DNA from: a virus | Length of the DNA: 64,000 bases | Strand: one strand, 5' to 3' | Virus genome (UHGV): UHGV-0311442 | Shown: piece by piece, positions 1 to 64,000 of the stretch | How the letters are laid out: each line of letters starts with the position of its first letter | Position numbering within the stretch: position 1 is the stretch's first letter | Program-made: the position numbers and the translations under genes | Notes under the pieces: model-generated | What the model saw: the letters and a program-made list of their open reading frames with translations, nothing else | What the model was told of the DNA's origin: nothing | The model's database searches: none

Positions 1-2689
1 AGTTAATTGCACCCCAAACCATGTCTTGCGTCAGTTCGAACTTACGGTTACTGCCCGGTGCGTTATTGTAGTTACGCATCGCTCTGACCATCGCAGTATA
101 GATGTGGTAGGCAATCCTCTGATTTCCTAAGAACATCATTTCATCGCCGTTAATCTCTGGTAAAGAGTGGTCAGTTTGTAACAGTTCGTTAGAACGTTCC
201 AACAAGCCAATAAAGGTTTCCGGTTCACCCATTTTCCTGAGGATACGTGCGTGCATGTCGTCAACAAACGCGGACCGCATCTGTTTCAGCTCGTTGATGT
301 ACCGTGGTGTTAGGCCATCTGCATCACGTAATAAGTTCAGGTAAATGTCTTCACGGTCTGCTTCTGATTCGGTATAAGCAACCAGGTGTTTGAGATAGCG
401 ATCCAAACCATGCAGAATCATCTTCTGCTGATCGTTATCGCATGTAACTAAAAGTTTACAGTCTTGCAGTCGAATAATACTGTCGTAGGCATTCTTATCA
501 ACACGCTGCCCTGCGGGAACCAACTCGTACTGGATACCGAAATGTTTCAACATTCCCTGGAGTCCAAGGTAGAACGAGAAGATAAAACCAAGCGACAAAG
601 ATTTACCCATCAAAGACAGCTCGGTCATTTCGCGAGGCACTTTCTGGTTATTAAAGCCCAGTACCTCTGCGATAGTTCCCACCGGTTCAACTTTGTTTCC
701 GTTCACACCGTAAAGCATGGATTTGTCATCCATTGCCAGGATTGTTTCACTACGCGGACGTTTCGCCACTGGCAAAAGTTTGGCAGCATCGGCGTCTCTG
801 AGTTGTTCGTCGTTAAAGAAGTTAACGGCTTCTTTGTAGTCGAAGTTCCACATATAGCCGTTCGCATTAAAGCTGGCAATACGACGTGCAATCTCCGTAT
901 ACTGACGCGGCAGATGTTGCGTAGGATCGAACACATTTGCTAAACGTGCATCGGTGACTTCGGTGTTTGTCGGGTCAACAGCACGTGTGATAATCGCGTT
1001 GGTTAACCAACGACCGTAATCGTTCGCGACCTTATCACTACGACGGACAAAGTTTTTACCGTAAGCGGTAGTCAGTGCGACAGTATCCGGTGCAACCTTA
1101 CGAATCGGTAAGTCCACACGTTGCCGACGCATGGTGTATTCGACACCATTAGCTACCCAAGTACCGTCCTCGGTCAAGCCTGGGATAGAGAAGCGAACGG
1201 TTGTTGGCTCACCACCGACTGGCTGAACACGTAAAGTGTGGTGCTCGATAGTTCCTGTAACAGAAACTTCTTTTTCCACCGTGTGGTTGTGAACCGCCAG
1301 ACCCAAACGTTGCGAACTGGCGACCGCCGCCAGCACGTCTTTGGTCATCATGGTCTGGTTGTATTGTTTCACCATCTGGTCGGTGACGTTCTCGGCCCAC
1401 CCTTCGTCGGTAACAAGTCGCTGAACCTTTTTCGGCTCGGCTTTAACGACGACATCTTTCTCGTGAACAGTAAGCGCTTCCCCGTAGGTTTCTTTCGGGT
1501 TATACGGGTTAGGTAGCTGAACGAAACGTTTAGACGATTCTGACAGGAACTGATATGCTTTAGAACTTAAGCGGCCCGCTTCAGCTAAGCGTTGTGCTTC
1601 CTGTTTAATAATCTCGTCATGTGGGATGACTTTCTCGACAACAATTGTCGTCGGTTTGACGTCTTCCTTCGGTTCTTCAATAACGACGTCTTCTTTTTCA
1701 TCGAAGGCGTTATCGGATTCCACCACAGCGTCATTAACAACGTCGTCATCGTCGACAACATCAACGGTTTCTTCTTCGACGTCTTTAAGGAAAACACGCT
1801 CGTCGCCTTCAGGCGTTAGGAATTCCGCTTCGTACGCGTTAGACGGTGCTTGTGTCATTACACGCACCAGCGTACGGTAGAACATCCTGGCCATTTGGTC
1901 GTCACTTAAACGACCGCCGGACGACTTACGCATTTTCTCTACAACACCCATGTTCATGGACGTAAAGCCCGTGTTGTGGGTGAAGATAAAGTTCATTCGT
2001 GACAGCTGAGTTAAATCCATTCCCGCGAATAAGGAATCGGATTGTTTTCCATAAGCCCAAGCAAACAATTCTAATAACCACAGCAAGTTGAAGTCCTGGA
2101 ACTTCTCAATCTTGCTCTTAACACGGTCGTTATAGGTTGTTTGAAACTTCTGGAACGAAGGCAATGTCGAACCCAGTTCAATAACGAAATAGTTCTGACG
2201 CATGTATTCTTGCGTGTCGTATTTGAACTGGTTAATCATCAATAGTTGGATGTTACGCAATCTATCGTACCAGGCTAACTGGGTGTCAGGATAGTAGTAG
2301 TGCGACAACATCGGTGTGTAGTTCTCGATCAGGAGAACTTTTAAGTCTTTGCGAACCAGATCGTCTGAGGTAAGACGACGCATCGGGCGGTTTGCACGGT
2401 GGTAAGCAAAGATAGCACGTTCTTGCCCCTGAACAGGTTTGTTGCGCGGATGACCGCTAATACCGTCTTCCGGTAATTTAAAGTGGTGACGAACCTGTGC
2501 AGGTTTTTCTAACGGTTGAATAATCTCGAGTGTTGCAGGTGGCGCTAATACCACCTGGTCGAGATCAATGACATGGAGTACAGAACCACGTGGTATCTGT
2601 AGCTTCTCGAGCGGGATAATCCTCGGATTACCAAACTCGTCAGTTTTACGCACCGAGAAGCGTTGGTTAAACTGTTTAATGAGCAGCAT
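1..2689 (-). CDS. Large protein truncated by the window edge (at least 896 aa); probable RNA polymerase large-subunit fragment by synteny
   Basis: Uninterrupted minus-strand frame from ATG at 2687-2689 to position 1; absent from the ORF track because it has no in-window stop. Starts 10 nt after the stop of the beta-prime-like ORF. Product is inference from position only. Confidence 0.45.
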   Translation of the reverse strand, partial: MLLIKQFNQRFSVRKTDEFGNPRIIPLEKLQIPRGSVLHVIDLDQVVLAPPATLEIIQPLEKPAQVRHHFKLPEDGISGHPRNKPVQGQERAIFAYHRANRPMRRLTSDDLVRKDLKVLLIENYTPMLSHYYYPDTQLAWYDRLRNIQLLMINQFKYDTQEYMRQNYFVIELGSTLPSFQKFQTTYNDRVKSKIEKFQDFNLLWLLELFAWAYGKQSDSLFAGMDLTQLSRMNFIFTHNTGFTSMNMGVVEKMRKSSGGRLSDDQMARMFYRTLVRVMTQAPSNAYEAEFLTPEGDERVFLKDVEEETVDVVDDDDVVNDAVVESDNAFDEKEDVVIEEPKEDVKPTTIVVEKVIPHDEIIKQEAQRLAEAGRLSSKAYQFLSESSKRFVQLPNPYNPKETYGEALTVHEKDVVVKAEPKKVQRLVTDEGWAENVTDQMVKQYNQTMMTKDVLAAVASSQRLGLAVHNHTVEKEVSVTGTIEHHTLRVQPVGGEPTTVRFSIPGLTEDGTWVANGVEYTMRRQRVDLPIRKVAPDTVALTTAYGKNFVRRSDKVANDYGRWLTNAIITRAVDPTNTEVTDARLANVFDPTQHLPRQYTEIARRIASFNANGYMWNFDYKEAVNFFNDEQLRDADAAKLLPVAKRPRSETILAMDDKSMLYGVNGNKVEPVGTIAEVLGFNNQKVPREMTELSLMGKSLSLGFIFSFYLGLQGMLKHFGIQYELVPAGQRVDKNAYDSIIRLQDCKLLVTCDNDQQKMILHGLDRYLKHLVAYTESEADREDIYLNLLRDADGLTPRYINELKQMRSAFVDDMHARILRKMGEPETFIGLLERSNELLQTDHSLPEINGDEMMFLGNQRIAYHIYTAMVRAMRNYNNAPGSNRKFELTQDMVWGAIN

Positions 2690-2698
2690 TGCTTAGCC

Positions 2699-4318
2699 TT
2701 ATGGGTTCTTTAATAACGCTTGCGTTGCACGTTTAATCACGTTGTTGATAGGATTGATTTTAAAGTTCCCATCAGAATCGAACCAGTAGTTTTTCGAGTG
2801 TATCCAATTCCGGTTTTCCTCGAGCGCTTCCTGGGACATAGGCGCGTTAAACGACCCGGTATCGCCGTCGTAGTCACCCCCTAAGCCACCTAGACGTGAG
2901 GGGTGTGGTGCCATAGACTCAACGAAGGTAGGAACCGACCGGTCAGGGTAGCTGATAGCCCCTCGGGGTTTTTCAGTTTCCCAGTCATCTTCCAGTTCTT
3001 TTAAGTATAAAGATGACGTGGTGGTCTCCAATCTTATGGTCGATGAATACGTCGAGCCTCGGCCTGTAACGGGATAACGTGTAACGAAACCGAAATAATC
3101 GTTCCAAAGTTCGTAGCCCGACAAATAAAGCAATTCGACGAGCGTCATACCGTGGACGAATTTTCGGTCAAACGTTTTAGGAAGTTCTTCAATATCGTAG
3201 AACACCTTAAAATGTTTGGTGTCTTGGTAAACCAACGCAACGTAGTGGGTGTCGTCCAACATAATCGGTTGATGGCGAAGCTCGCGAGCTTCCATTCGGT
3301 TGATTAAGGATTCAATCCCATCGTCGGTGGTAAAGGTGTCGTATACACGACCACCTACTTCCAAGAATTCACGTTTAAGGGTTTTGGTGTTTACGCCGTA
3401 AAGGTTGCCGTCACCAGCACGGATGTTACCGAGGTAACGTTCACGTATCTGGTATTGGGCGACAGGGAGTAATGCTTTTAAACCCTGGTATAAACCAATT
3501 TTGGTGTCGGTGGGACGAATAGCGTCTTCACGACCCATGCACTTAGACCCCGTCGAGAACGAGGACAGTACGTTACGTGTCCCGTTCATTAATTTACGAG
3601 ACGTCACTTTACGACGTTGGAAACCCCCTTTACCGTCTTGGATGTTAAAGAAATACATCCAGATATCGTTGAAGGTTTGTTGCAGCTTCCAGCGTACGGG
3701 GTTAGTTAATTCAACACGGGTTGCTCGGTCAGGGATCGCTCTGGCGAGTGATACCAACCGACGATACATCCCGCCGATTTCTTCTTCCTGCTCTCTACCA
3801 TCTTGTCGAATTACTAAATCGCGTAAACCCGCGGGTAACACGAGAACGTATCGACTAAGACTAACGGGACGGAATTTCAAAAAGAAATCCACGGTTTCGT
3901 CACGTTGTAGGGACTCGTTACGCTTAGGTTTTAAATCGTTATAGTGACTGAGGAAGAAGTTAAAACCGGTATCTGCGCCTGGGTCTCCCGGCAAGGCCGG
4001 TTCGAAATCTTTTTCTTTTTCGCTCCACGTTGCGTAGCGTTTTCCAGAACAAATTTCTTCGTAGAGTTGTTTGAGTTGGAATAACGCCAAACACACCGTC
4101 GGCGAAATGATATCGAGTTTAATATCGATATAAGAGAAAGTAGAGTCTCGCGCTTCACTCCCCGTGAGTCCAAATATCTCTGTAGAGTAAAGACCTTCGG
4201 GGTGAAAGTTTTTTGTTAACCCCTGGAAAGTATCCGTGGTCGTGACGGGTCGTAATCGCGACACAAGAGACTTGTTTACATTGAGCAGATAAAAGTCAAC
4301 CCAATTAAGTTTATTCAC
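2699..4318 (-). CDS. Multisubunit RNA polymerase beta-prime-like subunit, N-terminal fragment (split gene)
   Basis: 539 aa, GTG start with AGGAG 8 nt upstream. Contains GGDYDGD (compare beta-prime NADFDGD catalytic loop), preceded by RYPVTGRGSTYSSTIRL and N-terminal EIFG...IDIKLDIISPTV resembling beta-prime regions. No zinc finger. Confidence 0.6.
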   Translation of the reverse strand: MNKLNWVDFYLLNVNKSLVSRLRPVTTTDTFQGLTKNFHPEGLYSTEIFGLTGSEARDSTFSYIDIKLDIISPTVCLALFQLKQLYEEICSGKRYATWSEKEKDFEPALPGDPGADTGFNFFLSHYNDLKPKRNESLQRDETVDFFLKFRPVSLSRYVLVLPAGLRDLVIRQDGREQEEEIGGMYRRLVSLARAIPDRATRVELTNPVRWKLQQTFNDIWMYFFNIQDGKGGFQRRKVTSRKLMNGTRNVLSSFSTGSKCMGREDAIRPTDTKIGLYQGLKALLPVAQYQIRERYLGNIRAGDGNLYGVNTKTLKREFLEVGGRVYDTFTTDDGIESLINRMEARELRHQPIMLDDTHYVALVYQDTKHFKVFYDIEELPKTFDRKFVHGMTLVELLYLSGYELWNDYFGFVTRYPVTGRGSTYSSTIRLETTTSSLYLKELEDDWETEKPRGAISYPDRSVPTFVESMAPHPSRLGGLGGDYDGDTGSFNAPMSQEALEENRNWIHSKNYWFDSDGNFKINPINNVIKRATQALLKNP

Positions 4319-4347
4319 GCTAAATCTCCTGATACGGATTAAACGTT

Positions 4348-7300
4348 ATGGCTAAAAAAGGTAAAGATGATTTCGATGAAATCGATCTTGATAACATGGA
4401 CGACTGGGACGATTTTGATGAGCCCCCTCGTCAACAAGACCAATCGCGTAACCCGGTCATGGACACATTTCGTGCTGCCCGTAAGTCGGCGTTGTCGACT
4501 ATCTGGCCCGAAAACAAACGTGATCAGGTTATTTTAAAAGGGATGCCTAAACCTGCGGCAGAAGCCTACGAAGGCTATCAAAACGTTAAAGCTGCAGGTC
4601 AAGACATTCTGGCCCATACGAAAGACGAGATTGAAAAGACGTCTCGCGTCGTCAAGATGCAAGCGAGACAGTTAGGTCCAACACTGAAACGGTATTTACC
4701 GGAATCCGTAACACGGAAAATCGACAAGTGGGCACGTAACGATCAAATCGACTATGGGAATTACGATCCTAAACAAGCGATGATGGATCGTGAGCTGGAC
4801 AGCGTGTTCTCAGGCGCACCGCAAACAGCGGACCAGCAACGTGAGGCGCAAGAGGGGATGGTTGAAGACCGCTTGCGCGACACGATTAAGGACATGAAGT
4901 CCGACGCACTGTTCCAGACCGTAATCGGTATTGCAAAAGACGTCAACTTAACGACTAGCCTAAGTCGTGGCGTGTTGTTGAATGTTCAGCGTAAGCAGTT
5001 AGAGCTGCAATATCGGACGCTGTTTGCTTTGCAGGATATTGCGAAACTCAAACAAGACGAGTTTGCACGCAACACCCCGGCATTAGAAGCCATCGTTAAG
5101 AACACGGCACTACCCGACTACGCGAAGGAAGAGTTTTCTGAAATTCGTTGGGCTAATGTAAAACGTAAAGCTGCGGAGTGGATGAACCCCTTACACTACG
5201 CAGATAATTTCATTGGCCAGATTCGCGAAAACGCGAAGAAGAAAATCTCGAACATCTTTAGTGATGGTCGTGGGATTCTAGAACAAGTTCTAGGGATGGC
5301 TCAGGAAGATGACTTTGACATGTCGGACAGCTCATCGTTGTCTCCTGACCGTCGTAACACAAACTCGCGCAATAAAGCGGCAGGTTTTGCAGGTGGTTGG
5401 TTAGCAAAACGTCTCCTACAACCACAGATCGAGCGACTTCAGAACTGGACGCGTGGCGAGCTAGAGAAAAACCCAGAAGTCATGAAACGCCTACAGTTGG
5501 CGAAGTATGGCTTTGGAAATTTGTCGTCTATTTCTAACTCGGCAATAGCGGGAGAAACAAGCGGCCCGTTAGCTGATCTGTTTCGACTAATGCACGATTT
5601 GGGGCTAGTTAACCCGCTACGTCGCGAAACGTTAGCATTAGACGATCGCTCTGCGGAATCTCTTTCTGCTGCGGCGAAGTTCGATCGTAAAGCTTACCTT
5701 AGTATCACAGAAGTTATTCCGACGTTACTGTCCGAGATTAACAAATCTATTCGTCGTGGGTATGGCGAACACCACGATCAGGTTTATGACTTGACCACGC
5801 GTGGTATGGTCGATCGTAAGGTTATTGGCAATCGTGTACGTAAGGCCGTTGCTAATGACGATCAGCGCAAACGTTTACAGACGTACATCAACGACACTGT
5901 CGACTTTATCGATAAAGATAAAACGCTTGATAGGAAAACACGTCAAGCGTTAGCGGACTACATCGAGTCTCGTGCCTCAGAAGGGAAAGCGTTCGATGTA
6001 GGGTCTTTATTGAAAGACCCGATGCACATGTATCGTTACATGAACGCAAACGCTGTGGAAGCGATTCAGGGTGTTTTAGAAGCCCGTTCTGCGGAACTGG
6101 TTGGTGGACACCATGAACTGAGTAACGCGATTTCAAACAAAATCGCCGCTATCCAGTCAACGATTCGCGCACGACAGGACACTGTTGATGCTGCGTCTGT
6201 GATTTACGGCGAGAATGCACTTCGTGATTCCGGTATTTTTAAATACGATGCGAAGAAAGACATTTTCGAGGTCGATAAGGACATTAACGATCCCTATACG
6301 TTATTTAATGACCTGTCGATGGGTAAGACCCGCTCTGGACGTTCGTTAACCCGTGAGCAAGAGATTCAGCGTAAATTGCAAAACGGTTCTGCGCTGGGTG
6401 ATTACTTGCGACGGATGGGTGCAGGCGCAGAGCCGAGCTTTGAAGACAAAGAACTGTCCAATGTACGTGGCGGTGGAAAAGGAGGTCGTGGTCGCGGTTT
6501 AAGCGCACGCCAACTCGCTGCGGTACTTTATGGAGAGAAATCCACTAACTTTGTTGAACTGTTAAGCAGTCGTCCAGACACGAACGCCGGGTTGGAACAG
6601 CAATTCGACCGTTTGATTGATGCTGTACGTAAACAGCCCGAATCTAGCATCGTGCAAGACATCCTCAAACACGTTAAGAACATGGATGAGGAAGGTATTC
6701 TTCTAGCCAGTTTAGGCGGTAGTCGTGATGACGGTGACGAACCTGAAAGTTCGGGTGAATCAGGCCGTAAACGTCGTCGTAAGCGCAAACGTATTGTACT
6801 AGGCGAGACAGGTTTGTTACGTCGCTGGGCTGGGGTGCTTTGGGATACCGGTTCTGGTGTAGGACGGTTTGGTAAGAATCTGTTCCTACGTGGGAAAGAT
6901 CGCCTACAAGCATTAGGTGGTTTTATTCGTGGGAAATTCTCAGGCGGTTCCTCCGAAGGTCCTGGCGTATTTAGCCGACTGAAAGGGTTAGTAACTGGTA
7001 CATTATCGACGGGTTGGAATTCTGCTGTAGCTTTCGGTAAAGGCGTTTTAGGCGTTCGCGACATCTACGATGAACGTGGTAACGTCGTATTACAAGGAAG
7101 TCGTTTAGAAGCTGGGGAATATTACCAGGCTGACCCGAAAACTGAGAAGCTGATTCAACTTAAAACTCTCGACGATATTAAACTGGGACGTGACATCGTC
7201 GACGAAGCGGGTAATTTAATCTTAGCTGCTGCTGATTTGGCTGCCGCAGGTAAACTGCGTTTCTACAAAGGCGGTAAAGTTCAAGCGCTTTTCCAGTACA

Positions 7301-10300
7301 TTTCTGGGAAGGCAGGAACGGCGGTAAACAAAGCTGTGACTTTACCGAAGAAACTTCTGGGTTTCATTTCGCCTAAAGCGGCTTCGTTGTTCGAGAAAGC
7401 ACGCGAGTGGTTAAATGAGGTTCCAGAGGGTGCAGAGAAAACCCGTTTACAAAGCATGATTTCCCGCGTAACGGGAATGCCAGCTCGTCTGTGGAACAAT
7501 GCAAAACGTGGGTTTGAGAAGCTCAAAGAGTTGGCTTCTGATAATCCGTTGACACGTTGGTGGCAGAACCGTAAGGAAGGGGGTTCTGGTGGTGGGTTTA
7601 GTGTGTTCTCATGGTCGAATGGCCGTAAAACTAACCACATCTTAATCCGTATCTACAAACTCCTTAACCGGAGATTGCCAGGTGAACCTGAAGATGACAC
7701 CTGGACAGAACAGATGGAGCGGAATACGGGGGCCAGTTCAGTTAAAGGATTATTCCAACGTGCTAAGGACATACGCGAAGGGTTCCGTGAACATTTTCAA
7801 GGGTTCCGGGATTGGCGTGGTCGGATGCGTGACAGAATGTCCCGTTACCGTAGTGCGGTAGGTGGTCGTCTTTCTCGTTGGGGTGGTGCAGCACGTGATT
7901 GGTTTGACCGTTTCCGTGGTCGTGCAAGCGATATGGTCGATACCTTCCGTGATCCGCGTTACGACATTGGAACACGTTATCGAATGGAGAGTCGTTTAGC
8001 AGGACGCGATGACGACGTTGCTGAGTTTTATCGTCAACACATCTACGCAAGAGGCAAGGTGTCTAAAACACGTATCATCGATGCGGCAAAAGAAGACTTG
8101 GATACCGTAACGGATAGCGCTGGACGTGTGATTAATAAAGGGAAACAGAAAGCCCGTAGCGTTGGGTCGGTTTTACTGGAACGCCTGAACCGAATGGTTA
8201 ATCTTCAGGAAATGTCGTGGTTTAATACCATGCGTGATTCTGCGGAAAAAGCAGGTGCTTCGGATGGTTTGTTAAGAACCATGTTCAGTAAGTTCGGTCA
8301 ACGTAACAAGCCACCTGCCAGTGATGAAAAACGCGATTACTTCCAGTTCTTCCGACGCCGTCGTCGCTCTAAGGAAGAGGAAAAGGCTAAGAAAGAGGCT
8401 GAGAAGAAAGGCGGTAAACGTGGGGTAATGGATTTCCTTAAAGGACTGCCGTTGGTAGGGCCGATTGTGAGTATTTTAGGCACAGTGGGTTCAATCTTAG
8501 GTAAAGTCGCAAAATGGGGAATCTTTAAGCCGGTTGGGTTTGCAGGTAAAGCGTTGTGGAACGTTGGTAAGTTTGCTGTGACCCGTTTGGCTGTTCCTGC
8601 GGTGAGTGCTGTCGCGACGGCAGCATCTGCAGTGGTAACTGCGGTTGGCTGGCCGATTATCGGTTTGGTCGCTGCAGGCGCTGCGCTGTCTTGGTTTGCG
8701 TATAAAACTGCAACCCGTGTGAATGCTCAGTATCTGGATAACATGCGATTGGCACAGTACGGATTTAGAGATCACGATGAGTGGTCTTCCGACGATGGCG
8801 CAAAAGCACGTTATTTAGAAGACAACTTGAAACCGTACATCTCTTATACAGAGAATGGCCAAGCACAGTTGCGTGGTTTGTCCGGTGACGACGTGAAGAA
8901 ACTGGCCGAAGGGTTTGGTACTAACGTAGAAGACAAAGGCGAAATGCTGGCGTTTACTGCGTTTATGTTACAACGTTTTGTGCCGATCTATTTACGTTGG
9001 ATTACGGCACTGAAATCCATGGATAATGATATCGCGTTAGCAGATGTCGGTAATCCTGCGAAAGTGTCGAAAGCGGACATGCTTACCATCTTTAACAAAA
9101 TGAAGATGACAAAAGATGCGCCTGCTTTTAAATCACTGACAGACCCCCGTAAAGTTAACCAAGGCTGGTTCTCTAAAGCGTGGGATTTCGTGACCTTCAC
9201 ACCGGCAGAATTTTTGTCAGGTGAAGAAGTTGTCGAAGCACAAGATCGTGTTTTCCGGTCTATCAACATGCGCCGTGACGATAAGCGTAAGGAAACAACT
9301 GGAGCCGGTGCTGTGCCTGAAGGACATAAAGTTGCTTCTGTGGCAGAATCTTCGCAGGTACTCGCGAAGAACGATACCGAGCGTAACGAAACTGTTGCTA
9401 AAGCTGAGGGTTGGGAAGACGGTACTGAACAGGTTCAAATTCAAGTTGACTGGAGAGCATTACCTGAGAAGAAAGATTTGGACGCGATGGAATCCGTCCG
9501 TTGGAAATCTTACGGTGTGAAATCTGTTAATGAGACAACACGTACCCTCTTTAGGTTGCTTGAGAAAGAAGTGTTGAAAGACACGGATATCAAAAATTGC
9601 ATTTATAAGGGCGATTGGAAGAAAGCAATTTCTGCGATTGCGCCTGATGCAATTGGTGGCCCAAAAGAGGAGCGTTACAAGAACTGGTTCTATAATCGAT
9701 TCTTACCTGTATTCATGACCTACGTTTATGGTGTAAAACGCTACGTACCTCATGCAGATCCGTTGGATTTGAAACTCACAGGGGGTTTCCTCTATGAGCT
9801 GGCACTGATGATGCGTGGTGCTTACAACATGAAAGGGGGTATCCGTCAGTCTGTGTGGGAAATCGCATTTAACCCGTTAGGAGGCGATGCGAATACCGAT
9901 GCAGGTTCAGTGAGGGAAGAATTAGCAACGCTGAAAGAGTTGTCTAAAGAACCCGATCTGGCTGTAAGGAACATGCTCAAAGAAACACCGAGCACACCTA
10001 AGCGTATGACATGGAAATCGCCAGCGACAAACTCCAGTGTCCATCAGACGAATGAAGATAACAAAGAGCGTTATAAGGGAATTAACAGCTATGGCGAAGC
10101 TTCAAACGACGGATACTTACCGAAAGGTGGTCAGTCCTACGGTACGCCAGGTGACTTATCACAAGTTGTTGGCGATATGGGTATAGGGAACTATGCGAAG
10201 TATTCCACTGGACAATCTGGCATCACCCTCGGTGAGTTACAAGACGGTGATTACAAATCGTTAGTGACTAAATACCCAAGGGAAATGCTTGGCAAACCGA

Positions 10301-11514
10301 TGCAGTCAAATACTGAAGCCATCAAGTCATTGATTATTGACGCGGCAAACATGGTGGGTGTTCCACCATCTGTTGCGATTGCAATGGCACAAGCAGAATC
10401 TGGCTTACAGTATGGCAACTATCCTGGCGCATCCTCTGGTAGACCGAGAAGTAATAAGATGTCTGCCGCTGGCCTGTTCCAATTTACCAATGGCACTTGG
10501 AATGGGGTTATGAAGCAGTACGCCCGAAGATACGGTATTCCACAAACCGACCAGTTCGACCCGTGGGCTAACGCAATCTTAGGTGTTAACTTCATTAGAG
10601 ACAACATCAAGACCGCACAAAAGGATCTGGGTGGAATTGCCCCACCTCCGGCAGTAGCGTACCTATACCACTTCTTAGGCCCAGGTGGTGGTGCTGAGTT
10701 CCTTAAAGCCTGGAAAACCAATCCTAACGGGTCGCCCGACAAAGTGAAGTACATCACACCTGCCGTTCTTAACGGTAATGAAGGTGTTTTCTATATCATG
10801 AACGGGAAGAAACGCGTTAGGATGCGTACGATCGGTGAGGTTGTCGAGGAACTGAACCGCCGTATGGGTGCGGTTGGAACCAACGAGATTGCAGCAAATC
10901 CTGCGTCTGCGAAAAACATGACGAAAGGGTTATCACCAGTTCCATCGTCTCCTGCAATTGCTGCTGGCGCAGCTAACGATCCGTCTATTGCTGGTCCGGC
11001 AGATAACCTGCCAGCCGCGAACGAGGCGAATCGTGACTCCGCTTTAGCAGACAAAGGTGCGATGGGCGCTGAAGATATTAAAGCTGCAACGGGTGGTGGT
11101 CCGGCTGTGCCGAGTCCTGGCGGTGACGTCACGCCAAGTGATGCGTCTGTCGTTGTTGAAACGGTGGGTCAAAATGCGCGTGCTGACGGTCTGGGCGAAG
11201 AGGAAGTTGCCAAAGTAAAAGAAGGTGCTAGACAGCAAATGGAGAAATCCGCACGTCCTGCACCAACGGTAACGTCTGATGCACAGACTACACCAACAGT
11301 GAACAGTGGTGATCCGATCAGCGTACAGCAGCTGGCGGTTGCAAAAGAGTCTGCGGGCTATCTGAGAGAGATTGTAACAATTCTTCGTCAGAGACCACAG
11401 GCTATGCAGCCATCCCCAGCGACCTCGGCAGCTTCTGCTCCGGGTTCAGCATCACGTAACATCGCGGTTGAACAACCTGCCCGCCAACTCGACGTTGGTC
11501 GTAAACGGGCGTAA
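4348..11514 (+). CDS. Giant virion/ejection protein with transmembrane segments and lytic transglycosylase (SLT) domain
   Basis: 2388 aa, ATG at 4348. Acidic N-terminus (DDFDEIDLDNMDDWDDFDE), poly-basic GRKRRRKRKR, hydrophobic segment cluster (about nt 8420-8710), SLT motif AMAQAESGLQYGN...AAGLFQF...YLYHF (about nt 10300-10790), Ala/Pro-rich tail. Confidence 0.85.
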   Translation: MAKKGKDDFDEIDLDNMDDWDDFDEPPRQQDQSRNPVMDTFRAARKSALSTIWPENKRDQVILKGMPKPAAEAYEGYQNVKAAGQDILAHTKDEIEKTSRVVKMQARQLGPTLKRYLPESVTRKIDKWARNDQIDYGNYDPKQAMMDRELDSVFSGAPQTADQQREAQEGMVEDRLRDTIKDMKSDALFQTVIGIAKDVNLTTSLSRGVLLNVQRKQLELQYRTLFALQDIAKLKQDEFARNTPALEAIVKNTALPDYAKEEFSEIRWANVKRKAAEWMNPLHYADNFIGQIRENAKKKISNIFSDGRGILEQVLGMAQEDDFDMSDSSSLSPDRRNTNSRNKAAGFAGGWLAKRLLQPQIERLQNWTRGELEKNPEVMKRLQLAKYGFGNLSSISNSAIAGETSGPLADLFRLMHDLGLVNPLRRETLALDDRSAESLSAAAKFDRKAYLSITEVIPTLLSEINKSIRRGYGEHHDQVYDLTTRGMVDRKVIGNRVRKAVANDDQRKRLQTYINDTVDFIDKDKTLDRKTRQALADYIESRASEGKAFDVGSLLKDPMHMYRYMNANAVEAIQGVLEARSAELVGGHHELSNAISNKIAAIQSTIRARQDTVDAASVIYGENALRDSGIFKYDAKKDIFEVDKDINDPYTLFNDLSMGKTRSGRSLTREQEIQRKLQNGSALGDYLRRMGAGAEPSFEDKELSNVRGGGKGGRGRGLSARQLAAVLYGEKSTNFVELLSSRPDTNAGLEQQFDRLIDAVRKQPESSIVQDILKHVKNMDEEGILLASLGGSRDDGDEPESSGESGRKRRRKRKRIVLGETGLLRRWAGVLWDTGSGVGRFGKNLFLRGKDRLQALGGFIRGKFSGGSSEGPGVFSRLKGLVTGTLSTGWNSAVAFGKGVLGVRDIYDERGNVVLQGSRLEAGEYYQADPKTEKLIQLKTLDDIKLGRDIVDEAGNLILAAADLAAAGKLRFYKGGKVQALFQYISGKAGTAVNKAVTLPKKLLGFISPKAASLFEKAREWLNEVPEGAEKTRLQSMISRVTGMPARLWNNAKRGFEKLKELASDNPLTRWWQNRKEGGSGGGFSVFSWSNGRKTNHILIRIYKLLNRRLPGEPEDDTWTEQMERNTGASSVKGLFQRAKDIREGFREHFQGFRDWRGRMRDRMSRYRSAVGGRLSRWGGAARDWFDRFRGRASDMVDTFRDPRYDIGTRYRMESRLAGRDDDVAEFYRQHIYARGKVSKTRIIDAAKEDLDTVTDSAGRVINKGKQKARSVGSVLLERLNRMVNLQEMSWFNTMRDSAEKAGASDGLLRTMFSKFGQRNKPPASDEKRDYFQFFRRRRRSKEEEKAKKEAEKKGGKRGVMDFLKGLPLVGPIVSILGTVGSILGKVAKWGIFKPVGFAGKALWNVGKFAVTRLAVPAVSAVATAASAVVTAVGWPIIGLVAAGAALSWFAYKTATRVNAQYLDNMRLAQYGFRDHDEWSSDDGAKARYLEDNLKPYISYTENGQAQLRGLSGDDVKKLAEGFGTNVEDKGEMLAFTAFMLQRFVPIYLRWITALKSMDNDIALADVGNPAKVSKADMLTIFNKMKMTKDAPAFKSLTDPRKVNQGWFSKAWDFVTFTPAEFLSGEEVVEAQDRVFRSINMRRDDKRKETTGAGAVPEGHKVASVAESSQVLAKNDTERNETVAKAEGWEDGTEQVQIQVDWRALPEKKDLDAMESVRWKSYGVKSVNETTRTLFRLLEKEVLKDTDIKNCIYKGDWKKAISAIAPDAIGGPKEERYKNWFYNRFLPVFMTYVYGVKRYVPHADPLDLKLTGGFLYELALMMRGAYNMKGGIRQSVWEIAFNPLGGDANTDAGSVREELATLKELSKEPDLAVRNMLKETPSTPKRMTWKSPATNSSVHQTNEDNKERYKGINSYGEASNDGYLPKGGQSYGTPGDLSQVVGDMGIGNYAKYSTGQSGITLGELQDGDYKSLVTKYPREMLGKPMQSNTEAIKSLIIDAANMVGVPPSVAIAMAQAESGLQYGNYPGASSGRPRSNKMSAAGLFQFTNGTWNGVMKQYARRYGIPQTDQFDPWANAILGVNFIRDNIKTAQKDLGGIAPPPAVAYLYHFLGPGGGAEFLKAWKTNPNGSPDKVKYITPAVLNGNEGVFYIMNGKKRVRMRTIGEVVEELNRRMGAVGTNEIAANPASAKNMTKGLSPVPSSPAIAAGAANDPSIAGPADNLPAANEANRDSALADKGAMGAEDIKAATGGGPAVPSPGGDVTPSDASVVVETVGQNARADGLGEEEVAKVKEGARQQMEKSARPAPTVTSDAQTTPTVNSGDPISVQQLAVAKESAGYLREIVTILRQRPQAMQPSPATSAASAPGSASRNIAVEQPARQLDVGRKRA

Positions 11515-11521
11515 CAGTAAT

Positions 11522-11551
11522 CGGGGGTAGTTACCTACCCCCTACTTTTTT
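11522..11551 (+). terminator. Rho-independent terminator-like hairpin after the giant gene
   Basis: Stem GGGGGTAG/CTACCCCC, loop TTAC, followed by TACTTTTTT. Confidence 0.5.
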
Positions 11552-11562
11552 AGAGGTATAAA

Positions 11563-13734
11563 GTGGACGCTAGAACAGCTAACGACTCAAGCTGGGTCAA
11601 AAGCCTCTTTAACGGCGTGTTGGATGGCCGAGATGAACGTTTCCTGGCCTTGCGACGCTACTCCAACGGTATGTTATCGTTCGAGGACACCACGTTAGGT
11701 GGCAGTAAAGCGATTAACACACCGCCCCAATTTACATGGTTTGCAGATCCGCCATCGACTGGCGCATTTGCACAACCCGACAACCCGAGAGCCGAAACCA
11801 AAACATTCTCTAATAACCGAGAAACAGGTTCGTATAAACTCGGTACTTATTTCTACGAAAGTATTAATCAGAATTCGTTTTATGTTCACTGTCGGTTCGG
11901 TAAACCGAAATATCTGGGTATGGCCGCATTCTTTGCGAACATGTACGACTCCAACCTAGCGTACTTGGCCCGCACTGGTGACTATCCAGGTATGATGAGA
12001 ACGATGGTTTCGTATTTAGGTGCAGCCGCAATATGGGCCACTGTAGGCACCGTTGCTTTTGCAGTTATTCTCATCACGCCACGAATTCTAAAAGCGGTGT
12101 TGAACAAACAAACATCGCGTTACTATTACGTCAAGCCAACGATGCATTTGTATTTACGTGCCGTGCAAAACATTCTAAACACGCAACTCATTTATCGTCG
12201 TTTGGTTCCCACAGGCGTGCTCGGTAATTTCAAACTACAAGAAAATACCGATGATGGTACAAATTCATACAGCAATGATAAACAAGACTGGTATGCTTCG
12301 TTACCTACTATCTGGAAAGATAACGGGGAGTTTGACGTCTACCGAATGATAAACCGCTATCAAACATTAGCGAATTATCAGACCAAAGCCATAGAGCAAA
12401 TGCGCGTTGAAAGCGGTGGGGACGAAGAAGCATTTGCAAGAAAACTACGTGCGTTTTATAACGAAGGGATGTACTCCAAACGCGTTATTAATGATGCGGG
12501 TAGTTTCGAAGTTTCATTGCATGACTTAGAAACGGTTGCTCAAAAAGACAACGCTTATAAAGCGCCTTTTGAAAATATTAACGATCAAGAGTCTAAGTTG
12601 GTTGAAGGGATCACTGGCACACTGACCGCTGGCGGTACCGCAGATGAAATCGATGCGAACACAAAGAAACTTCGAGAATCGATGGCAGCAAACATGGCTG
12701 CTGCGGAAAAGGCTGAAAACGAAATCGGTGGTGAGGATGTCCCTGATATAGCTAAGATACAAGAATGGGCAGATGCGGGTTCTAAAGAAAACGTAGGGAC
12801 CTTCTTTAAAGATTTCGTCGAAATGGGTAAAAACTATATCGATGGTATTAAGGAAAATGCGCTTTCTGAAATCCGTAACGGCTCACAATGGGTGTCGTGG
12901 CGTATCGACGCTAAAGACACGGTTTCTCGTTCGTTCTCCAACTCTACAAAAGAGCCAGAGATTTCAGGCACCGTTAACTCGTTAACCGCGAAAGCACGTT
13001 CGTTAGAGGTCAACCTTTCCGGCGGTCAAACGGGTTTCAGCGCCGTAGATGCTTTAGTTTCCGGGATTAAGTCCGCGATGCGTGGCGTTGCCGACACCTT
13101 ACATTTGACAGGGATCATGTCGTTGTACAACTCTTCGGTAATTGACTTTCCGGAGGTGTGGGATAGTTCGGATGCATCGGGAGATGACATTACGTTAACG
13201 ATACCGTTACGTTGTTGGTCTGGCAACGACTTGGATATCTTCCAAGACTTGCTCGTTCCACTGTCATTCTGGATCGCTGCGGTTTGTCCGCTGGCTACAG
13301 GTAAACAATCTTTTACTCACCCGTTCTATTTAGAGTGTTACTCACAAGGACGCTTTTCTTTCCGTAATGCGATGGTGACGTCAATGTCACTGCAATTCGG
13401 TGTGGGTGGTTTAGGTTGGCGGCCAGGTGATTCCGTTCCGCTGTCTTGCGACATCTCTGTTACTATTCGTGACTTGACTCGCGTTATGTACATGCCCATT
13501 GTTACCGACACAGGTGTGTGGGATGATGATAACAAATTCAGTGAATTTATGGCGTGTTTAGGTGGTGCTACGTTGTACGAGCGTACTAACGGTATTGCAC
13601 GTGCCAAGATTAATGCGAGCATCTGGGCACAAAACTGGGCATCTGCGTGGTCACAGGGTAGTTTTATTAACTCGGCACTGGATGTTATCCCAGCACGCCA
13701 GATCGCGAACATCTTCTTGCCGCAAGCACGTTAA
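11563..13734 (+). CDS. Hypothetical protein, probable virion component (723 aa)
   Basis: Long ORF with GTG start and AGAGG upstream, directly after the giant virion gene; one hydrophobic segment (AAAIWATVGTVAFAVILI). Product unknown. Confidence 0.6.
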   Translation: MDARTANDSSWVKSLFNGVLDGRDERFLALRRYSNGMLSFEDTTLGGSKAINTPPQFTWFADPPSTGAFAQPDNPRAETKTFSNNRETGSYKLGTYFYESINQNSFYVHCRFGKPKYLGMAAFFANMYDSNLAYLARTGDYPGMMRTMVSYLGAAAIWATVGTVAFAVILITPRILKAVLNKQTSRYYYVKPTMHLYLRAVQNILNTQLIYRRLVPTGVLGNFKLQENTDDGTNSYSNDKQDWYASLPTIWKDNGEFDVYRMINRYQTLANYQTKAIEQMRVESGGDEEAFARKLRAFYNEGMYSKRVINDAGSFEVSLHDLETVAQKDNAYKAPFENINDQESKLVEGITGTLTAGGTADEIDANTKKLRESMAANMAAAEKAENEIGGEDVPDIAKIQEWADAGSKENVGTFFKDFVEMGKNYIDGIKENALSEIRNGSQWVSWRIDAKDTVSRSFSNSTKEPEISGTVNSLTAKARSLEVNLSGGQTGFSAVDALVSGIKSAMRGVADTLHLTGIMSLYNSSVIDFPEVWDSSDASGDDITLTIPLRCWSGNDLDIFQDLLVPLSFWIAAVCPLATGKQSFTHPFYLECYSQGRFSFRNAMVTSMSLQFGVGGLGWRPGDSVPLSCDISVTIRDLTRVMYMPIVTDTGVWDDDNKFSEFMACLGGATLYERTNGIARAKINASIWAQNWASAWSQGSFINSALDVIPARQIANIFLPQAR

Positions 13735-13750
13735 TGTTTGAGAGGAAATA

Positions 13751-14314
13751 ATGGCTAATACGCTATTAGGTAAATCAGGAAAACAACTGGTTTATGAGTT
13801 ATTAGTAAAAAAGAATCCTGGTTTGGTAGAGAAAGGTATTACAATCGATAAGTTGAATTTTGGCACACCGTCACATATTCCTGCGGTAGAAACACCAGAA
13901 ACTCAATTTACGCGATTAAATACCCAACTTAGCGTCCAGGGAATTATTGAACAGAAAACGTTTGGTAAAATTGACGTTATTTATCGTCGGTTGGATTTAG
14001 AGCACCTCTTAGGTGACTTTGTAGTTTCTGTTGCGGGTATTAATGCGGCTACGGTATCTGAGGTACTACAGCTTTTTCGCACTAAGTACAATTTGCAGAT
14101 TACCGACGATGAAGTTGAGAACCCAACAGCTGCACCAGACAGCAAAGATAAAACCATCATTATCATGAATGGGAGATCTTTGGCGTGGACAGGTCGGCTG
14201 GAGGTGTACTTAACAGAGCTGCCGTCCGACGGTAAGGATATTTCGAAGTTGATTAAAGTCACCGAACTTGACGGCTTGACGTATATCTCTTCTGGAATTG
14301 TTCCAGGCGCTTAA
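13751..14314 (+). CDS. Hypothetical protein (187 aa)
   Basis: ATG with GAGAGG upstream; followed by a bidirectional terminator. Confidence 0.55.
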   Translation: MANTLLGKSGKQLVYELLVKKNPGLVEKGITIDKLNFGTPSHIPAVETPETQFTRLNTQLSVQGIIEQKTFGKIDVIYRRLDLEHLLGDFVVSVAGINAATVSEVLQLFRTKYNLQITDDEVENPTAAPDSKDKTIIIMNGRSLAWTGRLEVYLTELPSDGKDISKLIKVTELDGLTYISSGIVPGA

Positions 14315-14337
14315 AAAAAGAAAAAAAAATAAGAAAG

Positions 14338-14378
14338 TTAACCTACCTCCGAAAGGAGGTAGGTGCTTTTATTTATTT
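14338..14378. terminator. Bidirectional rho-independent terminator between convergent genes
   Basis: Stem ACCTACCTCC/GGAGGTAGGT, loop GAAA, A-run upstream and T-rich run downstream. Confidence 0.7.
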
Positions 14379-15203
14379 CGCCAAGTCTGCTTCTTTTACA
14401 AAGATGCCGTCGGCGTTCAGGTAACCTTTACGGTCTTTGATTTCGTGCCACGCCAAAGAGAAACAATGGCGAATGTTAAGACGGTAGTAAAGAGCCAGTT
14501 TTGCAAGACGGTGCAAAGCCCAACTTAACGTAACGGTGTCCAGTTCAGTACATAAGAACGCAGTAGCGAAGATTTCAGTAGCCTCTAAATACAACTGGTG
14601 TGGATATTTGGTATCGTTTAAACGTTCTTCAACGTCAGCGACATCGTCTACCTGCAACTGTAAACCGTGATCGATGACTTCACCGGTTGACATTCCGCAA
14701 GTCTCTCTGTCTTTATCCAGTTCCAGGATGTTTACCAGAACCACCAATGCATCCCCGATACCGTCCATGATCAGTTCAGGTTTGTTTTTACTGATACCTG
14801 TTGCGATTTCACCAAACTCTTCAAAGAACTTCGTGATTTGTGTTTCCACTTTACCGTTGTCGAGGATACCACGTTCCTTAGACCAACCTTTAACACGCTC
14901 TACACAGTTCTCGATAGAATAGACCGGAACCGCTACGGTGTGCATTACCGTACCGTTAAATTCGGCACCTGTAAGTTTAAGCGGCGCTTCAATCGTTTCA
15001 ATATCCAGTTCCTGATTGCCGGTGTGGCGTTTACCTTCTACACGAACACGGTTAGTACCAGGATTTACTCCGATGGTGTAGATAGCATCAAACTGAATCG
15101 CTTTCTCGTCCATAGCGCGTAGTTGTGTGTTAACTTCTTCCAGGAAGTTACCTGGGTTAAGAACGATGTTGTAGATAGCGTTGATGTTAAAACGTTCGCC
15201 CAT
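14373..15203 (-). CDS. MazG-like nucleoside triphosphate pyrophosphohydrolase domain protein with unknown N-terminal domain
   Basis: 276 aa; FFEEFGEIA...ELIMDGIGDALVVLVNILEL matches the MazG EExxE / D-x4-L pattern; ATG with GGAG upstream. Confidence 0.45.
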   Translation of the reverse strand: MGERFNINAIYNIVLNPGNFLEEVNTQLRAMDEKAIQFDAIYTIGVNPGTNRVRVEGKRHTGNQELDIETIEAPLKLTGAEFNGTVMHTVAVPVYSIENCVERVKGWSKERGILDNGKVETQITKFFEEFGEIATGISKNKPELIMDGIGDALVVLVNILELDKDRETCGMSTGEVIDHGLQLQVDDVADVEERLNDTKYPHQLYLEATEIFATAFLCTELDTVTLSWALHRLAKLALYYRLNIRHCFSLAWHEIKDRKGYLNADGIFVKEADLAK

Positions 15204-15214
15204 TTTAAATCTCC

Positions 15215-15262
15215 TAACAAAAAAATAATAAAGTAAAAAAGGGTGCTTGCATAAGCACCCCA
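15215..15262 (-). terminator. Rho-independent terminator (minus strand)
   Basis: Stem GGGTGCTT/AAGCACCC, loop GCAT, at 15241-15260; A-run on the plus strand just upstream gives a T-run on the minus-strand transcript. Confidence 0.6.
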
Positions 15263-15269
15263 GGAACTG

Positions 15270-15632
15270 TTAAATTTTGCAAGCCCCGCCTGAGCAGTTA
15301 TCGTCTTCCGTGGTCGGGTCGGCTCCCTTCTCTACGGTTGCTTCCGGGTCTAAGCCAGGGATTGCAAATTCGTCAGTTTCTTTAACGGTTTCTACTTTAA
15401 CTTCTTCGGTCATTTTAGTTCCCAATTTTCTTACAAAGGAGTTAGCAATTTCGATTTTAAGATTGGCAAAAGGTGATAGTAGCATTGCCAACCGTGGTAG
15501 ACTTGGCGGTGCCTCTTTATATTGTACAACGCGCACCTTCGACCTACCAGGACCCTTACGTACACGGTTGTAGCCAATAAAATATACAGTACCTGTAAAG
15601 TATCTCAGGCTGTGAAAGCGTGGTTTCTTCAT
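15270..15632 (-). CDS. Hypothetical protein (120 aa)
   Basis: ATG with AAGGAAG upstream. Confidence 0.5.
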   Translation of the reverse strand: MKKPRFHSLRYFTGTVYFIGYNRVRKGPGRSKVRVVQYKEAPPSLPRLAMLLSPFANLKIEIANSFVRKLGTKMTEEVKVETVKETDEFAIPGLDPEATVEKGADPTTEDDNCSGGACKI

Positions 15633-15821
15633 CGCACTTCCTTTTCGAACGGGTTAGTTTCAAGGAACTTGGAATAATCAAGTTGGATTACTTGGAAACG
15701 TTTACGCCCTTTGTTCGGCCCTTTACAATAACGTGTGTTAAAAGTACGGAACTTCTTCGGCTCGAAATACGCTATTGTGAAATTAAGAACATCGTCCAAC
15801 ATAAATTTTCCTTATCGTTAA

Positions 15822-16268
15822 CTAACCCATTAAATGTATTACAACGTCTTTAGTTACTGAGTTTGCTAGTAAGCGGAAAAACTTCATGTAACGGAACATG
15901 CTAAAGAAAACCCCAGCGTCGTCTACAATGACAAGACTGTATTTTTCTTTTTCTGTACCCATCTGATAACCAATGATTTGCGTGATATTCTCAGGCAAGT
16001 CTTCGAGACCCAAACGGAATAGCACATCGTCCTCTAAGAACCCTTTTGGGTTAACGAATAACACTTTCCCTTTATGGTTCTTAGCTAACTCGACACCGAA
16101 GTCTGTAAGTCCTGTCTGCCTGCCTGTACCGTAGCGGATAGTACGAAATTCAGATAAGGCATTGGGACCATAACGATCGGTAAACGGATTATCTTTAGAA
16201 TCCAGATCGGTTAAACCTTTTGATAATTCTTCTACTACGATGTTATAGTTAACATGAGTTTTAGACAT
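15822..16268 (-). CDS. Hypothetical protein (148 aa)
   Basis: ORF with ATG start in the minus-strand gene block; no motif recognised. Confidence 0.5.
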   Translation of the reverse strand: MSKTHVNYNIVVEELSKGLTDLDSKDNPFTDRYGPNALSEFRTIRYGTGRQTGLTDFGVELAKNHKGKVLFVNPKGFLEDDVLFRLGLEDLPENITQIIGYQMGTEKEKYSLVIVDDAGVFFSMFRYMKFFRLLANSVTKDVVIHLMG

Positions 16269-16297
16269 TTTATCGTTCCTTTTAGTTAAGTGGTAGT

Positions 16298-17332
16298 TTA
16301 CACCGCGACAGGCATGGCGATGTGCGGGTGTGATTGGTAACCGACTACTTCAAAGTCCTCGTATTTGTAGTCGAAGATAGATTCGGGTTTACGTTTAATA
16401 ACCAATTTAGGTAACGGGTACGGCTCACGAGTCAGCTGGAGTTTTATTTGATCGAGGTGGTTCAGATATAAATGCACATCGACTCCACTATAAACTAACT
16501 CATCGGGAACCATATTCAATTGTTGGGCAACCATATGAGTTAGCAGAGCGTATGACGCGATGTTGAACGGTTTTCCTAATGCGACATCGTTGCTCCGCAT
16601 CATGTAAAAACATGAAAGCTTACGGCGTGGAATACCTTCACGATCTAAAGTTTCATGAAGACGTTCTTCATCATCAATATCTTCGTGATTAATAAGTGGT
16701 GCGTTCGCAAATTTTTCCGGTTCATTTGCTTCGTACCAATCCAGTCGCTCAAGCAGTGTCATTTCCGTTGTGTAGAATTGGAAATAGTTGTGGCATGGGT
16801 TAAGTGCCATATCGTCCAGGTCACCTACATTCCAGGCACTAACAATAATACGTCGGGAGTCAGGGTCTTCACGAAGTTGCTGGATAACTTTGCTGATCTG
16901 GTCATGTGCTTTCTCATAGACCAAATACGTCGTACCATCTTCCTTCATATTCCCAATATACTTGTAACCCCGCTGCATTAGTTGTTGTGTACGTCTTACG
17001 TCATGACACTCCACAACTTTACAGTCACGCCATTCGCGCCACTGTTTACCATAAACTGGTCCTAAGTTCCCCTCTTCGTCACTCCATTCGTTCCAAATTT
17101 TTACCCCGTTCTCTTGCAGGTACTTCACGTTAGTGTCACCATTTAAGAACCACAGCAGTTCATGAATGATACTTTTCAGGTGAACCTTTTTCGTAGTAAC
17201 TAATGGGAAACCTTCTTTTAGGTCGAAACGTAGTTGGCGACCAAATACAGAAAGTGTCCCTACGCCTGTACGGTCTTTCTTGACAACACCGTTATCCAGA
17301 ATGTCTTGCATTAATGCTAAATACTGTTTCAT
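16298..17332 (-). CDS. thyA: Thymidylate synthase (ThyA type) with two in-frame insertions
   Basis: 344 aa aligning along its length with enterobacterial ThyA: [42 protein letters not shown], active-site [29 protein letters not shown]. About 80 extra residues in two insertions. Confidence 0.9.
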
Positions 17333-17640
17333 TAGATTTTGTCCTTTTCGAGTTCAGTTAAAATTTCAAACAGGTCTGCGTTGGATTGCAGTACGATTTC
17401 ACTGCCTTCTGCTACAACGGTAATTGAAGGCTTCTTACCACGTAGTAAGAACTCCCAACGCATTGTTCTTACGTGGCTGTCAAGTAACTGTTTTAATTTG
17501 TGGTTAACTTCAACTTCCAATTTGCCCAGTAACTGTGGTGTAATGCTTTCACCTGAGTTTTTGTTATAAAGTGTACGCACTAAAGAACGTAAAGAATAGC
17601 CAATGCACTGCGAAATTGCCCAACCCGAATAGTTTTCCAT
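17332..17640 (-). CDS. Hypothetical protein (102 aa)
   Basis: ORF with ATG start; its stop overlaps the thyA start. Confidence 0.45.
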
Positions 17641-17641
17641 G

Positions 17642-18187
17642 TTAATCCTTCAAAATGTCTTTAAGTTTTAGTTTTGTATAGAACGGAGAACTACTTAGTT
17701 CTTCTGTCCAACTTATACGTCCGTTCTGTAGAACCCGGTCGAAGATTAGGCCGTTCATCTTTACAATTCTGGCCAATTGATAAAAGAGCGTCGCGAGATG
17801 TAGACGCCGCTCCATTTGTGCGCGAGCGGTACAACTTCGTACCGCTTTGATAGCAAGTACCGCTTCTGGCATCAACGTAACCGCGATTGACTCAGGATGT
17901 TCGTTTTTCCATTTCTTAATGGCTAGTAGTCGGTGTAGCGATTTTTCAAGGGGACGTAAATCCCCGTTATTCATCACGTAAACTAGAGCAGCAATATCCC
18001 ACAAGGCGATACCCACCGCTTTAGCAACAAACAACCCGTCGTGTGTTGTCGTGGACTCACAGACTTTGCCAATACTTCCATAAACACGTGCAGTCCATGC
18101 GTCTGTCTGTTCGCCAGGTTTTATACCCGCGTTATCCAGAAAGTGTTTAAATGCATTAACGTGATCAGTTAACTGTATTTGTTTCAT
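17642..18187 (-). CDS. Hypothetical protein (181 aa)
   Basis: ORF with ATG start, tightly packed with neighbours. Confidence 0.5.
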   Translation of the reverse strand: MKQIQLTDHVNAFKHFLDNAGIKPGEQTDAWTARVYGSIGKVCESTTTHDGLFVAKAVGIALWDIAALVYVMNNGDLRPLEKSLHRLLAIKKWKNEHPESIAVTLMPEAVLAIKAVRSCTARAQMERRLHLATLFYQLARIVKMNGLIFDRVLQNGRISWTEELSSSPFYTKLKLKDILKD

Positions 18188-18201
18188 TTCCGATACCCGA
18201 T

Positions 18202-18750
18202 TTAGTCACGAGACTTTATTTTAAGGTACGCAACCGCAGCTCCCATGATTGCAATACCGGCACCCCAACCTATCTTTTCTACTACAGTCAAATCAGACCA
18301 TTTCTTCTCTTCCGTAGTAGACGAGTCAGTATTCGCTGAGAAGGCTTGTGCCCTCATGCGTTCCGTCTCAACATTGTTACGTTCGGCTTCGTCTTCTACC
18401 TGTTTCAACAACGCTTCGCGGTTTAGGTACTTGGCGTTTATCTCCGCAGCTCTGGCATTCATTTCCGCAGCCTTTTGACGTTTCCGTTCTTCAATTTTCC
18501 TAATCAGATCTTCTAAATAGAGCCTCGTTTCTTCCACAGCCTGCTCATAGACGTCTATGCGATCGGGAAGAACTCTCCTGTGGTTGGATTTGTTGCGAAC
18601 GGAGGCAATCATGTGGAGTTTCCGTTCGTATTTTGGTTCGAGAAGATAGGCTATGCTTTTGGTCTTCTCATGAAGTCCGCGACCAGTACCGCCGAGTTTT
18701 TCCACAAGTTCTTCTACAGAAATTGCAAGATCGAGAATATATCCACGCAT
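18202..18750 (-). CDS. HEPN-like protein with coiled-coil and C-terminal transmembrane anchor
   Basis: Start refined to ATG at 18748-18750 (GGAGA upstream; track start is a non-ATG codon at 18801). R-x4-H motif in ASVRNKSNHRR, charged coiled-coil region, C-terminal hydrophobic segment GWGAGIAIMGAAVAYL. Confidence 0.4.
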   Translation of the reverse strand: MRGYILDLAISVEELVEKLGGTGRGLHEKTKSIAYLLEPKYERKLHMIASVRNKSNHRRVLPDRIDVYEQAVEETRLYLEDLIRKIEERKRQKAAEMNARAAEINAKYLNREALLKQVEDEAERNNVETERMRAQAFSANTDSSTTEEKKWSDLTVVEKIGWGAGIAIMGAAVAYLKIKSRD

Positions 18751-18810
18751 AATTGTTTCTCCGCTTAAACGTAGTCTTGGGAGACATAAGTCTGTTCCCA
18801 ACTGTAAAAA

Positions 18811-19164
18811 TCATTTCAACAAAACAAGATGAATTTGGTATTCGTCATCCGCAGGAGAAGAATAATCGCCGGTTTCAGGAAACGATAAATCCCCTAGTAG
18901 ACTGTGGAAGGATAATCCGTGTACAGCTTCAACTTTTCGTACAAGCGGAAAACCTGTTCTTTTAATCCAATTGTAATCGACAAACAAAACACCACCAGGA
19001 CTTCCCGAGCCTGACCATACGCGAATATCCACAGTCTTTCCTGAGAAGTTGGCAAGAACGGTGCGTAGTTTTAATAGCACACCGCGTGTGAGGGGTACTT
19101 CAATAACAGATTCAGGGAATCTAAAACCGAATCCGTTGGGAGTATTAAAGAACTGAGCTTGCAT
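18811..19164 (-). CDS. Hypothetical protein (117 aa)
   Basis: ATG with AAGGAG upstream. Confidence 0.5.
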   Translation of the reverse strand: MQAQFFNTPNGFGFRFPESVIEVPLTRGVLLKLRTVLANFSGKTVDIRVWSGSGSPGGVLFVDYNWIKRTGFPLVRKVEAVHGLSFHSLLGDLSFPETGDYSSPADDEYQIHLVLLK

Positions 19165-19180
19165 GGTAAATTCTCCTTTA

Positions 19181-19222
19181 GGGTAAAAAATGAAAATACC
19201 CTACTCCTGTCTAGGAGTAGGG
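19181..19222 (-). terminator. Rho-independent terminator (minus strand)
   Basis: Stem CCCTACTCC/GGAGTAGGG, loop TGTCTA, at 19199-19222; A-rich run on the plus strand just upstream. Confidence 0.65.
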
Positions 19223-19228
19223 TAGGTG

Positions 19229-19888
19229 TTACATACGGGTAACTGAATCCCAGTAATCGCGAAGATATTCTTGATCCTCAGGATCTTTCGGTGTAGCCGG
19301 AATGTGGCCGTCAAACTCAAACGGAATTACAGACAGAACATCCGCAATCTCGTAACGCTCGACTTCCAGTTCAACTTTCACCCAGTCACCGACGCTGGTA
19401 CTACTACGCATCTCGGTGAGGAGATCGTTAAAGTCACCCGAAACTTCAATTGCGGGGTGTCCGGTGGTGATACTGAAAATATCAATATCCCAATGCTTAG
19501 CACCTTTATCGGCTAATTCGCCCGGTTCTAAGTGGATACGCTTCACCAGGTGCGCCAAATAACCGTCCTTGTAAAAAGAGAGTGCAGAACTAATACCGAT
19601 ATCCGAATTCTCTTCAACCTTTCCGTCCAGGAATTTACGCTTAAGCGTTAGCTGTGCTGTACCGTCTTCTTTAATACGGATACGGCGACGCCCGCCTTCT
19701 ATCGGCATGAGGATGTCCATGAACATCTTAGTGGACTGTGCGTGTAGCCAATCCCATCCCGCTTGCGTAGGTTTAACCCAGACGCAATATTCCTTTTCCA
19801 CTTCGCGTTTAATGGATTCGCCCGCAACGCGAATAACCTCTTCTTCCTGCGCTTTTTCCAATTGCGCAAGGGTATCGAATAATCCCAT
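19229..19888 (-). CDS. CYTH-like (triphosphate tunnel metalloenzyme) domain protein
   Basis: 219 aa; N-terminal REVEKEY (ExExK-aromatic), then GGRRRIRIKEDG (RxR) and AQLTLKRK, the usual CYTH motif order. Confidence 0.4.
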   Translation of the reverse strand: MGLFDTLAQLEKAQEEEVIRVAGESIKREVEKEYCVWVKPTQAGWDWLHAQSTKMFMDILMPIEGGRRRIRIKEDGTAQLTLKRKFLDGKVEENSDIGISSALSFYKDGYLAHLVKRIHLEPGELADKGAKHWDIDIFSITTGHPAIEVSGDFNDLLTEMRSSTSVGDWVKVELEVERYEIADVLSVIPFEFDGHIPATPKDPEDQEYLRDYWDSVTRM

Positions 19889-20730
19889 TAGATTAATCCC
19901 ATACTTTCACTGACGCTCGTAATGTCGAACGTTGTGTCGTTAAAGTCGATGTTTTCTACAATAGAAACCACCAGATTAGGAAGCCATTCCGAATGGGGTG
20001 GTGTAATAACCCGGCCGTTCATAACGTAGTAATGCAAGAACGGTAATCCCATCGAATGGCAGTACGATAACACATTACCTAAGCAGCTTCCGTCAAACTT
20101 CAAGAGTCGGAGCTTACGCAATAATGCGTTTTGAAATGCACCGTTCGCGTAATTGCTAAACTCGCCAGGCCGATAATCCGTGCCCCCGTAGATACTCGCC
20201 TTTAATCGACGACCGTGTTGTATACATTCAGCCCCAGTCAGGGTGCGTAATAAACGGATGTCAGGATATTCAGTTTCCAAACGACCCAACGCGTTTATTC
20301 CGTAGCCCTTGTAGAACAGATAGTCTACGATCCTTAAATAATGATAGTAGCCTTCTAACGTTAAAAACTGACCATGTATCGTGTCGAATTTCGCACCGTT
20401 AGGTTGCGCGTAGAAGTTACTGATCATTTTCCCTACGGTAGTACGACCGTTAGAGTAAAGGTTAAGATGGTTGATACCATCGGTAAAAGGGAGTTTTTCG
20501 GGTAACGCACAAACGTAGCCTAAACGACGAAGGTATAGGACATAAACAAAGCGCTCATCAGGAGTAAGCACGATGTTTGACGCGTTAACGTATCCATTAG
20601 GATTATTTCGCCCAGGTTGATAACCCAGCGTTAATGCCAGAGCGTGATTGTCTTCGCCCTGACTTTTGATCTTCTTTAATACGGAACGCAGTAATTGTGG
20701 TTCGGACATAACCGGCCTCTTAAATAGCAA
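19888..20730 (-). CDS. Hypothetical protein (about 270-280 aa)
   Basis: ORF in the minus-strand block; true start may be an internal Met. Confidence 0.5.
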   Translation of the reverse strand: MLFKRPVMSEPQLLRSVLKKIKSQGEDNHALALTLGYQPGRNNPNGYVNASNIVLTPDERFVYVLYLRRLGYVCALPEKLPFTDGINHLNLYSNGRTTVGKMISNFYAQPNGAKFDTIHGQFLTLEGYYHYLRIVDYLFYKGYGINALGRLETEYPDIRLLRTLTGAECIQHGRRLKASIYGGTDYRPGEFSNYANGAFQNALLRKLRLLKFDGSCLGNVLSYCHSMGLPFLHYYVMNGRVITPPHSEWLPNLVVSIVENIDFNDTTFDITSVSESMGLI

Positions 20731-22021
20731 AATAGTCTTCCACGATTTTATCGGTAGACTGGTAACTTACACTGCCCGCAGCAATCACGTAATTACGTTT
20801 CTCAGTGGTCAGTAGCGCCTGAATCGCATTTACGCCTGCATAGGTGTAAAGTTTAAGTTCAGTCATTTCCGGCGTGATGTTTTTCGCTTTGTCCCACTTT
20901 GCATCTAATCCTTTAAATAGCGTTAATAGACGAGTACCATACGTTTTGAAACTGACACCAGGTTCAACCCGTAGGTTAGCCATGAGGTTCTGGATAACGG
21001 TGGCTGCGATCTGGGTCCCTTGTCCCGGTTGCAGTTTATCCAGATAGTATTCCGTTGAATCGAGATTACCTGTCGCTGCCGCCTGAATCATCAACTCGCC
21101 GTACAGTACCTCTTTCGCTTGTGCATCAGTAATCGCTTGAAGCATCGGCTCAATTTTAGCCGGTAAACCATAACTGTTCAGTTTGGTAGATAGGCCATAA
21201 ATCAGCGCTGAAGAGGTATTAATGTCTAACGTGGAGAAACTGTCGCTGCCTTTAAAGCTGTTAATCAGGTTATCGATGGCTAAGAAGTCGTCTAAGTCTT
21301 TGTAGCTGTCGAAAGTATGTTGTACGTCATCAACGATCGAGGTGATTTGATAACGCATACTGTTGACTTCAGACATAAACCCGTTGACTTCTTGGCTAAC
21401 TTCCGAGGGGAGTTTAGCCAGTTGCCCAGCAATGTTCATCGTCCCTTCGAGACGTTTTTTCACCGAGTTAAAGTCAGTACCGATACCTGATAAAACAGAG
21501 TCGGTTAAGCTGCCGATGCTGTCCCACCCTTTACCTAACAGCTTCCCCATTCCACCTGGACTTAGGTAGTCTAACGCCTTTAGACCATCTTCATCCTTTT
21601 TCTTAAAGGGTTCAGAAACGTCACGCTTTTGTGGGTCGAGGACAGGAAGCGTTTCTTTGGTGTTAGATGCAAAACCGGGAACCTTTTGTCCTGGCGACAC
21701 CCCCGAGGCTGAACTCCCCGCAGTCTTAGTTCCCCCAACACTGGCGGTATCACTACCGCCAAAAAGGTTACCAATTTTGCTGGTCAGCTCGTTACCACCG
21801 CTAAGCAGTTTGTTGAATGTTTCACCAGCACGTTCTGATAATCGGTTGACGTTATCGACCGTGTTCTTAATACCACGCTCCGCATTTTCCACCGTTGTTT
21901 GTACGCGGTTTGCGGCGTTCTTTGCCGTATTAACGGAATTATCGATTGCCGACTGACCTTTATTTATCTGACTGGTTATTTGGTCGATTTTCATTCTGGT
22001 CTCCAATTTGGTATTCGTCAA
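20720..22021 (-). CDS. Hypothetical protein with coiled-coil N-terminus (433 aa)
   Basis: Long ORF; N-terminal 100 aa rich in Q/N/K/E heptad-like sequence, Gly/Ser-rich linker. Confidence 0.55.
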   Translation of the reverse strand: MTNTKLETRMKIDQITSQINKGQSAIDNSVNTAKNAANRVQTTVENAERGIKNTVDNVNRLSERAGETFNKLLSGGNELTSKIGNLFGGSDTASVGGTKTAGSSASGVSPGQKVPGFASNTKETLPVLDPQKRDVSEPFKKKDEDGLKALDYLSPGGMGKLLGKGWDSIGSLTDSVLSGIGTDFNSVKKRLEGTMNIAGQLAKLPSEVSQEVNGFMSEVNSMRYQITSIVDDVQHTFDSYKDLDDFLAIDNLINSFKGSDSFSTLDINTSSALIYGLSTKLNSYGLPAKIEPMLQAITDAQAKEVLYGELMIQAAATGNLDSTEYYLDKLQPGQGTQIAATVIQNLMANLRVEPGVSFKTYGTRLLTLFKGLDAKWDKAKNITPEMTELKLYTYAGVNAIQALLTTEKRNYVIAAGSVSYQSTDKIVEDYFAI

Positions 22022-22805
22022 GGTTTACCGTGACCTGAACTTCGTAGATTTTATTGTCTTTCTGACGCCTTAAAGTCAAAAGGATTTCGAAACTACGAAC
22101 ATCAATTGCCTTGAGTACCCTCATAAACCATTTCCAGGAAAACTTCTTTTTTAACCTTAGATTGTGCTGCATGTTGTGTCGCAAATCATTTCGTTTCGAC
22201 GGTGTTTGCTCACAGTTAGCAGGATCGTTAACGAAGTTTGTGGAAAGACGGTACCACCAGTCCGCATTCATTTTCATGTTTGCGAAGATAGTCCAAGTTA
22301 ACCGAGATAACGGATGTACCATCATCTTTGCGGTCTCACCACAGTTCTGGAAATAACGGTTCAGTTGCGCAGTTGCAGACTCTTTAGGTCGTTCGTCGTT
22401 ATCTTCGAACAAATCCCGAGCGAGATCTTCACGCACGCGTGTGGTAATTTCAGATACGGTTTTTGTTTTGAAGTGTCCTCGGTAAGTGGTTACACAAATC
22501 CGCAGTGTCTCCACTCCGGTAATCACCAACCCTTCTGTAAAACCTCGCCAGGTAAGATCGACAGGTAGTGCAGGGATGTTACCTGAACTCAGCTTCGTGG
22601 AGATACGTTGTATTCGATCGTCCATCGTTGCTTTTGAACGTGTTTTAAATTCTGGAGACAGAATATGTTTGGCGACGGCGAGTTTATAATCCGAAGGCTT
22701 CCATCCGATCAATTCTTTATAATTCCAATATAGTGTTTGAAGTGGTCCGCCTGCACGTTCGTCTTCAGCGTCCACGACCACACTTACTTTTTTGCTATCC
22801 ATCAC
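21960..22805 (-). CDS. Hypothetical protein (281 aa)
   Basis: ORF with ATG start. Confidence 0.5.
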   Translation of the reverse strand: MMDSKKVSVVVDAEDERAGGPLQTLYWNYKELIGWKPSDYKLAVAKHILSPEFKTRSKATMDDRIQRISTKLSSGNIPALPVDLTWRGFTEGLVITGVETLRICVTTYRGHFKTKTVSEITTRVREDLARDLFEDNDERPKESATAQLNRYFQNCGETAKMMVHPLSRLTWTIFANMKMNADWWYRLSTNFVNDPANCEQTPSKRNDLRHNMQHNLRLKKKFSWKWFMRVLKAIDVRSFEILLTLRRQKDNKIYEVQVTVNLDEYQIGDQNENRPNNQSDK

Positions 22806-22835
22806 ATCACCTTGTTACAAGGGGTTACTGGTTTA

Positions 22836-23384
22836 TTAAATAGGACGTTCTAAAAGGTAGTGTTCAATCAACGTTTCCAACTCCCGGAATAAATGCGCAG
22901 TTTGATTTACCAGCGCTTTGTCTTCGTCGGACTCCGGTTTAAGGAACGCCGATTCATAGGGTTGAATTAGCGCGAGTAATTTACCCAGCTTATAAGCGGC
23001 AACCTCAGGACTGGACGTCCCAAAATAAGTGTCTAGCCATCGGTATTCCGCCAAGTCGTTTCGTTTATTTAAAGCGTCAGGTAATGGTAGCCATTCGATT
23101 GAACTCCTGTTAATTGCTCGTTGGTATTCATTAATGAGAAATGCCAAACGTTGATAAACGAGATCAATGTTATTAATACGCAATTCGAGGAAACCGCGAA
23201 GGCTGGGACGAAAGGGTTCTTCATTTATGTTTAAAGGCAACGTAAGCAATTGTAAGCCGGTAAAGACTCTGACATAGGGGTTGTGGGTGTTCTTATGGAA
23301 CTCCTGCTTCAGAGACTCTCTGAGGGCTTTTAAACGATTATTCTCTAACCGTTGTTTAAAACGAGTTATTATTCCTGTTAACAT
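22836..23384 (-). CDS. Hypothetical protein (182 aa)
   Basis: First gene of a minus-strand run; divergent from the plus-strand gene at 23456. Confidence 0.5.
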   Translation of the reverse strand: MLTGIITRFKQRLENNRLKALRESLKQEFHKNTHNPYVRVFTGLQLLTLPLNINEEPFRPSLRGFLELRINNIDLVYQRLAFLINEYQRAINRSSIEWLPLPDALNKRNDLAEYRWLDTYFGTSSPEVAAYKLGKLLALIQPYESAFLKPESDEDKALVNQTAHLFRELETLIEHYLLERPI

Positions 23385-23412
23385 AATTCACTCCTAAAGA
23401 ATGTCTCACGTA

Positions 23413-23423
23413 GATAATATCTG
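23413..23423. promoter_or_regulatory. Copy of recurrent AT-rich motif GATAATATCTG in a divergent intergenic region
   Basis: Same motif recurs at 32529-32539, 42021-42031, 50241-50257 and 54527-54543, always in non-coding or gene-end positions. Confidence 0.3.
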
Positions 23424-23455
23424 TCTGACTTCTTTTTGAAATTGAGGTAGTAAGA

Positions 23456-23920
23456 ATGGCTGACGAAGAAGTGAAATATCAGGCGTTTGATGGAGATGTG
23501 GACGACGAAGAATCGCTTCTCCGCCAAACGCAACAAGCCCGTGTACGGATTGTGAATCTCATCTTAGACGATCCACAAGCACACAAAGACTTGAAAACGG
23601 TAGACCGGTTAGGGTCTTTGCTTAACGACGTTGATAAACAAATCATTTCCAAACGTCGCGTCGCCGCTGCACAGAAAAACAGCGAAGCTAACCAAGATTT
23701 GGCGAATGCACTTAATAGCATCCTCATGCAACGTGGCAACATCAAAATACGTCGTCACGATGAGGAAATCGAAGAAACCCAGGGCTACCAGCCCCCCGTT
23801 CCTGTTATTCCTGATGTTGAAGTAACAGAAGGGGAGCTGGCACCAGTAGGTGAACAAATCGATGTTAAGTCCATTATGACGGCGGCGTTTGCACGTCCTG
23901 AGCAGGGCGAGCAAGACTAA
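23456..23920 (+). CDS. Hypothetical acidic protein (154 aa)
   Basis: Isolated plus-strand ORF with ATG start, D/E-rich. Confidence 0.5.
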   Translation: MADEEVKYQAFDGDVDDEESLLRQTQQARVRIVNLILDDPQAHKDLKTVDRLGSLLNDVDKQIISKRRVAAAQKNSEANQDLANALNSILMQRGNIKIRRHDEEIEETQGYQPPVPVIPDVEVTEGELAPVGEQIDVKSIMTAAFARPEQGEQD

Positions 23921-24596
23921 ATAAAGCGGCATCTCGTGGGTCGACACCGACCCACTCTGCCATAAACCGGATATGTTCCTTAAACGGGTTAACCCCGTCT
24001 TGTTTGATTTGTTCAACCAACACTCCGGTCAGTTCTGGTGTGAGCATGGCAGGGTGTGTGATGGTAAAGCTCGGAATCGGTTTTTTCAAGTGTGTGGCGT
24101 TAAGCTTAATCCACTCGAACCAATCGTACATTATCCAGCAATCCCACGCCAATGACAATCTCCCCGGTGTGAGATCTTCTAACGACCAAGACACTAATTC
24201 AACTTGTACGTTATTGTAGTACATCCGAAACAGATTCAAAAAGGCTTGAAGTTCTTCGCCCGTTAAATCCGTATAAGGCCACGTATTGATGGTCAGAGTG
24301 GGTTTTTCAATTGGCGAATGCATTTCGATTTCAAGCAACATACACTCGAATTCGTTTTTCATTGTTGCCAATAATTCAGTAGGCTGCGCATTAATCAACG
24401 CGCGCTTATCCCGCTTCCGCCACTCTTCATCCCATTTTTCAAATCCAAGTACGCCAGCCCAAGCTTCTGTATAGCGACGACGATAAACGTCGTAGTCTAG
24501 CAATGTTAAGCTTTCAGGCTTAACGGCTTTTACCCAACCTAAACGCGTATCAAATAACGTATCAATATCGATTAAGAAACGCCGAGATAATCTCAT
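23874..24596 (-). CDS. Hypothetical protein (240 aa)
   Basis: ORF in the minus-strand block. Confidence 0.5.
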   Translation of the reverse strand: MRLSRRFLIDIDTLFDTRLGWVKAVKPESLTLLDYDVYRRRYTEAWAGVLGFEKWDEEWRKRDKRALINAQPTELLATMKNEFECMLLEIEMHSPIEKPTLTINTWPYTDLTGEELQAFLNLFRMYYNNVQVELVSWSLEDLTPGRLSLAWDCWIMYDWFEWIKLNATHLKKPIPSFTITHPAMLTPELTGVLVEQIKQDGVNPFKEHIRFMAEWVGVDPRDAALFSLARPAQDVQTPPS

Positions 24597-25261
24597 GACG
24601 GATGGCCTATGTTGTTACCGATATGCATCGCTTTTAGGTACGCCGACCACGTACGCGTTGCTTTAGAACTCGTTCGCTCCGCCCCAGGCAAATCAATACG
24701 CCCTTTACCGGTTTGGCGCAACGATTGATAGAAAGCACGTTGTAGTGCGTCGTTACCACCACGCGCCCACAAGAACTCTTTCAGTGTCCAGTCGTGACCA
24801 TCGGAGTACATGATGTATGCCTCTGGGAAGGACACCCCGGATGCTTTAGAAGGTCCGACGACTTGACCGGAGAGTTTATCGCGAACTTTGTCGTTTTTCG
24901 CAACCGCCATTTTCTTTTCTTGCATCTGTGTCTGACGACGGACAGGCAAGCGTAAGACTAAGTGAGGGTAACGAGTACGGTGATAGACACCCGTTTTTGG
25001 TTCTGTTAGCCAGAGTCGTTGTTCCAGGTTTACCCCGAGAATTTTGCACACCTCGATATTGCGCAGGTGGTCAATTTCGACTTTACTTCCCACCGGGTTG
25101 TAAATAGGTAAACCGTTACGAAGTCGGTTAAACTGTTCGTCGGTCATTCGTGCGAAGGCTTTCTTCGCGGCTTCGGCATTAATGCCAGAAGGGTCTACCA
25201 ACTTTAAGATTTGTAAGGCGTAGGCTTCCGCCTTTTTACGCCGTGCTGGTTCGAGTTTCAT
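24593..25261 (-). CDS. Hypothetical protein (222 aa)
   Basis: ORF; its stop overlaps the downstream gene start. Confidence 0.5.
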   Translation of the reverse strand: MKLEPARRKKAEAYALQILKLVDPSGINAEAAKKAFARMTDEQFNRLRNGLPIYNPVGSKVEIDHLRNIEVCKILGVNLEQRLWLTEPKTGVYHRTRYPHLVLRLPVRRQTQMQEKKMAVAKNDKVRDKLSGQVVGPSKASGVSFPEAYIMYSDGHDWTLKEFLWARGGNDALQRAFYQSLRQTGKGRIDLPGAERTSSKATRTWSAYLKAMHIGNNIGHPS

Positions 25262-25535
25262 TGTCTACCGCCTTACGTAAATTGGATAACGTTTCTGCTT
25301 CAAGCAGGTCAATCCAGTAGCTAATAGCTTCCGTGTTTTCAGGAAGTTCGGAACGTACTGGCGCATACCCGTAACGCACTAATAGATTCGAGTAATACTC
25401 AGCGACCTTTAAACAAAAAGATTCCAGATCGGGAAACGGAAGAGTGAAGGCTTCACGAAATTCGGCCGCTGTTTCTAAATTAACACTTGCCAATCCTTCA
25501 CTTAAGCGTTCCACAATCTCCGTTTGATAACGCAT
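25236..25535 (-). CDS. Hypothetical protein (99 aa)
   Basis: ORF with ATG start and GGAG upstream. Confidence 0.45.
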   Translation of the reverse strand: MRYQTEIVERLSEGLASVNLETAAEFREAFTLPFPDLESFCLKVAEYYSNLLVRYGYAPVRSELPENTEAISYWIDLLEAETLSNLRKAVDNETRTSTA

Positions 25536-25546
25536 GATGACTCCTT

Positions 25547-25593
25547 AGGTCGGGTAGGGTAATCCCTACCCGAGCCTATTTATTTCTTTTTCG
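25547..25593. terminator. GC-rich hairpin with plus-strand T-run; orientation atypical for the surrounding minus-strand genes
   Basis: Stem CGGGTAGGG/CCCTACCCG, loop TAAT, followed on the plus strand by GCCTATTTATTTCTTTTT; overlaps the 3-prime end of the 498-aa gene. Confidence 0.4.
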
Positions 25594-27076
25594 TCAGGAA
25601 CTTCGGTTCTAGCCCATCGACAGCCATACCCAGAATAGTACGTGCAGTCAATGTACGTTTACCACCTTTGGTTTCCTGGTCTTTAAACATCCAGTATTCT
25701 ACCGTGTTGTCCAGAATTTCATTCCAGTCCCACTTCTCGTCAATCATTTTGTAAATCTCACCCATGCTGAGATGATACTTCATTTCAAGACGATGGTAGT
25801 TGTTTTGCATATAAGCAATTGCCGCCGTGATCTCTAAAGCGCGACGTAAGCGTGCGTTATCAGAAATCATATCACGGATCGTCGTGCGTTGGAATTTCAC
25901 ACCAGGTAGAATGTCCAGTTCTTTGATGGAACCGCCACTACCGCTTGATGTGAAACCAAAGTCTGACTTCTTCAGCGTGTCACTTAAATAGTGCCACAGG
26001 CTCAGGTGATATAACAGACCCATTTCCTGAGAGAAGATCATCTGAAATTTCACACCGGTGTGACCACCCTTCGCACGATACTGGGTAAAGGTGATAATCT
26101 TCAAGTCGTTTACCGACGCATTCATCGCTTTAGAACGTGACGTCGGATAAAGTTCTTCGTTAACACCCGTCTGCGCGTTATAGCTCTGGTCTTTTTTCAG
26201 CTCCCCTGATTTCGTCGCGACGATAAAAGAGTTTGTTAAAAAGCTAAGCTGACGGCGAGGAATACCTGCGAATTTTAAATCGTCGTTGGCATCGTCAAGA
26301 ATTTTCGCATTTGCTTTTTGTGCCTGACGACCACCTGCCATCGCTTTCCCAGAGTCATCGGCCATCTGTGCCACGAAGCCCATGTAAAAACCACCGCGTG
26401 CAAACGCAGACGGCCAGCGGCTCATCATATTCGATTTTTGCAACGCGTCGTGGGCGTTCAGGATGTTCTGATCAGAATCCCCAATATCCGTTTTTGCGTG
26501 CTTGTCTTCCAGCGAACTGGAATGCCACTCTGACAGGGAGTCGATAGAATAAAGCCAGGGGTCCAGGATTTCTTTTAACTTACGACGAACCGGATCGGGG
26601 AACGGTGTTACGCGGGTTTTACCAGACATATACTGTTTGAAGCGTTTTTCAACTTCATCACGAATATAATCACTGTAATACTGTTCCCCAGGCATTACGT
26701 CAGAACCGACCAGGTTATAACGACCTTCGTGGATAAGCTCCAGTACGGATGTTCCGTCGTCGATACCGTTGGCGTTCATGGCAGAGATGTACCCAGTTTC
26801 TAAACGATCGAGGGCAGCGGACACTTCTGTATCGTACTTAGAACCCCACTCTGCTTTATAACGTTGCAGGATTTGGAAGATACAGAAATCTAACAAGGTG
26901 GATTTAAAGGTGTTACCGCGACCTGCGAAACCCATGATGTGGGCAAAACCACCGTTAAGGTAGTACAAACCATCTTCACCTTTTTCGTAGTTACCTAAGG
27001 CATGATCCATGATGGTGTAAACGTTAAAACGTGGACGAATTACTTCACCGATAACTTGCTTAGTTGGGCCTGCCAT
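25580..27076 (-). CDS. Hypothetical protein (498 aa)
   Basis: Long ORF with ATG start; AGRGNTFKST resembles a P-loop but is not a canonical Walker A. Confidence 0.6.
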   Translation of the reverse strand: MAGPTKQVIGEVIRPRFNVYTIMDHALGNYEKGEDGLYYLNGGFAHIMGFAGRGNTFKSTLLDFCIFQILQRYKAEWGSKYDTEVSAALDRLETGYISAMNANGIDDGTSVLELIHEGRYNLVGSDVMPGEQYYSDYIRDEVEKRFKQYMSGKTRVTPFPDPVRRKLKEILDPWLYSIDSLSEWHSSSLEDKHAKTDIGDSDQNILNAHDALQKSNMMSRWPSAFARGGFYMGFVAQMADDSGKAMAGGRQAQKANAKILDDANDDLKFAGIPRRQLSFLTNSFIVATKSGELKKDQSYNAQTGVNEELYPTSRSKAMNASVNDLKIITFTQYRAKGGHTGVKFQMIFSQEMGLLYHLSLWHYLSDTLKKSDFGFTSSGSGGSIKELDILPGVKFQRTTIRDMISDNARLRRALEITAAIAYMQNNYHRLEMKYHLSMGEIYKMIDEKWDWNEILDNTVEYWMFKDQETKGGKRTLTARTILGMAVDGLEPKFLTKKK

Positions 27077-27091
27077 TTAGCGCTCCGATAA

Positions 27092-27391
27092 TTAACGATT
27101 CTTGGTCGGAAGAAGGAGACGGCGGTTGTGCCAGAATTCAAAGTAGGTTTCTACCCACTCAGTAACTTCTTCCGCATTTTCAGGATAAGGGTTTTCAATA
27201 GACTCGAAACGGCGTTTGTTACGCTCGTCAATTTCCAGTTCCATAACACGTTTACCGCTCGGGCACGACGTTACGCTCAAGACTTTTCCAACTTGAATAG
27301 GCTTACCGTTCTGACCTTTTTTAACTGGGGACAGATAAATTTCCGGTTCTAAACGCGGTGTGGTGTTTCGAGTCAGTAATTTGATTTTCAT
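27092..27391 (-). CDS. Hypothetical protein (99 aa)
   Basis: ORF in the minus-strand block. Confidence 0.45.
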   Translation of the reverse strand: MKIKLLTRNTTPRLEPEIYLSPVKKGQNGKPIQVGKVLSVTSCPSGKRVMELEIDERNKRRFESIENPYPENAEEVTEWVETYFEFWHNRRLLLPTKNR

Positions 27392-27489
27392 CGAGCTTTA
27401 CCTTTATGGAAGAGTCTCGGTCATAAGGTTTGGGTGAACTGTAAAAAGACTTTACTATGTAACCCTGACTTATAATCCGAGGTTTTAGA

Positions 27490-28245
27490 ATGAATGTAAA
27501 TCCACTTGCAGCGTTATCTAGCTTCGCCGCTAAAGCGTCTGCAATCTTACCGAAAGGGTTTAGCGGCCCTCAACAAGAGATTGCATTAACCACTTATGAC
27601 GAGATGTCGGACGTTTCCAAGTGGATGCAACAAGAAAAATTCCTACACTTTGCGGGAATGTTGGTTATCGTTCCACCAGGGTTTAATACCTACGTGATGG
27701 ATCATTTGAACCGCTTAGAATCTGTATGGAGTTCACTACAAAACATCTATACGGGTATTCTGCTACCGGTCGATAAACAACTTTCGGCCCTTACACATGA
27801 TGTGGGGGTACTGTCATTACCGATTGGTTTCCGTTACAAAAACGTTAATTTGCCGTTACGTAATGTTAACCCGAAAGACCTGGTTAACTTATTAGCGAAA
27901 TCGTACACTAATAACGTTATTGACCAGCGACCAATTGAGAAGACGTACCACAGCGCGTCTGAGATTGACGTTGCGTTCAATCGTGCTAAAGCCCTGAACG
28001 TTGAAATCACAAAACGTCTACGGACGAACATCGACAAGTCAATCGAGTCCATTCGCACTACGTCAGAAATCTTGTCCGAACAAAACATTCATCCGAATGT
28101 AGCAAAAGAACTGACGATGATGTTAGATTTTGCATCCGATTGGGTGGAGCTGTTTGGTTTGTTCATGAAACAGGTTAACGAGTTAATCGAATGTCTGAAC
28201 GTTACTGCCGAACGCTTAAAAGCGCTTAAGGCAAACAAAAAATAA
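27490..28245 (+). CDS. Hypothetical protein (251 aa)
   Basis: Isolated plus-strand ORF with ATG start, followed by a bidirectional terminator. Confidence 0.55.
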   Translation: MNVNPLAALSSFAAKASAILPKGFSGPQQEIALTTYDEMSDVSKWMQQEKFLHFAGMLVIVPPGFNTYVMDHLNRLESVWSSLQNIYTGILLPVDKQLSALTHDVGVLSLPIGFRYKNVNLPLRNVNPKDLVNLLAKSYTNNVIDQRPIEKTYHSASEIDVAFNRAKALNVEITKRLRTNIDKSIESIRTTSEILSEQNIHPNVAKELTMMLDFASDWVELFGLFMKQVNELIECLNVTAERLKALKANKK

Positions 28246-28298
28246 AAAAGTAAAGTTACCCCTAGACCACACGGTCTAGGGGTAAACTATTTATTTCC
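28236..28298. terminator. Bidirectional rho-independent terminator
   Basis: Stem CCCCTAGACC/GGTCTAGGGG, loop ACAC, A-run upstream and TAAACTATTTATTT downstream. Confidence 0.7.
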
Positions 28299-29190
28299 CA
28301 CGATAAAATCCAGAAATGTAACTCGGCGCTATCCATCGCCATTCGCGCCAGCGCATTTCTGACATTTTACCACACCATACACGCTTCCAATGCGCACGAC
28401 GGATATGTGCGGCGCAATAAATCGCCAAACAAACCTCGTGTCCTTCCTTGCGTTGCTGCTCTATATCTTCCCATTGTACCGGACTTACGTCTAAAACGAC
28501 TGCTTCACTACGTGGGCGAATTTCTGTATCAGGAACATAACGAATGGACCTTCCGCGAAATTCTTTTTTCTCGCGCTCAGTTCGTTTAATTCGTGATGAA
28601 AGATATAACCCGATGTAGACGGCGTCGAGTAGTCGCTGATTCTCCTTAACCGAAGTAAGGAGCGGCTTTAACTCCACGAAATCATCATTACTTTTATCGA
28701 TCGTGTAAATCTCAAACTCCATGTATACCGACTCGTCATGTTCTTCGCATGACATCACAAAGAGAACTTCTTCACCTTCGTAAAGACGTCTTCCGATAAA
28801 TAACGTGATCGGACATTCGTCGAGATTTACGGTAACCGAGAAAGTAAATGAAGGGATGGTTTCTATCCAGAAGTACGGGATATTTTTTAGTCTCTCAGTT
28901 TTTGCTAAGAGTGCCATCAGTTCTTCATCCGAGATGATTTCAACAGCAGCGTATTGCCATCCTAGTCCCAGGGACTGCTTAATCAGTCTGGGAATCTGTT
29001 CGGTAACGCCATACTCACGATAGGTCGGATCTTTAACTGGCATAAACGTTACAGGTATTTGACGTTTATGCTCGTTAATGAACCGAATAAAGCGGCACTG
29101 ATCCAATCCGTGAATTGTTTGGTGTGCCTTTTCTATCTGTTCGCTCATGCGTCTTAGCGCTTTCCCGTAAAGTCTATTATTCGTTGTCAT
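28291..29190 (-). CDS. Hypothetical protein, paralog A of a tandem pair sharing a C-terminal AHIRRAHW motif
   Basis: Start refined to ATG at 29188-29190 (AGGAGC upstream), about 300 aa. C-terminus CAAHIRRAHWKRVWCG...WREWRWIAPSYISGFY matches the neighbour's AAHIRRAHWRRYWVGP...LYWIPPTFVRGYV. Confidence 0.6.
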   Translation of the reverse strand: MTTNNRLYGKALRRMSEQIEKAHQTIHGLDQCRFIRFINEHKRQIPVTFMPVKDPTYREYGVTEQIPRLIKQSLGLGWQYAAVEIISDEELMALLAKTERLKNIPYFWIETIPSFTFSVTVNLDECPITLFIGRRLYEGEEVLFVMSCEEHDESVYMEFEIYTIDKSNDDFVELKPLLTSVKENQRLLDAVYIGLYLSSRIKRTEREKKEFRGRSIRYVPDTEIRPRSEAVVLDVSPVQWEDIEQQRKEGHEVCLAIYCAAHIRRAHWKRVWCGKMSEMRWREWRWIAPSYISGFYRGK

Positions 29191-29215
29191 TTTAATGCTC
29201 CTAAACACTTTTAGC

Positions 29216-30142
29216 TTAATTGTGGGGTACGTAGCCACGGACAAATGTCGGTGGAATCCAGTAAAGTTTTCTCTTCCTTTCACCATTTCTAGGACCGACC
29301 CAATATCTGCGCCAGTGCGCGCGACGAATATGTGCGGCCTTGGCGTGTTTGATACCTTCCATGGTTTTCAAGTCAGTGTTAAACCCTTTTAGATAATTCA
29401 CTTGTCCTGGCGTGATATCTATCTTAACATCGCGTTCACGAGGTTTAACGTCGTAACTAATACTACCGTTCTTTTTGATTTCCTTGAACTTAATATCATT
29501 AAAAGACTCCCTGTAATTAGGCGGGATTAGCGTACAGAGAAATATCAACGATATGGCGGTTTTGGCCAGTGATAGCCATAACGTCTTCTCTTGTTCGGTC
29601 TGTACGCCAGTTGTATAATCGATTTCAACAAGCCCGTTTCCAACACTACATATCTCTAACGAGCAGGTGGCGATCGTGGTAACGCCTTCTGTTAACCCGT
29701 AATCAGTATTTGTAGCAATTATAATAAACCTTCTATTCCCATTTTTTCGATAACCGAGAAAGAAAGTCTCATCTTCTTTACCTACATCGATTGCTACAGT
29801 CCAAGTAGGTATAAAGTCTAACCACTCTTCAGGGAATTTACTGGGCATCTCAGTCTCGAAAACAAGTTCTCTAAGTGCTCGATTGGATATTAAGGAAGCG
29901 CCCCCGTATAGCCATCCAATTGCCAATGTTTGTGCGTGAAGGGAACGGGGATCTTTGAGACCTAACTCAGCGTCGTATGGTATAAAGGCATTAGTTAAAT
30001 GCTTACGATTCTTTTTTATCCATTTCGAGACGGGATTTTCTTTTGTTTGATTTTCTTCCATGACATTTTCTAGATGCTGACTCCCCATTTGTCTAAGGCA
30101 GTCTTTAATACCTTTTACTTTTTTACTTTTGTACAAATACAT
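29216..30142 (-). CDS. Hypothetical protein, paralog B of the same pair
   Basis: 308 aa, ATG with AGGAGA upstream; shares an internal LGWQY/IGWLY segment and the C-terminal motif with paralog A. Confidence 0.6.
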   Translation of the reverse strand: MYLYKSKKVKGIKDCLRQMGSQHLENVMEENQTKENPVSKWIKKNRKHLTNAFIPYDAELGLKDPRSLHAQTLAIGWLYGGASLISNRALRELVFETEMPSKFPEEWLDFIPTWTVAIDVGKEDETFFLGYRKNGNRRFIIIATNTDYGLTEGVTTIATCSLEICSVGNGLVEIDYTTGVQTEQEKTLWLSLAKTAISLIFLCTLIPPNYRESFNDIKFKEIKKNGSISYDVKPRERDVKIDITPGQVNYLKGFNTDLKTMEGIKHAKAAHIRRAHWRRYWVGPRNGERKRKLYWIPPTFVRGYVPHN

Positions 30143-30159
30143 GGTATATTCTCCTAAAA

Positions 30160-30195
30160 TGGTTAAAAATAAAGTTACCCTAGCCGAAGCTAGGG
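30160..30195 (-). terminator. Rho-independent terminator (minus strand)
   Basis: Stem CCCTAGC/GCTAGGG, loop CGAA; A-rich run on the plus strand upstream. Confidence 0.55.
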
Positions 30196-30201
30196 TGTCT
30201 A

Positions 30202-30690
30202 TTAGTCGATTTTGACGTAATCAGGATAATTAGCTTTTAGCCACTCCCACAGGTGCAGCGCGAGCATACCCTGGTCGTAACTAATGATTTCCACAATACC
30301 GTGTGAGTGTGCTTCATTACTCCAAATTTGACTATAGAAACGACGCCACTCACCTTCTGCATAAGGTAGCACAGTTCCTGGGATAAAACCGTTGTGGTAT
30401 TCGTTAATTAGCGATTGTAAAGTTTCAATGCGGATTCCGTATAATCGGCTATCGATGAACGATTTTGTAATCCCACCAAAGAAACCAACAAAGAAATTAT
30501 CCAGATTCATCATAAGTCTGGATCTGTAATTACCTACAATGTAGTCGGCGGCTGCCGCAGCCATCCACGGAGTATCGACGACTCTTGGCGTCAGTTTATC
30601 GTGGATTGTTGTACGTACACGGACGGTGTGGTTAAGAAATTCATGAATCATGTCGGAGTTTTTCAAAGCGATTATCTGATTTAAGTTCAT
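30202..30690 (-). CDS. Hypothetical protein (162 aa)
   Basis: ORF with ATG start. Confidence 0.5.
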   Translation of the reverse strand: MNLNQIIALKNSDMIHEFLNHTVRVRTTIHDKLTPRVVDTPWMAAAAADYIVGNYRSRLMMNLDNFFVGFFGGITKSFIDSRLYGIRIETLQSLINEYHNGFIPGTVLPYAEGEWRRFYSQIWSNEAHSHGIVEIISYDQGMLALHLWEWLKANYPDYVKID

Positions 30691-30691
30691 T

Positions 30692-31216
30692 TTATTGTCC
30701 TAATATTGGGGTGAGTCTGTCTGCGGTGTTTAACAACGCTTTTGTAATTTCGTAGTCGGTTTCTTTCAGGATGGCGATACAAACGGTGATGTAAACTTCG
30801 ATTGCTAACATGATTTCTTGTTCGGACAGCAACGGTTCGGTACCGCCAATCCCGTAACGCTGCGCCGCATACTCAATTTCAAGTTTCAAACGTTTCCATA
30901 ATGCCTTGTCGTCGGTTAAACGTGCACAGGCACGATCAAAACGTCTTTTATAAACGCCGATCTTGTGGTCAATTTCACGACGCAGTTGGTCGGCTGCTAC
31001 GCCATCATCAAGAGTGATGGTGACATTGTCAACTAAACAGTAATGCACTGTGTGTCGTAAGTTGTGTAATGTGGCGACAGTAACGACCCGCTCCTGATGG
31101 TCGCTAAAGCCGTGAGCACCACAGAGCTTGCGTGCAACCGCGCCAGAGATTTTCTCCTCTAGCGCTATCGGTGTGGCAATGGTTGTTTTCTTACGAAGCT
31201 GAATTAAAATATCCAC
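30692..31216 (-). CDS. Hypothetical protein (174 aa)
   Basis: ORF separated by 1 nt from the upstream gene. Confidence 0.5.
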   Translation of the reverse strand: MDILIQLRKKTTIATPIALEEKISGAVARKLCGAHGFSDHQERVVTVATLHNLRHTVHYCLVDNVTITLDDGVAADQLRREIDHKIGVYKRRFDRACARLTDDKALWKRLKLEIEYAAQRYGIGGTEPLLSEQEIMLAIEVYITVCIAILKETDYEITKALLNTADRLTPILGQ

Positions 31217-31218
31217 GA

Positions 31219-31791
31219 TTATACTCCTTTAGGTTGACCGTATTTTGATGACAGGTAGATGAGCTCAGCATGGCAGACTTTCTCAACTAACCCGAGTGTC
31301 TCAAGGAAAATATCCCGGATACGGGACATTGTTTCGTTGGTAAGAATATCGCTCCAACACGTTGTGTCTATTATATCCGTCGTTGAAGATTGTCGCTGCA
31401 ATATGGCGACATATACCTCGTCGAGGGTATCTGGAGCATTATTCTGTAAGTAATGCGCGGCATGTAGAAAGGCTTTCTCAAGAATCAGGTGAATATCCGT
31501 ATCAGGATCAGTTACCCGCACTAAATGTGGGTATGTCATGGCCGAATGGATTTTTCGTTCTAACTGTTCAATGAGATTATTCACCATCGCTTCTGAATCC
31601 AGGATAGTAATTTCGGCCCCACTGTGTTCTTCAGAAATCTTGTTCTCATGTACTGCTATCGCGTCGTGCAGTTCAAACGCAACGCGGCTACGCATCTCAC
31701 TTAACAGTTTGTTTAATTTACCCCGTGACTCGCTGAGTGAGAAATCGATAAGTATTTTCATGTTAATAGCCCTGATAAATGATGTCGTCAC
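31219..31791 (-). CDS. Hypothetical protein (about 180-190 aa)
   Basis: ORF; start may be the internal Met (MKILIDFS). Confidence 0.5.
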   Translation of the reverse strand: MTTSFIRAINMKILIDFSLSESRGKLNKLLSEMRSRVAFELHDAIAVHENKISEEHSGAEITILDSEAMVNNLIEQLERKIHSAMTYPHLVRVTDPDTDIHLILEKAFLHAAHYLQNNAPDTLDEVYVAILQRQSSTTDIIDTTCWSDILTNETMSRIRDIFLETLGLVEKVCHAELIYLSSKYGQPKGV

Positions 31792-32500
31792 GGTCTTTAC
31801 GTAACTGGCAGTATGTTACGTCAGCACCGTTAGGGATTTGTACGCCAGCGTCTTCAAGATAAATAACACCAGTCTGATTACAGAAATAAAAAGACCACAA
31901 GTACGGATTGCCTTGACAACTGTTTTCACGATGATCGAAGGGCCAATAACCGCGATACAATTCGTCGTAATCGCCGCGCTCGATACCAAAAGCAATCATT
32001 TCTTTTTCCCACAATCTGCTTTCGGCGTCGTAAATCGAAAACCAGAAACCGACGAGGTTCTTTGTCCGTTTAACGTTCATTAAGTCGTTATAAATGGGGA
32101 AGAGTGCTTTATTGAAACTTTCTAACATCTCTGGAGAGAGTAGAAAGTTCACGTAGTATTCTAGCCATTGATAAACGGCTTCCCAGACATCTTCAGAAGA
32201 GAAATGCTCGAATACGGCGTCATCACAATCGTAGTTATCGAAGACCCCTGAGAGATCTATTATGACGTCGCGAAGGTCAAAGTTTCGGTTGGTATTGACA
32301 GCCTCAATAACTTCGGAGATAAGACGAGTAAAGACGTTTGTGCAGGCAGTCTGTGCGGTATAAAAGAATTCTCCTTGTGCGGTTGACCACTTCGGGTCCT
32401 TCAAATGTTCATTGAAGTATTGTGGCCAAATTTTATAAAAGATTCCCTCGAACAACGAGGGATTGATACGTTGTAATTGAGGGACATAAACTTTTAGCAT
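31763..32500 (-). CDS. Hypothetical protein (245 aa)
   Basis: ORF with ATG start. Confidence 0.5.
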   Translation of the reverse strand: MLKVYVPQLQRINPSLFEGIFYKIWPQYFNEHLKDPKWSTAQGEFFYTAQTACTNVFTRLISEVIEAVNTNRNFDLRDVIIDLSGVFDNYDCDDAVFEHFSSEDVWEAVYQWLEYYVNFLLSPEMLESFNKALFPIYNDLMNVKRTKNLVGFWFSIYDAESRLWEKEMIAFGIERGDYDELYRGYWPFDHRENSCQGNPYLWSFYFCNQTGVIYLEDAGVQIPNGADVTYCQLRKDRDDIIYQGY

Positions 32501-32536
32501 TTTAATAACTCCAATGGTGTTACACCTGGATAATAT

Positions 32537-33205
32537 CTATCTAAGAATATTTTTAGCGAAAAAAGGATCGACTGTAAACTCCTTCACCTGTGAGTCATAA
32601 CCCGAATGTATTTGATCGCTACTGAGCAAATACTGGTCTAAATCGTGCGGAAGAATCCAAGAATCGCCTTGCTTAAAAATACCATAATCTGCTGTTCCTG
32701 CGGAAAAAATGATTTCCTCTGGAAACGAATAGATGTGGCGTAAGGCAAGATCGGATGGCTTTAACACGATTAATCGAACGGGATGTTGACTGACTGCCTC
32801 TTTAATAAACTGTTCACGATTAAACCAAATTATTTTTTCGGGGTAAGTTTCGAATTCAGCCCATGTCCGCGTGATAACTAATTTGGAAATCTTTCTCAAT
32901 TCTTCAGAATGCTCTGCGTAGCCAATACACTCCTTGCGTACTTCATGATTTTCTACCGATGCTGTGAATTTTTGGAATAGGTGTTGTTGGAAAAAGCCGT
33001 TCTCCGGGATATCACAACCCGCGTTGTATAGTGCAATGATCTCCCACAACAACGAAAGAGAAAACACAAATGCTAACTTTTCCACCACTTCCCAATCTTC
33101 GGAGTAAGGGGCTTTAAAGCCCCAATACTGCCGTGCGTTATACATAAAGTGAGTTTGTAAAAACCGGGGGGCTTTTGACAAGACCTCACTATAAACGATC
33201 AGCAT
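32537..33205 (-). CDS. Hypothetical protein (222 aa)
   Basis: ORF overlapping the upstream RNase H fusion gene by a few nt. Confidence 0.5.
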   Translation of the reverse strand: MLIVYSEVLSKAPRFLQTHFMYNARQYWGFKAPYSEDWEVVEKLAFVFSLSLLWEIIALYNAGCDIPENGFFQQHLFQKFTASVENHEVRKECIGYAEHSEELRKISKLVITRTWAEFETYPEKIIWFNREQFIKEAVSQHPVRLIVLKPSDLALRHIYSFPEEIIFSAGTADYGIFKQGDSWILPHDLDQYLLSSDQIHSGYDSQVKEFTVDPFFAKNILR

Positions 33206-34719
33206 TCAAGCTCCTTATCCGTCAGTATTCGTTTGTTTGAATAATAGCCGCACCACAACCCATGATATTTTTCCCCGATATAAACCAACGCATATTCGAT
33301 ATACTGCCGTTCTGGACGCCGTACCGCCACGTAGAAACGCCCTTCTGGTTCTTTCATACGGTTGATTTCCGTACGCGTCGGTATGTCGATACCACGAGTA
33401 AGGATAGTTTTAACCTTGTTTTTGCTACCAGGGATATGGATAGTTACGTCAAAACCTTTATCTACATTACGATAAAAGTCTTTCTTCGGCTTACCCTTCT
33501 CATCGTAAAGCAGGTCAGTAATGTCGTTCATTACGACTGAGTTTTTCCCCTCCATGGCATCGCGTAACCAACCTGCAAGCTCATCACGAATCGTAATGCA
33601 GCGATAAGACAATAACGCGGGACGAAGAATTCGTGTAATCGAAAGATCTTCAAACATCCATAGGTTTTTGTCTTCGCTAAAATGCATCCGATCGACAGGA
33701 ATACCGTTAGCTGCGGCTTCTGCGAACTTCTTACGTTTTACGAATAAGTTAAAAACAACGGCGATGGGATCAAACTGACGTAAACGGGGCACCCCTTCCC
33801 ATGCTTTCGCAGAGTGGGTATTTACCAACTCGTATACGTTGTTCCATGGTTCTTTGGTAAACATTACGCAGAATTGTGCGTCTGGAATGTACTTACCAAC
33901 GAAGACGATATCGTCCTTCTGTTTTGCATGGTTCCCACCGAACATGTAATAAAGTTTATTACCGTTAACTGTAACCGTGGGATGCGGTTCGTTCACCATC
34001 GGGTAACAGAACTTCGTAACACAGATATCGGGAAAAGCAGACAAATTGACACCTTCACCAACAACTTCTGGTTGCTGTTCTTCCTCAGGCATCTCGTCTT
34101 TTGACCAATACGGTGTATAGTCTAGCCCCTCACCTCGAGCCGAGATACTTGAACCTTTCCGTGCTAACTCGTCGGCACGCTCGTTTCCATAACGCCCTGA
34201 GTGACCTTTAATTTTAAGGACACGAACGCCTTTCCCTTCTTTCTTTAACCGCTGTTTAACCTCCCACATCCGTTGGATTAATTCCAAATTCGCAATGGGT
34301 GTGCCGTCCGCACGACGCCAGCCGCGTGCTGCCCAACCATCAATCCAATCGTTATACGTGTTGACAACGTAAGATGCGTCGATATAGATAACATAGTTTT
34401 TGGCAACGAAAGGGGCGTGTTCGAAGACGGTCAGGAAAGCCACGAGTTCTGCAACGTCGGAGTGTGACATTTTTGGTACAGGCACAACACCGTCAATAAA
34501 CTCCACGGTTTCTGGTAAAGGTGGAAGTTTTTCATCCTTGTTTATCTGGCGGTATCCTGACGTCGTAATCCCCTCGGGAATAGAGGGATGGCGGTAAACC
34601 CGACCATCCTCAATCGTTTCACGATTAAATAAGTATCCATGAATCCCCGCTCCTGTACCGAGCGGGGAGGTCAAATGGCTACCATCCGTGTAAATTACTG
34701 CAACATCAACGTTCTTCAT
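33199..34719 (-). CDS. Ribonuclease HI domain fused to a 300-aa C-terminal domain of unknown function
   Basis: 506 aa. N-terminal about 200 aa carry RNase HI motifs in order: AVIYTDGS, SDVAELVAFLTVFE, IYIDASYV, WIDGWAARGWRRADGTP, IKGHSGRYGNERADELA. Remaining 300 aa unassigned. Confidence 0.75.
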   Translation of the reverse strand: MKNVDVAVIYTDGSHLTSPLGTGAGIHGYLFNRETIEDGRVYRHPSIPEGITTSGYRQINKDEKLPPLPETVEFIDGVVPVPKMSHSDVAELVAFLTVFEHAPFVAKNYVIYIDASYVVNTYNDWIDGWAARGWRRADGTPIANLELIQRMWEVKQRLKKEGKGVRVLKIKGHSGRYGNERADELARKGSSISARGEGLDYTPYWSKDEMPEEEQQPEVVGEGVNLSAFPDICVTKFCYPMVNEPHPTVTVNGNKLYYMFGGNHAKQKDDIVFVGKYIPDAQFCVMFTKEPWNNVYELVNTHSAKAWEGVPRLRQFDPIAVVFNLFVKRKKFAEAAANGIPVDRMHFSEDKNLWMFEDLSITRILRPALLSYRCITIRDELAGWLRDAMEGKNSVVMNDITDLLYDEKGKPKKDFYRNVDKGFDVTIHIPGSKNKVKTILTRGIDIPTRTEINRMKEPEGRFYVAVRRPERQYIEYALVYIGEKYHGLWCGYYSNKRILTDKELEC

Positions 34720-34721
34720 TC

Positions 34722-35456
34722 TTAATCCCTGGTTAATTGATCACGAATCTGCGGCGCAACATACTCGCCAGTTTTCAGTTCTTCGTGACAGGCTTTGGCG
34801 CGTTCAAACCCGTATTGGCGGGTGACCAAAGCGAGGTGATAAATACGTGCCGTAGTGTAGGCTTCTTTTGCTGCATCCCACATTGCGTGGTGCTCAAAAG
34901 CGGGCTTACCGCGCGTCCAATAAACTTGCTCTACCGTTAAGTCGGGTTCGAAACCAAACGCAAAAGCTAAACGCTCTGCGGTACGATCGCTATCTAACGC
35001 GCTAAATTTACGGAACTTCCCTGGCGGGATATCGCATTGTGCGAATGCGTTCATGAAAACCGGCGCATCGAAGTCGGGACCGCGCATGGTAATAACAAAC
35101 TCATGCTTTGCGGTGATCTCTCCGAGCCATTTTTGCATCGCCCACAGCGCGTCTGGCAATGCTGTTGTTCCACCCCAGGCTTCTTCATACGCTTCACGAG
35201 ATGGTGCGTATTCGGGTTCACCTTTACCTTCCCACCAACCAACGGTTTGTGGGTCTTCGTGGAAAATGGCTTTTGCTTTAGGATCGTTAGGATCAATACG
35301 GATGTATGAAGAACCGACCATTTTCAAGGTAGGGACGTCAAAAGCCACTAAACCTGCACTCAACAGATAAGCATCAGGACGTAACGATTTGGTTTCTGCA
35401 TCAGCACCAATAACCAGTGTCGGTGTGTACGGGGTGACAATTTTTGGGTAGGTCAT
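34722..35456 (-). CDS. DEDDh 3-prime to 5-prime exonuclease, oligoribonuclease-like
   Basis: 244 aa; Exo I LVIGADAETKSL (DxE), Exo II PDFDAPVF, Exo III HHAMWDAAKEAY (H-x4-D), resembling Orn/RNase T family. Confidence 0.6.
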   Translation of the reverse strand: MTYPKIVTPYTPTLVIGADAETKSLRPDAYLLSAGLVAFDVPTLKMVGSSYIRIDPNDPKAKAIFHEDPQTVGWWEGKGEPEYAPSREAYEEAWGGTTALPDALWAMQKWLGEITAKHEFVITMRGPDFDAPVFMNAFAQCDIPPGKFRKFSALDSDRTAERLAFAFGFEPDLTVEQVYWTRGKPAFEHHAMWDAAKEAYTTARIYHLALVTRQYGFERAKACHEELKTGEYVAPQIRDQLTRD

Positions 35457-35495
35457 GTTGAATTCTCCTGTTAGTCTACATTAAAATAGTCGTAA

Positions 35496-35542
35496 ACGTT
35501 AAAAAGAAAGACCCTCCTGTACCACGAAAGGGTACAGGAGGG
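35496..35542 (-). terminator. Rho-independent terminator (minus strand)
   Basis: Stem CCCTCCTGTACC/GGTACAGGAGGG, loop ACGAAA; A-rich run on the plus strand upstream. Confidence 0.6.
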
Positions 35543-35546
35543 AGTG

Positions 35547-36005
35547 TCAGTACAAACACGATGTCAAGTATTGGTTATACGAATCGAGCAGTGTCTGACG
35601 GTCGGAACGGTAATTCCACAACAAATTATTGAGTTTACGCGATAAATCACGGCTAATCTCTTGGGGCGTTAAAGAACTTTCATCAAGAGATAAGCGTTCA
35701 GGTACAACATGTAACTTCGGTAACTCATAACGTTCACAAAGTGGAGCCAGCATTGGTGGGCTCCAGCCACGTTTAACGGCTTGTTGGTTTAAATTTCGGG
35801 TGTAGACATAAACGTAGTAAGCATAGGTGTTGACATCCGCAACATACTCACGCATTGCATTATTGTCAATTTTCCAATTCACCATTATTGGCGGTGTAGG
35901 AGGAAGTTCCAGTGGCCTATAAGCTGGACGTTTAACTTCGTCGCCGTAGCTATTACTCACCAACCCCACGAACACCATCATGATGAATAACAGCATTTTC
36001 ATCAA
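35547..36005 (-). CDS. Secreted Pro-rich protein with N-terminal signal peptide (152 aa)
   Basis: N-terminus MMKMLLFIMMVFVGLVSNSYG then PAYRPLELPPTPP; no lipobox Cys. Confidence 0.5.
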   Translation of the reverse strand: MMKMLLFIMMVFVGLVSNSYGDEVKRPAYRPLELPPTPPIMVNWKIDNNAMREYVADVNTYAYYVYVYTRNLNQQAVKRGWSPPMLAPLCERYELPKLHVVPERLSLDESSLTPQEISRDLSRKLNNLLWNYRSDRQTLLDSYNQYLTSCLY

Positions 36006-36509
36006 TCACTCCTTAGAAGACGTTAGCGTCTTTATGATCTCCTGTCGAAAACTGTTCGCATTTAAATTGCCAACAGGTCTCGCCGAAGCCTCTTTACGTT
36101 GTTCTGGTGTTGAAGCTGGATTAACAGGAGTTTCTGGTTTTGTCGAAGACAGATCCTTCGCCGTACCGCTCGCTTTCGATGAATTAAACGTGCTTTCATA
36201 TGGCGGTTTCTGGCCGAGGCAAACGAAGAGCCTGTCGTATAACTTCCCATTATCTTCTTTTAGTTTATCTCGATCTTGTTTCATCTCTTGGTAAGACTGC
36301 GACATATAAGTGTCATGAGACTGCACTGCAACGAGCGCGTGAAACTGTTGTACATAGGCGTAGGAGACGAAGCCAGAATACGACAACAAGATCGTGATGA
36401 TTAAAGTCATTATCTTGCTTGCTCTTGATACGTTTTCTCCTTCTCCTGGTTTAAATGCTTCCATTAACATCTGAAGGAAGAACGGAAGCACTTTAAAAAA
36501 TGAACCCAT
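36006..36509 (-). CDS. Membrane protein with one internal TM helix and coiled-coil region (167 aa)
   Basis: Hydrophobic segment IMTLIITILLSYSGFVSYAYV then charged heptad-like segment; abuts the downstream secreted protein gene. Confidence 0.5.
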   Translation of the reverse strand: MGSFFKVLPFFLQMLMEAFKPGEGENVSRASKIMTLIITILLSYSGFVSYAYVQQFHALVAVQSHDTYMSQSYQEMKQDRDKLKEDNGKLYDRLFVCLGQKPPYESTFNSSKASGTAKDLSSTKPETPVNPASTPEQRKEASARPVGNLNANSFRQEIIKTLTSSKE

Positions 36510-36534
36510 TGCTCACCTCGGAGTATTTTTAATT

Positions 36535-37908
36535 ATGTTAGACTTACAAGGTTTTATTCAGATACCGGCACTGTTTGACAATCAGGACGGCGTCACCGCT
36601 CCGGTGGGCGAGCTGTCGGATTTGACACTCTCGTACGCGAAGAGTAAACAGACGTTTACTAAAACCAATTTGCAAGTTCAATTGGTGACTTTTACGTCTA
36701 AACGAGAAAAACAGACGGTTGTTGTGCCAGCCGAGTTTTCTGATCATATTCTAACCGTTTCTCAATGGATTTACCAGCAAGCCATCTTGGGGAATCTGAG
36801 AAATGACGAACTCGAATTCCAGCGCCTGTTATTAGGCCAATTCCAATCAACCATTTCTGGTGTTCAGTCTGGTGCGATGATACAGACGAACAGTAACTGG
36901 TTCCCACGTTGGGTGAGCTGGAAATATGAAGTAACGGCAGATCAAGTACAAGATGACACTGATGTAGATAATCAGATCATTGTTTGGTTCTCGGATGAAG
37001 ACTTCGATCAAGATTACACAGGGTTCGAAATCGAAGTACAGATGCCGATTTCACCAATCGACACATTTTTGTCGACCAAGTCAGTCGTTGAAAAGGCGAT
37101 GGAAGGGTTTAACCTTACCGAACACCATAAGAAAATCAATGAGTTAATGGCAGGGTTTCCTTACACCGCTATCCAAACCAACTACTATACTTGGCACGAT
37201 CAAGAAAACTACGAGTCCACCCTAGTTGTCCCAATGTCGGTTATTATTTACGGACGTGCGGGGAAAAACCCAACGAAAATAAAGCAGGCGTTGCGAGAAC
37301 ATATTCTCGCTAATTCCAGCTTTACTGTCCCTGTCGGGGTAAAAGTATTTCCCGAGATTTTCACTACCACGAAATTTACAATTGTTCCCGGATGGAAAAT
37401 TCGTGGAATACCCAATGAGGAAGATGTGGCGGCGCTTTATTCCCCCATCCTTCCATATGATTTCTGGGTCAAAGCTATCAGTCGGTTTGGAGAATGGGCA
37501 GACCTGACGGTAGCAGAAAGAAATACTAAAACGATCAGTAAACCTACAACAGACGTAACTGACTTACCAACAGTTTATAAATCATTAAACTGTGTTGTAA
37601 TCAGTGGGCCGGAAAACGATACACGGAAAGCGACCTTACACGAAACTATCCCGGATTATGCGTTAATTGCGACGACTAACCCTGATATTGCGCGTATGTC
37701 GAAAACAACGACCGAATGGTTGGCGTTATTCTTCCAGGCACTTATTGCTGCGGAAGAATACCACCCGTATCAAACCAGCTTAGATGTTGTAAAACTGGTC
37801 GATGAGGCCGACCCTGATAACTACTTCTGGGTGTTTGAATACGACAACGTAGAATATCGTATCCTGTCTCGGAAAGCGAAATGGTACACCGAGTTAGACG
37901 AGGAGTAA
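36535..37908 (+). CDS. Hypothetical protein (457 aa), plus-strand island
   Basis: ATG at 36535, 25 bp from the divergent minus-strand gene start. Confidence 0.6.
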   Translation: MLDLQGFIQIPALFDNQDGVTAPVGELSDLTLSYAKSKQTFTKTNLQVQLVTFTSKREKQTVVVPAEFSDHILTVSQWIYQQAILGNLRNDELEFQRLLLGQFQSTISGVQSGAMIQTNSNWFPRWVSWKYEVTADQVQDDTDVDNQIIVWFSDEDFDQDYTGFEIEVQMPISPIDTFLSTKSVVEKAMEGFNLTEHHKKINELMAGFPYTAIQTNYYTWHDQENYESTLVVPMSVIIYGRAGKNPTKIKQALREHILANSSFTVPVGVKVFPEIFTTTKFTIVPGWKIRGIPNEEDVAALYSPILPYDFWVKAISRFGEWADLTVAERNTKTISKPTTDVTDLPTVYKSLNCVVISGPENDTRKATLHETIPDYALIATTNPDIARMSKTTTEWLALFFQALIAAEEYHPYQTSLDVVKLVDEADPDNYFWVFEYDNVEYRILSRKAKWYTELDEE

Positions 37909-37911
37909 TGA

Positions 37912-38535
37912 ATGGCTACGCGTTTACCACTCCAGGTACCGGTCAACACCACGGGACTGTTCAAAGTAAAAACACCATTTACTTTGGCCGAGACGGTCAT
38001 TTATACGGTAGAAGCGTCACGTACCTTCCCAGATTTAGTACGTCAGAATATTGACGTTTATAACTCGTATTACCAGCCAGTAGGGCTAGGACGTGAAGAA
38101 TATTTAGCAGATGCGAATGTTAGTGCGTCGATTCTGACATTTAAATCTCGGGACGGTCAAGTTGTATATATACCTGACACCTACCTGGAATCATACCCAG
38201 GTTTATCCGGGATCACGTATCAACGAAATGTGTTAGTGGTAGATTTGGCACTGGTACCGGATTACGTGAAAGTGTCGTCTATAACAAAAGACGTTTCAGA
38301 TATTCTCACGCATACACTAGGGATTGAGCCGAAAGTTGAAATTACAACACTCGAGTATGAGGGGAAGGTAACGGAGGAACAACACTTGCAGATGGAAGCG
38401 GCACGAAAAAATAAAATTCGTGAATCTATTCCATTAGGTGAGAAAGTTGCTGCGTTGACAGAAGAGAACAAAAAATTAAAAGAGTTAAACAACCAAATGT
38501 TAGAGATTCTTAAAGCTAACGGGTTAGTTAATTAA
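37912..38535 (+). CDS. Hypothetical protein with C-terminal coiled coil (207 aa)
   Basis: ORF 3 nt after the previous gene; C-terminus EENKKLKELNNQMLEILK. Confidence 0.55.
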   Translation: MATRLPLQVPVNTTGLFKVKTPFTLAETVIYTVEASRTFPDLVRQNIDVYNSYYQPVGLGREEYLADANVSASILTFKSRDGQVVYIPDTYLESYPGLSGITYQRNVLVVDLALVPDYVKVSSITKDVSDILTHTLGIEPKVEITTLEYEGKVTEEQHLQMEAARKNKIRESIPLGEKVAALTEENKKLKELNNQMLEILKANGLVN

Positions 38536-38580
38536 AAAAGATTACCCTACTCCTTCGGGAGTAGGGTAGCTTTTATTTTA
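38534..38580. terminator. Bidirectional rho-independent terminator
   Basis: Stem CCCTACTCC/GGAGTAGGG, loop TTCG, A-run upstream and T-run downstream. Confidence 0.75.
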
Positions 38581-39129
38581 AATGTCGACTTCTAGTTTAC
38601 GGTAATCGATGACGCCTTGAGCAATCATAGCAGCAACATCGTTCCAAGTACGAAAAATGAAGTAAACGGTATCCCCGTTTAAATAGATATTGGATTCTTT
38701 ATCCGGGAAATCATCTTCACTGAGGTAGTAGTAGGGTTTGTCGAATGGGAAGTCACGTTCATCAGAGGAACCAAGTACCGCATAACGATTGCCACAATCA
38801 AACAGAATCTTCCAACCAGACATTTCACTATTAGCGTCAATACGATCGTCGATTTCAACGGTAATAGGAGAATGATCAAGAAAGCTGATTGTAACCTCCC
38901 CGTTATGTTGTCGTTTGAATCGATGAATATCTGTAGGCACAATTTCAGATGCTGCTATAAGGGAATAAAGTTGCGTTACGGTGATCTTTTTGTAAACACT
39001 ATCGCCATCCCACAAACGATCAAATAAGAAATTAGCCAGGAAATTTATATCCTTTAAACGTGAACGGAAAACAGAGCCACGACGAATACCGTAAGCCAGA
39101 TGAGTTAAATATTCAGACGATGGAAACAT
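38578..39129 (-). CDS. Hypothetical protein, member of a tandem paralog pair (183 aa)
   Basis: N-terminus MFPSSEYLTHLAYGIRR and internal GDTVYFIFRTWNDV match the neighbour's MTFPSEVIYELANTLRR and GGVVYFILSNWSHV. Confidence 0.55.
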   Translation of the reverse strand: MFPSSEYLTHLAYGIRRGSVFRSRLKDINFLANFLFDRLWDGDSVYKKITVTQLYSLIAASEIVPTDIHRFKRQHNGEVTISFLDHSPITVEIDDRIDANSEMSGWKILFDCGNRYAVLGSSDERDFPFDKPYYYLSEDDFPDKESNIYLNGDTVYFIFRTWNDVAAMIAQGVIDYRKLEVDI

Positions 39130-39145
39130 TTTAATACTCCTAAGG

Positions 39146-39184
39146 TGGAAAAAAGAATTAACCCTACTCCCGGAGGAGTAGGGG
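39146..39184 (-). terminator. Rho-independent terminator (minus strand)
   Basis: Stem CCCTACTCC/GGAGTAGGG, loop CGGA; A-run on the plus strand upstream. Confidence 0.65.
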
Positions 39185-39191
39185 ATTTAAA

Positions 39192-40124
39192 TTACTTTTT
39201 GGTTTGACCCAGGTTTTCAAGAACCAGCTCACGAATGTACTTCTGAGTACGTTTCTTCGGTGGTAAAGCCATAAGGGTGTCAACGATTCCCTGGCCGCCG
39301 ATAACCTTGCTGACGAGTTGTTGAACTTGGAAGAGTTCTGCTTCTTCGTCGCTAATTTCGTTAGCTTGGTCTTTCTGACACAATGCTTCTACCAGGTCAG
39401 CTACGGATATTTCATTTTCGTCACCAGGGAAATCCAGGTTTAACGATTCGAAAACATCACGCTTAACGAGCACAGATTTCAGATCATCGTAGTTTTCACA
39501 AACGGCGACTTCTGTGCCAGGTACCGTTTCTTCTTCGTCTTGATCTTCATTCTCAGCGGAGAGGTAACTTACTTCTGTTGCGTGGAATGTTGCGTCAGCT
39601 TTTCTCAGGACGTAGCTCACATGCGACCAATTGCTCAGGATGAAGTAGACAACACCCCCATTTAATCCGATATTGCCCTGGCGAAGTTCGAGAGCAATTT
39701 CCAGGCGGCGTGAAATCTGCCCCAAGTCAAAGAAAGACTCGTCGCGTGCCGCAACAACTTCGTACTGATTCACCCCTTGTTCTACAACAACGAACCAGTT
39801 ATCCGGGAGAGGATACGGGTTGCGCATGAAAGAAAGTTCGTTCCCTACGCCTGGGTCAACAGTAACGGATGTATGGCGCATTCCCATGGAGAAGTTGAAC
39901 GTATCCCCATTTAGAACCGCAATTGCACCGTCAATCGGAAGAATTTTGGTGGTACGATCAATAGAGAAAATCTCTTTCTGCGCAATTGAAGGCTGATTAC
40001 TGCCTAGGAAATGGTTACGCAGAAAAGCAGCGGTTGGGCCTAAGCTGGCTTGCAGTATATGGTAGTTATAACGACGACGCAGCGTGTTAGCCAGTTCGTA
40101 AATTACTTCAGATGGAAAAGTCAT
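39192..40124 (-). CDS. Hypothetical protein, larger paralog of the pair, acidic C-terminal half (310 aa)
   Basis: Shares N-terminal and central segments with the 183-aa neighbour; D/E-rich C-terminal region. Confidence 0.55.
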   Translation of the reverse strand: MTFPSEVIYELANTLRRRYNYHILQASLGPTAAFLRNHFLGSNQPSIAQKEIFSIDRTTKILPIDGAIAVLNGDTFNFSMGMRHTSVTVDPGVGNELSFMRNPYPLPDNWFVVVEQGVNQYEVVAARDESFFDLGQISRRLEIALELRQGNIGLNGGVVYFILSNWSHVSYVLRKADATFHATEVSYLSAENEDQDEEETVPGTEVAVCENYDDLKSVLVKRDVFESLNLDFPGDENEISVADLVEALCQKDQANEISDEEAELFQVQQLVSKVIGGQGIVDTLMALPPKKRTQKYIRELVLENLGQTKK

Positions 40125-40177
40125 TTTAATAGTCCTCTTTTAGGTTTGTTCAAATCAACTAAGGGTTATGTAAAAAG

Positions 40178-40657
40178 TTAAAATAATGGCAAGTTACGCC
40201 ATTGCCCTACCGAGTAAAAAGCTTTTGGATGTTTACGGATATACGCTTTCGCTTCTTCTGGCAACCAACGATCGCCTACCAGTTTTTGTTGTGCAACAAT
40301 TACCGCCATCAACAAATACGGATTTTTCGCACCGGGGAACTTTGCATTGGTTTCTAGCGCAATATCCAACATTGACGACCAGCCCAATAATTTATGTTGC
40401 GCCGGTAAACGTTCTTCAATATACATCAGCCATTTCATGATTTGTTTAGGCTTATACGGACAGGTATAATTCGCCCAACAGACCATGACGAACTTAATAG
40501 CCTTCGCAATCACCCATACAGGGACAGTCACGAAAAGGCAGAAAATGGCCAACTGCGAGGCGGGCGCTTCGACAAAAGTAATCGCCACAAGGACCATAAA
40601 CAATTCAAGTACCACAAACCAAAAACGCGTTGGATAACGCCAAATGAATTTTATCAT
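40178..40657 (-). CDS. Integral membrane protein with multiple hydrophobic segments; holin candidate
   Basis: 159 aa with at least three hydrophobic stretches; two genes downstream of the secreted lytic transglycosylase in the same transcriptional direction. Confidence 0.35.
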   Translation of the reverse strand: MIKFIWRYPTRFWFVVLELFMVLVAITFVEAPASQLAIFCLFVTVPVWVIAKAIKFVMVCWANYTCPYKPKQIMKWLMYIEERLPAQHKLLGWSSMLDIALETNAKFPGAKNPYLLMAVIVAQQKLVGDRWLPEEAKAYIRKHPKAFYSVGQWRNLPLF

Positions 40658-40680
40658 AACTCTGTTCCTTTAGGGAATGA

Positions 40681-40718
40681 AAATAAAAGTACCCCTTACT
40701 CCGTATAGGGTAAGGGGT
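40681..40718 (-). terminator. Rho-independent terminator (minus strand)
   Basis: Stem CCCCTTAC/GTAAGGGG with 10-nt loop; A-rich run on the plus strand upstream. Confidence 0.5.
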
Positions 40719-40723
40719 AGAGG

Positions 40724-41233
40724 TTAGAAGAACGGCTGGTTTGGAATGACAGCGTACTCTAAAATGAACATGTGTTCTGGGGCGTCTTCTTTACGCCAGA
40801 CTTTGTGCGTCGTCACAAGTTTTTCCAGAATCGTTAAAAAACTACGCTGGCAGTATGTGTTTTCACCAAGCAGTAGATTTTGAAGTTCTACAGTAGCGTC
40901 CATATACGCCTGTTTAAAGACTAAACTACGATTATACTGTCCGGTAAAATTCCAAAGCAAGACTTTCCCTTCTTCGGTTTCTTTTACCGTTGGCCGTAAA
41001 CCACAAATCCACAACAAGGCAAGGTTGACGTTCCAGTCAAACTCTAAACCTTCTTCTTCGTCATCACCGAATGCTGTGGGTAAAGCATCGTAAAATTCGT
41101 GTTTCTCTGCGAATTCTTCATCTGACTTAATCTCGTCTTCGATGCTGCTTCGGACGATACTGTAAACGTCTTTCGCGGTCAATTGTGCGGCTTTTGTAAT
41201 GCCTTTATACCAATCGGTTACTACGATGCTCAA
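40724..41233 (-). CDS. Hypothetical protein (169 aa)
   Basis: ORF between the lytic transglycosylase and the membrane protein. Confidence 0.5.
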   Translation of the reverse strand: MSIVVTDWYKGITKAAQLTAKDVYSIVRSSIEDEIKSDEEFAEKHEFYDALPTAFGDDEEEGLEFDWNVNLALLWICGLRPTVKETEEGKVLLWNFTGQYNRSLVFKQAYMDATVELQNLLLGENTYCQRSFLTILEKLVTTHKVWRKEDAPEHMFILEYAVIPNQPFF

Positions 41234-41955
41234 AGGGTAACTCCTCTATTGATTGGAAAACTCGTGTTTATCGTATCCCAAATTTTACTAACTTCCGCCA
41301 ATTGAATCTGACGTGGTGTTTTCTTCGCAAACGCAAGCTGACGTGGGGCCGAGCCCACAACAACAGGCACATCGATTTTCGCGCTATAGAACGCGGCGTC
41401 TTTCATAAAGCCTGCCATTTCTCGTTGTGCTGCTCGAGATTTGCTTTTGATTCGCGTGTGAGCGCCACTTTCACCCCAGTGGTAAGCTAACGCAACTTCA
41501 GCCATGGTGGGCTTGCGTTTGAGTCGTTTGGTTAACCCCTTTTCAAGATGTTTAACATACGCGGCAGCCAGCAAAACAGCATTACGCGGATTATACAAAT
41601 CGGCGTTCTGACTAAGACCTAATTCTTTTCCATAAAGCCTTAGCAGATTACGCTTGGTACTTGGAAGCATCTGTACCAGGCTGTGTGCTCGTGAGCTTTT
41701 GTTGTAAGCCTTGGGATCAAAACGCGATTCACGATAAATCAGCGTAATCATCAGCTTAGGATCAACGCCTTGCTTTCGAGAGATTTCCACAATTAACGGG
41801 CTGACTTTTTCGAACCGATGTTGGATTTGTGTAAACTCACGCTGATGCTTAGATTGCGGCGTTGATGTTGACGCCTGTGCGTTAAACGCGAAAAGTGTTA
41901 CCAGTAAAAGAAAGAAGATACGAAACATTTTGTTTCTCCAGTTGGATTTATACAT
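41230..41955 (-). CDS. Secreted or signal-anchored soluble lytic transglycosylase; endolysin candidate
   Basis: N-terminal hydrophobic segment MFRIFFLLLVTLFAFNAQA, then SLT motif LIYRESRFDPKAYNKSSRAHSLVQMLPST. Start may be the internal Met at about 41928. Confidence 0.6.
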   Translation of the reverse strand: MYKSNWRNKMFRIFFLLLVTLFAFNAQASTSTPQSKHQREFTQIQHRFEKVSPLIVEISRKQGVDPKLMITLIYRESRFDPKAYNKSSRAHSLVQMLPSTKRNLLRLYGKELGLSQNADLYNPRNAVLLAAAYVKHLEKGLTKRLKRKPTMAEVALAYHWGESGAHTRIKSKSRAAQREMAGFMKDAAFYSAKIDVPVVVGSAPRQLAFAKKTPRQIQLAEVSKIWDTINTSFPINRGVTL

Positions 41956-42020
41956 TTCCGTATTCCGTAAGACGAAATGACGGCGCGGACAGCTAATACT
42001 CCTTTGTTGTGTGCCCTAAT

Positions 42021-42031
42021 GATAATATCTA
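42021..42031. promoter_or_regulatory. Copy of recurrent motif GATAATATCTA
   Basis: Overlaps the stop of the macro-like gene, upstream (in minus orientation) of the lytic transglycosylase gene. Confidence 0.3.
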
Positions 42032-42589
42032 TTTAAAAGAGTTTGGAATTAATGACTCTGCTTCTCGGTACAGCTTATCGGGTAAGTATAACGTGTAGTG
42101 TTGTCTCCTCGGTTCAAGTTTTTTGTAAAGCCACAAAAAGATTTCTTGTCTTTCCCAGGAATCTAACCACCCATTTGCCATCCCCAGTGGAGGGATAGCA
42201 ACGCTGGTATCCAGTTCCTCAACACAATCTGCTAATGCGGTAATGCCCGCAGTAACATAAGAAACCTGGGACTTTAAACGCCAATGTGTTTTCGTTGGGA
42301 GCAAGATGCACTTTTCATCAGGGTAAACGTAAACGCTTCCAATCTTAATTTCGTCTTCGCGACACCGCTTACGGTAATCTTGATAAAGGTTGGGGTAGCG
42401 TTCACGGCACGCCAGTGCAATACCGCGACCCATCGCTCCTACGCAGTTAATGGTAACGACTTTATAGTCTTCGGGCGCATTAAAAAGATCGTTACCAATT
42501 TCAGATTCTTTACGTACCGTTAACATAACGAAACGCCCGGAGTTGATGTGTAGTATTAAAACGTGTACCGCCGATTGATAACTCGACAA
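42029..42589 (-). CDS. Macro-domain-like protein (putative ADP-ribose binding or processing)
   Basis: YKVVTINCVGAMGRGIALA fits the Gly-rich macro loop pattern and SVAIPPLGMANGWLD fits the second macro motif; probable start at internal Met near 42526. Confidence 0.4.
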   Translation of the reverse strand: MSSYQSAVHVLILHINSGRFVMLTVRKESEIGNDLFNAPEDYKVVTINCVGAMGRGIALACRERYPNLYQDYRKRCREDEIKIGSVYVYPDEKCILLPTKTHWRLKSQVSYVTAGITALADCVEELDTSVAIPPLGMANGWLDSWERQEIFLWLYKKLEPRRQHYTLYLPDKLYREAESLIPNSFK

Positions 42590-42613
42590 GTATAGCGATA
42601 TATGTTTTACCCA

Positions 42614-42982
42614 TTAGCGATTTTTCGTAATCCATTGTTTGACCGCCGCTTCTAAACCTTCGTGTTGTAAGCCCAGGCGTTGCATAGTCAGCGCCAAGTT
42701 GAGCGTGTGCACAACCTGTTCACGGAACTGATGATCGTTCATGCGGTCCCAGACCTTCTCTACCGAAATATTGTGTTTCCAGAGCAAATAAGCTTCGCGA
42801 CACGATGCGCGACGAACCAAGCTGGGTTTAACAAAAGGCAACTCGATTTCAGGCAAGTAACCTAAAAGCTTAACTAGCGGCGTTACCTGCGTCTTACCGA
42901 AGTCACCGCACTGATAACAAATTTGTAGAATATCAATTTCATTCAACGGTATACCGTAAATTGATGGGTTCTCTGTGAACAT
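42614..42982 (-). CDS. Hypothetical protein (122 aa)
   Basis: ORF with ATG start. Confidence 0.45.
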   Translation of the reverse strand: MFTENPSIYGIPLNEIDILQICYQCGDFGKTQVTPLVKLLGYLPEIELPFVKPSLVRRASCREAYLLWKHNISVEKVWDRMNDHQFREQVVHTLNLALTMQRLGLQHEGLEAAVKQWITKNR

Positions 42983-43250
42983 TCATATTCTCCTCAGGCT
43001 CGAAATGTGTTTCGGGTGGCAACGTCCCTAAAGCCCCTTGGATACAAGCTGTCAGCGTAGGTTTGCCGAAACAGACCTTACCTATTGTCCCCACATTGGG
43101 ATGCTGTAAGAACGCTTTTGCACGTTCGTATTCCTTCCAACAAATACTCGTATCCAAACCACCCACTCCGTACGATTTTAACATAATTAGCTCTCTTGAC
43201 GTAAATTTCTCACACTCATAGTGAGGTACGTCAAGAGAGCTTGATTGTTT

Positions 43251-43700
43251 TTAGAATGTTTTGCTAAAATCGACCCACTCACGATCGTGCGAGTAAACCG
43301 CCTGATAGCCGCGTCGGATGAAATACTCTTTTGCTTCTTTACATTTCGCATACATGCCAGTAACAATCTCGCCGAAAACTTCATCAGCTGCAATTGCTTT
43401 GAAAATCTCTTTCATTACACCCCGTTGACGGTAGTCTGGGAGCACGTATACTGAACGTATCTTAAGTGAACCGTTACGATTCCGATAACTACAGTATCCT
43501 ACCGCGACGTCATCCTGATACACCAGAACTATGCAGTTACCTTCGATCAGTTGCCGAGCTTTTAATTTCGGTACCGACGTTTTGATTTTCAGTAACGTGG
43601 CCTGGTGGTCTAAGTAACGGTAGTGCAGTTTGAGTAAATCGGCAGCTTGTCGCTCACCGACTTTAGAAGATGCGTTCAACAAATAAATTTCCATTTGCAA
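43251..43700 (-). CDS. GNAT-family N-acetyltransferase
   Basis: 149 aa; VAVGYCSY...IRSVYVLPDYRQRGVMKEIF matches the GNAT acetyl-CoA-binding motif A. Confidence 0.65.
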   Translation of the reverse strand: MQMEIYLLNASSKVGERQAADLLKLHYRYLDHQATLLKIKTSVPKLKARQLIEGNCIVLVYQDDVAVGYCSYRNRNGSLKIRSVYVLPDYRQRGVMKEIFKAIAADEVFGEIVTGMYAKCKEAKEYFIRRGYQAVYSHDREWVDFSKTF

Positions 43701-43725
43701 ACCTTAGAGACGCAAAAAAGTAAAA

Positions 43726-43854
43726 TTAAAACCAACGCGCGATGACGAAAGCCGCAGCGGCTAATATGGCTGTGGTGATTATTAACCCACCCCATGAAAG
43801 TTCCGCGTCGTATAGTGCGGATATCGCTACATTCGTAGCGTTTATCGTGGTCAT
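43726..43854 (-). CDS. Small hydrophobic peptide (42 aa)
   Basis: ATG with GGAGCAGAAA upstream; MTTINATNVAISALYDAELSWGGLIITTAILAAAAFVIARWF; below ORF-track size cutoff. Confidence 0.3.
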   Translation of the reverse strand: MTTINATNVAISALYDAELSWGGLIITTAILAAAAFVIARWF

Positions 43855-43911
43855 TTTCTGCTCCTATCAATACCCTCACACCGGAGGGTATCTTCTGGAT
43901 TATTTGGGTGG

Positions 43912-44010
43912 TTAATCTTCGAACGCCCAACGGTGTCGTTTAATCAGCCAGTTTAAACCTTTACCAATTAACCACAACGAGCCAAGTGTTAACAGAACCC
44001 CTACAACCAT
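43912..44010 (-). CDS. Small hydrophobic peptide (32 aa)
   Basis: ATG with AGGAGAGG upstream; MVVGVLLTLGSLWLIGKGLNWLIKRHRWAFED. Confidence 0.3.
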   Translation of the reverse strand: MVVGVLLTLGSLWLIGKGLNWLIKRHRWAFED

Positions 44011-44020
44011 ATTCCCTCTC

Positions 44021-44200
44021 CTAATTCCGCCATTCGCATTCGCGTTGACGCCAAATTGAACCCCACGATAGTTTAATCAGATAAGATGAAACTACCCATA
44101 AAATCATCACCACACAAAACATGACATAAAGAACCGCTAGAATGGACATGAAGCCAAACCCTGCCGCATCCACAATACGACGGAACCAATCAGTTTGCAT
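44021..44200 (-). CDS. Small membrane protein (59 aa)
   Basis: ATG at 44198-44200 with AAGGAG upstream; hydrophobic core FGFMSILAVLYVMFCVVMILWVVSSYLI. Confidence 0.4.
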   Translation of the reverse strand: MQTDWFRRIVDAAGFGFMSILAVLYVMFCVVMILWVVSSYLIKLSWGSIWRQRECEWRN

Positions 44201-46694
44201 AAACAATTTTTACTCCTTCGTTATACACCGCAGGCAATGTCACCCCTTCCGGTTCGATGACACAGTACGATGCTTCATTAAGTTTAGAATGAACCTCGGC
44301 TTCGTGGGAGACTACCAACAGTTGTGAAAATTCTCCTGAGTTTGCTAACGTTTTAATAAAGCCGACCAGGTTGTTACGGTGCTCCTCATCCATGCCCTCC
44401 GAAGGTTCATCCAAAAGCAACGGAAACTGATGCAACTTCAGCGCTTTGTACGCAGTCAGTCTGAACATCAGATTAAATATCGCACGCTGCGCCTTTGACC
44501 CTTTACGCACGTCAGGAACAGGCTCAGGATGCGTTTTTAGCTGGACAGGAAAAGTATAATCCAAATCGCCGTCAGTGAGATCACAAGGCATAACACGCAT
44601 GGGGTACGTCCAGACCTGTTCGATATAACGCGTCATTAACTCTGTGATTCTAACGATAGCGTTGTAAAAATACTTTCTAAGTACACCCTTTTCTGGCGAG
44701 AAGGCTTGAATCATCAGTTTGTTATTGAACTGCTGGGCTTGTAAGTCAGCAAGTTCGCGTTCCAAACTGTTGAGCTGGTTCAATTCATTTTCCATCTGAC
44801 GATAACGTTCGCGTGCGGTTGTAAAAGCATCCAGCTTCCCTTCTCGTGTACGTAAGAGTTCCTCGACGACCGTATTTGTCAACGTAACCTTAACGTCACT
44901 CTCTAACCGTTCGAATAACGCACTGAAATCATCTACAGCACGTTTAACATTCACTAGATAGGTAAGTGTCGTGTTAGCCAGTTCGTGCTCTCTACGACGC
45001 ATTGAGAGCATCTCTGTGGCTTTACCTAATCGCGACTGTTGGAAGGCGATCTTTTGTTGTAAAGCACCATCGACGTTACCAACGGCCGCTACGGCATCCT
45101 GCCATTCTTTTTCCGCCTTCACTAACCGTTGTCTGGTTTCATGGTACTCAATAGCAGAGTACAACTCACCGTCAAACGCTGCGCATAGACTCCCGAACTG
45201 CTCGCGAGACTCTGTGAAAACGTTACGTTCTTGCAAACGCTTAAAGAACATACTCAAAACAGGGTCCTTTGAATACGTCAGTACAATCTCACGAACCTGC
45301 CGCATATAAGTTACATCAGATTCTAATTCAACACGATCGCGTAATAAGGTCTCTAACTGCGTTTGCAGTTCCGTGCGCTGCTGTTGCTGTCCACGAATCG
45401 AAGACTCAAGTTCAGGCAAAGAACGCGTAACGCCTGGTCGAAACTTAAACCGACACTGCGGACAATCCACTTCCGCTGTTTCTAAGTAGTGGTTACGTTC
45501 GTGATTTAAATTCTGTAAAACGTTCTCCACTCGCTGGAGTCTATCCCGCAACCCGGCGGTTTTTTGATCCATCACCAGAAGCCGTTCTTCCAAAACATTG
45601 AGTTTTTCGGTCGAATGAATTGCGTCCAGCGTTGTTCCTAACCGTTGTCCCCAAACACGCGCGTCGGTAGCCGCACGAAGTTGGTCTAAATTGACGTTAT
45701 CGTTAAATAGACCCGGAAAGAGATGTTCAGTGTCCCATTTGGTAAGTAACTCACGTAAACGTGCCAGCGTATTCTTGAGACCTTCGTGATTCCGCATCAG
45801 GTAGTCCTGTCGTGTCGACTCATCCATCAATAACGACAAGTCTTTATTCAACATCGATACCTCTGTTTCAGTAGACACGACAGCTTCGCGGGCGGTCGCC
45901 TCGTTTTGTCGTGCGACCTGTATCTGTTCATCAGTAGGCAGACCACCACGATGTTGTAATATTGCGTCGATGGTTGGACCCAAGCTGTTTAATGACGCTT
46001 GGATTGTTTCGATGGTGACGCCGCGATTTAATCCTGGCAACTGTTCGATTTCTCGGTTCAGTTCACGTAAATCCGATTCCAAACCTTTTAATCTCGTCGC
46101 TAACTGCTGCCGTTCTTCCTCGTTCTCAATAACACGCGTCCGTAATTCGGCGATCTTACGGCTGGTGATTTCAATACCCCCATTTAAGGCAGTAAGGTTT
46201 TTACGTAAACGTTGATAAAACCCTAACGCGTAAGTGAGGTCAGAGGTGCTTAAACGGTAAAACCACTTGCGACGTAATTCGGTTCCCGCATCGGTTAACA
46301 AGACCTCACCATTTAATAGTTCTTTAATTTCTTTCGTAATACCCGTGATTTCTTCAACACGGGAGTTGTAGACTTTCGCATTACCTTGCTCGACGATCTT
46401 TGCCCCCGTGGTCAGGTTCTCAATATCACAAACCAAAGAGTTGCCTTTACGGGCAACTTTGAATCGATAGCGTTGATCGCCGACTAAACAGTAATTCGTG
46501 TAAGAACCGCCGTCCCTGAATTCAGTTTTAGCTGGTGCTAAGGGTAAGAACACAGACAGTAGACTGGTTTTCCCGCAGCCGTTCCCACCCAGGATAATTG
46601 TTGTTGGAGACTGGATAGTGAAATCGAAGGTTTCAATTTCATGTAACCCCATCCCCGTAAAACCTTTGAGTATAATGCGTTCAACTTTTAGCAT
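44190..46694 (-). CDS. Rad50/SbcC-like ATPase with coiled coil and CxxC zinc hook
   Basis: Start refined to ATG at 46692-46694 (GGAGGTG upstream; track start is TTG at 46769). Walker A GGNGCGKTS, long coiled coil with central CPQC, C-terminal LLLDEPSEGMDEEH and VVSHE. Confidence 0.75.
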   Translation of the reverse strand: MLKVERIILKGFTGMGLHEIETFDFTIQSPTTIILGGNGCGKTSLLSVFLPLAPAKTEFRDGGSYTNYCLVGDQRYRFKVARKGNSLVCDIENLTTGAKIVEQGNAKVYNSRVEEITGITKEIKELLNGEVLLTDAGTELRRKWFYRLSTSDLTYALGFYQRLRKNLTALNGGIEITSRKIAELRTRVIENEEERQQLATRLKGLESDLRELNREIEQLPGLNRGVTIETIQASLNSLGPTIDAILQHRGGLPTDEQIQVARQNEATAREAVVSTETEVSMLNKDLSLLMDESTRQDYLMRNHEGLKNTLARLRELLTKWDTEHLFPGLFNDNVNLDQLRAATDARVWGQRLGTTLDAIHSTEKLNVLEERLLVMDQKTAGLRDRLQRVENVLQNLNHERNHYLETAEVDCPQCRFKFRPGVTRSLPELESSIRGQQQQRTELQTQLETLLRDRVELESDVTYMRQVREIVLTYSKDPVLSMFFKRLQERNVFTESREQFGSLCAAFDGELYSAIEYHETRQRLVKAEKEWQDAVAAVGNVDGALQQKIAFQQSRLGKATEMLSMRRREHELANTTLTYLVNVKRAVDDFSALFERLESDVKVTLTNTVVEELLRTREGKLDAFTTARERYRQMENELNQLNSLERELADLQAQQFNNKLMIQAFSPEKGVLRKYFYNAIVRITELMTRYIEQVWTYPMRVMPCDLTDGDLDYTFPVQLKTHPEPVPDVRKGSKAQRAIFNLMFRLTAYKALKLHQFPLLLDEPSEGMDEEHRNNLVGFIKTLANSGEFSQLLVVSHEAEVHSKLNEASYCVIEPEGVTLPAVYNEGVKIVYAN

Positions 46695-46772
46695 ACCCAC
46701 CTCCATAAAGACGGAGTGTGGTGTAAAAAGAAAAAAATAAAGAAAGGGAGAACCCGAAGGTTCTCCCAAACG

Positions 46773-47381
46773 TTATTTGGTGTACAGGTGATAACCCATT
46801 GAAGTCCAATAATCGACGTTCTTCGTGTTTTCTACCCAAACCTGTCCCGCCTTTGTGGCTAAGACTTCCATTGTCAATGTACAGATCAGATTTGTTACCG
46901 GGATACAATTTCCAGGTGTAACATCATCCAGATAAACCGGATATAAAAACGGCGATTTAATGGATTGGTACGGGTAAGAATAGTGGCTACCGACCTTCCA
47001 CCCTTCTTCTACAGGACAGAGATTAAAAGTGCGTGTTTCAGGAACTGCGTTTTCAGAGATCCAGTTAACAACATCGGCTTTAATTCGATCGTGGTCGATA
47101 TAGTAGAACACAACACGTTGTGGGATACTTGTGGTACCAGCCGGGTCTAAAGCCTCCAACGCCTTAAAAGGCGACGTTAACAATGTTGTACTGTTCTCAA
47201 GCGCGTAAACCAACTTTTCGTAAGCAGTCGGTGTTTTACGTTTAAAATATTCCCGTAAGCGAGGGTATGCCAGGAAGCCCTCTACTTCTTCTTCCATTAA
47301 GTCAATGAATAAAGGCGTATGCGAAAAGCGTTCTGCATTTTGCATCGCTTCAAGAAAACGAACTAATGTAATTTCGTTCAT
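46773..47381 (-). CDS. Hypothetical protein (202 aa)
   Basis: ORF upstream of the Rad50-like gene; no metallophosphatase motifs. Confidence 0.5.
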   Translation of the reverse strand: MNEITLVRFLEAMQNAERFSHTPLFIDLMEEEVEGFLAYPRLREYFKRKTPTAYEKLVYALENSTTLLTSPFKALEALDPAGTTSIPQRVVFYYIDHDRIKADVVNWISENAVPETRTFNLCPVEEGWKVGSHYSYPYQSIKSPFLYPVYLDDVTPGNCIPVTNLICTLTMEVLATKAGQVWVENTKNVDYWTSMGYHLYTK

Positions 47382-47401
47382 CTGGTCTTTCCTTTTAGAT
47401 C

Positions 47402-47430
47402 AAAAAAAGAAGCCCCGAGTAAACGGGGCC
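47402..47430 (-). terminator. Rho-independent terminator (minus strand)
   Basis: Stem GCCCCG/CGGGGC, loop AGTAAA; A-run on the plus strand upstream. Confidence 0.55.
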
Positions 47431-47437
47431 GGGCTAA

Positions 47438-47914
47438 TTACAGCCCTAAGTGCGTGAGTGATAAAATAGGTTGTGTTTCACCTTTAATCGTCGCGAAGGA
47501 ACGATACATTTCTGCGTTACTTGAAAAAACTTCGTTAGCAACGATACATTCACCCGTCTCTAAAGAAAGGAGATAAATGTAGTCGCTCCATACGCTTTGT
47601 ACCAACACCCACTCAAGTGCGGTATCATTTTCGCGTGTTGTTCGCAGGTGGTGAAAGTAAGGACGGATTGCATCAACTGCCGCATTAAAACGACGGTGAT
47701 AAATTCGGGTTAAATCAAAGGTCCAGATTGTTTCCAGGTCGACTGGATGTAGTGTGCGCACCGTTTCGATAATTGTCGACTGATCATTAAGGCGCGAGGC
47801 TTCGGCGATACGCAGCAGTTTCCAGGCCACCGTTAAGTTGTGGCGAATTTGTTCAGGTTTAGCCGACAGGTCATGATGAAATTGCGCAGCTTGGTAAACG
47901 TTAGATAATTGCAT
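47438..47914 (-). CDS. Hypothetical protein (158 aa)
   Basis: ATG with AAAGGAG upstream. Confidence 0.5.
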   Translation of the reverse strand: MQLSNVYQAAQFHHDLSAKPEQIRHNLTVAWKLLRIAEASRLNDQSTIIETVRTLHPVDLETIWTFDLTRIYHRRFNAAVDAIRPYFHHLRTTRENDTALEWVLVQSVWSDYIYLLSLETGECIVANEVFSSNAEMYRSFATIKGETQPILSLTHLGL

Positions 47915-47942
47915 TTTAATACTCCTTTAGGTAAACATGTCG

Positions 47943-47971
47943 TAAAAAGGACCCCGGACGTACCGGGGTCA
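47943..47971 (-). terminator. Rho-independent terminator (minus strand)
   Basis: Stem GACCCCGG/CCGGGGTC, loop ACGTA; A-run on the plus strand upstream. Confidence 0.55.
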
Positions 47972-47980
47972 AGACTACAC

Positions 47981-48370
47981 TCAATGATCTAATTCAATAG
48001 CACCAGCCATCTTGCCCCGTTCTTCGATAACAATCAGATAACGGTCGCGAGATTTGCTTTTAGCGAGAGTTAAGACAACAGTAGGGTCGCATGTTTTCGT
48101 GGTGATAGGAAGAACCTCTCTTTCGACGGAATCGAGCAGAAAGTAATAACCTGCGGGACACATTGTGCCACCGTCAGCTTTTACCAGAATATAGCGCCCG
48201 TCTGCGCCGACTTCTTGGCAGATTGTTTCACCGACTTCGCAAACTTCAAACCCCGGAGGATTGTACTGATAATCGGTATTGTTGTTTGGGGTTAGCAGTA
48301 AATCGTTAACTTGAGTAGATGCTGCTACACTCAGGGAGAAGAAGAATGCTAAAACGCAGACGAGACGCAT
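47981..48370 (-). CDS. Secreted Cys-containing protein S1 (129 aa)
   Basis: Signal peptide MRLVCVLAFFFSLSVAAS; CEVGETICQE and GRYILVKADGGTMC match S2. Confidence 0.55.
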   Translation of the reverse strand: MRLVCVLAFFFSLSVAASTQVNDLLLTPNNNTDYQYNPPGFEVCEVGETICQEVGADGRYILVKADGGTMCPAGYYFLLDSVEREVLPITTKTCDPTVVLTLAKSKSRDRYLIVIEERGKMAGAIELDH

Positions 48371-48380
48371 GAGTTACTCC

Positions 48381-48791
48381 TTAAATTTTAAGTTTATCCA
48401 TAGCTACAACGATAGGTTTTTCCGAAGTGTCTAATATCCCTACCATTGGCACACCATCTACGACTTCGAAGAATGGTTTGTTATTACCAGAGCATAGACG
48501 TTTGTCGTTGTATTCGAGACGTTGGGCCTTCCACGTTTCGAGGTTGAGTACAGACATTGGGCTGTCGTAGCACCAGGCACCACCTTGCTCAACGATGAAT
48601 ACGTATCTGCTACCTTTGTATTTAAACAGACTCTTCGCCTGACAGTACAACCCGTCAATTTCCGTACAATAGAAATCATCGGTGCTATTGACGTATTTAA
48701 TATTGTCTGGCAACTGAATCGTCTTTGCTGTAGCGTTGACAGAGAACAGAACAGCCATTGCAATGAGAAGAGTGTTGATGATAGTTTTCAT
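48381..48791 (-). CDS. Secreted Cys-containing protein S2 (136 aa), paralog of S1
   Basis: Signal peptide MKTIINTLLIAMAVLFSVNATA; CTEIDGLYCQA and SRYVFIVEQGGAWC match S1. Confidence 0.55.
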   Translation of the reverse strand: MKTIINTLLIAMAVLFSVNATAKTIQLPDNIKYVNSTDDFYCTEIDGLYCQAKSLFKYKGSRYVFIVEQGGAWCYDSPMSVLNLETWKAQRLEYNDKRLCSGNNKPFFEVVDGVPMVGILDTSEKPIVVAMDKLKI

Positions 48792-48802
48792 GATAAAAGT
48801 CC

Positions 48803-49288
48803 TTAGTATTTAGATTGTTCTACGTATTTCTTAACCAGGTAAGCGAATTCAGCAACACCGATATCACCGAACCAAATCAGGTAACCGGGGTCGATGTTGT
48901 AGTAATAGCCGACGAGTTTCTTGGTGTGTGGGTTGTATAGCGTTACGATGTATTCCCAACCACAAGCGTTAGCTTTACAACCGCCGCTTTCAATCCAGAT
49001 TTTGTTGTTGATATTTACCGGATACATGTTACCGCCAGGGCCATCCATGTAACCTTTAGAGCCGAACATACCATCCAGTCCCACAGGGTCTAGTGTTTTA
49101 TCAACAACGGCTTTAAACGACTTATCGGTATCGTACAAGTCGTTGATGTTTGGGCACGCATTTGGCTGACCTTCCCAAGCGTTTCCATCGCAGGTAAGCA
49201 ATTCGTCTACGGAGGCCGCATCTACAGTTGGCGTGGCACCGATAAACAAGAAAACCAGAAAGAACATCAGTGTATGTAAACGTTTCAT
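48803..49288 (-). CDS. Secreted protein S3 (161 aa) with CKxxxC disulfide-loop motif
   Basis: Signal peptide MKRLHTLMFFLVFLFIGATPTVDA; GGCKANACGWEYIV weakly recalls the Ivy CKPHDC loop context. Confidence 0.5.
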   Translation of the reverse strand: MKRLHTLMFFLVFLFIGATPTVDAASVDELLTCDGNAWEGQPNACPNINDLYDTDKSFKAVVDKTLDPVGLDGMFGSKGYMDGPGGNMYPVNINNKIWIESGGCKANACGWEYIVTLYNPHTKKLVGYYYNIDPGYLIWFGDIGVAEFAYLVKKYVEQSKY

Positions 49289-49306
49289 TGTAACTACTCC
49301 TTTAGA

Positions 49307-49699
49307 TTATTCGGCAGGACGATTTAAGGTAACGCGTCCGATTAATTCGGCGTTGTGAAAGAAGTCCACAGCGGTATAATTACCAACGGATAATGGGTGA
49401 ATACTAACTGACATTACTTTCGGTTGTTCGCAAGCAATATCGGTTAGACGTTGGTAGACTTGCGCACGGGTGTCAGCAATGAGTAACCCCGTACACGCTT
49501 CACCACGCACTAAACGATAAACTTGCAGTTTACCGAAACTGCGCATTAACGTAGGCGTCTCATCCGGGTTGATAATCGGTGAGTCAGGAGCCGGTTCGTA
49601 ATAGCGGACATCCGAATCACCGAAAGCATAAGTGCCAGTAATTCCGACCGCACAGAAAATAATGATAGTATAAAGTATAGTTCTGATATTCATTTTCAC
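49307..49699 (-). CDS. Secreted protein S4 (130 aa)
   Basis: Signal-peptide-like N-terminus MKMNIRTILYTIIIFCAVGITGTYA; two Cys in mature part. Confidence 0.5.
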   Translation of the reverse strand: MKMNIRTILYTIIIFCAVGITGTYAFGDSDVRYYEPAPDSPIINPDETPTLMRSFGKLQVYRLVRGEACTGLLIADTRAQVYQRLTDIACEQPKVMSVSIHPLSVGNYTAVDFFHNAELIGRVTLNRPAE

Positions 49700-49721
49700 G
49701 CACTCTAAAAAAGATTAATAG

Positions 49722-50183
49722 TTATTTGTTAGGACGGGTGTGCCCACAGTTTTGGAAGAAAGTTTCAGATAAACGATCGCCTTCTACGGTAAAGTTAGCG
49801 GCATCGTTACCATTGATACTCACACTGAAAGTTTTGGCATTACCGATAGCATTAACGAAAGCAACCCAAGCGTGTTCTGCCTTGTCACTACCGTCCACGG
49901 TAGGGATGTTATAGGTTTTGCCGTTTACGACAATATCCATCGTGTTATCTTCAGCGTTAGTTGCACCTACGGGTTCCCCGTAATACCAAACCATGCGACC
50001 GTAAAATTTGCGATTCGCAGTTTCAGTGTCACAGTTGATAGACAGTCCGTTTCCGGCGGTGTCTTCAATTTCGTAAACTGCCTGGCCAGGGTTTTGTATT
50101 TGTTCCCAGCTGTTGATAGCGGCGTGTGCAGTATTGAAACCGATTACGAAAAGGGCGATTAAAAAGGAAGTGAAGATTTTCAT
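49722..50183 (-). CDS. Secreted protein S5 (153 aa)
   Basis: Signal peptide MKIFTSFLIALFVIGFNTAHAA; first gene of the secreted-protein run. Confidence 0.5.
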   Translation of the reverse strand: MKIFTSFLIALFVIGFNTAHAAINSWEQIQNPGQAVYEIEDTAGNGLSINCDTETANRKFYGRMVWYYGEPVGATNAEDNTMDIVVNGKTYNIPTVDGSDKAEHAWVAFVNAIGNAKTFSVSINGNDAANFTVEGDRLSETFFQNCGHTRPNK

Positions 50184-50232
50184 TGTTTTGCTCCTTTATG
50201 GCGTTAATGTATAAAGAGTTAATCGTAACTCT

Positions 50233-50257
50233 CACCTAAGTAATATATATCTGAAAT
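50233..50257. promoter_or_regulatory. Conserved 25-mer CACCTAAGTAATATATATCTGAAAT upstream of the secreted-protein operon
   Basis: 23 of 25 positions identical to CACTTAAGTAAAATATATCTGAAAT at 54519-54543; reverse complement contains TATATTAC. Confidence 0.4.
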
Positions 50258-50277
50258 TATTTTTAATATTAACGAAC

Positions 50278-50310
50278 AAAAAATAAAAGGTGGGGGTAAA
50301 CCCCCACCGA
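50278..50310 (-). terminator. Rho-independent terminator (minus strand)
   Basis: Stem GGTGGGGG/CCCCCACC, loop TAAA; A-run on the plus strand upstream. Confidence 0.65.
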
Positions 50311-50312
50311 TG

Positions 50313-50891
50313 TTATACATCGAACCGGTACTGCCGGGAGTTAATGAGGAACTCGGTATTCAGCTCAATCCATTCGAGTAAATCACCCAACGGTAATCGG
50401 TTTGGGTTTTCTAACTCAATAGACGCTACCGGATAAGAGTTTACTAATTCCGTAATTGCCTCAATACCCTCTTGCGTTCCGTCGTCTTCTAAGGTGATTG
50501 TAAACGGCATATCGGTACGATCCGCATTAGGATTGTACAAACTGACTTTCGTTGCTTGGACAAACGCAGTCAGGTCGTCACGTATAATGCGTGTATCAGG
50601 CGCTAGAACTACCCAGAGATGTTGTCCTGGCTGGAGTTTACGTTTTGCGTAGTTTAAGAACGGGTTAGCCGGTAAGCTTTCCAAACCACTGCAAATGTTC
50701 CGTAAATGAATCCCTCGTGGGTCTTTATAGTCCACGCTGAAGATTCCTACCGGTTCCTTCGCTGCCTGTTTTATCAGAAAGACCAATACCGTGTCCGCTC
50801 TTTCTGGTAAGGAAAGCTCTATTCCCTCAAGCTCCCCATCGACGAGGTTTTCCAACCAAACGTCTTTTCGCATTTCTATTAATCGGTACAC
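50313..50891 (-). CDS. Hypothetical protein (192 aa)
   Basis: ORF with ATG start. Confidence 0.5.
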   Translation of the reverse strand: MYRLIEMRKDVWLENLVDGELEGIELSLPERADTVLVFLIKQAAKEPVGIFSVDYKDPRGIHLRNICSGLESLPANPFLNYAKRKLQPGQHLWVVLAPDTRIIRDDLTAFVQATKVSLYNPNADRTDMPFTITLEDDGTQEGIEAITELVNSYPVASIELENPNRLPLGDLLEWIELNTEFLINSRQYRFDV

Positions 50892-50903
50892 GGTACCACC
50901 TCA

Positions 50904-51677
50904 CTATTGATTAAGTTTTACATCGGCAATAAACAGCAATTGTTTACCATGTTGCTGCACTTCTTTCCAACCTAGTTTCATAGCAGCGTCAACAACATCT
51001 AACATGCTGTAACGGGACATCAACGCGGTTGATTTTGTTCCTGACATTAAATAAAGCGGCTCATTAGGGCAACGGTCTCGAGCATCAGGAAGTTCTCGAA
51101 TAACCGCTGAGCCTTCGGGTGCGGTAACAACGTGAATCACGGTAAATGGTCTCTTATGCGTTAAATAGATACGAAATCCAACGTGTTCAGATTCATGAAA
51201 GATTTTCTTCACAACCACATCTTTTAGTGTTGTCTGAACATCATCCCCAGGTAATATCGTGGATTCACGAGAAACGAAACAACGACTATTTTCAATCGTG
51301 GAGAAATAATTACGTATCGGCAAACTGGCGTTATGATCGCGCAGTTTTTTGCTCAATAGATCGAAGTTCAGTTCTTTAACTTTTTCTAACCACTCTTTGG
51401 CTTGTTGAATGTAATAACTACCAACAGCGCGATAAGTTAATACCTTACCTGTGCTCACTTTCCAAAGCTTGATGCTTAGTGAATTTGGCTTATAGCGACG
51501 ATACTCACCCTGCGTATGGTTGATGCGCTCGTAACGCTCTACATCATCAACTGGTGCAGATTCGACCGATTGTAATTGCAGCGTACGATCTAATCTATCG
51601 GCAAATAGTAGTGATGATAGCGGGCCTTCGATCATATACGGTTCGGTTTTAAAGATATCGTCTAAATGGACTTTCAT
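50904..51677 (-). CDS. Paralog family member 1 (257 aa) with C-terminal GW...QLLF(I/V)AD module
   Basis: C-terminus AAMKLGWKEVQQHGKQLLFIADV; N-terminus MKVHLDDIF matches member 4 (MKELLDDIF). Confidence 0.55.
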   Translation of the reverse strand: MKVHLDDIFKTEPYMIEGPLSSLLFADRLDRTLQLQSVESAPVDDVERYERINHTQGEYRRYKPNSLSIKLWKVSTGKVLTYRAVGSYYIQQAKEWLEKVKELNFDLLSKKLRDHNASLPIRNYFSTIENSRCFVSRESTILPGDDVQTTLKDVVVKKIFHESEHVGFRIYLTHKRPFTVIHVVTAPEGSAVIRELPDARDRCPNEPLYLMSGTKSTALMSRYSMLDVVDAAMKLGWKEVQQHGKQLLFIADVKLNQ

Positions 51678-51689
51678 TTCTATTTCCTT

Positions 51690-51720
51690 CTTAACAAAAG
51701 CCGCGACTAAAGCGCGGCAG
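51690..51720 (-). terminator. Rho-independent terminator (minus strand)
   Basis: Stem GCCGCG/CGCGGC, loop ACTAAA; A-rich run on the plus strand upstream. Confidence 0.5.
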
Positions 51721-51744
51721 TTAGAGAAAGTGTAGTTTCACTTA

Positions 51745-52896
51745 TTAAAGGTCAGCAACAAACAGCAGCTGACTGCCGTACGGTTCGACAGATTTCCAAC
51801 CGTAATCTTTACCGATCGTCGTTAGATGGCCGGTATTTAACTTTTTGTCAACCATCCGCAGACGCATCATTAGCGTATTGGATTCTGCCGCATCGAGTAA
51901 CAACGCAGGTTCTTTTTCAGTGCGGTCATCCGCTTTCGGGAAGAAACTGTAATACTGACTTTTGGGCAGTTCGATTGTCAACGTATAGTTTTTCTTTGTA
52001 ATGAATAACGCCATCCCTTCGAAATTACAATCGAAACGATATTCCCAACCCGCCTCGGCTAAAACGTCTTTTAGCATTTCCATGACTTTAAGCTGGTTAA
52101 CGCTAGGCAGTCGGTAAGCTGCAAGGTTACTTGGAAATATGCGTATACCGTCGACGACACTATCGGTGGTTTCGTCAATAAGTTCAGGATAACGTTGCGA
52201 GAAAATATGATCGCTCTTGCTTTTCTCTTCGATGTCACGAATGAATTGGGCTATTTCGTCTCTTAAGCCAGACACTTGATTTTCTCCTTCGACTTCAATA
52301 ATCTGGTGGGGTTCGCCGCTAATTAAAATGTGGTAAACGATGTCGTCGGTAGAACGGTAAGTGAGTTTGATAGCTTTATCACTTAACATTTCGTAGCGGA
52401 AGAAACTTTCGTACCAAGTTGACCCGAAATCGTTTCGTGTAAGTTCCTGCTCAACTTTGATGGTTTTTGCTTCAAAACCAATTAACCCACTTAATAACGC
52501 GTGTTCTGGTTTAGTTAAAATGTTCGCACCGTGAAAGGGCACTTTCTCAAGCTGAAAACATAAATTACTGACTTTACCACTTGGGAAGACCTTAAACATA
52601 ATCTTCCGGCTGCTACTCTTTTCCCTAACAACGAGTTTACGGTAATTTAGTCCACAATTTGTGTAAACCGCGAACTTGTAACCTTCAATTTCTTCATCGT
52701 AAGTACAGACATCGACAGGTGCGATAATCTCATTGTATTCAGTAAGTACACAGCAGCCCAAGTTATAACCAAACAACTCACGTTGTAATGAAGATTCGAT
52801 GGTTAAGCTTGGTAGTGACCAAGTCCGATTATAGCATCTGTCCATCAGTTCTTTTAGGATCTTGGCATGTCCTGGCTTAGAAATAATATTTCGCAT
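51745..52896 (-). CDS. Paralog family member 2 (383 aa), module present twice
   Basis: C-terminus GKDYGWKSVEPYGSQLLFVADL plus internal AEAGWEYRFDCNFEGMALFITKK. Confidence 0.55.
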   Translation of the reverse strand: MRNIISKPGHAKILKELMDRCYNRTWSLPSLTIESSLQRELFGYNLGCCVLTEYNEIIAPVDVCTYDEEIEGYKFAVYTNCGLNYRKLVVREKSSSRKIMFKVFPSGKVSNLCFQLEKVPFHGANILTKPEHALLSGLIGFEAKTIKVEQELTRNDFGSTWYESFFRYEMLSDKAIKLTYRSTDDIVYHILISGEPHQIIEVEGENQVSGLRDEIAQFIRDIEEKSKSDHIFSQRYPELIDETTDSVVDGIRIFPSNLAAYRLPSVNQLKVMEMLKDVLAEAGWEYRFDCNFEGMALFITKKNYTLTIELPKSQYYSFFPKADDRTEKEPALLLDAAESNTLMMRLRMVDKKLNTGHLTTIGKDYGWKSVEPYGSQLLFVADL

Positions 52897-52926
52897 TTTT
52901 ACTCTCCTTTAGGGTTTTTTTGTTAC

Positions 52927-53481
52927 TTAAGCAGGGTAAGCTAAAAACAACAACTGCTGGCCGAGTTTACGTACAGTATACCAACCGTGGGCTTTAGCGA
53001 CCGCGATCAACGTTTCCCAGTCATCAACATCACACTGCTCATTCCGAAGTCTTGTAAAGAGTGCCTCGGCTTCGCTTTGGTTTAATAACTTACCTGGGTT
53101 GTCTGGGGTGCAGTCAGTAGGGGTTGGAAAGAAAGTATACTGACGCGCTAGGAGAAAATCGACCAGATACTTGGTATTTTCTTTATAAACCAGCGTGGAA
53201 GACTTTCCTTCGTGGAAGAAGCTGCCTGTTTTCCAAGCGCTATCCCCCAGTAAGCTCTGAAGGTAATCTGTAAAGCCCGTTCTGAAAGGGATATGGTTTT
53301 TACGTGTGATGTTACGACGCAGCGGGGTTTCCTCTACAGCTTGTACACCCACCCCTACTATCATCGCACCTGGCTGAATAATGCTATTGGTCAGTACGGT
53401 ATAAGGACGGACAAAGAAATGTTCGCCTACGCCTTTTTCAAGGGTTTGGATAATTTCATTTTTCAGTTCAGTTTGAAACAT
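52927..53481 (-). CDS. Paralog family member 3 (184 aa)
   Basis: C-terminus AVAKAHGWYTVRKLGQQLLFLAYPA. Confidence 0.55.
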   Translation of the reverse strand: MFQTELKNEIIQTLEKGVGEHFFVRPYTVLTNSIIQPGAMIVGVGVQAVEETPLRRNITRKNHIPFRTGFTDYLQSLLGDSAWKTGSFFHEGKSSTLVYKENTKYLVDFLLARQYTFFPTPTDCTPDNPGKLLNQSEAEALFTRLRNEQCDVDDWETLIAVAKAHGWYTVRKLGQQLLFLAYPA

Positions 53482-53510
53482 GGTATATTCTCCTTTTTCG
53501 GTTTTCTTAA

Positions 53511-54248
53511 TTACGCGGTTTTAATTAACAGCAGATAGTCCTTCGTAATCTCAGCACAACCCCACCCTCTCATCGCGGCGATTTTACGAAGATCAATTTT
53601 CTCGTGATATCTCAATAAGGGATCGCCTGAGTTAATCTCAACCAGGTGTGTGGCTTTAGAAATCGTTTCTACATCAGGGATCTGTTTTGCTAAGTCGGAT
53701 GCAATTAACTCGATGATACGGTATCCCTCTAACACAGAAACATAGATGCGCAAACCATATAGCGTGCCTTCGTCTTCTAATGGACAAAGATCGATGCCGG
53801 GTCCAAGCAGTGATAACTCGACGTTATCGGGAAGGTTTTCTGCATTTCGGAGTAACCCTATCCCATTTCTAAACAGAGGGAAGTAAGAGAATAGTGGTGG
53901 TAAAGCCCAACCGTTCCCAATAAGCACATCAGCGATACTCGTAGGTGTGTTCGCAAGAAGACGAATGTGGTCAGCCACAACTTCAAGTTCGGCGTCACTG
54001 ATCAACTTATAGATTAACATGACACTGGTTTCGGTATTAATAACAAAGAAGACGCGGTTGGCGTAACTGCCTATCACGTATTCGTCAATCATACAGTCGA
54101 TAACGTCACTGTCTGGATAATCTTCAGGTTTAATTGTTCCAGCATCGATTAACTTAGCAGGTTGCGATTGTTTTATTAGTTCGTTAACCACCGTAGAAGA
54201 AAGTTCTAAACTGGTGTTGGTAAAGATATCGTCTAATAATTCTTTCAT
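53511..54248 (-). CDS. Paralog family member 4 (245 aa), degenerate module
   Basis: C-terminus AAMRGWGCAEITKDYLLLIKTA; N-terminus MKELLDDIF matches member 1. Confidence 0.5.
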   Translation of the reverse strand: MKELLDDIFTNTSLELSSTVVNELIKQSQPAKLIDAGTIKPEDYPDSDVIDCMIDEYVIGSYANRVFFVINTETSVMLIYKLISDAELEVVADHIRLLANTPTSIADVLIGNGWALPPLFSYFPLFRNGIGLLRNAENLPDNVELSLLGPGIDLCPLEDEGTLYGLRIYVSVLEGYRIIELIASDLAKQIPDVETISKATHLVEINSGDPLLRYHEKIDLRKIAAMRGWGCAEITKDYLLLIKTA

Positions 54249-54340
54249 GATTTACTCGCTAATCCCAATGAAGGGAAGGCTATTATTATGGATTGTAAAA
54301 GAGGTATAAGGAAGTCACTACGTTCCTCTGGGAAGAGTAT

Positions 54341-54410
54341 GTCGGTATACTCCGTATACCTCCGCTATTTATATCCGTATACATAATGCCCCCTACCCCC
54401 TACCGGTATC
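54341..54410. promoter_or_regulatory. Cluster of GTATAC-containing palindromic repeats in a 320-bp divergent intergenic region
   Basis: CGGTATAC (54343-54350), CCGTATAC (54352-54359 and 54375-54382), CCGGTATC (54403-54410); ACATAATG occurs twice (54381-54388, 54431-54438). Confidence 0.4.
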
Positions 54411-54487
54411 CCGAGTAGCAGAATAAAGGGACATAATGTAATTTTTAGTAACCTTTAACGAAAGGTACTAAAAGGGTAACGTGTCCG

Positions 54488-54517
54488 TAGGGACTGAACT
54501 GGTACTTCAGTCCCTAT
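54488..54517. promoter_or_regulatory. Stem-loop in the divergent intergenic region
   Basis: Inverted repeat GGGACTGAA/TTCAGTCCC with 7-nt loop, just upstream of the conserved 25-mer. Confidence 0.35.
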
Positions 54518-54518
54518 T

Positions 54519-54543
54519 CACTTAAGTAAAATATATCTGAAAT
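54519..54543 (+). promoter_or_regulatory. Conserved 25-mer CACTTAAGTAAAATATATCTGAAAT, candidate promoter element for the plus-strand gene at 54569
   Basis: Near-identical copy of the element at 50233-50257; ends 25 nt before the ATG at 54569. Confidence 0.4.
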
Positions 54544-54568
54544 CAATTCCGATCTAAGGAACGTCCCG

Positions 54569-55534
54569 ATGGAGAAATCCAGTGTTGATTTTTTCTCAAT
54601 TGGTATCGTCGCGGAAGACAAACCCCGTGGTACAGATCGGGTAAAAGTGATACCAATTGAAACTAACTTTGCTAACCCTACCGTGGTGCAATCTGTTTCT
54701 TCAGCAACTGAAAAGACGCATGAAACGTCTGGTGCAACAGATAACCTAACCATTAAGACGGGTAACACGATAACAGCAAAGTGGTGGAAGTTTAACTCCA
54801 ACCGAATTAATTCCCCTGACGTTAAACGAGAAGACTACGTTATCTTGTTACGTTTGGGGAAAACCGATATTTATTTTTGGATTGATCTGAACTTCGCTAA
54901 CGTTAAGCGATTAGAAGATGCGGTTTATGCGTGGTCGGCTGACCCTGAAAACCAAATGGCGGATGACTTGTCCAATGCGTATGTGTTGAACGTTTCGACG
55001 ATTGACAAACATATCACGCTAAGAACAAGTATGGTGAATGGCGAGAAAGCGGCGTGGTTGTTTCAGTTTGATAATGCAAACGGTACGTGGCAGTGCGTTG
55101 ACCATAAAGGAAACAAGTATTACATTAACTCGGTTGAAGATGATCTCGGGTTTGAGAATGCGATGCTTTCAAAAGTGAACATCAACAAAGAAGATGCGTT
55201 CATTTATTCAAAGCGTTCTATTAACCTGGAAACGAAAACGATTAATGAAAAATGCGAAGTTCGCAATACAGAAGCAGCGAAATCCGTTACGTTTAAAACA
55301 CAAACCTGGTTAACGGAAGCGGGAAGTTCGACAACGTTTAAAACGCCGAACTTTAAACAAGAAGGGAAGGAAGCGATGTTCACCGGTAATTTGGAAATCG
55401 CTAAGAACTTCAAATACGGTGGTACGGGTGAAGGTGTGGGTGTCTTTACGGTTAAAGATGCTGTTATTTCCGGTATTACCTTTAGCGTTCACATTCACCA
55501 AGGTAAACATGGTCCGACATCACCTCCGCAATAA
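54569..55534 (+). CDS. Hypothetical protein, probable tail-module component (321 aa)
   Basis: Plus-strand ORF with ATG start and AAGGAACG upstream, at the edge of the tail-fibre gene block. Product unknown. Confidence 0.5.
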   Translation: MEKSSVDFFSIGIVAEDKPRGTDRVKVIPIETNFANPTVVQSVSSATEKTHETSGATDNLTIKTGNTITAKWWKFNSNRINSPDVKREDYVILLRLGKTDIYFWIDLNFANVKRLEDAVYAWSADPENQMADDLSNAYVLNVSTIDKHITLRTSMVNGEKAAWLFQFDNANGTWQCVDHKGNKYYINSVEDDLGFENAMLSKVNINKEDAFIYSKRSINLETKTINEKCEVRNTEAAKSVTFKTQTWLTEAGSSTTFKTPNFKQEGKEAMFTGNLEIAKNFKYGGTGEGVGVFTVKDAVISGITFSVHIHQGKHGPTSPPQ

Positions 55535-55740
55535 TTCCCCTTTTTCTTACGTTGTTTTTATATATTGTGACCTGACGTTGGTAAAACTTTTTATCAACAC
55601 TTTTCTTAAACCCATCGTTTAGTTAAGCAGGCCACTTTTTTCGCGCACTCTACTCCTCCCTACGGGGAGGAGCTATCTTATGCTTCGGTTGTAACACACG
55701 TCGGTCTTAGACCACCTTCCTTTTGAAATGGAGAGCTGTT

Positions 55741-55950
55741 ATGTCTATTAAAGAGTTCTCTTCTGCTGAGCATATTCCAGAAGAGTTTAAGAAAATCGGT
55801 AACGTTAGCGCCTTCGGCGATACCGTTGATCATGTAACTGGTAAGCTGGCTGCTGAAGCCGAAAAAATTGGCGGCGACGCATTCAAAGTTATCGGTATTT
55901 CCGGCAACAACAAACTGCACGGTAACGCGATTGTCTACAAAAAAGACTAA
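55741..55950 (+). CDS. BhsA/YcfR-like (DUF1471 family) small protein lacking a signal peptide
   Basis: 69 aa, ATG at 55741 (track start 55723 is TTG). GGDAFKVIGISGNNKLHGNAIVYK closely resembles the BhsA C-terminus GAKSFRITSVTGPNTLHGTAVIYK; in-frame stop 30 nt upstream excludes a leader. Confidence 0.55.
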   Translation: MSIKEFSSAEHIPEEFKKIGNVSAFGDTVDHVTGKLAAEAEKIGGDAFKVIGISGNNKLHGNAIVYKKD

Positions 55951-55951
55951 G

Positions 55952-56010
55952 CGAAAAAAAAACGTGCTACTCCTACCCTCTAAGAGGGTAGGAGGTTACT
56001 TTATTTTTTT
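55952..56010. terminator. Bidirectional rho-independent terminator
   Basis: Stem CTCCTACCCTC/GAGGGTAGGAG, loop TAA, A-run upstream and T-run downstream. Confidence 0.75.
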
Positions 56011-57263
56011 CGTGCTCTAAAGCGATGCATTTCTAAATACACTTTTTCCCAGGGACCGAATGGACCAACGATTGCTTGAGCATCGTTAATCTTCTTCTGA
56101 TTATACCACCGGGCTTCACGAAAGACGTAGTTTTGACTGTCGAATTCGGTGGTGTTAAATACCCACTCACCTTCCTCCCACGTAGGCCAATAACCTACCG
56201 TCTTACCAAATCGATTATTTAAGTACCCTAATGGTTTTTCAGAATCAGGATCGTTAGGGTCCTTGAGATAACAACGTCCCCAAACTGCGTTATGGGATAC
56301 ACCCACAACCTCTTCTTCTAAATACGGATTATCTACCGTAAAGATAAAAGAGGATTCGTGGAGTAAAAGTGCCTTTAATGTTTCGGGGTTGCGAATACGT
56401 TGGACATTAGTAGGTGTTGATAAATCCCCCACACCGATGGCGTCCCAGTCGTAATAGCGACGGGTTTCCAGAACGGTCCGTGCAAGATCAAAATTCGGTA
56501 AAGAAATCATGATAGCACGGTCGGAGAAATAACCGCCCGGGGGCAACCAACGTAACATCCCGCCTATGACGAAACCCACGGTTTTTCCCGTAATAGATTC
56601 GGGCAGCGATATCATTAACGTAGAGTAATAGTCGCGTGTAGTGTCGAGCTTGTTTAGGGTAAGGTTGGCAATGGGGTAAGTTTTAACATTCCCTAACTGA
56701 CCAAAAACCATACAACCAATATCTGGCGTACAGGCTCTCCGTACGATTTTACCGGCCCCGGGTAATCGCACACCTACGGTATCCGTCTGGTGTGGTACCC
56801 ACTGACCGTTGATGTTGTAGAGCACACTATTACGGTATTTGTCCTTCCACTTGTCCTCACAAACGACGACAACGTCATCAGCATCGTCTAAGCTGAAATC
56901 TTGACTGTGATGGTACCCCGGCGGACACAGATATGTCTCGACAGGCACATCGGCATTAATTGATTGGTAGTGTGCCCAACTGAATTCCAGTTTCGGCAAT
57001 CCGGCCTTTAGAGTGGGGATGACGTTTCCGGCTTTTTCATTTAACCAATCTTGTAAAGTGTCTGTTCGGTTTTGTAGTTCGGCAAGATGGTATTGACTGA
57101 CTAACGTATAGTCTTTACCAAGTGCACTTAAACCGATCTCAAAGGTGTGGTAGTCTGAACACAACGTATTTAAGGGTTGCGTGACATCGATGGCTCCCCA
57201 GGTACGGGACTCTCGAGAGAAGCCAAAAGCGCTGTCGGGCCGCACTTGATAAGCAGTAGTCAC
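56001..57263 (-). CDS. Hypothetical protein, possible baseplate or tail component (420 aa)
   Basis: Long ORF divergent from the tail-fibre-like genes. Product unknown. Confidence 0.55.
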   Translation of the reverse strand: MTTAYQVRPDSAFGFSRESRTWGAIDVTQPLNTLCSDYHTFEIGLSALGKDYTLVSQYHLAELQNRTDTLQDWLNEKAGNVIPTLKAGLPKLEFSWAHYQSINADVPVETYLCPPGYHHSQDFSLDDADDVVVVCEDKWKDKYRNSVLYNINGQWVPHQTDTVGVRLPGAGKIVRRACTPDIGCMVFGQLGNVKTYPIANLTLNKLDTTRDYYSTLMISLPESITGKTVGFVIGGMLRWLPPGGYFSDRAIMISLPNFDLARTVLETRRYYDWDAIGVGDLSTPTNVQRIRNPETLKALLLHESSFIFTVDNPYLEEEVVGVSHNAVWGRCYLKDPNDPDSEKPLGYLNNRFGKTVGYWPTWEEGEWVFNTTEFDSQNYVFREARWYNQKKINDAQAIVGPFGPWEKVYLEMHRFRARKK

Positions 57264-57331
57264 AGCTCTTTTCCTCTATAGATTCAAGTCATAGTATGAA
57301 CTTCGACGCCCACGGACTATAGGAGTAGAGA

Positions 57332-60300
57332 ATGGCTGTCGTCCTAGACCCACACTTCAAAAAACCGGGGAATAAAATAACCGGTGAAGCGGTCGCCGTC
57401 TTTGGTACGAAATACCGAATGTTGGTACCTGCCCACGCCCCTTTTTTCACCACATCCCTGGTGGTCAAGAGCGGCGGCAAAACACTGACCATAGGCGACG
57501 ATTACGTTATTACGCACCCGTACGAGACCGGTATGTTGCGCACAGCCTATCTCATTCACGGGATGATTTGGATTGTTAATGACAAATACAAATCGAATTT
57601 TACGGTAGATTACCACGCCGTTGGTTGTGGTCAGGCTACCCAACAACAGATTACCGCAGAACGCGAACTCAATAAAGATAAATACCCGTCTGCGTGTCAG
57701 TGGGACACCGTCATCGGGGACGTTTACTTTCCACCGGTCGATATCCAGTTCGATTGGGAGAATTGGAAAGGTGAACTGGAATTAATGCAGGCTATTGCTG
57801 GATTAGGCGATTCGTTAGGGGAAGTCGTGAGTCGGCTTAACCCCATCGCACGCAATACCCTGGATTTAGAATACCGTGCTAATAGCAAGGTTATCACTTC
57901 CGAGCAGTATGCCGTATACGACAATAAAGGTGGCTTCACCTACAACACTGCCCGTCATCGTTATAGCTTGAGTTATAAAACTGCAACCTTTAACGACTAC
58001 GCCCTGTCAGTGAAACACAGAATTCCTGCTATTCTGCCAGACATGACGAAATTGAATCCAAACGAACAGATCGATTGGATGCTCTGTTATGCTAACGGCG
58101 GTGCAAGTATTCTACGGCTGCAGCTAAAACAGCGCAAAATCTCACTGGTCTTAACGGTCGCTATTGGTAGCGGTTCAACAAACTACGATTATACGTTAAT
58201 CAACGGCTTAACTGACGATGAGTTAAAAAACGATATCGATTTTAGTGTAACCCGACAACCCGGAAACGGTGTTTACGTCATCGTAGTAAAAACAAATAAA
58301 CAGACCATGGATTACACATTCAATGTCGATACGCCGCCTGATGAGTTCTCGGCAGGGTATTCGAAAACGGATGTTGCTAAATGGTTGAAGTTTAAAACGA
58401 ACATTAATTTAAACTGGTATGCGGCCGAAAACGATTATATTCAAATTCGTTCTTTACCCGGCGCACCAGAACCTGACATCGATAACGATGTTTACCAGTT
58501 AATAGTCAAATACCATCAGTTAGTTGAGCAGCTGTATCGTAACGCGCCTGCACACGAACACGTTACACGTAAGGACAACCCGCACACCGATACGTGGGGT
58601 CCGATCCGTGCGTTAGAGCTGAATGGTATTGCGACAGATGCCGCGTTAGCTTACGGGAAGACGAAACAGCAGTTAACGGATTATGTTAATGCTAAGTACC
58701 CAACACAAGCAACGTTAACCGCACAGAAAAAACTGCTTCGTGAATCGCCGAGCAAGAACGTTAACGGCACGATTACCACACTTCCGGGTTTTACTTCGTT
58801 CACGACGGAAGTTGATCCGGTCTCGATGTCGAAATACGTGAGTCCTTATTTTAGCGAAAGCTATGTTAGTAGTGGTCACAGATATCACGGCGCGCTTCGT
58901 TATACAGGAGCGAAAAGCGGTTTCAGTGCTAACTTTAATGCAGTGCCTGCCAACCTGCAAGATATTGACTTTATTGTTACTGGACGTAAAACAGCGTCTG
59001 GTAATGAAGCGGTCGGTAGGGTTGGTTTACGTTTCTACGAAAATCCTGGTAGTAACTCCGGTAAGTACGTAGAGATTACCGGTGAAGTCTGGTCCGGTAC
59101 TCTTACTATCGAACTGGCGTTGCACGGTTACGGTAGTCCGGTACCGGCAGTTCGGTATATTTCACAAGCTCCTAACCCGGCAATACCGGATGGGGATTTT
59201 ACGCTACGTTTTCAACTGAAGCGTACAGGGAATGTGTTTGACGTCGTTATTACCGTAAACAGTAAAACGTATAGCGGTAGGATTAACTTCAATAACATGG
59301 ACGCTGCGTTAGAAGCATTAGAGAATCAGCACCACTTTAAATCGCTGATCAATAATGTTGCCGACGCCGTTACCATTAGTTCGCAAAACAAAGGTAACAC
59401 GGTTACCATTAAGAAAGCACCGGATGTTGTTGACGAGACACGTTTAGGTGCCCAGTTTGTTGTTGATCCGAAATCCATCAAGTTTATTGGCCAAGGTTCA
59501 ACTGATGTTAACGTGGCTAACAACCCCGTAACGTTCCAAGCAGGTACTAACCAGCTTGTGCTATACCCCGATGACCGAGGATTGTTGTGGCGTGGTAAAA
59601 AACTCTTAGACCCCACCACCGTAGCCCCGTATCTGCCAGGCAATACCGCAGGTGGCACAGGTTTATTCTACGCAAGTTCGACAACAACGGTTACGATCAC
59701 CGGTAGCGGGATAAAAGCCTCGCCGTTCGTAGCGACCTTTATTCTTCCTACCGCGACCGATACAACAGCTCTGGCAGCTTGGCAGTTGACCGATGAGTTC
59801 GGTACCGCTGAAAACCTTGCAGCAACGCCAGCACTGATTGAAAAACTCGATGCGGAGTTCACCGGTAAGTTAGTTGCAGTTAAATCGTACATTAACGACA
59901 TGCAACTTACCAGCTCGGTTACTATCGATAAGATTACCTTTGGTTTAGGTAACGTTGCGAATACGCCTGATGTCGATTTACCGATTTCTACAGCACAACG
60001 TGCGGAGTTAGATAAATACTCGCCTAAAGTTCACCAACACCCGTTTACCGCTTTTGGTACAGGGAACGCAACCACAGCGCAACGTGGTCTGATTAAATTT
60101 GGTCTGGATGTGGATGATGCGACTTTAGCACTCGATGGGAGTGTGGTAATGGCGCAGACTTCCCAGATTGAAAAATTGGAGCGCGCTGTCAGCGGTGTTG
60201 ACTCGGAGGCACGTCTTGACATTATACGTTTTGGTGAGTCTGGTAACGACTTAATAGACGTTACGGTCAAAGACAAAATTCTGGTCACGCTTCCAGCTTC

Positions 60301-61654
60301 AACGTATTTTATCGGTGGTGAAACATACGACGTTCCGTTGATGACGATTAACGTCAGTGAACGTTTTCCGAAATTGAATACAGAAATCTACGCAGGGATT
60401 TTTGTTGATATTGTTGACAACAAAGCGAAGTATATTGTCCACGACAGCTACAGTCAGGCTGAAACGGATACCATGACGCGTGTAGGGTTGATTGGTGTTA
60501 ACGACATTTCTGAGGTGTTCGTTACGGAGATGCGTAATGTCACACGGTTGGGCGATTTCCGTGAACTGAAAGATCATAAAGCCGATGACAACGCACACAT
60601 TCAACGCTCCGCGTCACGTGCAGCGCTTGGGTTAGCTAACTTAACCGTAGGTGCGCCTTGCTGGGCTTCTGGACTCCAGGCAGTAGTACGCGGTGAAGCA
60701 GATTGGCGTTATGTTGTCGATGGGCAGTATAAAGCCTTAGACGGGGTGAAATACGACCAGCTCGCATCCAAGTGGATTTTTGACGCGAAAGGGGTAAGCG
60801 ATAACCTGCACGGGTTTATCCACAGCATGTTCCCAGCTTTTAAGAACGCAGGAATGCGGGTAAGTTGGGAAACAGAAAGTAACGCAAAAACCGGTACGGT
60901 GCTAGAAACTGTTTTAGGATGCTGGAAAAACACCGACGGCGAGTTTATGCGGTTGTCGTTACTTATCACTCGTGGTTATCGTTTAACTGACAGCAACGGT
61001 GAATATTGTTACGCAGGGTTCGGTTTGAACTTCGGTAGCGGGAAATCGGTAGTGTTAGGTTTCACACCAACGAAGCGTGTTACGCCTGCACCGTGGAATA
61101 CGTTACAACCTGACGTAACGTTTACCCACACCCGTGCTGCAAATAACGCAATAACGTTTAACGCAACATTGACCTTAGCGGGCACTACGTATACCATCGT
61201 GGTGTTTTTATCTGCGACTGATAAATACGTAAGTTGCACGGCAGCAGGGGGAGCTACGCAGAAAATCCCTCTAACTGACCGTTTAACTGGGTTCAATATC
61301 GCACCTATCGTTAACGATCCGTATACCCCTATTTACTACGGTTTAGGGGGACTTTATGAGGATGAAGTTCGTGCCAACATCCGTTCTACGGCAGATAGCG
61401 CAACCGCGAATAAAGTCTATGGTACGTTGTTAGACTATATTAGCAACTATTCCTCATTAAATCGTGTGCGCGTTATGGAATTGACCGGTGTCAGTTCAGA
61501 CCCCGAAACGCTTAATGCGTTAGTGGCAACTGAATTTAATAACAACCTGGCGGATTACGCTGCGTTACCGATACCTCCTTATCTTAACAAGGAGCGCGTA
61601 ATGTCGTTTATCGACACCAACAATAAAGTGCAGGCGGTAATCATTCGCGATTAA
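57332..61654 (+). CDS. Large tail-fibre-like structural protein (1440 aa)
   Basis: ATG with AGGAG upstream; PDVDLPISTAQRAELDKYSPKVHQHPF resembles the conserved phage tail-fibre motif (DKP.ST...H.H). Confidence 0.6.
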   Translation: MAVVLDPHFKKPGNKITGEAVAVFGTKYRMLVPAHAPFFTTSLVVKSGGKTLTIGDDYVITHPYETGMLRTAYLIHGMIWIVNDKYKSNFTVDYHAVGCGQATQQQITAERELNKDKYPSACQWDTVIGDVYFPPVDIQFDWENWKGELELMQAIAGLGDSLGEVVSRLNPIARNTLDLEYRANSKVITSEQYAVYDNKGGFTYNTARHRYSLSYKTATFNDYALSVKHRIPAILPDMTKLNPNEQIDWMLCYANGGASILRLQLKQRKISLVLTVAIGSGSTNYDYTLINGLTDDELKNDIDFSVTRQPGNGVYVIVVKTNKQTMDYTFNVDTPPDEFSAGYSKTDVAKWLKFKTNINLNWYAAENDYIQIRSLPGAPEPDIDNDVYQLIVKYHQLVEQLYRNAPAHEHVTRKDNPHTDTWGPIRALELNGIATDAALAYGKTKQQLTDYVNAKYPTQATLTAQKKLLRESPSKNVNGTITTLPGFTSFTTEVDPVSMSKYVSPYFSESYVSSGHRYHGALRYTGAKSGFSANFNAVPANLQDIDFIVTGRKTASGNEAVGRVGLRFYENPGSNSGKYVEITGEVWSGTLTIELALHGYGSPVPAVRYISQAPNPAIPDGDFTLRFQLKRTGNVFDVVITVNSKTYSGRINFNNMDAALEALENQHHFKSLINNVADAVTISSQNKGNTVTIKKAPDVVDETRLGAQFVVDPKSIKFIGQGSTDVNVANNPVTFQAGTNQLVLYPDDRGLLWRGKKLLDPTTVAPYLPGNTAGGTGLFYASSTTTVTITGSGIKASPFVATFILPTATDTTALAAWQLTDEFGTAENLAATPALIEKLDAEFTGKLVAVKSYINDMQLTSSVTIDKITFGLGNVANTPDVDLPISTAQRAELDKYSPKVHQHPFTAFGTGNATTAQRGLIKFGLDVDDATLALDGSVVMAQTSQIEKLERAVSGVDSEARLDIIRFGESGNDLIDVTVKDKILVTLPASTYFIGGETYDVPLMTINVSERFPKLNTEIYAGIFVDIVDNKAKYIVHDSYSQAETDTMTRVGLIGVNDISEVFVTEMRNVTRLGDFRELKDHKADDNAHIQRSASRAALGLANLTVGAPCWASGLQAVVRGEADWRYVVDGQYKALDGVKYDQLASKWIFDAKGVSDNLHGFIHSMFPAFKNAGMRVSWETESNAKTGTVLETVLGCWKNTDGEFMRLSLLITRGYRLTDSNGEYCYAGFGLNFGSGKSVVLGFTPTKRVTPAPWNTLQPDVTFTHTRAANNAITFNATLTLAGTTYTIVVFLSATDKYVSCTAAGGATQKIPLTDRLTGFNIAPIVNDPYTPIYYGLGGLYEDEVRANIRSTADSATANKVYGTLLDYISNYSSLNRVRVMELTGVSSDPETLNALVATEFNNNLADYAALPIPPYLNKERVMSFIDTNNKVQAVIIRD

Positions 61655-61667
61655 GGAGATTTTTTTG

Positions 61668-64000
61668 ATGAAAGCGTATCCTTACGATCCTCGGGGGACG
61701 AAAGCCGAGAATCACTTCTTAGAGGAGCGTATCATCGGGTCAGAAAATAACAACGATCGGGTGGTGATTTTAGACCATCGCCCGTTCTTTGAAGATTTAG
61801 TCGTCAGACAACCAGGTTCAACCACCCCACTGAGTCGTGGGGTGGACTACGAACTGCAATATCAGCTGACGGAACTGGATGACTCGGTAGCAGCCAACGT
61901 GTATTGTGGGGTACACCTTATCAACCCATCCATCAAAGGCATCGTAACCTTTGAAGGGCAAATGCTCGGCGGTACGTTCTACGACCCGTTTGTTGATATT
62001 CTCGATGAACTGGTGAAATATTTGAATAACCCAGTCAGTGCTGACTGGCTGTTATTAGACGGTAGACCATCGTTATATCCAGCGACGCCAGCAGCAACGT
62101 CCTGGGCGGATTTGCTGAACAAAAAATATTTAGCGTCGGCAGTTCACGATATTGAATTGAAAACCGACGACGCTAACCAGCTAATTAAAGACAAATTAGC
62201 TGAAGTTAAAGCGTTAGTGACTGCGTTGGGTAAAGAAATCGAAGCATTTAACTACCCGGCACATATCGCAGCGAAGAACCCGCACGAAACCACATCCGCG
62301 CAGATTAACGCGCATCCTGTTAACTTGAAAACACCCGACACCTTTATGGCGTACGGGTTAAAGTTGAAAGCACTGACGGATGAGCTGAAAGCGTTTCGTT
62401 TACCGCAGTCGGTTATCGATACGTATATCTCTCACTGGATTTCTTCGGAAGTGCGGGGCGTGTTTAACTGTACGGTGTCAGGAAACCGCGCACAGTTCCG
62501 TTCGAAAAACGGTGAGTCCGAAATCATTTTTGCCAACGATGGTTTTACGTTAAAATCCAACGGTTCTGTGGTGTTAGCGGTAGGGCATCTGGAAGGCACA
62601 GGTGCAGGACGCTATATCAACTGGCGTGCCGGTAAAAACACATTACGCATCGAGTCAACAGGCGATGCTTTAGGGATGAACAAACTCACCCTGAACGGTA
62701 ACCCGTTACTGACTACCACGGCGTTGATGGAATACCAACAAGATCCAGATGCGGGTTCTGGTGGCGGTGGCGACCCTGATGACTCGAAGGTGTACATTGA
62801 AGGTCGTAATGGGATTAGCTTTACCGGTAAAGGTTCTCGCGCCGACCCTATCGTGGGGACTATCGACCCAACAAAAGCGACAACCGCCGAAAAAGGCGTC
62901 GCTAAACTTAAAACAGGTAAAGGTACAGAAACGACTGGGGTTGCTGCAACACCGGCTTCGTTAGCACCATACTCGACCGACCTATCGGGGTATGTGGCTA
63001 AAACGACCATGATTAACGGTAAGCCGATGAACGACGGCTCCAGGACAATCACGAAAGCTGATCTGGGGTTAGGGCGAGCGGATAACACCGCAGACGTTGA
63101 CAAGCCGTTGTCTACCGAGTTAAATACGGCGCTTAGTGGTTTAGCGGATGCAGGTCACCACCACGATTGGTCGGAACTAGGCATTTATAAAGCCTCGCAA
63201 ACCGTTTACGGTATCGGTCGTTACGCAACTAACCAGAACGGTTTGGTTGAAAACCGTGCAGTGGTGCCGAACGTCTTAAAAGAACTTTCGGCGCGTTTAG
63301 ATGTGGTCGCCGCGGCGATTGCAAACGCGAAAGAAGGGTCGGTAACAGATTTCGCTGCGGTAAAAGGCGCAGACTGGCGCTTTAATAGCCAGGGTACGGC
63401 AATCTCCGTTCAAGATTTGAAATATTTCTATTTGCTGAACGGTGCGAAAGCTGATAGCGCCGTTACAGGTTCGATTGACCTGCAAACTACGCCGATGTTT
63501 AACTGGTTCTCACCGAACAACCAAATTGAGACGACCTGGCCTACGGGGAAAGTGAGTGCTGGTAAGGGCATTAGCTGGACAGGTATTGAAGAACCACCAC
63601 TAATGGGTTTCCAATCTGTTCCGGTAGGTAAAACTGCCTCACAGATGGGCGACCAGTCAGTTGTTACTGTGTTGGCCAAAACGCGGGTAAGAGCACGCCA
63701 GCCGAAGCTTTGGGTTTATGCCGCTGGAGGTGGCCCGGTTACAGTTTACATTAACGGTATCCAGGCAGCCACAGGCCAGTCTCCGCTCGTTGCAGTGTAC
63801 GAAACATCAGCGGACGTTGAAAACTACACCGTAGCGGTTAAAGCTGAGTGTAGCGACACGGCTAAATCCGCAGCGGTGCAATTCGAAATTTACGACGGTG
63901 ACTACCCCGTTTATTTCAGTGGCCCTGAAACGCACGTAGAGCTTCTCCAAGAGTTTGTTACAACACACGTAGGCATTCGTCATTATCTGTACGTTAACAT
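61668..64000 (+). CDS. Tail-fibre protein, truncated by the window edge (at least 777 aa)
   Basis: ATG at 61668 with AAGGAG upstream, open to the window end; NTADVDKPLSTELNTALSGLADAGHHHDW (about nt 63090-63175) and TKATTAEKGVAKLKTGKG are typical tail-fibre motifs. Confidence 0.65.
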   Translation, partial: MKAYPYDPRGTKAENHFLEERIIGSENNNDRVVILDHRPFFEDLVVRQPGSTTPLSRGVDYELQYQLTELDDSVAANVYCGVHLINPSIKGIVTFEGQMLGGTFYDPFVDILDELVKYLNNPVSADWLLLDGRPSLYPATPAATSWADLLNKKYLASAVHDIELKTDDANQLIKDKLAEVKALVTALGKEIEAFNYPAHIAAKNPHETTSAQINAHPVNLKTPDTFMAYGLKLKALTDELKAFRLPQSVIDTYISHWISSEVRGVFNCTVSGNRAQFRSKNGESEIIFANDGFTLKSNGSVVLAVGHLEGTGAGRYINWRAGKNTLRIESTGDALGMNKLTLNGNPLLTTTALMEYQQDPDAGSGGGGDPDDSKVYIEGRNGISFTGKGSRADPIVGTIDPTKATTAEKGVAKLKTGKGTETTGVAATPASLAPYSTDLSGYVAKTTMINGKPMNDGSRTITKADLGLGRADNTADVDKPLSTELNTALSGLADAGHHHDWSELGIYKASQTVYGIGRYATNQNGLVENRAVVPNVLKELSARLDVVAAAIANAKEGSVTDFAAVKGADWRFNSQGTAISVQDLKYFYLLNGAKADSAVTGSIDLQTTPMFNWFSPNNQIETTWPTGKVSAGKGISWTGIEEPPLMGFQSVPVGKTASQMGDQSVVTVLAKTRVRARQPKLWVYAAGGGPVTVYINGIQAATGQSPLVAVYETSADVENYTVAVKAECSDTAKSAAVQFEIYDGDYPVYFSGPETHVELLQEFVTTHVGIRHYLYVN

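Follow-up and report, generated by a model that had tools for sequence, protein, structure and literature searches.

What do two closely spaced ORFs in a large phage genome encode, one of them carrying an RNA polymerase-like DYDGD loop, and what is the giant protein encoded opposite them? The ORFs lie at the start of a 64,000-nucleotide stretch of virus genome UHGV-0311442, the whole of which we refer to as the window. An earlier note on this DNA had described a 539-aa ORF with the loop and beta-prime-like segments, a second ORF just downstream that stays open for at least 896 aa to the window edge, and a divergent 2388-aa neighbor with membrane segments and a transglycosylase domain, and had read them as a split beta-prime gene in a phiKZ-like layout within a jumbo phage genome. 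The ORFs, their layout and the phage type were all borne out by our analysis; the reading of the polymerase gene held for ORF1 and failed for ORF2. We are highly confident that the window is part of a ~224-kb SPN3US/Erskinevirus-like (phiKZ-related) jumbo phage, that ORF1 and ORF2 encode two different subunits of a virion-packaged multisubunit RNA polymerase (vRNAP), and that the 2388-aa ORF encodes a tail protein of the gp181/gp239 type. The features of the locus are collected in Table 1.

Table 1. Features of the polymerase and tail protein locus and of related genes in the window.
Feature	Position	Strand	Basis or remark
ORF2, vRNAP N-terminal beta, first 896 of 1388 aa, phiKZ gp178 / SPN3US gp241 family	2..2689	-	cut by window edge
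Beta motif IPGLTEDGTWVANGVEY, aa 502-518 of ORF2	1136..1186	-	aligned with Thermus beta 117-133
Disordered acidic linker of ORF2, aa 287-351	1637..1831	-	pLDDT 27-37; 25 D+E vs 5 K+R
Phage-specific N-terminal extension of ORF2, aa 1-286 (~290 aa)	1832..2689	-	confidently folded, pLDDT ~90
ORF1, vRNAP N-terminal beta-prime, 539 aa, phiKZ gp180 / SPN3US gp240 family	2699..4318	-	phrog_2986, E = 7e-234
DYDGD codons, aa 482-486, Mg2+-binding loop of beta-prime double-psi beta-barrel	2861..2875	-	read directly
Divergent spacer between ORF1 and giant-ORF start codons, 29 bp	4319..4347	.	same 29-bp spacing in phiEaH2
Giant tail protein with lytic transglycosylase, 2388 aa, phiKZ gp181 / SPN3US gp239 family	4348..11514	+	phrog_3201, E = 0
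Two hydrophobic, membrane-segment-like stretches of giant protein, aa 1363-1388 and 1414-1451	8434..8700	+	Kyte-Doolittle 19-residue windows 1.5-2.0
SLT / gp144-like lytic transglycosylase domain, aa 1981-2154	10288..10809	+	Pfam SLT and phiKZ gp144 structures
Catalytic Glu E2017, ES motif of giant-protein SLT	10396..10398	+	aligned with gp144 structure
Terminator-like GC hairpin and T-run, directly 3' of giant ORF	11523..11552	+	consensus scan only
723-aa tail-associated protein, position of phiKZ gp182 / SPN3US gp238	11563..13734	+	phrog_3181, E = 8.5e-254
DUF7941 module	13751..14314		PF25613, E = 8.7e-23
vRNAP C-terminal beta, 222 aa, phiKZ gp149 / SPN3US gp218 family	24593..25261	-	phrog_3233, E = 6e-93

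The nearest relatives of the window are phages of 224-250 kb, and a protein identical to ORF1 is present on 223-225-kb contigs in public assemblies, which agrees with a jumbo phage genome. The top DNA match in the phage collection, an Erwinia Erskinevirus, is ~74% identical, and no species-level match was found in that collection; phages of this type are frequent in public assemblies and metagenomes. The DUF7941 module is reported to be chimallivirus-specific in the Goslar preprint (10.64898/2026.04.21.720040). Searches by tblastn with phiKZ gp54, gp55, gp68, gp71, gp74 and gp123 (chimallin and subunits of the non-virion polymerase, nvRNAP) gave no match within the window, which covers 64 of ~224 kb; the proteins concerned are, moreover, highly divergent. 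The phiKZ major capsid protein likewise had no tblastn match in these 64 kb of the ~224-kb genome, a null result that divergence makes uninformative.

ORF1 begins with a GTG codon at 4318, with AGGAG 7 nt upstream, and stops with TAA at 2701-2699; after a 9-nt spacer, ORF2 begins with ATG at 2689 and runs without a stop for 896 codons up to the window edge. The 29-bp spacer between ORF1 and the giant ORF leaves no room for two conventional promoters. A scan for sigma-70 promoters gave depletion only, and is not relevant here because the phage has its own polymerases. The divergent pair of giant protein and N-terminal beta-prime genes recurs in phiKZ, phiEaH2, SEGD1, EC001, Moabite, 2050HW, Psa21, KEN49, NK1 and others, and a chance ORF pattern is excluded, since ORF1, ORF2 and the giant protein each have hundreds of length-matched homologs. 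The 723-aa ORF that follows the giant gene occupies the same position as phiKZ gp182 and SEGD1_242, and its SPN3US counterpart, gp238, is an essential tail-associated protein (PMC5105663).

In BLASTP comparisons, the giant protein proved colinear with phiKZ gp181 (aa 12-550 with 26-576 and aa 1463-2178 with 1366-2052, at 21-25% identity), as expected from the phiKZ-like layout that had been proposed, and its nearest homologs are not the tape measures of small siphophages. At least 80% of its length is covered by 61 phage records, and among the matches listed all of these are genomes of 223-247 kb. Besides its two hydrophobic stretches, the protein has a region, aa 1995-2093, that Pfam identifies as an SLT domain (E = 2.6e-8; 33.9 bits against a gathering score of 21.3), and this domain also matches the phiKZ gp144 structures 3bkh and 9xps (E = 2e-9), with AQAES aligned to SIESA.

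The roles given to this protein family in the literature conflict. SPN3US gp239 is tail-associated and was called a tape-measure protein by the SPN3US authors (PMC5105663), whereas the passage of PMC5380687 that cites Briers 2008 presents phiKZ gp181 as muralytic, and the entry there that cites Briers 2008 and Fokine 2008 lists it as a cell-puncturing device of needle-like form and as a putative trimer. Neither the Goslar virion-structure preprint nor the 2026 jumbo-phage review has anything on a gp181-type or tape-measure protein. The 'gp181' of a phage G paper is an unrelated gene. Tape-measure proteins typically combine central hydrophobic segments with a lysin domain, and such segments are seen here, which argues, as does the name given to gp239, against a baseplate-attached needle in place of a tape-measure or tail-lumen protein. 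A needle would nevertheless fit the listing of gp181, the location of the lysin domain near the C-terminus and the length of the chain, as 2388 aa in fully helical form would far exceed a tail of the 200-nm class (an estimate from 1.5 A per residue, not from a structure). We consider this puncturing-device reading possible but doubtful, and regard the giant protein as a probable internal component of the tail, acting as tape measure or in cell puncturing, two roles with which our own data agree alike.

It is very improbable that the giant protein is a tail fiber or a conventional siphophage tape measure. The former is what the GenBank and PHROGs labels ('tail fiber protein') say, but SLT is the only Pfam domain of the protein and no fiber or receptor-binding domain was detected in it. 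As to the latter, among the matches listed small phages match the SLT part only (6-9% of the query), and they do so through T7-like internal virion proteins.

The polymerase ORFs match no Pfam or NCBIfam model, and single-sequence searches of the PDB were not significant, with beta-prime at E = 0.4 for ORF1, laccases (noise) for ORF2 and nothing for the 222-aa ORF; what assigns them to RNA polymerase is therefore the family profiles and the predicted folds. The family profile of ORF1 matched the beta-prime N-terminal piece of the AR9 nvRNAP (7s00_d, 4e-13) and cellular beta-prime, and beta-prime chains only, so that the DYDGD ORF does not fall into a family other than RNA polymerase. In the profile alignment, the loop is paired with E. 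coli beta-prime residues 446-507, the region of NADFDGD, and in 31 homologs D482 is invariant and D484, G485 and D486 are each conserved in at least 90%. We modeled ORF1 with AF2 from an alignment that left out the phiKZ row (pLDDT 79.6), and a Foldseek search with this model gave a beta-prime chain in every match listed (581 matches at E <= 0.001). TM-scores in the Foldseek searches were low, at 0.3-0.46, as expected for extended multi-domain chains. ORF1 terminates just past the catalytic double-psi beta-barrel, 53 residues after the loop; the early stop had been recognized before, with the distance put at about 60 residues. ORF1 would thus supply the double-psi beta-barrel of the enzyme, and its DYDGD loop would bind the catalytic Mg2+.

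Two paralogous polymerases, virion and non-virion, have to be told apart in phages of this group. ORF1 is 32% identical to phiKZ gp180, a vRNAP subunit (E = 1e-73), and shows no similarity to the nvRNAP paralog gp55 (E = 0.1). ORF2 matches phiKZ gp178 (26% identity, E = 1e-93) and the 222-aa ORF matches phiKZ gp149 (36% identity, E = 1e-43), both of which are annotated as structural head proteins, and the synteny with gp181 is that of the phiKZ vRNAP locus. Moreover, ORF1 is ~86% identical to its SPN3US-group ortholog, which was detected in virions (PMC5105663). Both sets consist of split beta and beta-prime homologs, and among solved structures nvRNAP chains match best, but the nvRNAP is the sole jumbo-phage polymerase among the PDB matches. 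We therefore give very little credence to the idea that these ORFs encode the non-virion (middle/late) polymerase, and conclude that ORF1 encodes the N-terminal part of beta-prime in a jumbo-phage vRNAP.

ORF2 is a beta subunit piece. Four stretches of its family profile matched Thermus beta in colinear order (E = 2.5e-8), and the profile of the full-length protein matched Thermus beta 395-463, 530-637 and 822-882. The full length, 1388 aa, was read from a 97.3%-identical contig that differs at 3 aa across the shared 896; the beta fork and the second double-psi barrel lie beyond the window edge, and their motifs are visible only in the 1388-aa protein of that contig, so the ORF2 of this phage would continue into both. 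Within the window, the motif IPGLTEDGTWVANGVEY pairs with IPLMTEDGSFIINGAD of Thermus beta (117-133) in an alignment that is weak on its own, and N514, G515 and Y518 of this motif are invariant in the family. The predicted model of ORF2 matched nvRNAP beta N-terminal subunits and the lobe domains of cellular beta. The fold search with this beta piece also returned SUKH-family structures.

These data bear on the proposal that a single beta-prime is divided between ORF1 (N-terminal half) and ORF2 (C-terminal half), with the bridge helix and trigger loop in ORF2. The half of the proposal that concerns ORF1 stands; the adjoining ORF is the N-terminal part of beta, not the rest of beta-prime. Adjacency across a 9-nt spacer, which suggests translational coupling, the early stop of ORF1 after its catalytic loop and the GenBank and PHROG labels, which read 'RNA polymerase beta subunit' for every piece, all favor two halves of a single subunit. 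Against this, the four colinear profile stretches of ORF2 are with beta and not with beta-prime, no beta-prime chain was found among the fold matches of its model, and in SPN3US the continuation of beta-prime is gp42 plus gp244, encoded elsewhere in the genome, as it is in phiKZ (PMC5105663). A two-half beta-prime is therefore scarcely credible here. A single longer gene, broken between the ORFs by an error of assembly or a spurious frameshift, has only the short spacer in its favor and is next to impossible given the same two ORFs, at the same lengths, on six independent contigs and in phiEaH2 and SEGD1, the abundance of ORF1 homologs of 537-545 aa, and the presence in phiKZ of a gene, gp179, between gp180 and gp178.

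ORF2 is thus N-beta, and consists of a phage-specific N-terminal domain, an acidic linker and then the beta lobes. The N-terminal extension had no Pfam or PDB sequence match and none to cellular beta, and it was N-terminal every time in the best 150 of 426 cluster representatives; for SPN3US gp241, an N-terminal domain of ~400 aa lacking beta homology has been reported (PMC5105663). The extension may contain a SUKH-type (Smi1/Knr4/Syd-like) protein-binding domain, although we think this rather unlikely. Sequence support for SUKH came neither from searching the PDB with a profile of the first 295 aa nor from scanning sets of 9 and 44 members of the family against Pfam with permissive E-value cut-offs. 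If the domain were of this type, the extension could serve as an adaptor to bring the assembled polymerase into the capsid, or could partly replace the missing alpha-dimer assembly platform. As a conserved, confidently folded module it merits structural study.

Further pieces of the enzyme were sought in the window. The 222-aa ORF, located 20 kb from ORF1 and ORF2, is the C-terminal piece of beta; its family profile matched E. coli beta 1158-1310 (E = 3e-4). Three of the five vRNAP core pieces (N-beta-prime, N-beta and C-beta) are therefore encoded in the window, which yielded neither the middle nor the C-terminal piece of beta-prime. For Mid-beta-prime (gp42/gp80), a tblastn search of the window with phiKZ gp80 gave no match, a null that divergence and the partial coverage of the genome make uninformative. 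A gp244-like candidate for C-beta-prime, 87% identical to SEGD1_249, occurs three genes further on in contig L020.

The experimental basis for placing these proteins in the virion comes from SPN3US, through virion mass spectrometry, a gp241 amber mutant and the tail association of gp239 (PMC5105663). Mass spectrometry detected gp240, gp241, gp218 and gp42 in SPN3US virions, and all four were gone from the virions of the gp241 amber mutant (PMC5105663). In phiKZ, the DNA is injected together with gp180 and gp149 (10.1101/2024.03.24.586471; PMC10612078), and virion packaging or ejection of N-beta-prime is known for the orthologs in SPN3US, phiKZ and Goslar (PMC5105663; PMC10612078; 10.64898/2026.04.21.720040). 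For the phage studied here, homology, folds, motifs and synteny tie the locus to these systems, from which we infer the following course. The vRNAP pieces would be made late in infection, assemble without alpha or omega subunits and be loaded into the capsid in a manner dependent on N-beta; the enzyme would then leave the particle together with the DNA and carry out early transcription without need of the host polymerase. During infection, the C-proximal SLT domain of the giant protein, with E2017, would cut peptidoglycan, and the hydrophobic segments may plausibly insert in the membrane and help form the ejection conduit.

The locus is a further, fairly close set of orthologs and not a new mechanism: a five-piece polymerase that lacks alpha, acts independently of the host and is injected along with the DNA is known biology in SPN3US and phiKZ. 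Our analysis assigns three genes of the window to the virion RNA polymerase and one to a tail lysin or tape measure, where the public labels are unhelpful, calling each polymerase piece 'RNA polymerase beta subunit' and the giant protein 'tail fiber'.

Salmonella phage SPN3US (Seoulvirus) is the closest of the known systems. Its gp239-gp240-gp241 genes have the same order and orientation as those in the window, with gp218, gp42 and gp244 also belonging to its vRNAP, but its genome is ~240 kb against ~224 kb here. Relative to the SPN3US group, the giant protein (~61% identity) has diverged much faster than the polymerase pieces (~74% for N-beta and ~83% for C-beta, besides the value for ORF1 given above). 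The same divergent layout is found in Pseudomonas phage phiKZ, where gp181 (2237 aa, with SLT) lies opposite gp180, followed by gp178; however, phiKZ gene 180 is interrupted inside its DFDGD codons by an insertion carrying gp179, whereas ORF1 is continuous and ORF2 follows 9 nt on.

The nvRNAPs of AR9 (7S00/7S01) and phiKZ (7OGP/8QUE/9RJS), which gave the best structural matches of ORF1 and ORF2, share with the vRNAP of the window an alpha-less architecture of split beta and beta-prime. They are nonetheless a paralogous set with no detectable pairwise sequence similarity to the pieces described here. Beta is also cut at another point: the nvRNAP has its lobes (gp123) and its barrel piece (gp71-73) on different chains, but the 1388-aa protein described here unites the two and leaves only the final ~220 aa of beta to a separate gene. 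In addition, the nvRNAP chains lack the ~290-aa N-terminal extension of ORF2.

Splitting of beta-prime after the catalytic barrel is also seen in cyanobacteria and plastids (gamma or RpoC1, plus RpoC2), and plastid and cyanobacterial RpoC1/gamma chains were among the top matches of ORF1. The split sites of phage and cyanobacterial-type beta-prime are said to coincide (review PMC7598289). Plastid RpoC1 runs ~187 aa past DFDGD, compared with 53 in ORF1, a rough yardstick by which the two breaks lie close together but do not coincide; unlike the cyanobacterial and plastid type, the phage splits the remainder of beta-prime again.

Two further likenesses concern the giant protein. T7 gp16-type internal virion proteins match its SLT domain at 32-36% identity, and both are virion-borne entry lysins, but the gp16-type proteins cover only 6-9% of the giant protein and belong to the internal head core of 40-kb podophages. 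Thermus phage P23-45 also links a virion RNA polymerase genetically to a tape-measure-type protein, with a single-chain two-barrel polymerase that is the N-terminus of the tape measure itself (10.1101/2022.12.01.518664). In contrast, the polymerase described here has several subunits with genes of their own, which are transcribed divergently from the giant gene, and in relatives it resides in the head; the likeness to P23-45 is one of neighborhood only.

The locus formed by ORF1, ORF2 and the divergent giant ORF consists of orthologues of an already well-studied system, carried by a phage that the phage collection lacks at species level. Its ORF map matches the earlier note, which had described a DYDGD-bearing ORF, a second ORF running to the window edge and a divergent giant ORF with a lytic transglycosylase (SLT) domain. 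Curated family models did not match ORF1, and a single-sequence PDB search gave a marginal beta-prime match only. A profile built from 32 homologues matched the beta-prime-N chain of the AR9 non-virion RNAP (7s00_d, E = 4e-13) and bacterial, cyanobacterial and plastid beta-prime (1e-9 to 1e-6) over two colinear regions, one including the NADFDGD region (E. coli beta-prime residues 446-507). Of the loop residues, D482 does not vary within the family, and D484, G485 and D486 hardly do. The AlphaFold model of ORF1 (mean pLDDT 79.6) matched 581 PDB entries at E <= 0.001; the 50 matches listed were without exception beta-prime chains, with AR9 beta-prime-N the best (3.6e-15). Compared with phiKZ, ORF1 matched gp180 of the virion set at E = 1e-73 and the non-virion paralogue gp55 at E = 0.1. 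We conclude that ORF1, taken as beta-prime-like in the earlier note, encodes the N-terminal portion of beta-prime in the virion-packaged polymerase (vRNAP).

The wording of the earlier note implied that the adjoining ORF2 is the second half of a split beta-prime gene. That part did not hold: ORF2 is homologous to phiKZ gp178 (E = 1e-93), and a profile made from 14 family members of full length matched Thermus beta (1iw7_C, E = 2.5e-8). The match comprises four colinear stretches, of which only the third is significant by itself. The first, the IPxxTEDGxxxxNG motif (aa 502-518), lies within the window; past its edge follow, in this order, the fork, the barrel (the significant stretch) and the GDK...NKG region. 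The full-length protein, from a 97.3%-identical contig, has 1388 aa and differs from ORF2 at 3 aa where the two overlap. ORF2 is thus the N-terminal beta piece, not the remainder of beta-prime. Among the non-virion subunits, phiKZ gp71-73 carry the barrel, flap and region a15, so that gp123 is the lobe-bearing N-terminal beta piece (PMC8287921).

ORF2 begins with an extension (aa 1-286) that is predicted to fold confidently. It stands at the N-terminus in each of the 150 best-scoring among 426 cluster representatives; by length, these proteins group at about 550, 1050 and 1400 aa. Many relatives (P0158-P0297 in A7, the alignment of ORF2 relatives) have only ~550-630 aa and stop right after the beta motif NGVxYRxRKQRGD (ORF2 aa 514-526), which indicates an N-beta gene that is split or interrupted at this conserved site in other phages. 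The fold search with ORF2 also returned SUKH-family structures, and on the model the extension would be their most plausible site. No sequence method tried (PDB profile search with the N-terminal part, Pfam scans of family members) supported a SUKH link, and SUKH goes unmentioned in the Aravind-lab jumbo-phage survey; we consider it unlikely that the modelled extension contains a SUKH-type domain.

A 222-aa ORF is a third vRNAP piece in the window: it shares 36% identity with phiKZ gp149, and its family profile (nine sequences) matched residues 1158-1310 of E. coli beta (E = 3e-4). On the 97.3%-identical contig, a gp244-like ORF is located three genes past ORF2. A tblastn search of the window with phiKZ gp80 did not find the middle beta-prime piece.

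The giant protein carries a Pfam SLT domain (aa 1995-2093) and two hydrophobic stretches (aa 1363-1388 and 1414-1451). As the earlier note had supposed, it belongs with phiKZ-family virion proteins, being colinear with phiKZ gp181 (aa 12-550 with 26-576; aa 1463-2178 with 1366-2052). Its SLT region matched the solved structure of the phiKZ gp144 transglycosylase (E = 2e-9), and alignment of its AQAES with gp144 SIES places the catalytic glutamate at E2017. At least 80% of the protein was covered in 61 phage records, with genomes of 223-247 kb for every one among the matches listed, so its nearest homologues are not tape-measure proteins of small siphophages; small phages among the matches listed aligned with the SLT part only (6-9% of the query), through T7-like internal virion proteins. 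The database label 'tail fiber' found no support. In the literature, gp181 is a cell-puncturing, virion-associated lysin (PMC5380687), and gp239 was named the tape measure (PMC5105663). Its divergence has been much more rapid than that of the polymerase pieces: amino-acid identity to the same SPN3US-group phages is 61% for the giant protein and 86% for ORF1.

Features of the locus and of other window genes
Feature	Position	Strand	Remarks
ORF2	ATG 2689 to window edge	-	frame open over 896 codons
ORF1	4318 to 2699	-	539 aa; GTG start; AGGAG 7 nt upstream
DYDGD (ORF1 aa 482-486)	2861..2875	-	53 residues remain after loop
Divergent spacer, ORF1/giant ORF	4319..4347		29 bp between start codons
Giant ORF	4348..11514	+	2388 aa; divergent from ORF1
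Terminator-like GC hairpin with T-run	11523..11542		directly 3' of giant ORF
DUF7941 protein, 187 aa	13751..14314	+	Pfam E = 8.7e-23
Second strong GC hairpin with T-runs	14341..14364		two-way, between convergent genes
Thymidylate synthase, 344 aa	16298..17332	-	Pfam profile matched over all 266 positions
C-terminal beta subunit, 222 aa (gp149/gp218 family)	24593..25261	-	phrog_3233 match; 20 kb from ORF1/ORF2 locus

Between the ORF1 TAA and the ORF2 ATG lie 9 nt. The divergent spacer, of the same length in phiEaH2, is too small for two conventional promoters; putative late promoters would thus be very short or lie within adjoining coding sequence. A Shine-Dalgarno motif precedes ORF1, and none is obvious for the giant ORF. 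Matches to sigma-70-type promoters were depleted in window 1..15000 (6 observed vs 18.2 +/- 4.3 in shuffles), which is consistent with transcription without host polymerase.

When window 1..11514 was compared with the phage collection by Megablast, only jumbo phages matched: one Salmonella phage and the Erwinia phages phiEaH2, Stratton and Asesino, with nucleotide identities of 70-75%. No match exceeded 75%, and the phage was not found there at species level. The ORF1 protein is 86% identical to those of SPN3US-group Salmonella and Escherichia phages, and its homologues occur in 315 phage records, every one among the matches listed being at least 209 kb. The public assembly collection contains the exact protein in 331 blocks (related contigs L004-L009 and L020), the longest contigs spanning 223-225 kb with the same three genes (ENA metagenomes and NCBI assemblies); one of these, L020, is the contig 97.3% identical to window 1..13734. 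The nearest cluster representatives are named after assemblies of Salmonella enterica serovars Chester and Wangata. This phage type is common in sequencing data, yet absent from the phage collection above 75% nucleotide identity, and the jumbo-phage origin proposed earlier is borne out. Other window genes typical of jumbo phages encode a thymidylate synthase, with ~80 residues beyond its Pfam profile, a UvsX-like recombinase, RNase H, an SbcC-like protein, large virion proteins and a DUF7941 protein; the DUF7941 module is reported to be chimallivirus-specific and proposed to form baseplate-anchored filament clouds (2026 Goslar preprint, 10.64898/2026.04.21.720040).

Homology, folds, motifs and synteny are what we observed for the window's locus. 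Judging from relatives (PMC5105663; PMC7598289; PMC10612078; 10.1101/2024.03.24.586471), the vRNAP pieces would be made late and would need neither alpha nor omega subunits for assembly, and their entry into the capsid would depend on N-beta. Upon ejection, the polymerase would accompany the DNA into the early-infection vesicle and would there transcribe early genes without help from the host polymerase. The giant protein, by analogy with its relatives, would cut peptidoglycan at entry.

In SPN3US, gp240 is N-beta-prime, gp218 C-beta, gp42 middle beta-prime and gp244 the candidate C-beta-prime, and gp241 is N-beta, whose first ~400 aa form a domain without beta homology (PMC5105663); the assignment of gp240 and gp241 agrees with ours for ORF1 and ORF2. 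The arrangement in phiEaH2 and SEGD1 is the same as in the window, and in phiKZ gp181 is divergent from gp180, followed by gp179 and gp178. Coordinate comparison revealed the divergent pairing also in Escherichia, Serratia, Pseudomonas and Erwinia phages, with ORF1 identity down to 33%. Conservation of gene blocks has been described for Chimalliviridae (PMC10299810). The phiKZ-like reading of the earlier note therefore stands, with the adjoining ORF as beta. Annotated phiKZ gp180 (L002, the phiKZ sequence, 8968-10440) breaks off partway through the DFDGD loop ('...LGAD'), and its continuation 'FDGDTVSFNAVYSEEAIAE...' is located after gp179 (L002 11881-11985), which indicates that an insertion with gp179 splits the N-beta-prime gene of phiKZ precisely at the catalytic loop. 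A figure legend of the SPN3US paper mentions introns and a homing nuclease (PMC5105663). Unlike the phiKZ gene, ORF1 of the window is uninterrupted.

Follow-up and report, generated by a model that had tools for sequence, protein, structure and literature searches.

What does a HEPN-like protein with a C-terminal membrane anchor do in the genome of a lytic phage? HEPN RNases play a central part in bacterial immunity (Cas13, Csm6, RnlA, PrrC, RAZR and HepS) and are usually the weapons of hosts or prophages. Here such a domain is carried by a virulent-type jumbo phage and is apparently tied to the membrane. We investigated the gene, its relatives and its surroundings in the window, a 64,000-nt stretch of the viral genome UHGV-0311442, in which a sequence-only reading had noticed the protein.

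A maintained gene in a variable slot of a jumbo phage

The gene and the elements upstream of it are as follows.

18202..18750, minus strand: HEPN-domain gene, 182 aa (ORF, sequence and 52 orthologues)
18759..18762, minus strand: GGAG ribosome-binding site, 8 nt upstream of the ATG (read from the sequence)
18811..19164, minus strand: 117-aa upstream gene with no Pfam or PHROG match
19197..19224, minus strand: terminator-like hairpin, 12-bp stem with 6 G-C pairs, then TTTTCATTTT (T-run) (consensus scan and sequence)

The reading frame runs on the minus strand from an ATG at 18750-18748 to a TAA at 18204-18202. A longer frame from a TTG at 18801 appears only in a mechanical ORF list. We prefer the ATG at 18750 because all 52 orthologues, found in a collection of 5.8 billion proteins, share the identical start and begin with MRGYIL or MRTYIL. 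These orthologues are 154-191 aa long, plus one divergent 136-aa variant, and their length differences are all in frame and in the middle of the protein. The segment 18202-18750 is a real, maintained protein-coding gene, and none of the short plus-strand ORFs inside it has any support.

The window is part of a jumbo phage genome, encoding a split multisubunit RNA polymerase β subunit, large virion proteins, a UvsX-like recombinase, an SbcC-like protein and an RNase H-like protein. A 2388-aa protein in it matches a PHROG annotated as tail fiber and has a transglycosylase domain. The 3-kb region around the gene has no DNA-level match in a megablast search of 50,697 GenBank phage records. At the protein level, the 219-aa product of the neighbouring gene 19229-19888 is 57-59% identical to its counterparts in Salmonella phage SPN3US and Erwinia phages Asesino and phiEaH2, and the gene order agrees with SPN3US gp218-gp234. 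We take these SPN3US-like relatives to be nucleus-forming (chimallivirus-type) phages. Many of the orthologues lie on contigs of about 221-226 kb, some with Salmonella or Shigella labels. Near-identical 221-226 kb contigs, those behind the proteins P0001-P0050, turn up in assemblies that carry the labels Salmonella enterica (several serovars), Shigella flexneri and Shigella sonnei. They appear to represent a group of SPN3US-like jumbo phages not described so far, which accompanies bacterial isolates in a carrier state or as contamination.

The HEPN gene is flanked by homologues of SPN3US gp225 (19229-19888) and gp228 (17642-18187 plus 17332-17640), the latter followed by a thymidylate synthase gene. 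Neither the 117-aa gene nor the HEPN gene shows similarity to the positional equivalents in SPN3US, gp226 and gp227 (L001 5719-6552), so that 18202-19164 is a variable two-gene slot; for the same reason, synteny with SPN3US was dropped as a clue to function. The hairpin, about 33 nt upstream of the 117-aa gene, points to a boundary between transcription units, with the gp225-like gene probably on one side and a unit with the HEPN gene and the thymidylate synthase gene on the other. The genes downstream of the HEPN gene are tightly packed. We found no Rfam family in 17000-20000 and no sigma-70-like promoter in a scan of the region. A holin or lysis cassette is not supported either, the neighbours being genes without assigned function and the thymidylate synthase gene.

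The gp228 homologue (289 aa in SPN3US, phrog_10269) is split into minus-strand ORFs of 181 aa (17642-18187) and 102 aa (17332-17640), which match the N- and C-terminal parts of the phrog_10269 profile. Since the identical split (181 + 102 aa) is present in the related contig L002, it is not a sequencing error. The thymidylate synthase (16298-17332, minus strand) is 344 aa long and spans about 275 positions of the phrog_160 profile, which implies an insertion of about 60-70 residues (an acidic segment at about 190-240). The SPN3US thymidylate synthase is similarly long.

The motif and its conservation

The N-terminal part of the protein contains the following features.

18490..18750, minus strand: HEPN domain, residues 1-87, with helices 2-18, 26-32, 39-57 and 65-89 (AlphaFold)
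18664..18693, minus strand: conserved loop and helix 2, G20-G-T-G-R-G-L-H-E-K29 (GxxGxGLHEK; conservation in 61 distant relatives)
18580..18597, minus strand: R52-N53-K54-S55-N56-H57, the R-x4-H motif closing helix 3 (R, N and H invariant in alignments A1, A4 and A5; aligned to IRNKYAH of HepS)

The segment ASVRNKSNHRR, from which an R-x4-6-H ribonuclease motif had first been read, occupies residues 49-59 and contains the R-x4-H form R52-N53-K-S-N-H57. That reading of the segment stands, but the motif by itself is weak evidence: among shuffles of the 182-aa protein, which has 17 arginines and 3 histidines, R-x4-H occurs in 25% and RNxxxH in 1.3%. What raises the motif above chance is that R52, N53 and H57 are invariant in the phage clade and in two sets of 61 and 64 distant relatives. 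In the 61 relatives, which are about 30% identical to the phage protein, E13 and G23 are invariant as well, and L16, G20, G25, H27, S32 and A49 are kept in at least 90%. The second set of 64 leaves this picture unchanged, and the family signature can be written as GxxGxGLHEK...IAxxRNKxxHE. Among the best 149 of 250 hits, 146 have R-x4-H with a polar residue after the arginine, nearly all of them as RNxxxH, at about position 55.

HEPN domains are defined by R-x4-6-H placed where helix 3 ends or where the loop to helix 4 begins, the arginine being followed by a polar N, D or H (PMC3710099). The phage protein fits this definition, as R52-N53-K-S-N-H57 ends the helix 39-57. The second, acidic element, typically E-x3-[KR] in helix 2, may be represented by E28 of the conserved GLHEK, but the residue at +4 is S32; the invariant acidic residue is E13 in helix 1.

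Family membership and predicted fold

We then searched for the family to which the protein belongs. The phage protein itself has no usable match in Pfam (E<=10), PHROGs, PADLOC or NCBIfam. A profile of its N-terminal domain, run against 1.84 billion representative proteins, retrieved 250 at E<=1e-3. Weak matches to PF13643 (DUF4145) are found for 30 of 128 relatives (13/64 and 17/64; E<=0.01, best 5.5e-7), and a few relatives match HEPN_Apea, HEPN_RiboL-PSP or HEPN_Swt1; no unrelated Pfam family recurs. Two family members are named DUF4145 domain-containing protein by NCBI. Profile searches of PDB sequences returned nothing significant. The best match of the family profile is HepS (E 0.44), and this alignment falls on the motif, as IRNK-x-AH. 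The best match of the clade profile, Trio (E 0.25), is spurious.

AlphaFold with the orthologue alignment gave the N-terminal domain a pLDDT of about 90, with low confidence only in the last 40 residues of the protein. With the alignment of 61 distant relatives, residues 1-90 reached a pLDDT of 96.2 and a pTM of 0.86, with helices at 2-18, 26-32, 39-57 and 65-89. The model is the four-helix up-and-down bundle of the HEPN superfamily, in which helices 2 and 3 are often separated by a short insert, with the motif at the end of helix 3. In a Foldseek search of the PDB, the first 22 places are all taken by HEPN-superfamily proteins, mostly HepT toxins, with weak E-values (>=0.1) and probabilities of up to 0.99. 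HEPN proteins head two independent fold searches, and HepS, Csm6 and AbiA appear lower in one of them. Foldseek found nothing below E = 1 among the viral structures of BFVD.

The HEPN-like identity proposed from the letters is thus borne out by the motif at the end of helix 3, by the predicted fold and by the profile-search links to the DUF4145, HEPN_Apea and RiboL-PSP models. Sequence profiles and structure prediction support placing the protein in the HEPN superfamily, in a family that would neighbour DUF4145. It lies below the curated HMM threshold of PF13643, and we do not file it as a member because it has no Pfam match even at E<=10.

Several relatives depart from the usual form. P0053, P0056, P0057, P0088 and P0093 carry two HEPN copies in one chain, as would be expected if the domain acts as a dimer; this is a hint only. 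P0053, in which the two copies are in tandem, is a close relative of the phage protein and comes from another relative. P0051 (locus L002, 6001-6411) is identical over its first 49 residues to clade variants of the P0001 type (MRTYILE) and then diverges sharply while retaining the motif, a short linker and the anchor, which suggests recombination inside the gene. P0055 (86 aa) joins the first 43 residues of the phage protein to a plus-strand translation of the downstream gene region near window 18000-18080, and stems either from a local rearrangement of one genome (inversion or deletion) or from an assembly artefact.

A charged stalk and a predicted tail anchor

The rest of the protein consists of the following features.

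18301..18489, minus strand: charged, Ala-rich helical stalk, residues 88-150, of variable length among orthologues (AlphaFold, composition and length variants of 136-191 aa)
18432..18471, no strand assigned: 21-bp tandem duplication encoding AAEMNAR/AAEINAK (Tandem Repeats Finder: period 21, 1.9 copies)
18217..18273, minus strand: Gly/Ala-rich hydrophobic helix, residues 160-178, predicted tail anchor, followed by basic KSRD (hydropathy and conservation)

The charged coiled coil of the sequence-only reading is confirmed in one half. D, E, K and R make up 42% of residues 85-150, and AlphaFold predicts a single continuous helix at 65-141. On the other hand, the heptad signal is weak: a/d occupancy reaches 69% with alanine included (p about 0.03), and strong hydrophobics by themselves give no significant signal (p about 0.19). 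The stalk could equally be a single stable charged helix instead of a coiled coil. Several 175-aa orthologues lack exactly 7 residues in or beside the 18432-18471 repeat, and slippage at this 21-bp repeat may help to set the length of the stalk.

The C-terminal hydrophobic helix, also noted at first sight, is present. Its core, I160-L176, is IGWGAGIAIMGAAVAYL, followed by KIKSRD. By hydropathy it is marginal, with a 19-residue Kyte-Doolittle maximum of 1.54 at 160-178 against the classical cut-off of 1.6. It is nearly invariant in the clade, including the divergent P0051 (I160, G163, G165, I166, A167, I168 and A172 are invariant), and is rich in Gly and Ala with small-xxx-small spacing.

We compared this layout with that of 245 motif-bearing relatives outside the phage clade, 185 of which have at least one predicted TM segment. 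The commonest layout is the tail-anchored one, with a single TM segment within 15 residues of the C-terminus (122/245). These tail-anchored relatives have a median length of 123 aa and a median of 40 residues between motif and helix, and their helices are stronger than that of the phage protein. The remaining relatives have one helix and further sequence (36), two or more helices (27) or none (60); in some, the TM segments are followed by CxxC pairs or matches to zinc-ribbon models. By its predicted layout the phage protein would be of the standard tail-anchored form, with an unusually long spacing of about 100 residues from motif to helix. The absence of a signal peptide and the heavily charged stalk would place the HEPN domain in the cytoplasm. 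The basic C-terminal tail departs from the positive-inside rule for an N-in/C-out anchor. The tails of the relatives usually end basic as well, and so do those of known E. coli tail-anchored proteins.

Distribution in phages and bacteria

A tblastn search of 50,697 GenBank phage records with the protein found nothing outside the clade, and there is neither a PHROG nor a BFVD fold match. IMG/VR contains only three contigs from outside the clade; the two that we inspected (L013 and L015) look prophage-like. The view that a membrane-tethered HEPN protein is unusual in a lytic phage therefore agrees with these collections.

A scan of one genome per species with alignment A5 located 117 loci. Most belong to Planctomycetota (Gemmataceae, Phycisphaerae, Thermoguttaceae and Brocadiaceae), and the others are scattered over Ferrimonas, Vibrio, Acinetobacter, Moraxellaceae, Thioalkalivibrio, Verrucomicrobiota and other groups. 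We called the neighbouring ORFs at 77 bacterial loci by a crude greedy longest-ORF method and compared them all against all by BLAST; the largest neighbour cluster covers 6 of the 77 loci, which are close relatives. A multi-gene system was rejected, as no neighbour family is common to more than 6/77 loci, and to judge from gene neighbourhoods the gene is a stand-alone one. Some proteobacterial copies are found on mobile elements: in an accessory cluster of a Pseudomonas prophage between tail and portal genes, in a conjugative element beside coupling-protein and relaxase-like genes, and in a prophage between lysis-like genes and an integrase gene. Other relatives sit amid ordinary chromosomal genes.

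At L006, L007, L019, L022, L023 and L040 (Vibrio, Thermoguttaceae and several Gemmataceae/Planctomycetia), ferritin/Dps-like genes are found no more than two genes away from the homologue. At one Thermoguttaceae locus, a MoxR gene lies upstream and the RNA ligase gene rtcB (RtcB) lies two genes downstream, in this one lineage only. These neighbours may point to a link with stress or RNA repair, or may reflect local synteny only.

Comparison with known membrane-associated HEPN proteins and RNases

Membrane-associated HEPN domains were already predicted in 2013, when Anantharaman et al. (Biol Direct 8:15, PMC3710099) described three groups of them computationally; the occurrence in a jumbo phage and the long stalk are new, and this specific family is unnamed. 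One of the 2013 groups, with an example from Planctomyces, has an N-terminal HEPN domain, two TM helices and a C-terminal Zn-ribbon (PMC3710099). The family studied here is centred on Planctomycetota and has, like that group, an N-terminal, presumably cytoplasmic HEPN domain followed by membrane helices, and its members with several TM segments and CxxC pairs or zinc-ribbon matches come closest to the Planctomyces layout. The phage protein differs from that group in having a single C-terminal anchor, a 6-residue tail and no Zn-ribbon. Its charged stalk of about 60 residues is absent from the typical 123-aa bacterial members.

HepS is a tRNA nuclease. This HEPN protein of the Gifsy-1 prophage (PDB 9oij/9oik) is soluble and, according to the PDB title, binds the lambda J tail tip; its match to our family, given above, is not significant. 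RAZR (PD-T7-4), a DUF4145 antiphage RNase (Nature 2026, PMC13017515), is a soluble protein with a zinc finger at its N-terminus, and it becomes active by assembling around phage portal rings; nothing of this applies here.

A putative membrane-tethered RNase

The reading that we prefer, with a probability of roughly 55%, is that the protein is a tail-anchored inner-membrane HEPN RNase for host takeover or for exclusion of rival phages. The gene, its predicted fold and family, the conservation of catalytic-type residues and the frequency of membrane anchors among the relatives come directly from the results above, whereas membrane insertion, topology, dimerisation, RNase activity, substrate and role are all parts that we infer. 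In the proposed mechanism, the N-terminal 87 residues would form a small DUF4145-like HEPN domain. A charged helix of some 55 residues, which would span about 8 nm if straight, would connect it to a single membrane helix at the C-terminus, so that the cytoplasmic HEPN domain would be kept near the inner face of the membrane. Two domains would pair, perhaps helped by the stalk and by the small-residue face of the membrane helix, and R52/N53/H57, with E13, H27 and E28 nearby, would form a metal-independent RNase site. RNA cut near the membrane might lead to shutdown of host translation, or to exclusion of phages with peripheral RNA. Transcripts of the resident phage would presumably be made at a central phage nucleus, as in SPN3US-like relatives.

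RNase activity is a plausible extrapolation by analogy. It follows from the strict conservation of R, N and H (with E13 and H27/E28) together with the precedent of RAZR, in which the DUF4145 domain cuts single-stranded RNA and depends on its Arg and His for this (PMC13017515). As a rule, HEPN enzymes work as dimers (PMC13017515; bioRxiv 10.1101/2021.11.02.466367). The biological role is the weakest step, and may be host shutoff, competitor exclusion or narrow counter-defence. The variable slot and the relatives on mobile elements fit a role in conflict. The chromosomal, apparently vertical copies of Planctomycetota fit a housekeeping membrane RNase that was borrowed by the phage, and the exclusion reading is weakened because these copies look like ordinary chromosomal genes. 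Another counterpoint is that a stand-alone, unregulated RNase should be toxic, yet a conserved partner is absent at the 77 loci.

[quoted passage not shown] Its targets would be mRNAs for host membrane proteins or the earliest transcripts of superinfecting phages, among them transcripts leaving the membrane-derived early-infection vesicles of rival nucleus-forming phages.

Alternative explanations

The alternative that survives best is a non-degradative or counter-defence HEPN protein, which would bind RNA, cleave a specific small target at the membrane (a tRNA, or a cyclic-oligonucleotide signal by which membrane effectors are activated), or poison a host HEPN enzyme by forming mixed dimers. 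Among HEPN domains, many bind without catalysing or are nucleases of high specificity (PMC3710099), and the lack of a conserved inhibitor gene is easier to explain with a narrow activity. RtcB near the Thermoguttaceae homologue could be read in the same direction; however, this link is confined to one lineage and is not conserved. The conservation of the full catalytic-type motif speaks against this explanation, and a specific target is not inferable. We consider it unlikely.

Alternatively, the HEPN-like domain might not cut at all. The protein could assemble as a ring on the membrane, like Csx28, and depolarise or permeabilise the inner membrane, for example in lysis timing, in host metabolic arrest or in aborting rival infections. 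Csx28, a component of type VI-B2 CRISPR-Cas, is likewise small, with a four-helix HEPN-like domain and one TM helix, and forms an octameric pore that depolarises without nuclease activity (bioRxiv 10.1101/2021.11.02.466367). The Gly/Ala-rich, nearly invariant anchor of the phage protein with its small-xxx-small spacing would also fit helix-helix packing. On the other hand, Csx28 has an N-terminal anchor, a divergent motif and a face-to-back octamer and depends on Cas13b, whereas the phage protein has its anchor at the opposite end and a canonical, invariant motif, its stalk is variable, and some of its relatives have no TM segment. Csx28 is not among the fold matches listed, and no cas genes were seen among the neighbouring genes examined. 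By analogy with Csx28, such a pore is a serious alternative, albeit one to which we give a low probability.

A third possibility is a two-gene toxin-antitoxin or addiction cassette in which the HEPN protein is the toxin and the 117-aa gene (18811-19164) provides the inhibitor. HepT toxins (PDB 5yep, 6m6u, 7ae2 and 8xdj) are the best structural matches and have R-x4-H at the same position of the fold. The 117-aa and HEPN genes together fill the slot of two unrelated SPN3US genes, and both lie just past the terminator-like hairpin. Compared with HepT, which has no membrane anchor, the phage protein shows 8-18% sequence identity and lacks an adjacent MNT antitoxin; neither an MNT nucleotidyltransferase nor any other Pfam domain is found in its neighbours. 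In locus L005, what lies upstream of the homologue has no relation to the 117-aa gene, and no neighbour family occurs at more than 6/77 bacterial loci. Judged by gene content, this arrangement is disfavoured and seems improbable.

Finally, it is very improbable that the motif arose by chance in an ordinary small membrane protein, helical but unrelated to HEPN, given that the motif residues are invariant over the relatives (250 found; alignments of 61 and 64), that HEPN proteins lead two independent fold searches and that relatives match three different HEPN Pfam models.

Implications

At 50% identity, the family comprises at least 250 sequence clusters. Its members are small HEPN proteins, most of them tail-anchored, and are mostly missed by the current Pfam, PHROG, PADLOC and NCBIfam models. 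Should the phage protein prove inactive or ordinary, what is gained is a better annotation of a hypothetical protein. If the RNase does patrol the membrane, this would mean spatially organised RNA warfare between phages, and a first function for a large family of tail-anchored HEPN proteins. If it is active as an RNase, the 182-aa protein would be a simple model for the effect of membrane tethering on an RNase. In nucleus-forming phages, in which RNA is the exposed molecule, it would further be a candidate factor for competition between phages or for host shutoff.

Follow-up and report, generated by a model that had tools for sequence, protein, structure and literature searches.

The window (the whole 64,000-nucleotide stretch of UHGV virus genome UHGV-0311442 that was analysed) contains two adjacent genes on the minus strand, here called B (upstream) and A (downstream), together with the hairpins and protein segments collected in Table 1. 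The pair had been singled out from the sequence alone as two neighbouring paralogs of about 300 amino acids, and both open reading frames are indeed present, encoding 308 and 299 residues. As originally listed, the frame of A ran to 331 amino acids from position 29286 and overlapped gene B by 71 nt. Because an AGGAG sequence of its own (29198-29202) lies 8 nt 5' of an ATG at 29190, and because gene A orthologues (294-299 aa) begin at the residue matching this codon, ATG 29190 is most likely the true start of gene A, leaving a gap of 25 nt after B. The terminator-like hairpins that bound the two genes on both sides suggest that B and A form a self-contained two-gene unit of their own; no promoter was identified for this unit.

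Table 1. Features of the A/B locus, in window coordinates.
Feature	Position	Strand	Remarks
Gene B, upstream paralog, AcrVA2-like, 308 aa	29216..30142	-	AGGAG 8 nt before ATG
Gene A, downstream paralog, AcrVA2-like, 299 aa	28291..29190	-	start revised to ATG 29190
Terminator-like hairpin between the upstream gene and B	30177..30196	-	GC-rich 8-bp stem, then T-rich tail
Perfect hairpin with 13-bp stem between A and the convergent gene 27490-28245	28256..28285		terminator-like, both strands
C-terminal domain motif of B, AAHIRRAHWRRYWVGPRNGERKRKLYWIPPTFV	29240..29338	-	H271, R273, H276 = AcrVA2 H286, R288, H291
C-terminal domain motif of A, AAHIRRAHWKRVWCGKMSEMRWREWRWIAPSYISG	28309..28413	-	H262, R264, H267
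IGWLY segment of B	29906..29920	-	W77 = AcrVA2 W79; N87 = AcrVA2 D89
LGWQY segment of A	28951..28965	-	W78 = AcrVA2 W79; D88 = AcrVA2 D89
Hypervariable central beta-sheet patch of B, residues ~125-200	29543..29770	-	
Hypervariable central patch of A, residues ~141-190	28621..28770	-	

Homology of A and B

BLASTP aligned the two proteins over 285 residues with 25% identity (E 1e-20), so A and B are homologous along their full length and the C-terminus is not their sole similarity. The original prediction described proteins that diverge over most of their length and keep a near-identical C-terminal segment. The divergence is real, with 60 of 239 aligned positions (25%) identical outside the last 40 columns of a global alignment, but it does not amount to a loss of homology. 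Near-identity in turn holds for a nine-residue core, AAHIRRAHW (9/9 between A and B), and not beyond it, since the last 40 columns taken together are identical at 18 positions (45%). An internal (L/I)GW(Q/L)Y segment, which had also been noticed, is found in both proteins.

When all six frames of the window were searched, the pattern H.R..HW occurred in the A and B open reading frames only, and no third family member was found in the window. With this uniqueness, and with the motif residues invariant across the 68 aligned family sequences described below, a common low-complexity feature or chance motif was rejected.

Assignment to the AcrVA2/FinQ family

The original prediction named no family for the pair. 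We are now nearly certain that A and B are diverged full-length members of the AcrVA2/FinQ family (PF26125), a family that has itself already been described and whose presence on "megaphages" has been noted (PMC7162821; Marino et al., bioRxiv 10.1101/2022.11.29.518452, preprint). PF26125, named "AcrVA2-like" in contig look-ups, is precomputed on every close homologue of A and B in a large protein collection, among them gene A orthologues of 98% and 63% identity. Scanning A, B and their homologues against a local copy of Pfam-A returned nothing relevant, PF26125 included; the NCBIfam library gave no match either, and no literature was found on PF26125 under that identifier. Within PHROGs, both proteins fall in phrog_6160, a group of unknown function.

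Word-indexed homologue searches gave few proteins, and the family became visible through an exhaustive search of representatives, in which the profile retrieved ~600 clusters at 50% identity; among the matches listed, nearly all measure 300-380 aa and have the motif C-terminally. Using a profile of the pair and its close homologues, the best sequence match in the PDB was AcrVA2 (7ci1), a weak hit (E 0.048) that covers the C-terminal motif at the same relative position. A 68-sequence profile including A and B covered residues 9-319 of the 323 in 7ci1, with E 2e-43. As a guard against circularity, a leave-clade-out HMM was built from 56 members outside the jumbo-phage clade; this model matched AcrVA2 at E 1.7e-43, B at E 1.6e-31 (HMM positions 52-311 of 317) and A at E 1.8e-20 (HMM positions 11-311 of 317). 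Aligned directly to AcrVA2 with hhalign, a shallow profile of close homologues matched over the C-terminal 39 columns only, at a probability of 91.8%, and for this reason full-length homology to AcrVA2 rests on the intermediate sequences together with a match in fold.

Predicted structure and conserved residues

An AF2 model was made from the 68-sequence alignment, a 7-sequence alignment having given a pLDDT of 46. In the predicted architecture, N-terminal helices that carry the GW segment are followed by a central part made up of a beta sheet and a long helix, and then by four short strands at the C-terminus. In the model of B these strands lie at residues 271-301, the region of the C-terminal motif. 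This arrangement matches the published three-domain description of AcrVA2 (PMC10846135), and both A and B are predicted to share that fold. Foldseek did not recover 7ci1; against BFVD it matched uncharacterised jumbo-phage and siphovirus proteins.

The 68-sequence alignment, which has a mean column identity of 18%, shows no variation at H271, R273, H276, G283 and W295 (B numbering), and the H-x-R-x-x-H residues are kept in all ten related tandem loci. An HEPN-type RNase motif (R-x4-6-H) was considered and rejected; here the order is H-x-R-x-x-H and the residues lie in beta strands, not helices. HMM mapping places the H-x-R-x-x-H residues of both proteins on H286, R288 and H291 of AcrVA2, and the tryptophan of the GW(Q/L)Y segment on AcrVA2 W79 (Table 1); the two segments first noticed are thus the known functional hot spots of the family. 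In AcrVA2, the substitutions H286A, R288A and H291A abolish downregulation while Cas12a is still co-precipitated, W79A gives no Cas12a downregulation and a weaker Cas12a interaction, and D89A moderately impairs function (Marino et al.). The residue equivalent to D89 is an aspartate in A and in the B allele of a related locus, L002. In B of the window it is an asparagine, which counts against an AcrVA2-like function of B. The Erwinia phage protein Asesino gp235 has a tyrosine at the position aligned to AcrVA2 W79. AcrVA2 D195, one of three residues that disrupt binding of a Cas12a peptide when they are mutated together (Marino et al.), maps to V180 in B and L177 in A, both inside the central patch.

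These data bear on how the C-terminus should be read. It had been proposed that the His/Arg/Trp-rich segment is a nucleic-acid- or nucleotide-binding element, and that its retention alone after duplication marks it as the functional core; in the strongest form of this idea, the peptide would be a stand-alone binder and the remainder of the protein a dispensable scaffold. The segment is basic, rich in aromatic residues and the most conserved part of the proteins, and the abolition of mRNA downregulation by mutation of the AcrVA2 motif would be compatible with contact to RNA or the ribosome. However, the rest of each protein is homologous, predicted to be folded and under purifying selection, no known nucleic-acid-binding fold was matched in the structure comparisons, and AcrVA2 recognises its target as a polypeptide rather than as nucleic acid (Marino et al.). 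A stand-alone binder is therefore very unlikely in our judgement. Of the earlier proposal, the importance of the C-terminal segment is borne out by its invariant residues and by the AcrVA2 mutants, and a contact with RNA or the ribosome is possible; that this segment alone was retained is contradicted by the homology and constraint of the remainder.

Genomic context and distribution

The window is jumbo phage DNA. Besides large virion proteins and a 2388-aa tail protein that has a transglycosylase domain, it encodes a split RNA polymerase beta subunit, an SbcC-like protein, thymidylate synthase, RNase H, an exonuclease and UvsX. Both Asesino, an Erwinia phage of the genus Erskinevirus (family Chimalliviridae), and the SPN3US-like phage EC001 are collinear with the window, and the phage is related to Asesino and to Salmonella phage SPN3US (Chimalliviridae). 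When the locus was compared by megablast with 50,697 phage records, no match was returned, so cultured phages include no close relative in DNA sequence. Within the clade, one member is on record as a circular "plasmid" of 222 kb from Enterobacter ludwigii (NZ_CP134650.1), which gives a hint of the host.

Asesino and EC001 each carry a single AcrVA2-like gene in the same slot, ahead of a 251-aa gene on the opposite strand, a 99-aa gene and UvsX; in both phages and in the clade of the window, the slot lies between an RNase H/exonuclease block and UvsX. Pfam and PHROG searches with the small flanking genes provided no functional clue. Three tblastn searches matched 25, 10 and 92 phage records, every one of them with one copy per genome. 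The matches are mostly to jumbo phages of Erwinia, Salmonella, Escherichia, Dickeya, Serratia and Klebsiella, and extend to temperate phages of Moraxella, Pasteurella, Lactobacillus and Leptospira; among the matches listed, all that are annotated are called "hypothetical protein". Pseudomonas phages of the phiKZ type gave no match at tblastn E<=1e-3, and the gene therefore does not belong to the core of the entire family Chimalliviridae.

Copy number was counted in 65 loci from an IMG/VR scan and in eight loci fetched earlier. The tandem pair was present in ten loci, all from the clade of the window (L002, L003, L005, L006 and L008-L013), and every other locus with a match had one copy. In a neighbour-joining tree, built without support values, A, B and the single-copy jumbo-phage genes group relative to the other members.

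Selection, allelic variation and a hypervariable patch

Pairwise dN/dS values for A and B were 0.08-0.19. By this measure both genes are under purifying selection and functional. A pseudogenised duplicate was rejected because of the same values. The two proteins nevertheless diverge quickly: in comparisons of the window with its metagenomic relatives, identity is 96% for UvsX, versus 63% for A and 69-93% for B, and between the window and Asesino UvsX is 81% identical and neighbouring genes 60-86%, versus 25% for A and 29% for B. As judged from these alignments, A and B are among the fastest-evolving genes of the locus.

Divergence varies along the proteins. Compared with its L002 orthologue, B is 20-45% identical in residues ~125-200, 55-80% in residues 1-120 and 85-100% in residues 200-308, and A compared with an allele of the second class, A2, is 25-40% identical in residues ~141-190 and 60-80% elsewhere. 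For the central patch of B, dN/dS is 0.51 versus 0.05-0.12 in the flanks, and the patch is predicted to be a confidently folded beta sheet (pLDDT 84-96). The ratio is raised yet below 1, so relaxed constraint may also explain it.

The A proteins fall into two classes with 62% identity to each other: A1, to which the window, L009 and L012 belong, and A2, represented in seven loci (98-100% identical among themselves). Three classes of B were found, 67-72% identical (83% for B2 versus B3), and these pair differently with the A classes across loci. Loci L002 and L005 are 95-97.5% identical in DNA and their B proteins are 72% identical; between B of the window and B of L005 dS is 0.38, and for UvsX it is 1.04. 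These comparisons indicate that alleles reassort between phage lineages.

Position and evolution point in different directions with respect to a conserved phage-internal or general takeover role, for example in timing phage expression or in shutting off a housekeeping host protein. Such a role would suit the fixed slot upstream of UvsX in Asesino, EC001 and this clade, the presence of the gene in 92 phage records, which are mostly from jumbo phages that infect Enterobacterales, and a syntenic single-copy pattern that is more housekeeping-like than that of a typical accessory anti-defence gene. It fits poorly with the low identity to Asesino (25-29%) relative to the neighbouring genes, with the lack of a match in phiKZ-type phages at the tblastn threshold used, and with an internal hypervariable patch and allele exchange, which are unusual for housekeeping genes. 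On balance we regard a takeover role as unlikely.

Discussion

Among bacterial proteins, AcrVA2 is so far the only one known to recognise a specific polypeptide and to cause the loss of its mRNA. It cuts Cas12a mRNA and protein more than ten-fold, whatever the promoter or codon sequence, by a process in which it reads the N-terminal Cas12a polypeptide (LSKT motif) and for which the target must be translated (Marino et al.). The step in which the mRNA is destroyed is still unexplained in the literature (Marino et al.; review PMC13131331). Taken as a whole, the best explanation for A and B is an AcrVA2-like mode of action, to which we assign a probability of about 0.6. Each protein would bind a short segment of one particular target protein, probably while the target is emerging from the ribosome. 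The variable N-terminal and central domains would perform target recognition, and the conserved C-terminal H-x-R-x-x-H domain would trigger loss of the mRNA under translation, such that the target would never be made. Divergence of the N-terminal regions has been reported among family members (Marino et al.). Two copies with different central domains would provide two target specificities, and the hypervariable patch and allele exchange would reflect an arms race with the targets. The probable candidates for these are host defence proteins of the cytoplasm or proteins encoded by competing mobile elements.

Could the pair be genuine anti-CRISPRs against Cas12a, like AcrVA2? The family, the fold and the critical C-terminal residues are common to AcrVA2 and A/B, but the presumed target-binding regions are only ~13-20% identical to those of AcrVA2. 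The cultured relatives of the phage infect Erwinia, Salmonella, E. coli and Dickeya, and a near relative was deposited with Enterobacter ludwigii; these genera carry type I CRISPR systems and are not known to carry type V-A systems. Moreover, AcrVA2 homologues are mostly found without Cas12a, megaphages included (Marino et al.), and nucleus-forming phages are shielded from DNA-targeting CRISPR nucleases (PMC7162821; PMC11077065). Given that the relatives have Enterobacterales hosts and that this protection exists already, Cas12a is improbable as a target; an anti-Cas12a function for A and B appears extremely improbable, and the label of type V-A anti-CRISPR should not pass to them.

A FinQ-like role deserves more weight. 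One or both proteins would then act on rival mobile elements (conjugative plasmids, prophages or co-infecting phages), with the effector chemistry proposed above for the AcrVA2-like mode of action. FinQ is homologous to AcrVA2, has the HxR motif and is predicted to have a C-terminal domain like that of AcrVA2; it inhibits F-plasmid transfer, with tra mRNA lowered (Marino et al.). Allele exchange and a hypervariable patch would fit mobile-element conflict equally well. A strictly lytic jumbo phage, however, gains little by blocking conjugation. In addition, a tblastn search of B against 72,556 plasmid records returned one phage-like record only, and A and B are therefore not close to plasmid FinQ. 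We consider a FinQ-like role improbable, at about the same level as the takeover role.

Returning to the AcrVA2-like mode of action, a broader and more tentative proposal, for which we would not claim even odds, is that enterobacterial nucleus-forming jumbo phages may carry a vertically inherited AcrVA2-like module at a fixed position, dedicated to co-translational silencing of cytoplasmic proteins, with the hypervariable patch as an exchangeable specificity cassette and the C-terminal domain as the common effector. If true, the tandem pair would be a natural two-specificity system, and alleles A1/A2 and B1/B2/B3 would be ready specificity variants for studying how nascent peptides are read and which non-CRISPR defences are disarmed.

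The locus reveals no new kind of system, and what is new here is modest: fixed synteny in enterobacterial chimalliviruses, a tandem duplication specific to one clade, a hypervariable patch that is predicted to be folded, and allele exchange. It does show that a large group of lytic Enterobacterales jumbo phages has the family as a fixed feature, annotated there as "hypothetical protein". The two adjacent, putatively co-expressed paralogs share an effector motif and differ in the presumed recognition domain, and the natural allele swaps (L002/L005) offer a handy start for mapping specificity and finding targets in tractable hosts.

Comparison with known systems

The closest known counterparts of A and B by position are the orthologues in cultured jumbo phages: Asesino gp235, EC001 MGA_211 and those of other SPN3US-like phages, with further members in Erwinia phage ChrisDB, the pEa_SNUABM phages and Dickeya phage AD1 (PHROG 6160). 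These are of the same family and occupy the same position, at 21-31% identity to A or B, but are present in one copy per genome versus the two found here.

AcrVA2 of a Moraxella bovoculi prophage (PDB 7ci1/7ci2) is ~13% identical to A and B in structural alignment, and neither D129 nor D195, two of its peptide-contact residues, is conserved in them. AcrVA2 adjoins acrVA1 in its prophage, whereas A and B form a tandem pair in a conserved syntenic slot of a lytic jumbo phage. Its target is Cas12a, whereas A and B likely operate in hosts without Cas12a, so the target of A and B probably differs from that of AcrVA2.

FinQ, whose distribution on IncI1 plasmids has been described (PMC5696584), was compared with A and B through its published description. 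Encoded by IncI1 and F-like plasmids, it resembles A and B in its C-terminal HxR motif and differs from them in being plasmid-borne rather than phage-borne. FinQ lowers mRNA of the F tra operon, and the family therefore acts on targets besides Cas12a.

A rapidly diverging stretch around the AcrVA2-like pair

The two tandem AcrVA2-like paralogs, A (downstream) and B (upstream), lie with two fast-evolving genes in a rapidly diverging stretch that is flanked by conserved RNase H and UvsX genes (Table). These two additional genes share 57-63% identity with L002 and L005, related loci that also carry the tandem pair and where the neighbouring genes share 86-96%; identity to Erwinia phage Asesino is 24-34%.

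The two small genes directly upstream of B, for which no PHROG or Pfam match was found, behave as variable cargo. The 174-aa gene is absent from L005. For the 162-aa gene no counterpart was detected in Asesino, and its identity to the window follows the trend of B in that the L005 copy is much the closer one, at 85%, and the L002 copy far less similar, at 54%, although L006, a further related locus, departs from this pattern (58%, versus 90% for B). Because similarity of the 162-aa gene tracks B in L005 and L002, if not in L006, the exchanged sequence block may extend to include it. Between A and the gene with which it converges, a perfect hairpin scores as terminator-like on both strands.

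Features in and around the diverging stretch, and jumbo-phage hallmark genes of the window
Feature	Position	Strand	Remark
RNA polymerase beta-subunit fragment, 539 aa, phrog_2986	2699-4318	minus	jumbo-phage hallmark
Tail protein, 2388 aa, transglycosylase region at C-terminus	4348-11514	plus	jumbo-phage hallmark
Perfect hairpin, 13-bp stem, 4-nt loop	28256-28285		TTACCCCTAGACC ACAC GGTCTAGGGGTAA; between convergent genes
Two small genes directly upstream of B	30202-30690 and 30692-31216	minus	within 30202-31216
Fast-evolving gene, function unassigned	31219-31791	minus	same block as A/B
Fast-evolving gene, function unassigned	32537-33205	minus	same block as A/B
Virion structural protein, 1440 aa	57332-61654	plus	jumbo-phage hallmark

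Related database records

A structural homologue of B, found as a BFVD match, is A0A223LH45 of Erwinia phage vB_EamM_RisingSun. UniProt names it 'Putative mycothiosynthase'; it is probably a misannotated AcrVA2-like protein.

The circular 222-kb record NZ_CP134650.1 is listed as 'plasmid unnamed1', non-mobilizable, from 51A:C, an Enterobacter ludwigii strain isolated from a gull cloaca. Its region 27517-40434 is collinear gene for gene with window positions 22500-36500; the shared genes encode an exoribonuclease, RNase H, the two tandem AcrVA2-like proteins, UvsX and virion proteins. The record probably represents a jumbo phage genome that the isolate carried or that was assembled together with it, and that was wrongly labelled a plasmid; it offers a hint to the host of the window's phage.

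Follow-up and report, generated by a model that had tools for sequence, protein, structure and literature searches.

A diverged Rhc, the putative RNase H and clamp subunit of a jumbo-phage DNA polymerase, and an adjoining gene for a predicted DexA-type exonuclease

No recognisable sliding clamp serves the replication of nucleus-forming jumbo phages, and Rhc accounts for this: the polymerase complex contains a clamp-derived domain of its own, and the RNase H of the same protein handles primers and R-loops where host enzymes are excluded. Reported in 2025-2026 as the third subunit of the split Chimalliviridae DNA polymerase (PMC13648687, PMC13648698), Rhc is described from phiKZ cryo-EM as a single subunit whose clamp-derived domain is bound to DNAP and DNA, with primer extension being boosted (PMC13648687). 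For Goslar Rhc, the published account gives both domains as required and points to a role with R-loops (PMC13648698). The phiKZ representative, phiKZ155, is an essential nuclear protein, encoded by a core gene and acting as a bona fide RNase H (PMC12571901), and import of this protein, as Nlp2, into the phage nucleus requires Imp1 (10.1101/2024.03.27.586873).

The stretch of viral DNA analysed here (64,000 nucleotides, ‘the window’) very probably carries, as a gene pair, a jumbo-phage Rhc with a clamp domain, which by orthology would be polymerase-bound, and a DexA-type 3′-5′ exonuclease. The features concerned, in the order in which they would be transcribed, are as follows.

35512..35542, minus strand: intrinsic terminator-like hairpin (terminator scan and reading of the sequence)
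34722..35456, minus strand: gene for a 244-aa predicted DexA-family DEDDh 3′-5′ exonuclease (Pfam PF16473, PHROG 255)
33199..34719, minus strand: rhc gene, 506 aa (ORF list; PHROG 3265 and BLASTP to phiKZ gp155)
34135..34719, minus strand: N-terminal RNase HI domain, residues 1-195 of the 506-aa Rhc (Pfam PF00075)
34054..34134, minus strand: acidic low-confidence linker GEGLDYTPYWSKDEMPEEEQQPEVVGE, Rhc residues 196-222, pI 4.05 (model pLDDT, alignment, composition)
33202..34053, minus strand: C-terminal sliding-clamp-like domain, Rhc residues 223-506, pI 8.85
32537..33205, minus strand: orf222, 222 aa, downstream of rhc (ORF list)

The hairpin, with a 12-bp stem that includes 8 G-C pairs and is followed by a T-run, lies just upstream of the exonuclease gene, at the point where a new transcription unit, exonuclease-rhc-orf222, begins. 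Since the exonuclease gene and rhc are separated by a gap of only 2 nt, as read from the junction sequence, and lie downstream of this strong terminator, they are taken to be co-transcribed. The ATG of orf222 and the stop of rhc lie in a 7-nt overlap (ATGCTGA), and the two genes are probably co-translated; the orf222 product belongs to PHROG 9472, a family without assigned function (E 2e-13), and a Pfam search with it gave no match. The same arrangement after rhc is present in Asesino (gp227) and in metagenome contigs. The gene neighbourhood gave no match in Rfam or tRNA scans, and no promoter is claimed for the locus because a sigma-70 scan of the neighbourhood yielded fewer sites than shuffled sequence did. 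Both exonuclease and rhc are conserved in dozens of phage and metagenome sequences, far beyond chance, and a mis-joined gene or chimeric ORF as the source of the 506-aa protein is ruled out by some 50 homologues of the same architecture. The window also encodes a phiKZ-type multisubunit RNAP together with SbcC-like and UvsX-like proteins.

A preliminary description, made from the letters of the sequence, had recognized an RNase HI core in the 506-aa protein, and rightly so: the motifs it quoted are present, and Pfam RNase_H (PF00075) matches residues 81-190 (E 5e-21, 75.8 bits against a cutoff of 25.8), with PHROG 3265 (‘ribonuclease’) matching across the full length (E 1e-169). The motifs YTDGSH (D12), AELVA (E91), YIDAS (D114), KGHSG (H173) and NERADELA (D183) supply a catalytic set in which each residue is invariant or at least 90% conserved (alignment A1, 46 sequences), and in the BLASTP alignment D114 falls on phiKZ155 D102, the residue whose change to N yields a catalytic-dead mutant (PMC12571901). 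Between strand 1 and helix A there is an insertion of about 45 residues. A sequence search of the PDB with the full 506-aa protein found RNase H domains only, those of E. coli, Thermus and human RNase H1 at about 1e-11, and with the NCBIfam RNase HI equivalogs the scores were sub-threshold (65-69 bits against cut-offs of 160-170). The domain is best regarded as a predicted, catalytically intact RNase HI. That it would act on primers or R-loops, as the preliminary description had proposed, agrees with what is reported for the orthologues (PMC13648698, PMC13648687).

Beyond this domain is a linker modelled with low confidence, pLDDT being 51-73 across the model's initial 30 residues, and its length and sequence vary among the aligned homologues (A1). 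The C-terminal 311 residues gave no Pfam match, and no clamp family was found with them at E up to 1, so that the earlier reading of this half as being without recognisable motifs holds at the level of sequence, where it belongs to no Pfam clamp family. At the level of fold, that reading does not hold: in the predicted structure, residues 223-506 have, on fold comparison, a sliding-clamp-like fold, and by analogy with the studied Rhc proteins this half is the orthologue of their clamp-derived, polymerase-binding domain. The preliminary description had itself named, as half of what would speak against its proposal, the C-terminal half proving to be a known replication accessory domain, and the clamp-like fold together with Rhc orthology indicates just that. 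The two-domain architecture is near-universal among 130 cluster representatives. A very improbable alternative has the C-terminal domain serving mainly as a targeting or maturation module, for nuclear import or maturation of the nucleus, with its clamp likeness a relic; the reported phiKZ cryo-EM and primer extension, and Goslar genetics, place the domain on polymerase and DNA (PMC13648687, PMC13648698), and maturation arrest is explained by failed genome replication.

Assignment of the 506-aa protein as the orthologue of phiKZ gp155/Nlp2, Asesino gp226 and Goslar gp246 follows from sequence comparison and from gene order. BLASTP aligns residues 5-494 with phiKZ155 (E 1e-30) and residues 68-497 with Goslar_00246 (E 6e-26), and the protein matches one place per genome; identity is 66% to Asesino gp226 and 24-25% to the phiKZ and Goslar proteins. 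(Goslar_00246 is probably the Goslar Rhc of the published work, the abstract of which gives no gene number.) The order UvsX-like, Rhc, gp157-like virion protein, gp161-like/DUF7194 and SbcC-like, with other genes between, is conserved, the window's ORFs matching phiKZ152, 155, 157 and 161 in that order, and likewise Goslar 243-249 and Asesino. The gene pair is accordingly real but already explained, Rhc being a diverged member of a known family. Megablast with the 2.3-kb region as query gave no match among GenBank phages, and from this lack of a nucleotide-level match the window is taken to represent a different species or genus from the Asesino/SPN3US group. Neither chimallin nor split-polymerase genes are within the 64-kb window. 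Asesino encodes ChmA, as gp039 (PMC11724907). It also carries a homologue of PHIKZ082, the polymerase partner, with the second polymerase subunit not adjacent to it; a search of PHIKZ082 for the DNAP-N exonuclease domain brought neither a Pfam match nor a PDB sequence match.

On present evidence from sequence and model, the 244-aa protein is a DexA-family DEDDh exonuclease. Pfam PF16473 (Rv2179c-like) matches at E 4.9e-11 (43.1 bits against a cutoff of 27) and PHROG 255 at E 7.5e-43, the corresponding values for T4 DexA being 2.4e-22 and 3.6e-91. The DEDDh set is complete, with D19 and E21 in Exo I (DxE), D130 in Exo II and H189-x4-D194 in Exo III; in the alignment of 24 homologues (A3) H189 and D194 are invariant and D19, E21 and D130 are at least 90% conserved. 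To this extent the preliminary description, which had called the upstream gene a DEDDh exonuclease, is borne out. Its further likening of the enzyme to Orn/RNase T, from the Exo III motif, is not: by Pfam, PHROG and top structural match T4 DexA is nearest, and Pfam RNase_T (PF00929) was not matched at E up to 0.1, nor was any NCBIfam model. In Foldseek against the PDB, with an AF2 model of pLDDT 91.3, T4 DexA (8kel/8ken) is the top match (E 1e-7, TM 0.55-0.64), RNase T is next (2.4e-7) and Orn is weak (E 2.4e-5). An hhalign comparison with DexA (E 2.5e-5, 75% probability) reaches significance in the N-terminal 107 columns alone, within which the T..WW and RG..FD.PI motifs are common to both. 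The database name ‘endodeoxyribonuclease’ borne by the homologue in the SPN3US group is unsupported, the protein being a DEDDh exonuclease, and the literature on Rv2179c-like phage exonucleases and on SPN3US nucleases yielded nothing relevant.

In the SPN3US/Asesino/pVa-21 clades the exonuclease gene directly precedes rhc (Asesino, SPFM19, pVa-21), as it does by coordinates in at least 15 further records, and the adjacency holds down to some 33-46% exonuclease identity, Vibrio phage pVa-21 included. One reading of this, rather unlikely in our estimation, has the DexA-like exonuclease cooperating with Rhc and DNA polymerase in the phage nucleus as a partner peculiar to these clades; there it might degrade RNA/DNA oligonucleotides freed by RNase H, replacing the excluded host oligoribonuclease, or act in trans in 3′ editing or trimming at the fork. 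Co-transcription across 2 nt behind a strong terminator, the depth of conservation of the adjacency, the inclusion of the exoribonuclease Rv2179c in PF16473 and the structural nearness of RNase T and Orn are all in keeping with it. However, these genomes are broadly syntenic, and adjacency by itself is consequently weak evidence; phiKZ, PCH45 and Goslar have an Rhc with no exonuclease gene next to it; and in RAY a PF16473/PHROG 255 exonuclease is encoded elsewhere in the genome, the putative exonuclease gp64 being cytoplasmic (PMC10299810). The similarity of RAY gp64 to the exonucleases of the window's clade is weak by hhalign (probability 16%), with the Pfam and PHROG families in common. An improbable further step would be recruitment of the exonuclease, in the SPN3US/Asesino/pVa-21 branch, as a fourth, clade-specific accessory of the Rhc-polymerase complex, imported into the nucleus and clearing RNase H-made RNA/DNA oligonucleotides or trimming 3′ ends at the fork; the thought behind it is that the phage nucleus shuts out host oligoribonuclease and exonucleases, so that the phage's own exonuclease would clear the oligonucleotides.

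A different possibility, though an unlikely one, is that the enzyme scavenges host DNA in the manner of T4 DexA, converting cytoplasmic fragments to dNMPs for replication independently of Rhc. The Pfam family, PHROG and best structural match that it has in common with DexA are pertinent, as are the cytoplasmic location of the RAY family member (PMC10299810) and a thymidylate synthase gene elsewhere in the window, which shows the phage putting resources into nucleotide supply. Against this, Asesino, with the same gene pair, and RAY are without noticeable host DNA degradation (PMC11724907), and the gene's place is in a replication/recombination block rather than with nucleotide-metabolism genes. 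The specific roles of DexA may not transfer in any case, because neither degradation of host DNA nor use of 5hmC DNA is known for the window phage.

The preliminary description had also speculated that the pair degrades nucleotides used in host immune signalling. A DEDDh exonuclease requires a free 3′ end, which the known cyclic immune signals do not have, and other known signals are ADP-ribose derived; the phage signal-degrading enzymes Acb1 and Apyc1 are a 2H phosphodiesterase and a metallo-beta-lactamase, respectively. The exonuclease has the fold of neither, nor that of a ring nuclease, its own being DEDDh and RNase T/DexA-like. A search of the PADLOC defence-system library, which is without anti-defence proteins, gave no defence-related match for the pair. 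DEDDh enzymes such as Orn, itself a weak structural match here, do act on very short oligonucleotides, and nucleus-forming phages are reported to be exposed to RNA-sensing or signalling defences (10.1101/782524). Nevertheless, with the requirement for a free 3′-OH and with the RNase H partner fully explained by its replisome role, destruction of the second messengers of CBASS, Pycsar, Thoeris or type III CRISPR by the pair, or by the exonuclease alone, is extremely improbable, and the speculation finds no support.

Returning to the reading favoured here, of Rhc and a DexA-type exonuclease encoded as a pair, the phage is a phiKZ-like (Chimalliviridae-type) jumbo phage with Erwinia phage Asesino and Salmonella phage SPN3US as relatives, and its Rhc consists of an RNase HI with intact catalytic residues, an acidic flexible linker and a clamp-fold domain. 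By analogy with its orthologues, Rhc may be imported into the phage nucleus, where its clamp-like domain, as a single subunit, would bind the C-terminal subunit of the split B-family DNA polymerase and, with the polymerase thumb, grip the emerging duplex and boost synthesis, conferring processivity, while the tethered RNase H would clear the template of RNA held in RNA:DNA hybrids (primers, R-loops). The exonuclease, likewise judged from relatives, most likely depends on metal ions and takes nucleotides off the free 3′ ends of ssDNA and short oligonucleotides, and it may serve in 3′-end trimming during recombination or repair and in breaking oligonucleotides down to mononucleotides that phage DNA synthesis can reuse. 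The one element that the literature consulted does not deal with is the DexA-type exonuclease which, in one large branch, is conserved upstream of rhc and co-transcribed with it. If the exonuclease and Rhc do cooperate, it would be an added replisome component; otherwise it is an ordinary accessory nuclease.

Comparison with better-known proteins shows what is general and what is particular. The window's RNase H domain aligns with E. coli RNase HI, the aligned part taking in both the basic protrusion (WxxxWxxRGWxxADGxP) and the catalytic DEDD+H, and differs from it in being one domain of a larger protein. Canonical ring clamps (PCNA, 9-1-1, T4/RB69 gp45, the beta clamp) resemble the C-terminal domain at the level of fold only, and we know of no clamp loader in phages of the Rhc type. 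Herpesvirus UL42, UL44, BMRF1 and PF-8 are monomeric processivity factors with a clamp fold, Rhc being without similarity to any Pfam clamp family; unlike both the rings and the monomeric factors, the domain is fused to RNase H. For the exonuclease, T4 DexA (PDB 8KEL/8KEN) is alike in PF16473, PHROG 255, the DEDDh residues, its standing as best structural match and its length (227 versus 244 aa), and different in having only about 18% identity in the structural alignment; RNase T and Orn, with the DEDDh fold in common, are fold neighbours only. The closest known system is that of phiKZ gp155/Nlp2, PhiPA3 gp176 and Goslar Rhc, of the same two-domain architecture at 482-508 aa. With phiKZ gp155 and Goslar Rhc the window protein has in common the catalytic residues, the RNase H insertion and the genomic neighbourhood, and it differs from them in its longer, acidic linker; in this diverged orthologue the catalytic residues, a flexible linker and the clamp fold have all been kept. 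The closest sequenced relatives are Asesino gp226/gp225 and, in the SPN3US group, the ‘putative ribonuclease H’ and ‘putative endodeoxyribonuclease’, with Rhc 63-66% and exonuclease 63-67% identical and gene order the same over about 13 kb.

The 506-aa protein is a diverged further member of the known Rhc (RNase H-clamp) family. PHROG 3265 ('ribonuclease') spans it entirely (E 1e-169), and direct BLASTP aligns its residues 5-494 with PHIKZ155, the phiKZ gp155 or Nlp2 (E 1e-30), with E 6e-26 against Goslar_00246, the probable Goslar Rhc. By tblastn, proteins of 63-66% identity are encoded by the Salmonella SPN3US/SPFM group and, as gp226, by Erwinia phage Asesino. Full-length matches of 22-26% identity, each at a single locus in its genome, come from phiKZ-like, PCH45-like and further jumbo phages, Phabio and RSF1 among them. 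Proteins of 99% identity sit on metagenome contigs as long as 177 kb, in identical local gene order.

The RNase HI motifs listed in the preliminary description were correctly recognized. Residues 81-190 match Pfam RNase_H (E 5e-21), and the RNase H1 sequences of E. coli, Thermus and human in the PDB match at ~1e-11, basic-protrusion motif included. Across 46 aligned full-length homologues E91, D114 (aligned with phiKZ gp155 D102), H173 and D183 are invariant, and D12 is kept in at least 90%, the exception being a sequence truncated at its N-terminus. An insertion of ~45 residues, also present in phiKZ gp155, separates the first strand from helix A. The C-terminal half, earlier taken as unknown, has since been recognised as a replication accessory domain of the Rhc family, characterised in 2025-2026. 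The predicted clamp-like fold of residues 223-506 agrees independently with the Rhc papers. Some short proteins match the clamp-like domain alone, namely BFVD I1VX43 (233 aa) and the homologue cluster representatives P0143 (233 aa), P0106 (291 aa), P0165 (290 aa) and P0172 (328 aa); these may be stand-alone subunits lacking RNase H, or else gene calls that were split or truncated.

The two ORFs originally proposed are both present, with exactly these coordinates, and are preceded by a hairpin:

33199..34719, minus strand: rhc, ORF of 506 aa
34722..35456, minus strand: exonuclease gene, ORF of 244 aa
35542..35512: strong terminator-like hairpin (12-bp stem and T-run; terminator scan) within the 90-nt gap that precedes the exonuclease gene

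At the junctions, 2 nt separate the TAA that ends the exonuclease gene from the ATG of rhc, and the start of a 222-aa ORF overlaps the stop of the 506-aa ORF by 7 nt. With the hairpin upstream, a transcription unit therefore appears to start with the exonuclease gene and to continue with the 506-aa and 222-aa genes. Scans of the neighbourhood for tRNAs and Rfam families found none, and small plus-strand ORFs within the region are unsupported. Upstream of the terminator, a 152-aa ORF (35547-36005, minus strand) is weakly similar to phiKZ156 (E 0.004, small database). phiKZ156 and phiKZ155 are co-transcribed (PMC12571901); in the window the terminator and the DexA-like gene stand between the phiKZ156-like ORF and rhc.

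Gene order relative to phiKZ is kept, from UvsX-like through Rhc, virion protein and DUF7194 to SbcC-like, and 2699-61654 shares synteny with phiKZ gp146-gp182:

2699-4318: phiKZ-type virion RNA polymerase beta-like subunit
4348-11514: giant tail lysin or fibre, 2388 aa
16298-17332: thymidylate synthase
25580-27076: UvsX-like recombinase, phiKZ152 counterpart
36535-37908: virion protein, phiKZ157 counterpart
37912-38535: DUF7194, phiKZ161 counterpart
44190-46769: SbcC-like protein
57332-61654: virion protein, 1440 aa

This order, the polymerase subunit and the giant tail lysin make the window part of a phiKZ-like jumbo phage and, as megablast gave no nucleotide-level match among GenBank phages, one of an undescribed species or genus. 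The genes for the DNA polymerase and chimallin lie beyond the window. A homologue of the polymerase subunit PHIKZ082 is present in Asesino, for which a chimallin nucleus has been demonstrated (PMC11724907). Two adjacent minus-strand ORFs, 28291-29286 (331 aa) and 29216-30142 (308 aa), match PHROG 6160 (E 2.6e-19 and 1.7e-37) and are probably paralogous. The counterpart of the latter on a near-identical metagenome contig has a precomputed match to Pfam PF26125 'AcrVA2-like', and our own Pfam scan found nothing; the two ORFs, in the leftward gene block that also holds rhc, may encode anti-CRISPR-like proteins. A perfect 13-bp-stem hairpin (28256-28285), scored as a terminator on both strands, sits between the convergent genes 27490-28245 (plus) and 28291-29286 (minus).

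The 244-aa protein matches Pfam PF16473, the Rv2179c-like 3'-5' exoribonuclease domain (E 4.9e-11, above the gathering score), and PHROG 255 'exonuclease' (E 7.5e-43), as does T4 DexA (E 2.4e-22 and 3.6e-91). The solved structures closest to its AF2 model (pLDDT 91.3) are those of T4 DexA (8KEL/8KEN, E 1e-7, TM 0.55-0.64), followed by RNase T, exonuclease I, 3'hExo and Orn, so that the original placement closest to Orn/RNase T was approximate only. The DEDDh set D19, E21, D130, H189 and D194 is conserved among 24 homologues, with D19 and D130 lost in one divergent sequence, and in hhalign the family aligns with DexA at E 2.5e-5 across the N-terminal 107 columns. The shared profiles, top structural match and DEDDh residues thus identify a DEDDh exonuclease of the DexA family; the name 'endodeoxyribonuclease' given in GenBank is unsupported.

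For the degradation of immune signalling nucleotides, suggested at the outset for the exonuclease or the pair, nothing was found in favour, and it is highly improbable. Enzymes of the DEDDh class require a free 3' end, whereas known immune signals are cyclic or ADP-ribose-derived; the fold is unlike those of known phage signal-degrading enzymes, and replication fully accounts for the RNase H partner.

Ranked first is a generic role in phage DNA metabolism, in 3'-end trimming and oligonucleotide recycling. DexA is known to scavenge host DNA, down to mononucleotides, and to carry out 3' resection during intron homing (PMC12153337). T4-like host scavenging is rather unlikely here; Asesino leaves host DNA without noticeable degradation (PMC11724907). 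Homing is active in this phage family, as the group I intron annotated beside a phiKZ179-like gene in the Goslar record (L018:21818-22246) is a reminder; in the window, an Rfam scan of 27-40 kb gave no hit.

The exonuclease was found in just 66 phage records, from Seoulvirus, Erskinevirus, related Erwinia/Cronobacter/Proteus phages and Vibrio pVa-21-like phages. Its gene immediately precedes rhc in Asesino, SPFM19 and pVa-21 and, by coordinates, in at least 15 further records. Other small genes occupy that position in phiKZ, PCH45 and Goslar, and in Erwinia phage RAY the family member gp64 (L009:13675-14427) is near thymidylate synthase, not beside rhc, which makes the linkage clade-specific. 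It would fit co-expression and does not show that the two enzymes cooperate, a dedicated partnership with Rhc being still less probable than host scavenging. RAY gp64 has been termed 'putative exodeoxyribonuclease VIII'; its PF16473 and PHROG 255 matches show a DexA-family exonuclease instead. As a 'putative exonuclease' it is cytoplasmic (PMC10299810).

The protein singled out in the preliminary description is the one found important by specialists and characterised in 2025-2026. phiKZ gp155 is a bona fide RNase H and a core gene of nucleus-forming phages (PMC12571901), with Imp1 needed for its import (10.1101/2024.03.27.586873). In the October 2026 preprint that gives the name Rhc (PMC13648687), DNAP-N and DNAP-C form the phiKZ polymerase as a heterodimer, and Rhc, its RNase H domain joined by a flexible link, holds the emerging duplex together with the thumb and strongly raises primer extension. 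For Goslar, a further report (PMC13648698) finds neither the RNase H activity nor the clamp-derived domain dispensable, with Rhc also aiding late transcription, probably via R-loop resolution. To this known family the conserved DexA-like neighbour would be a small, putative addition.
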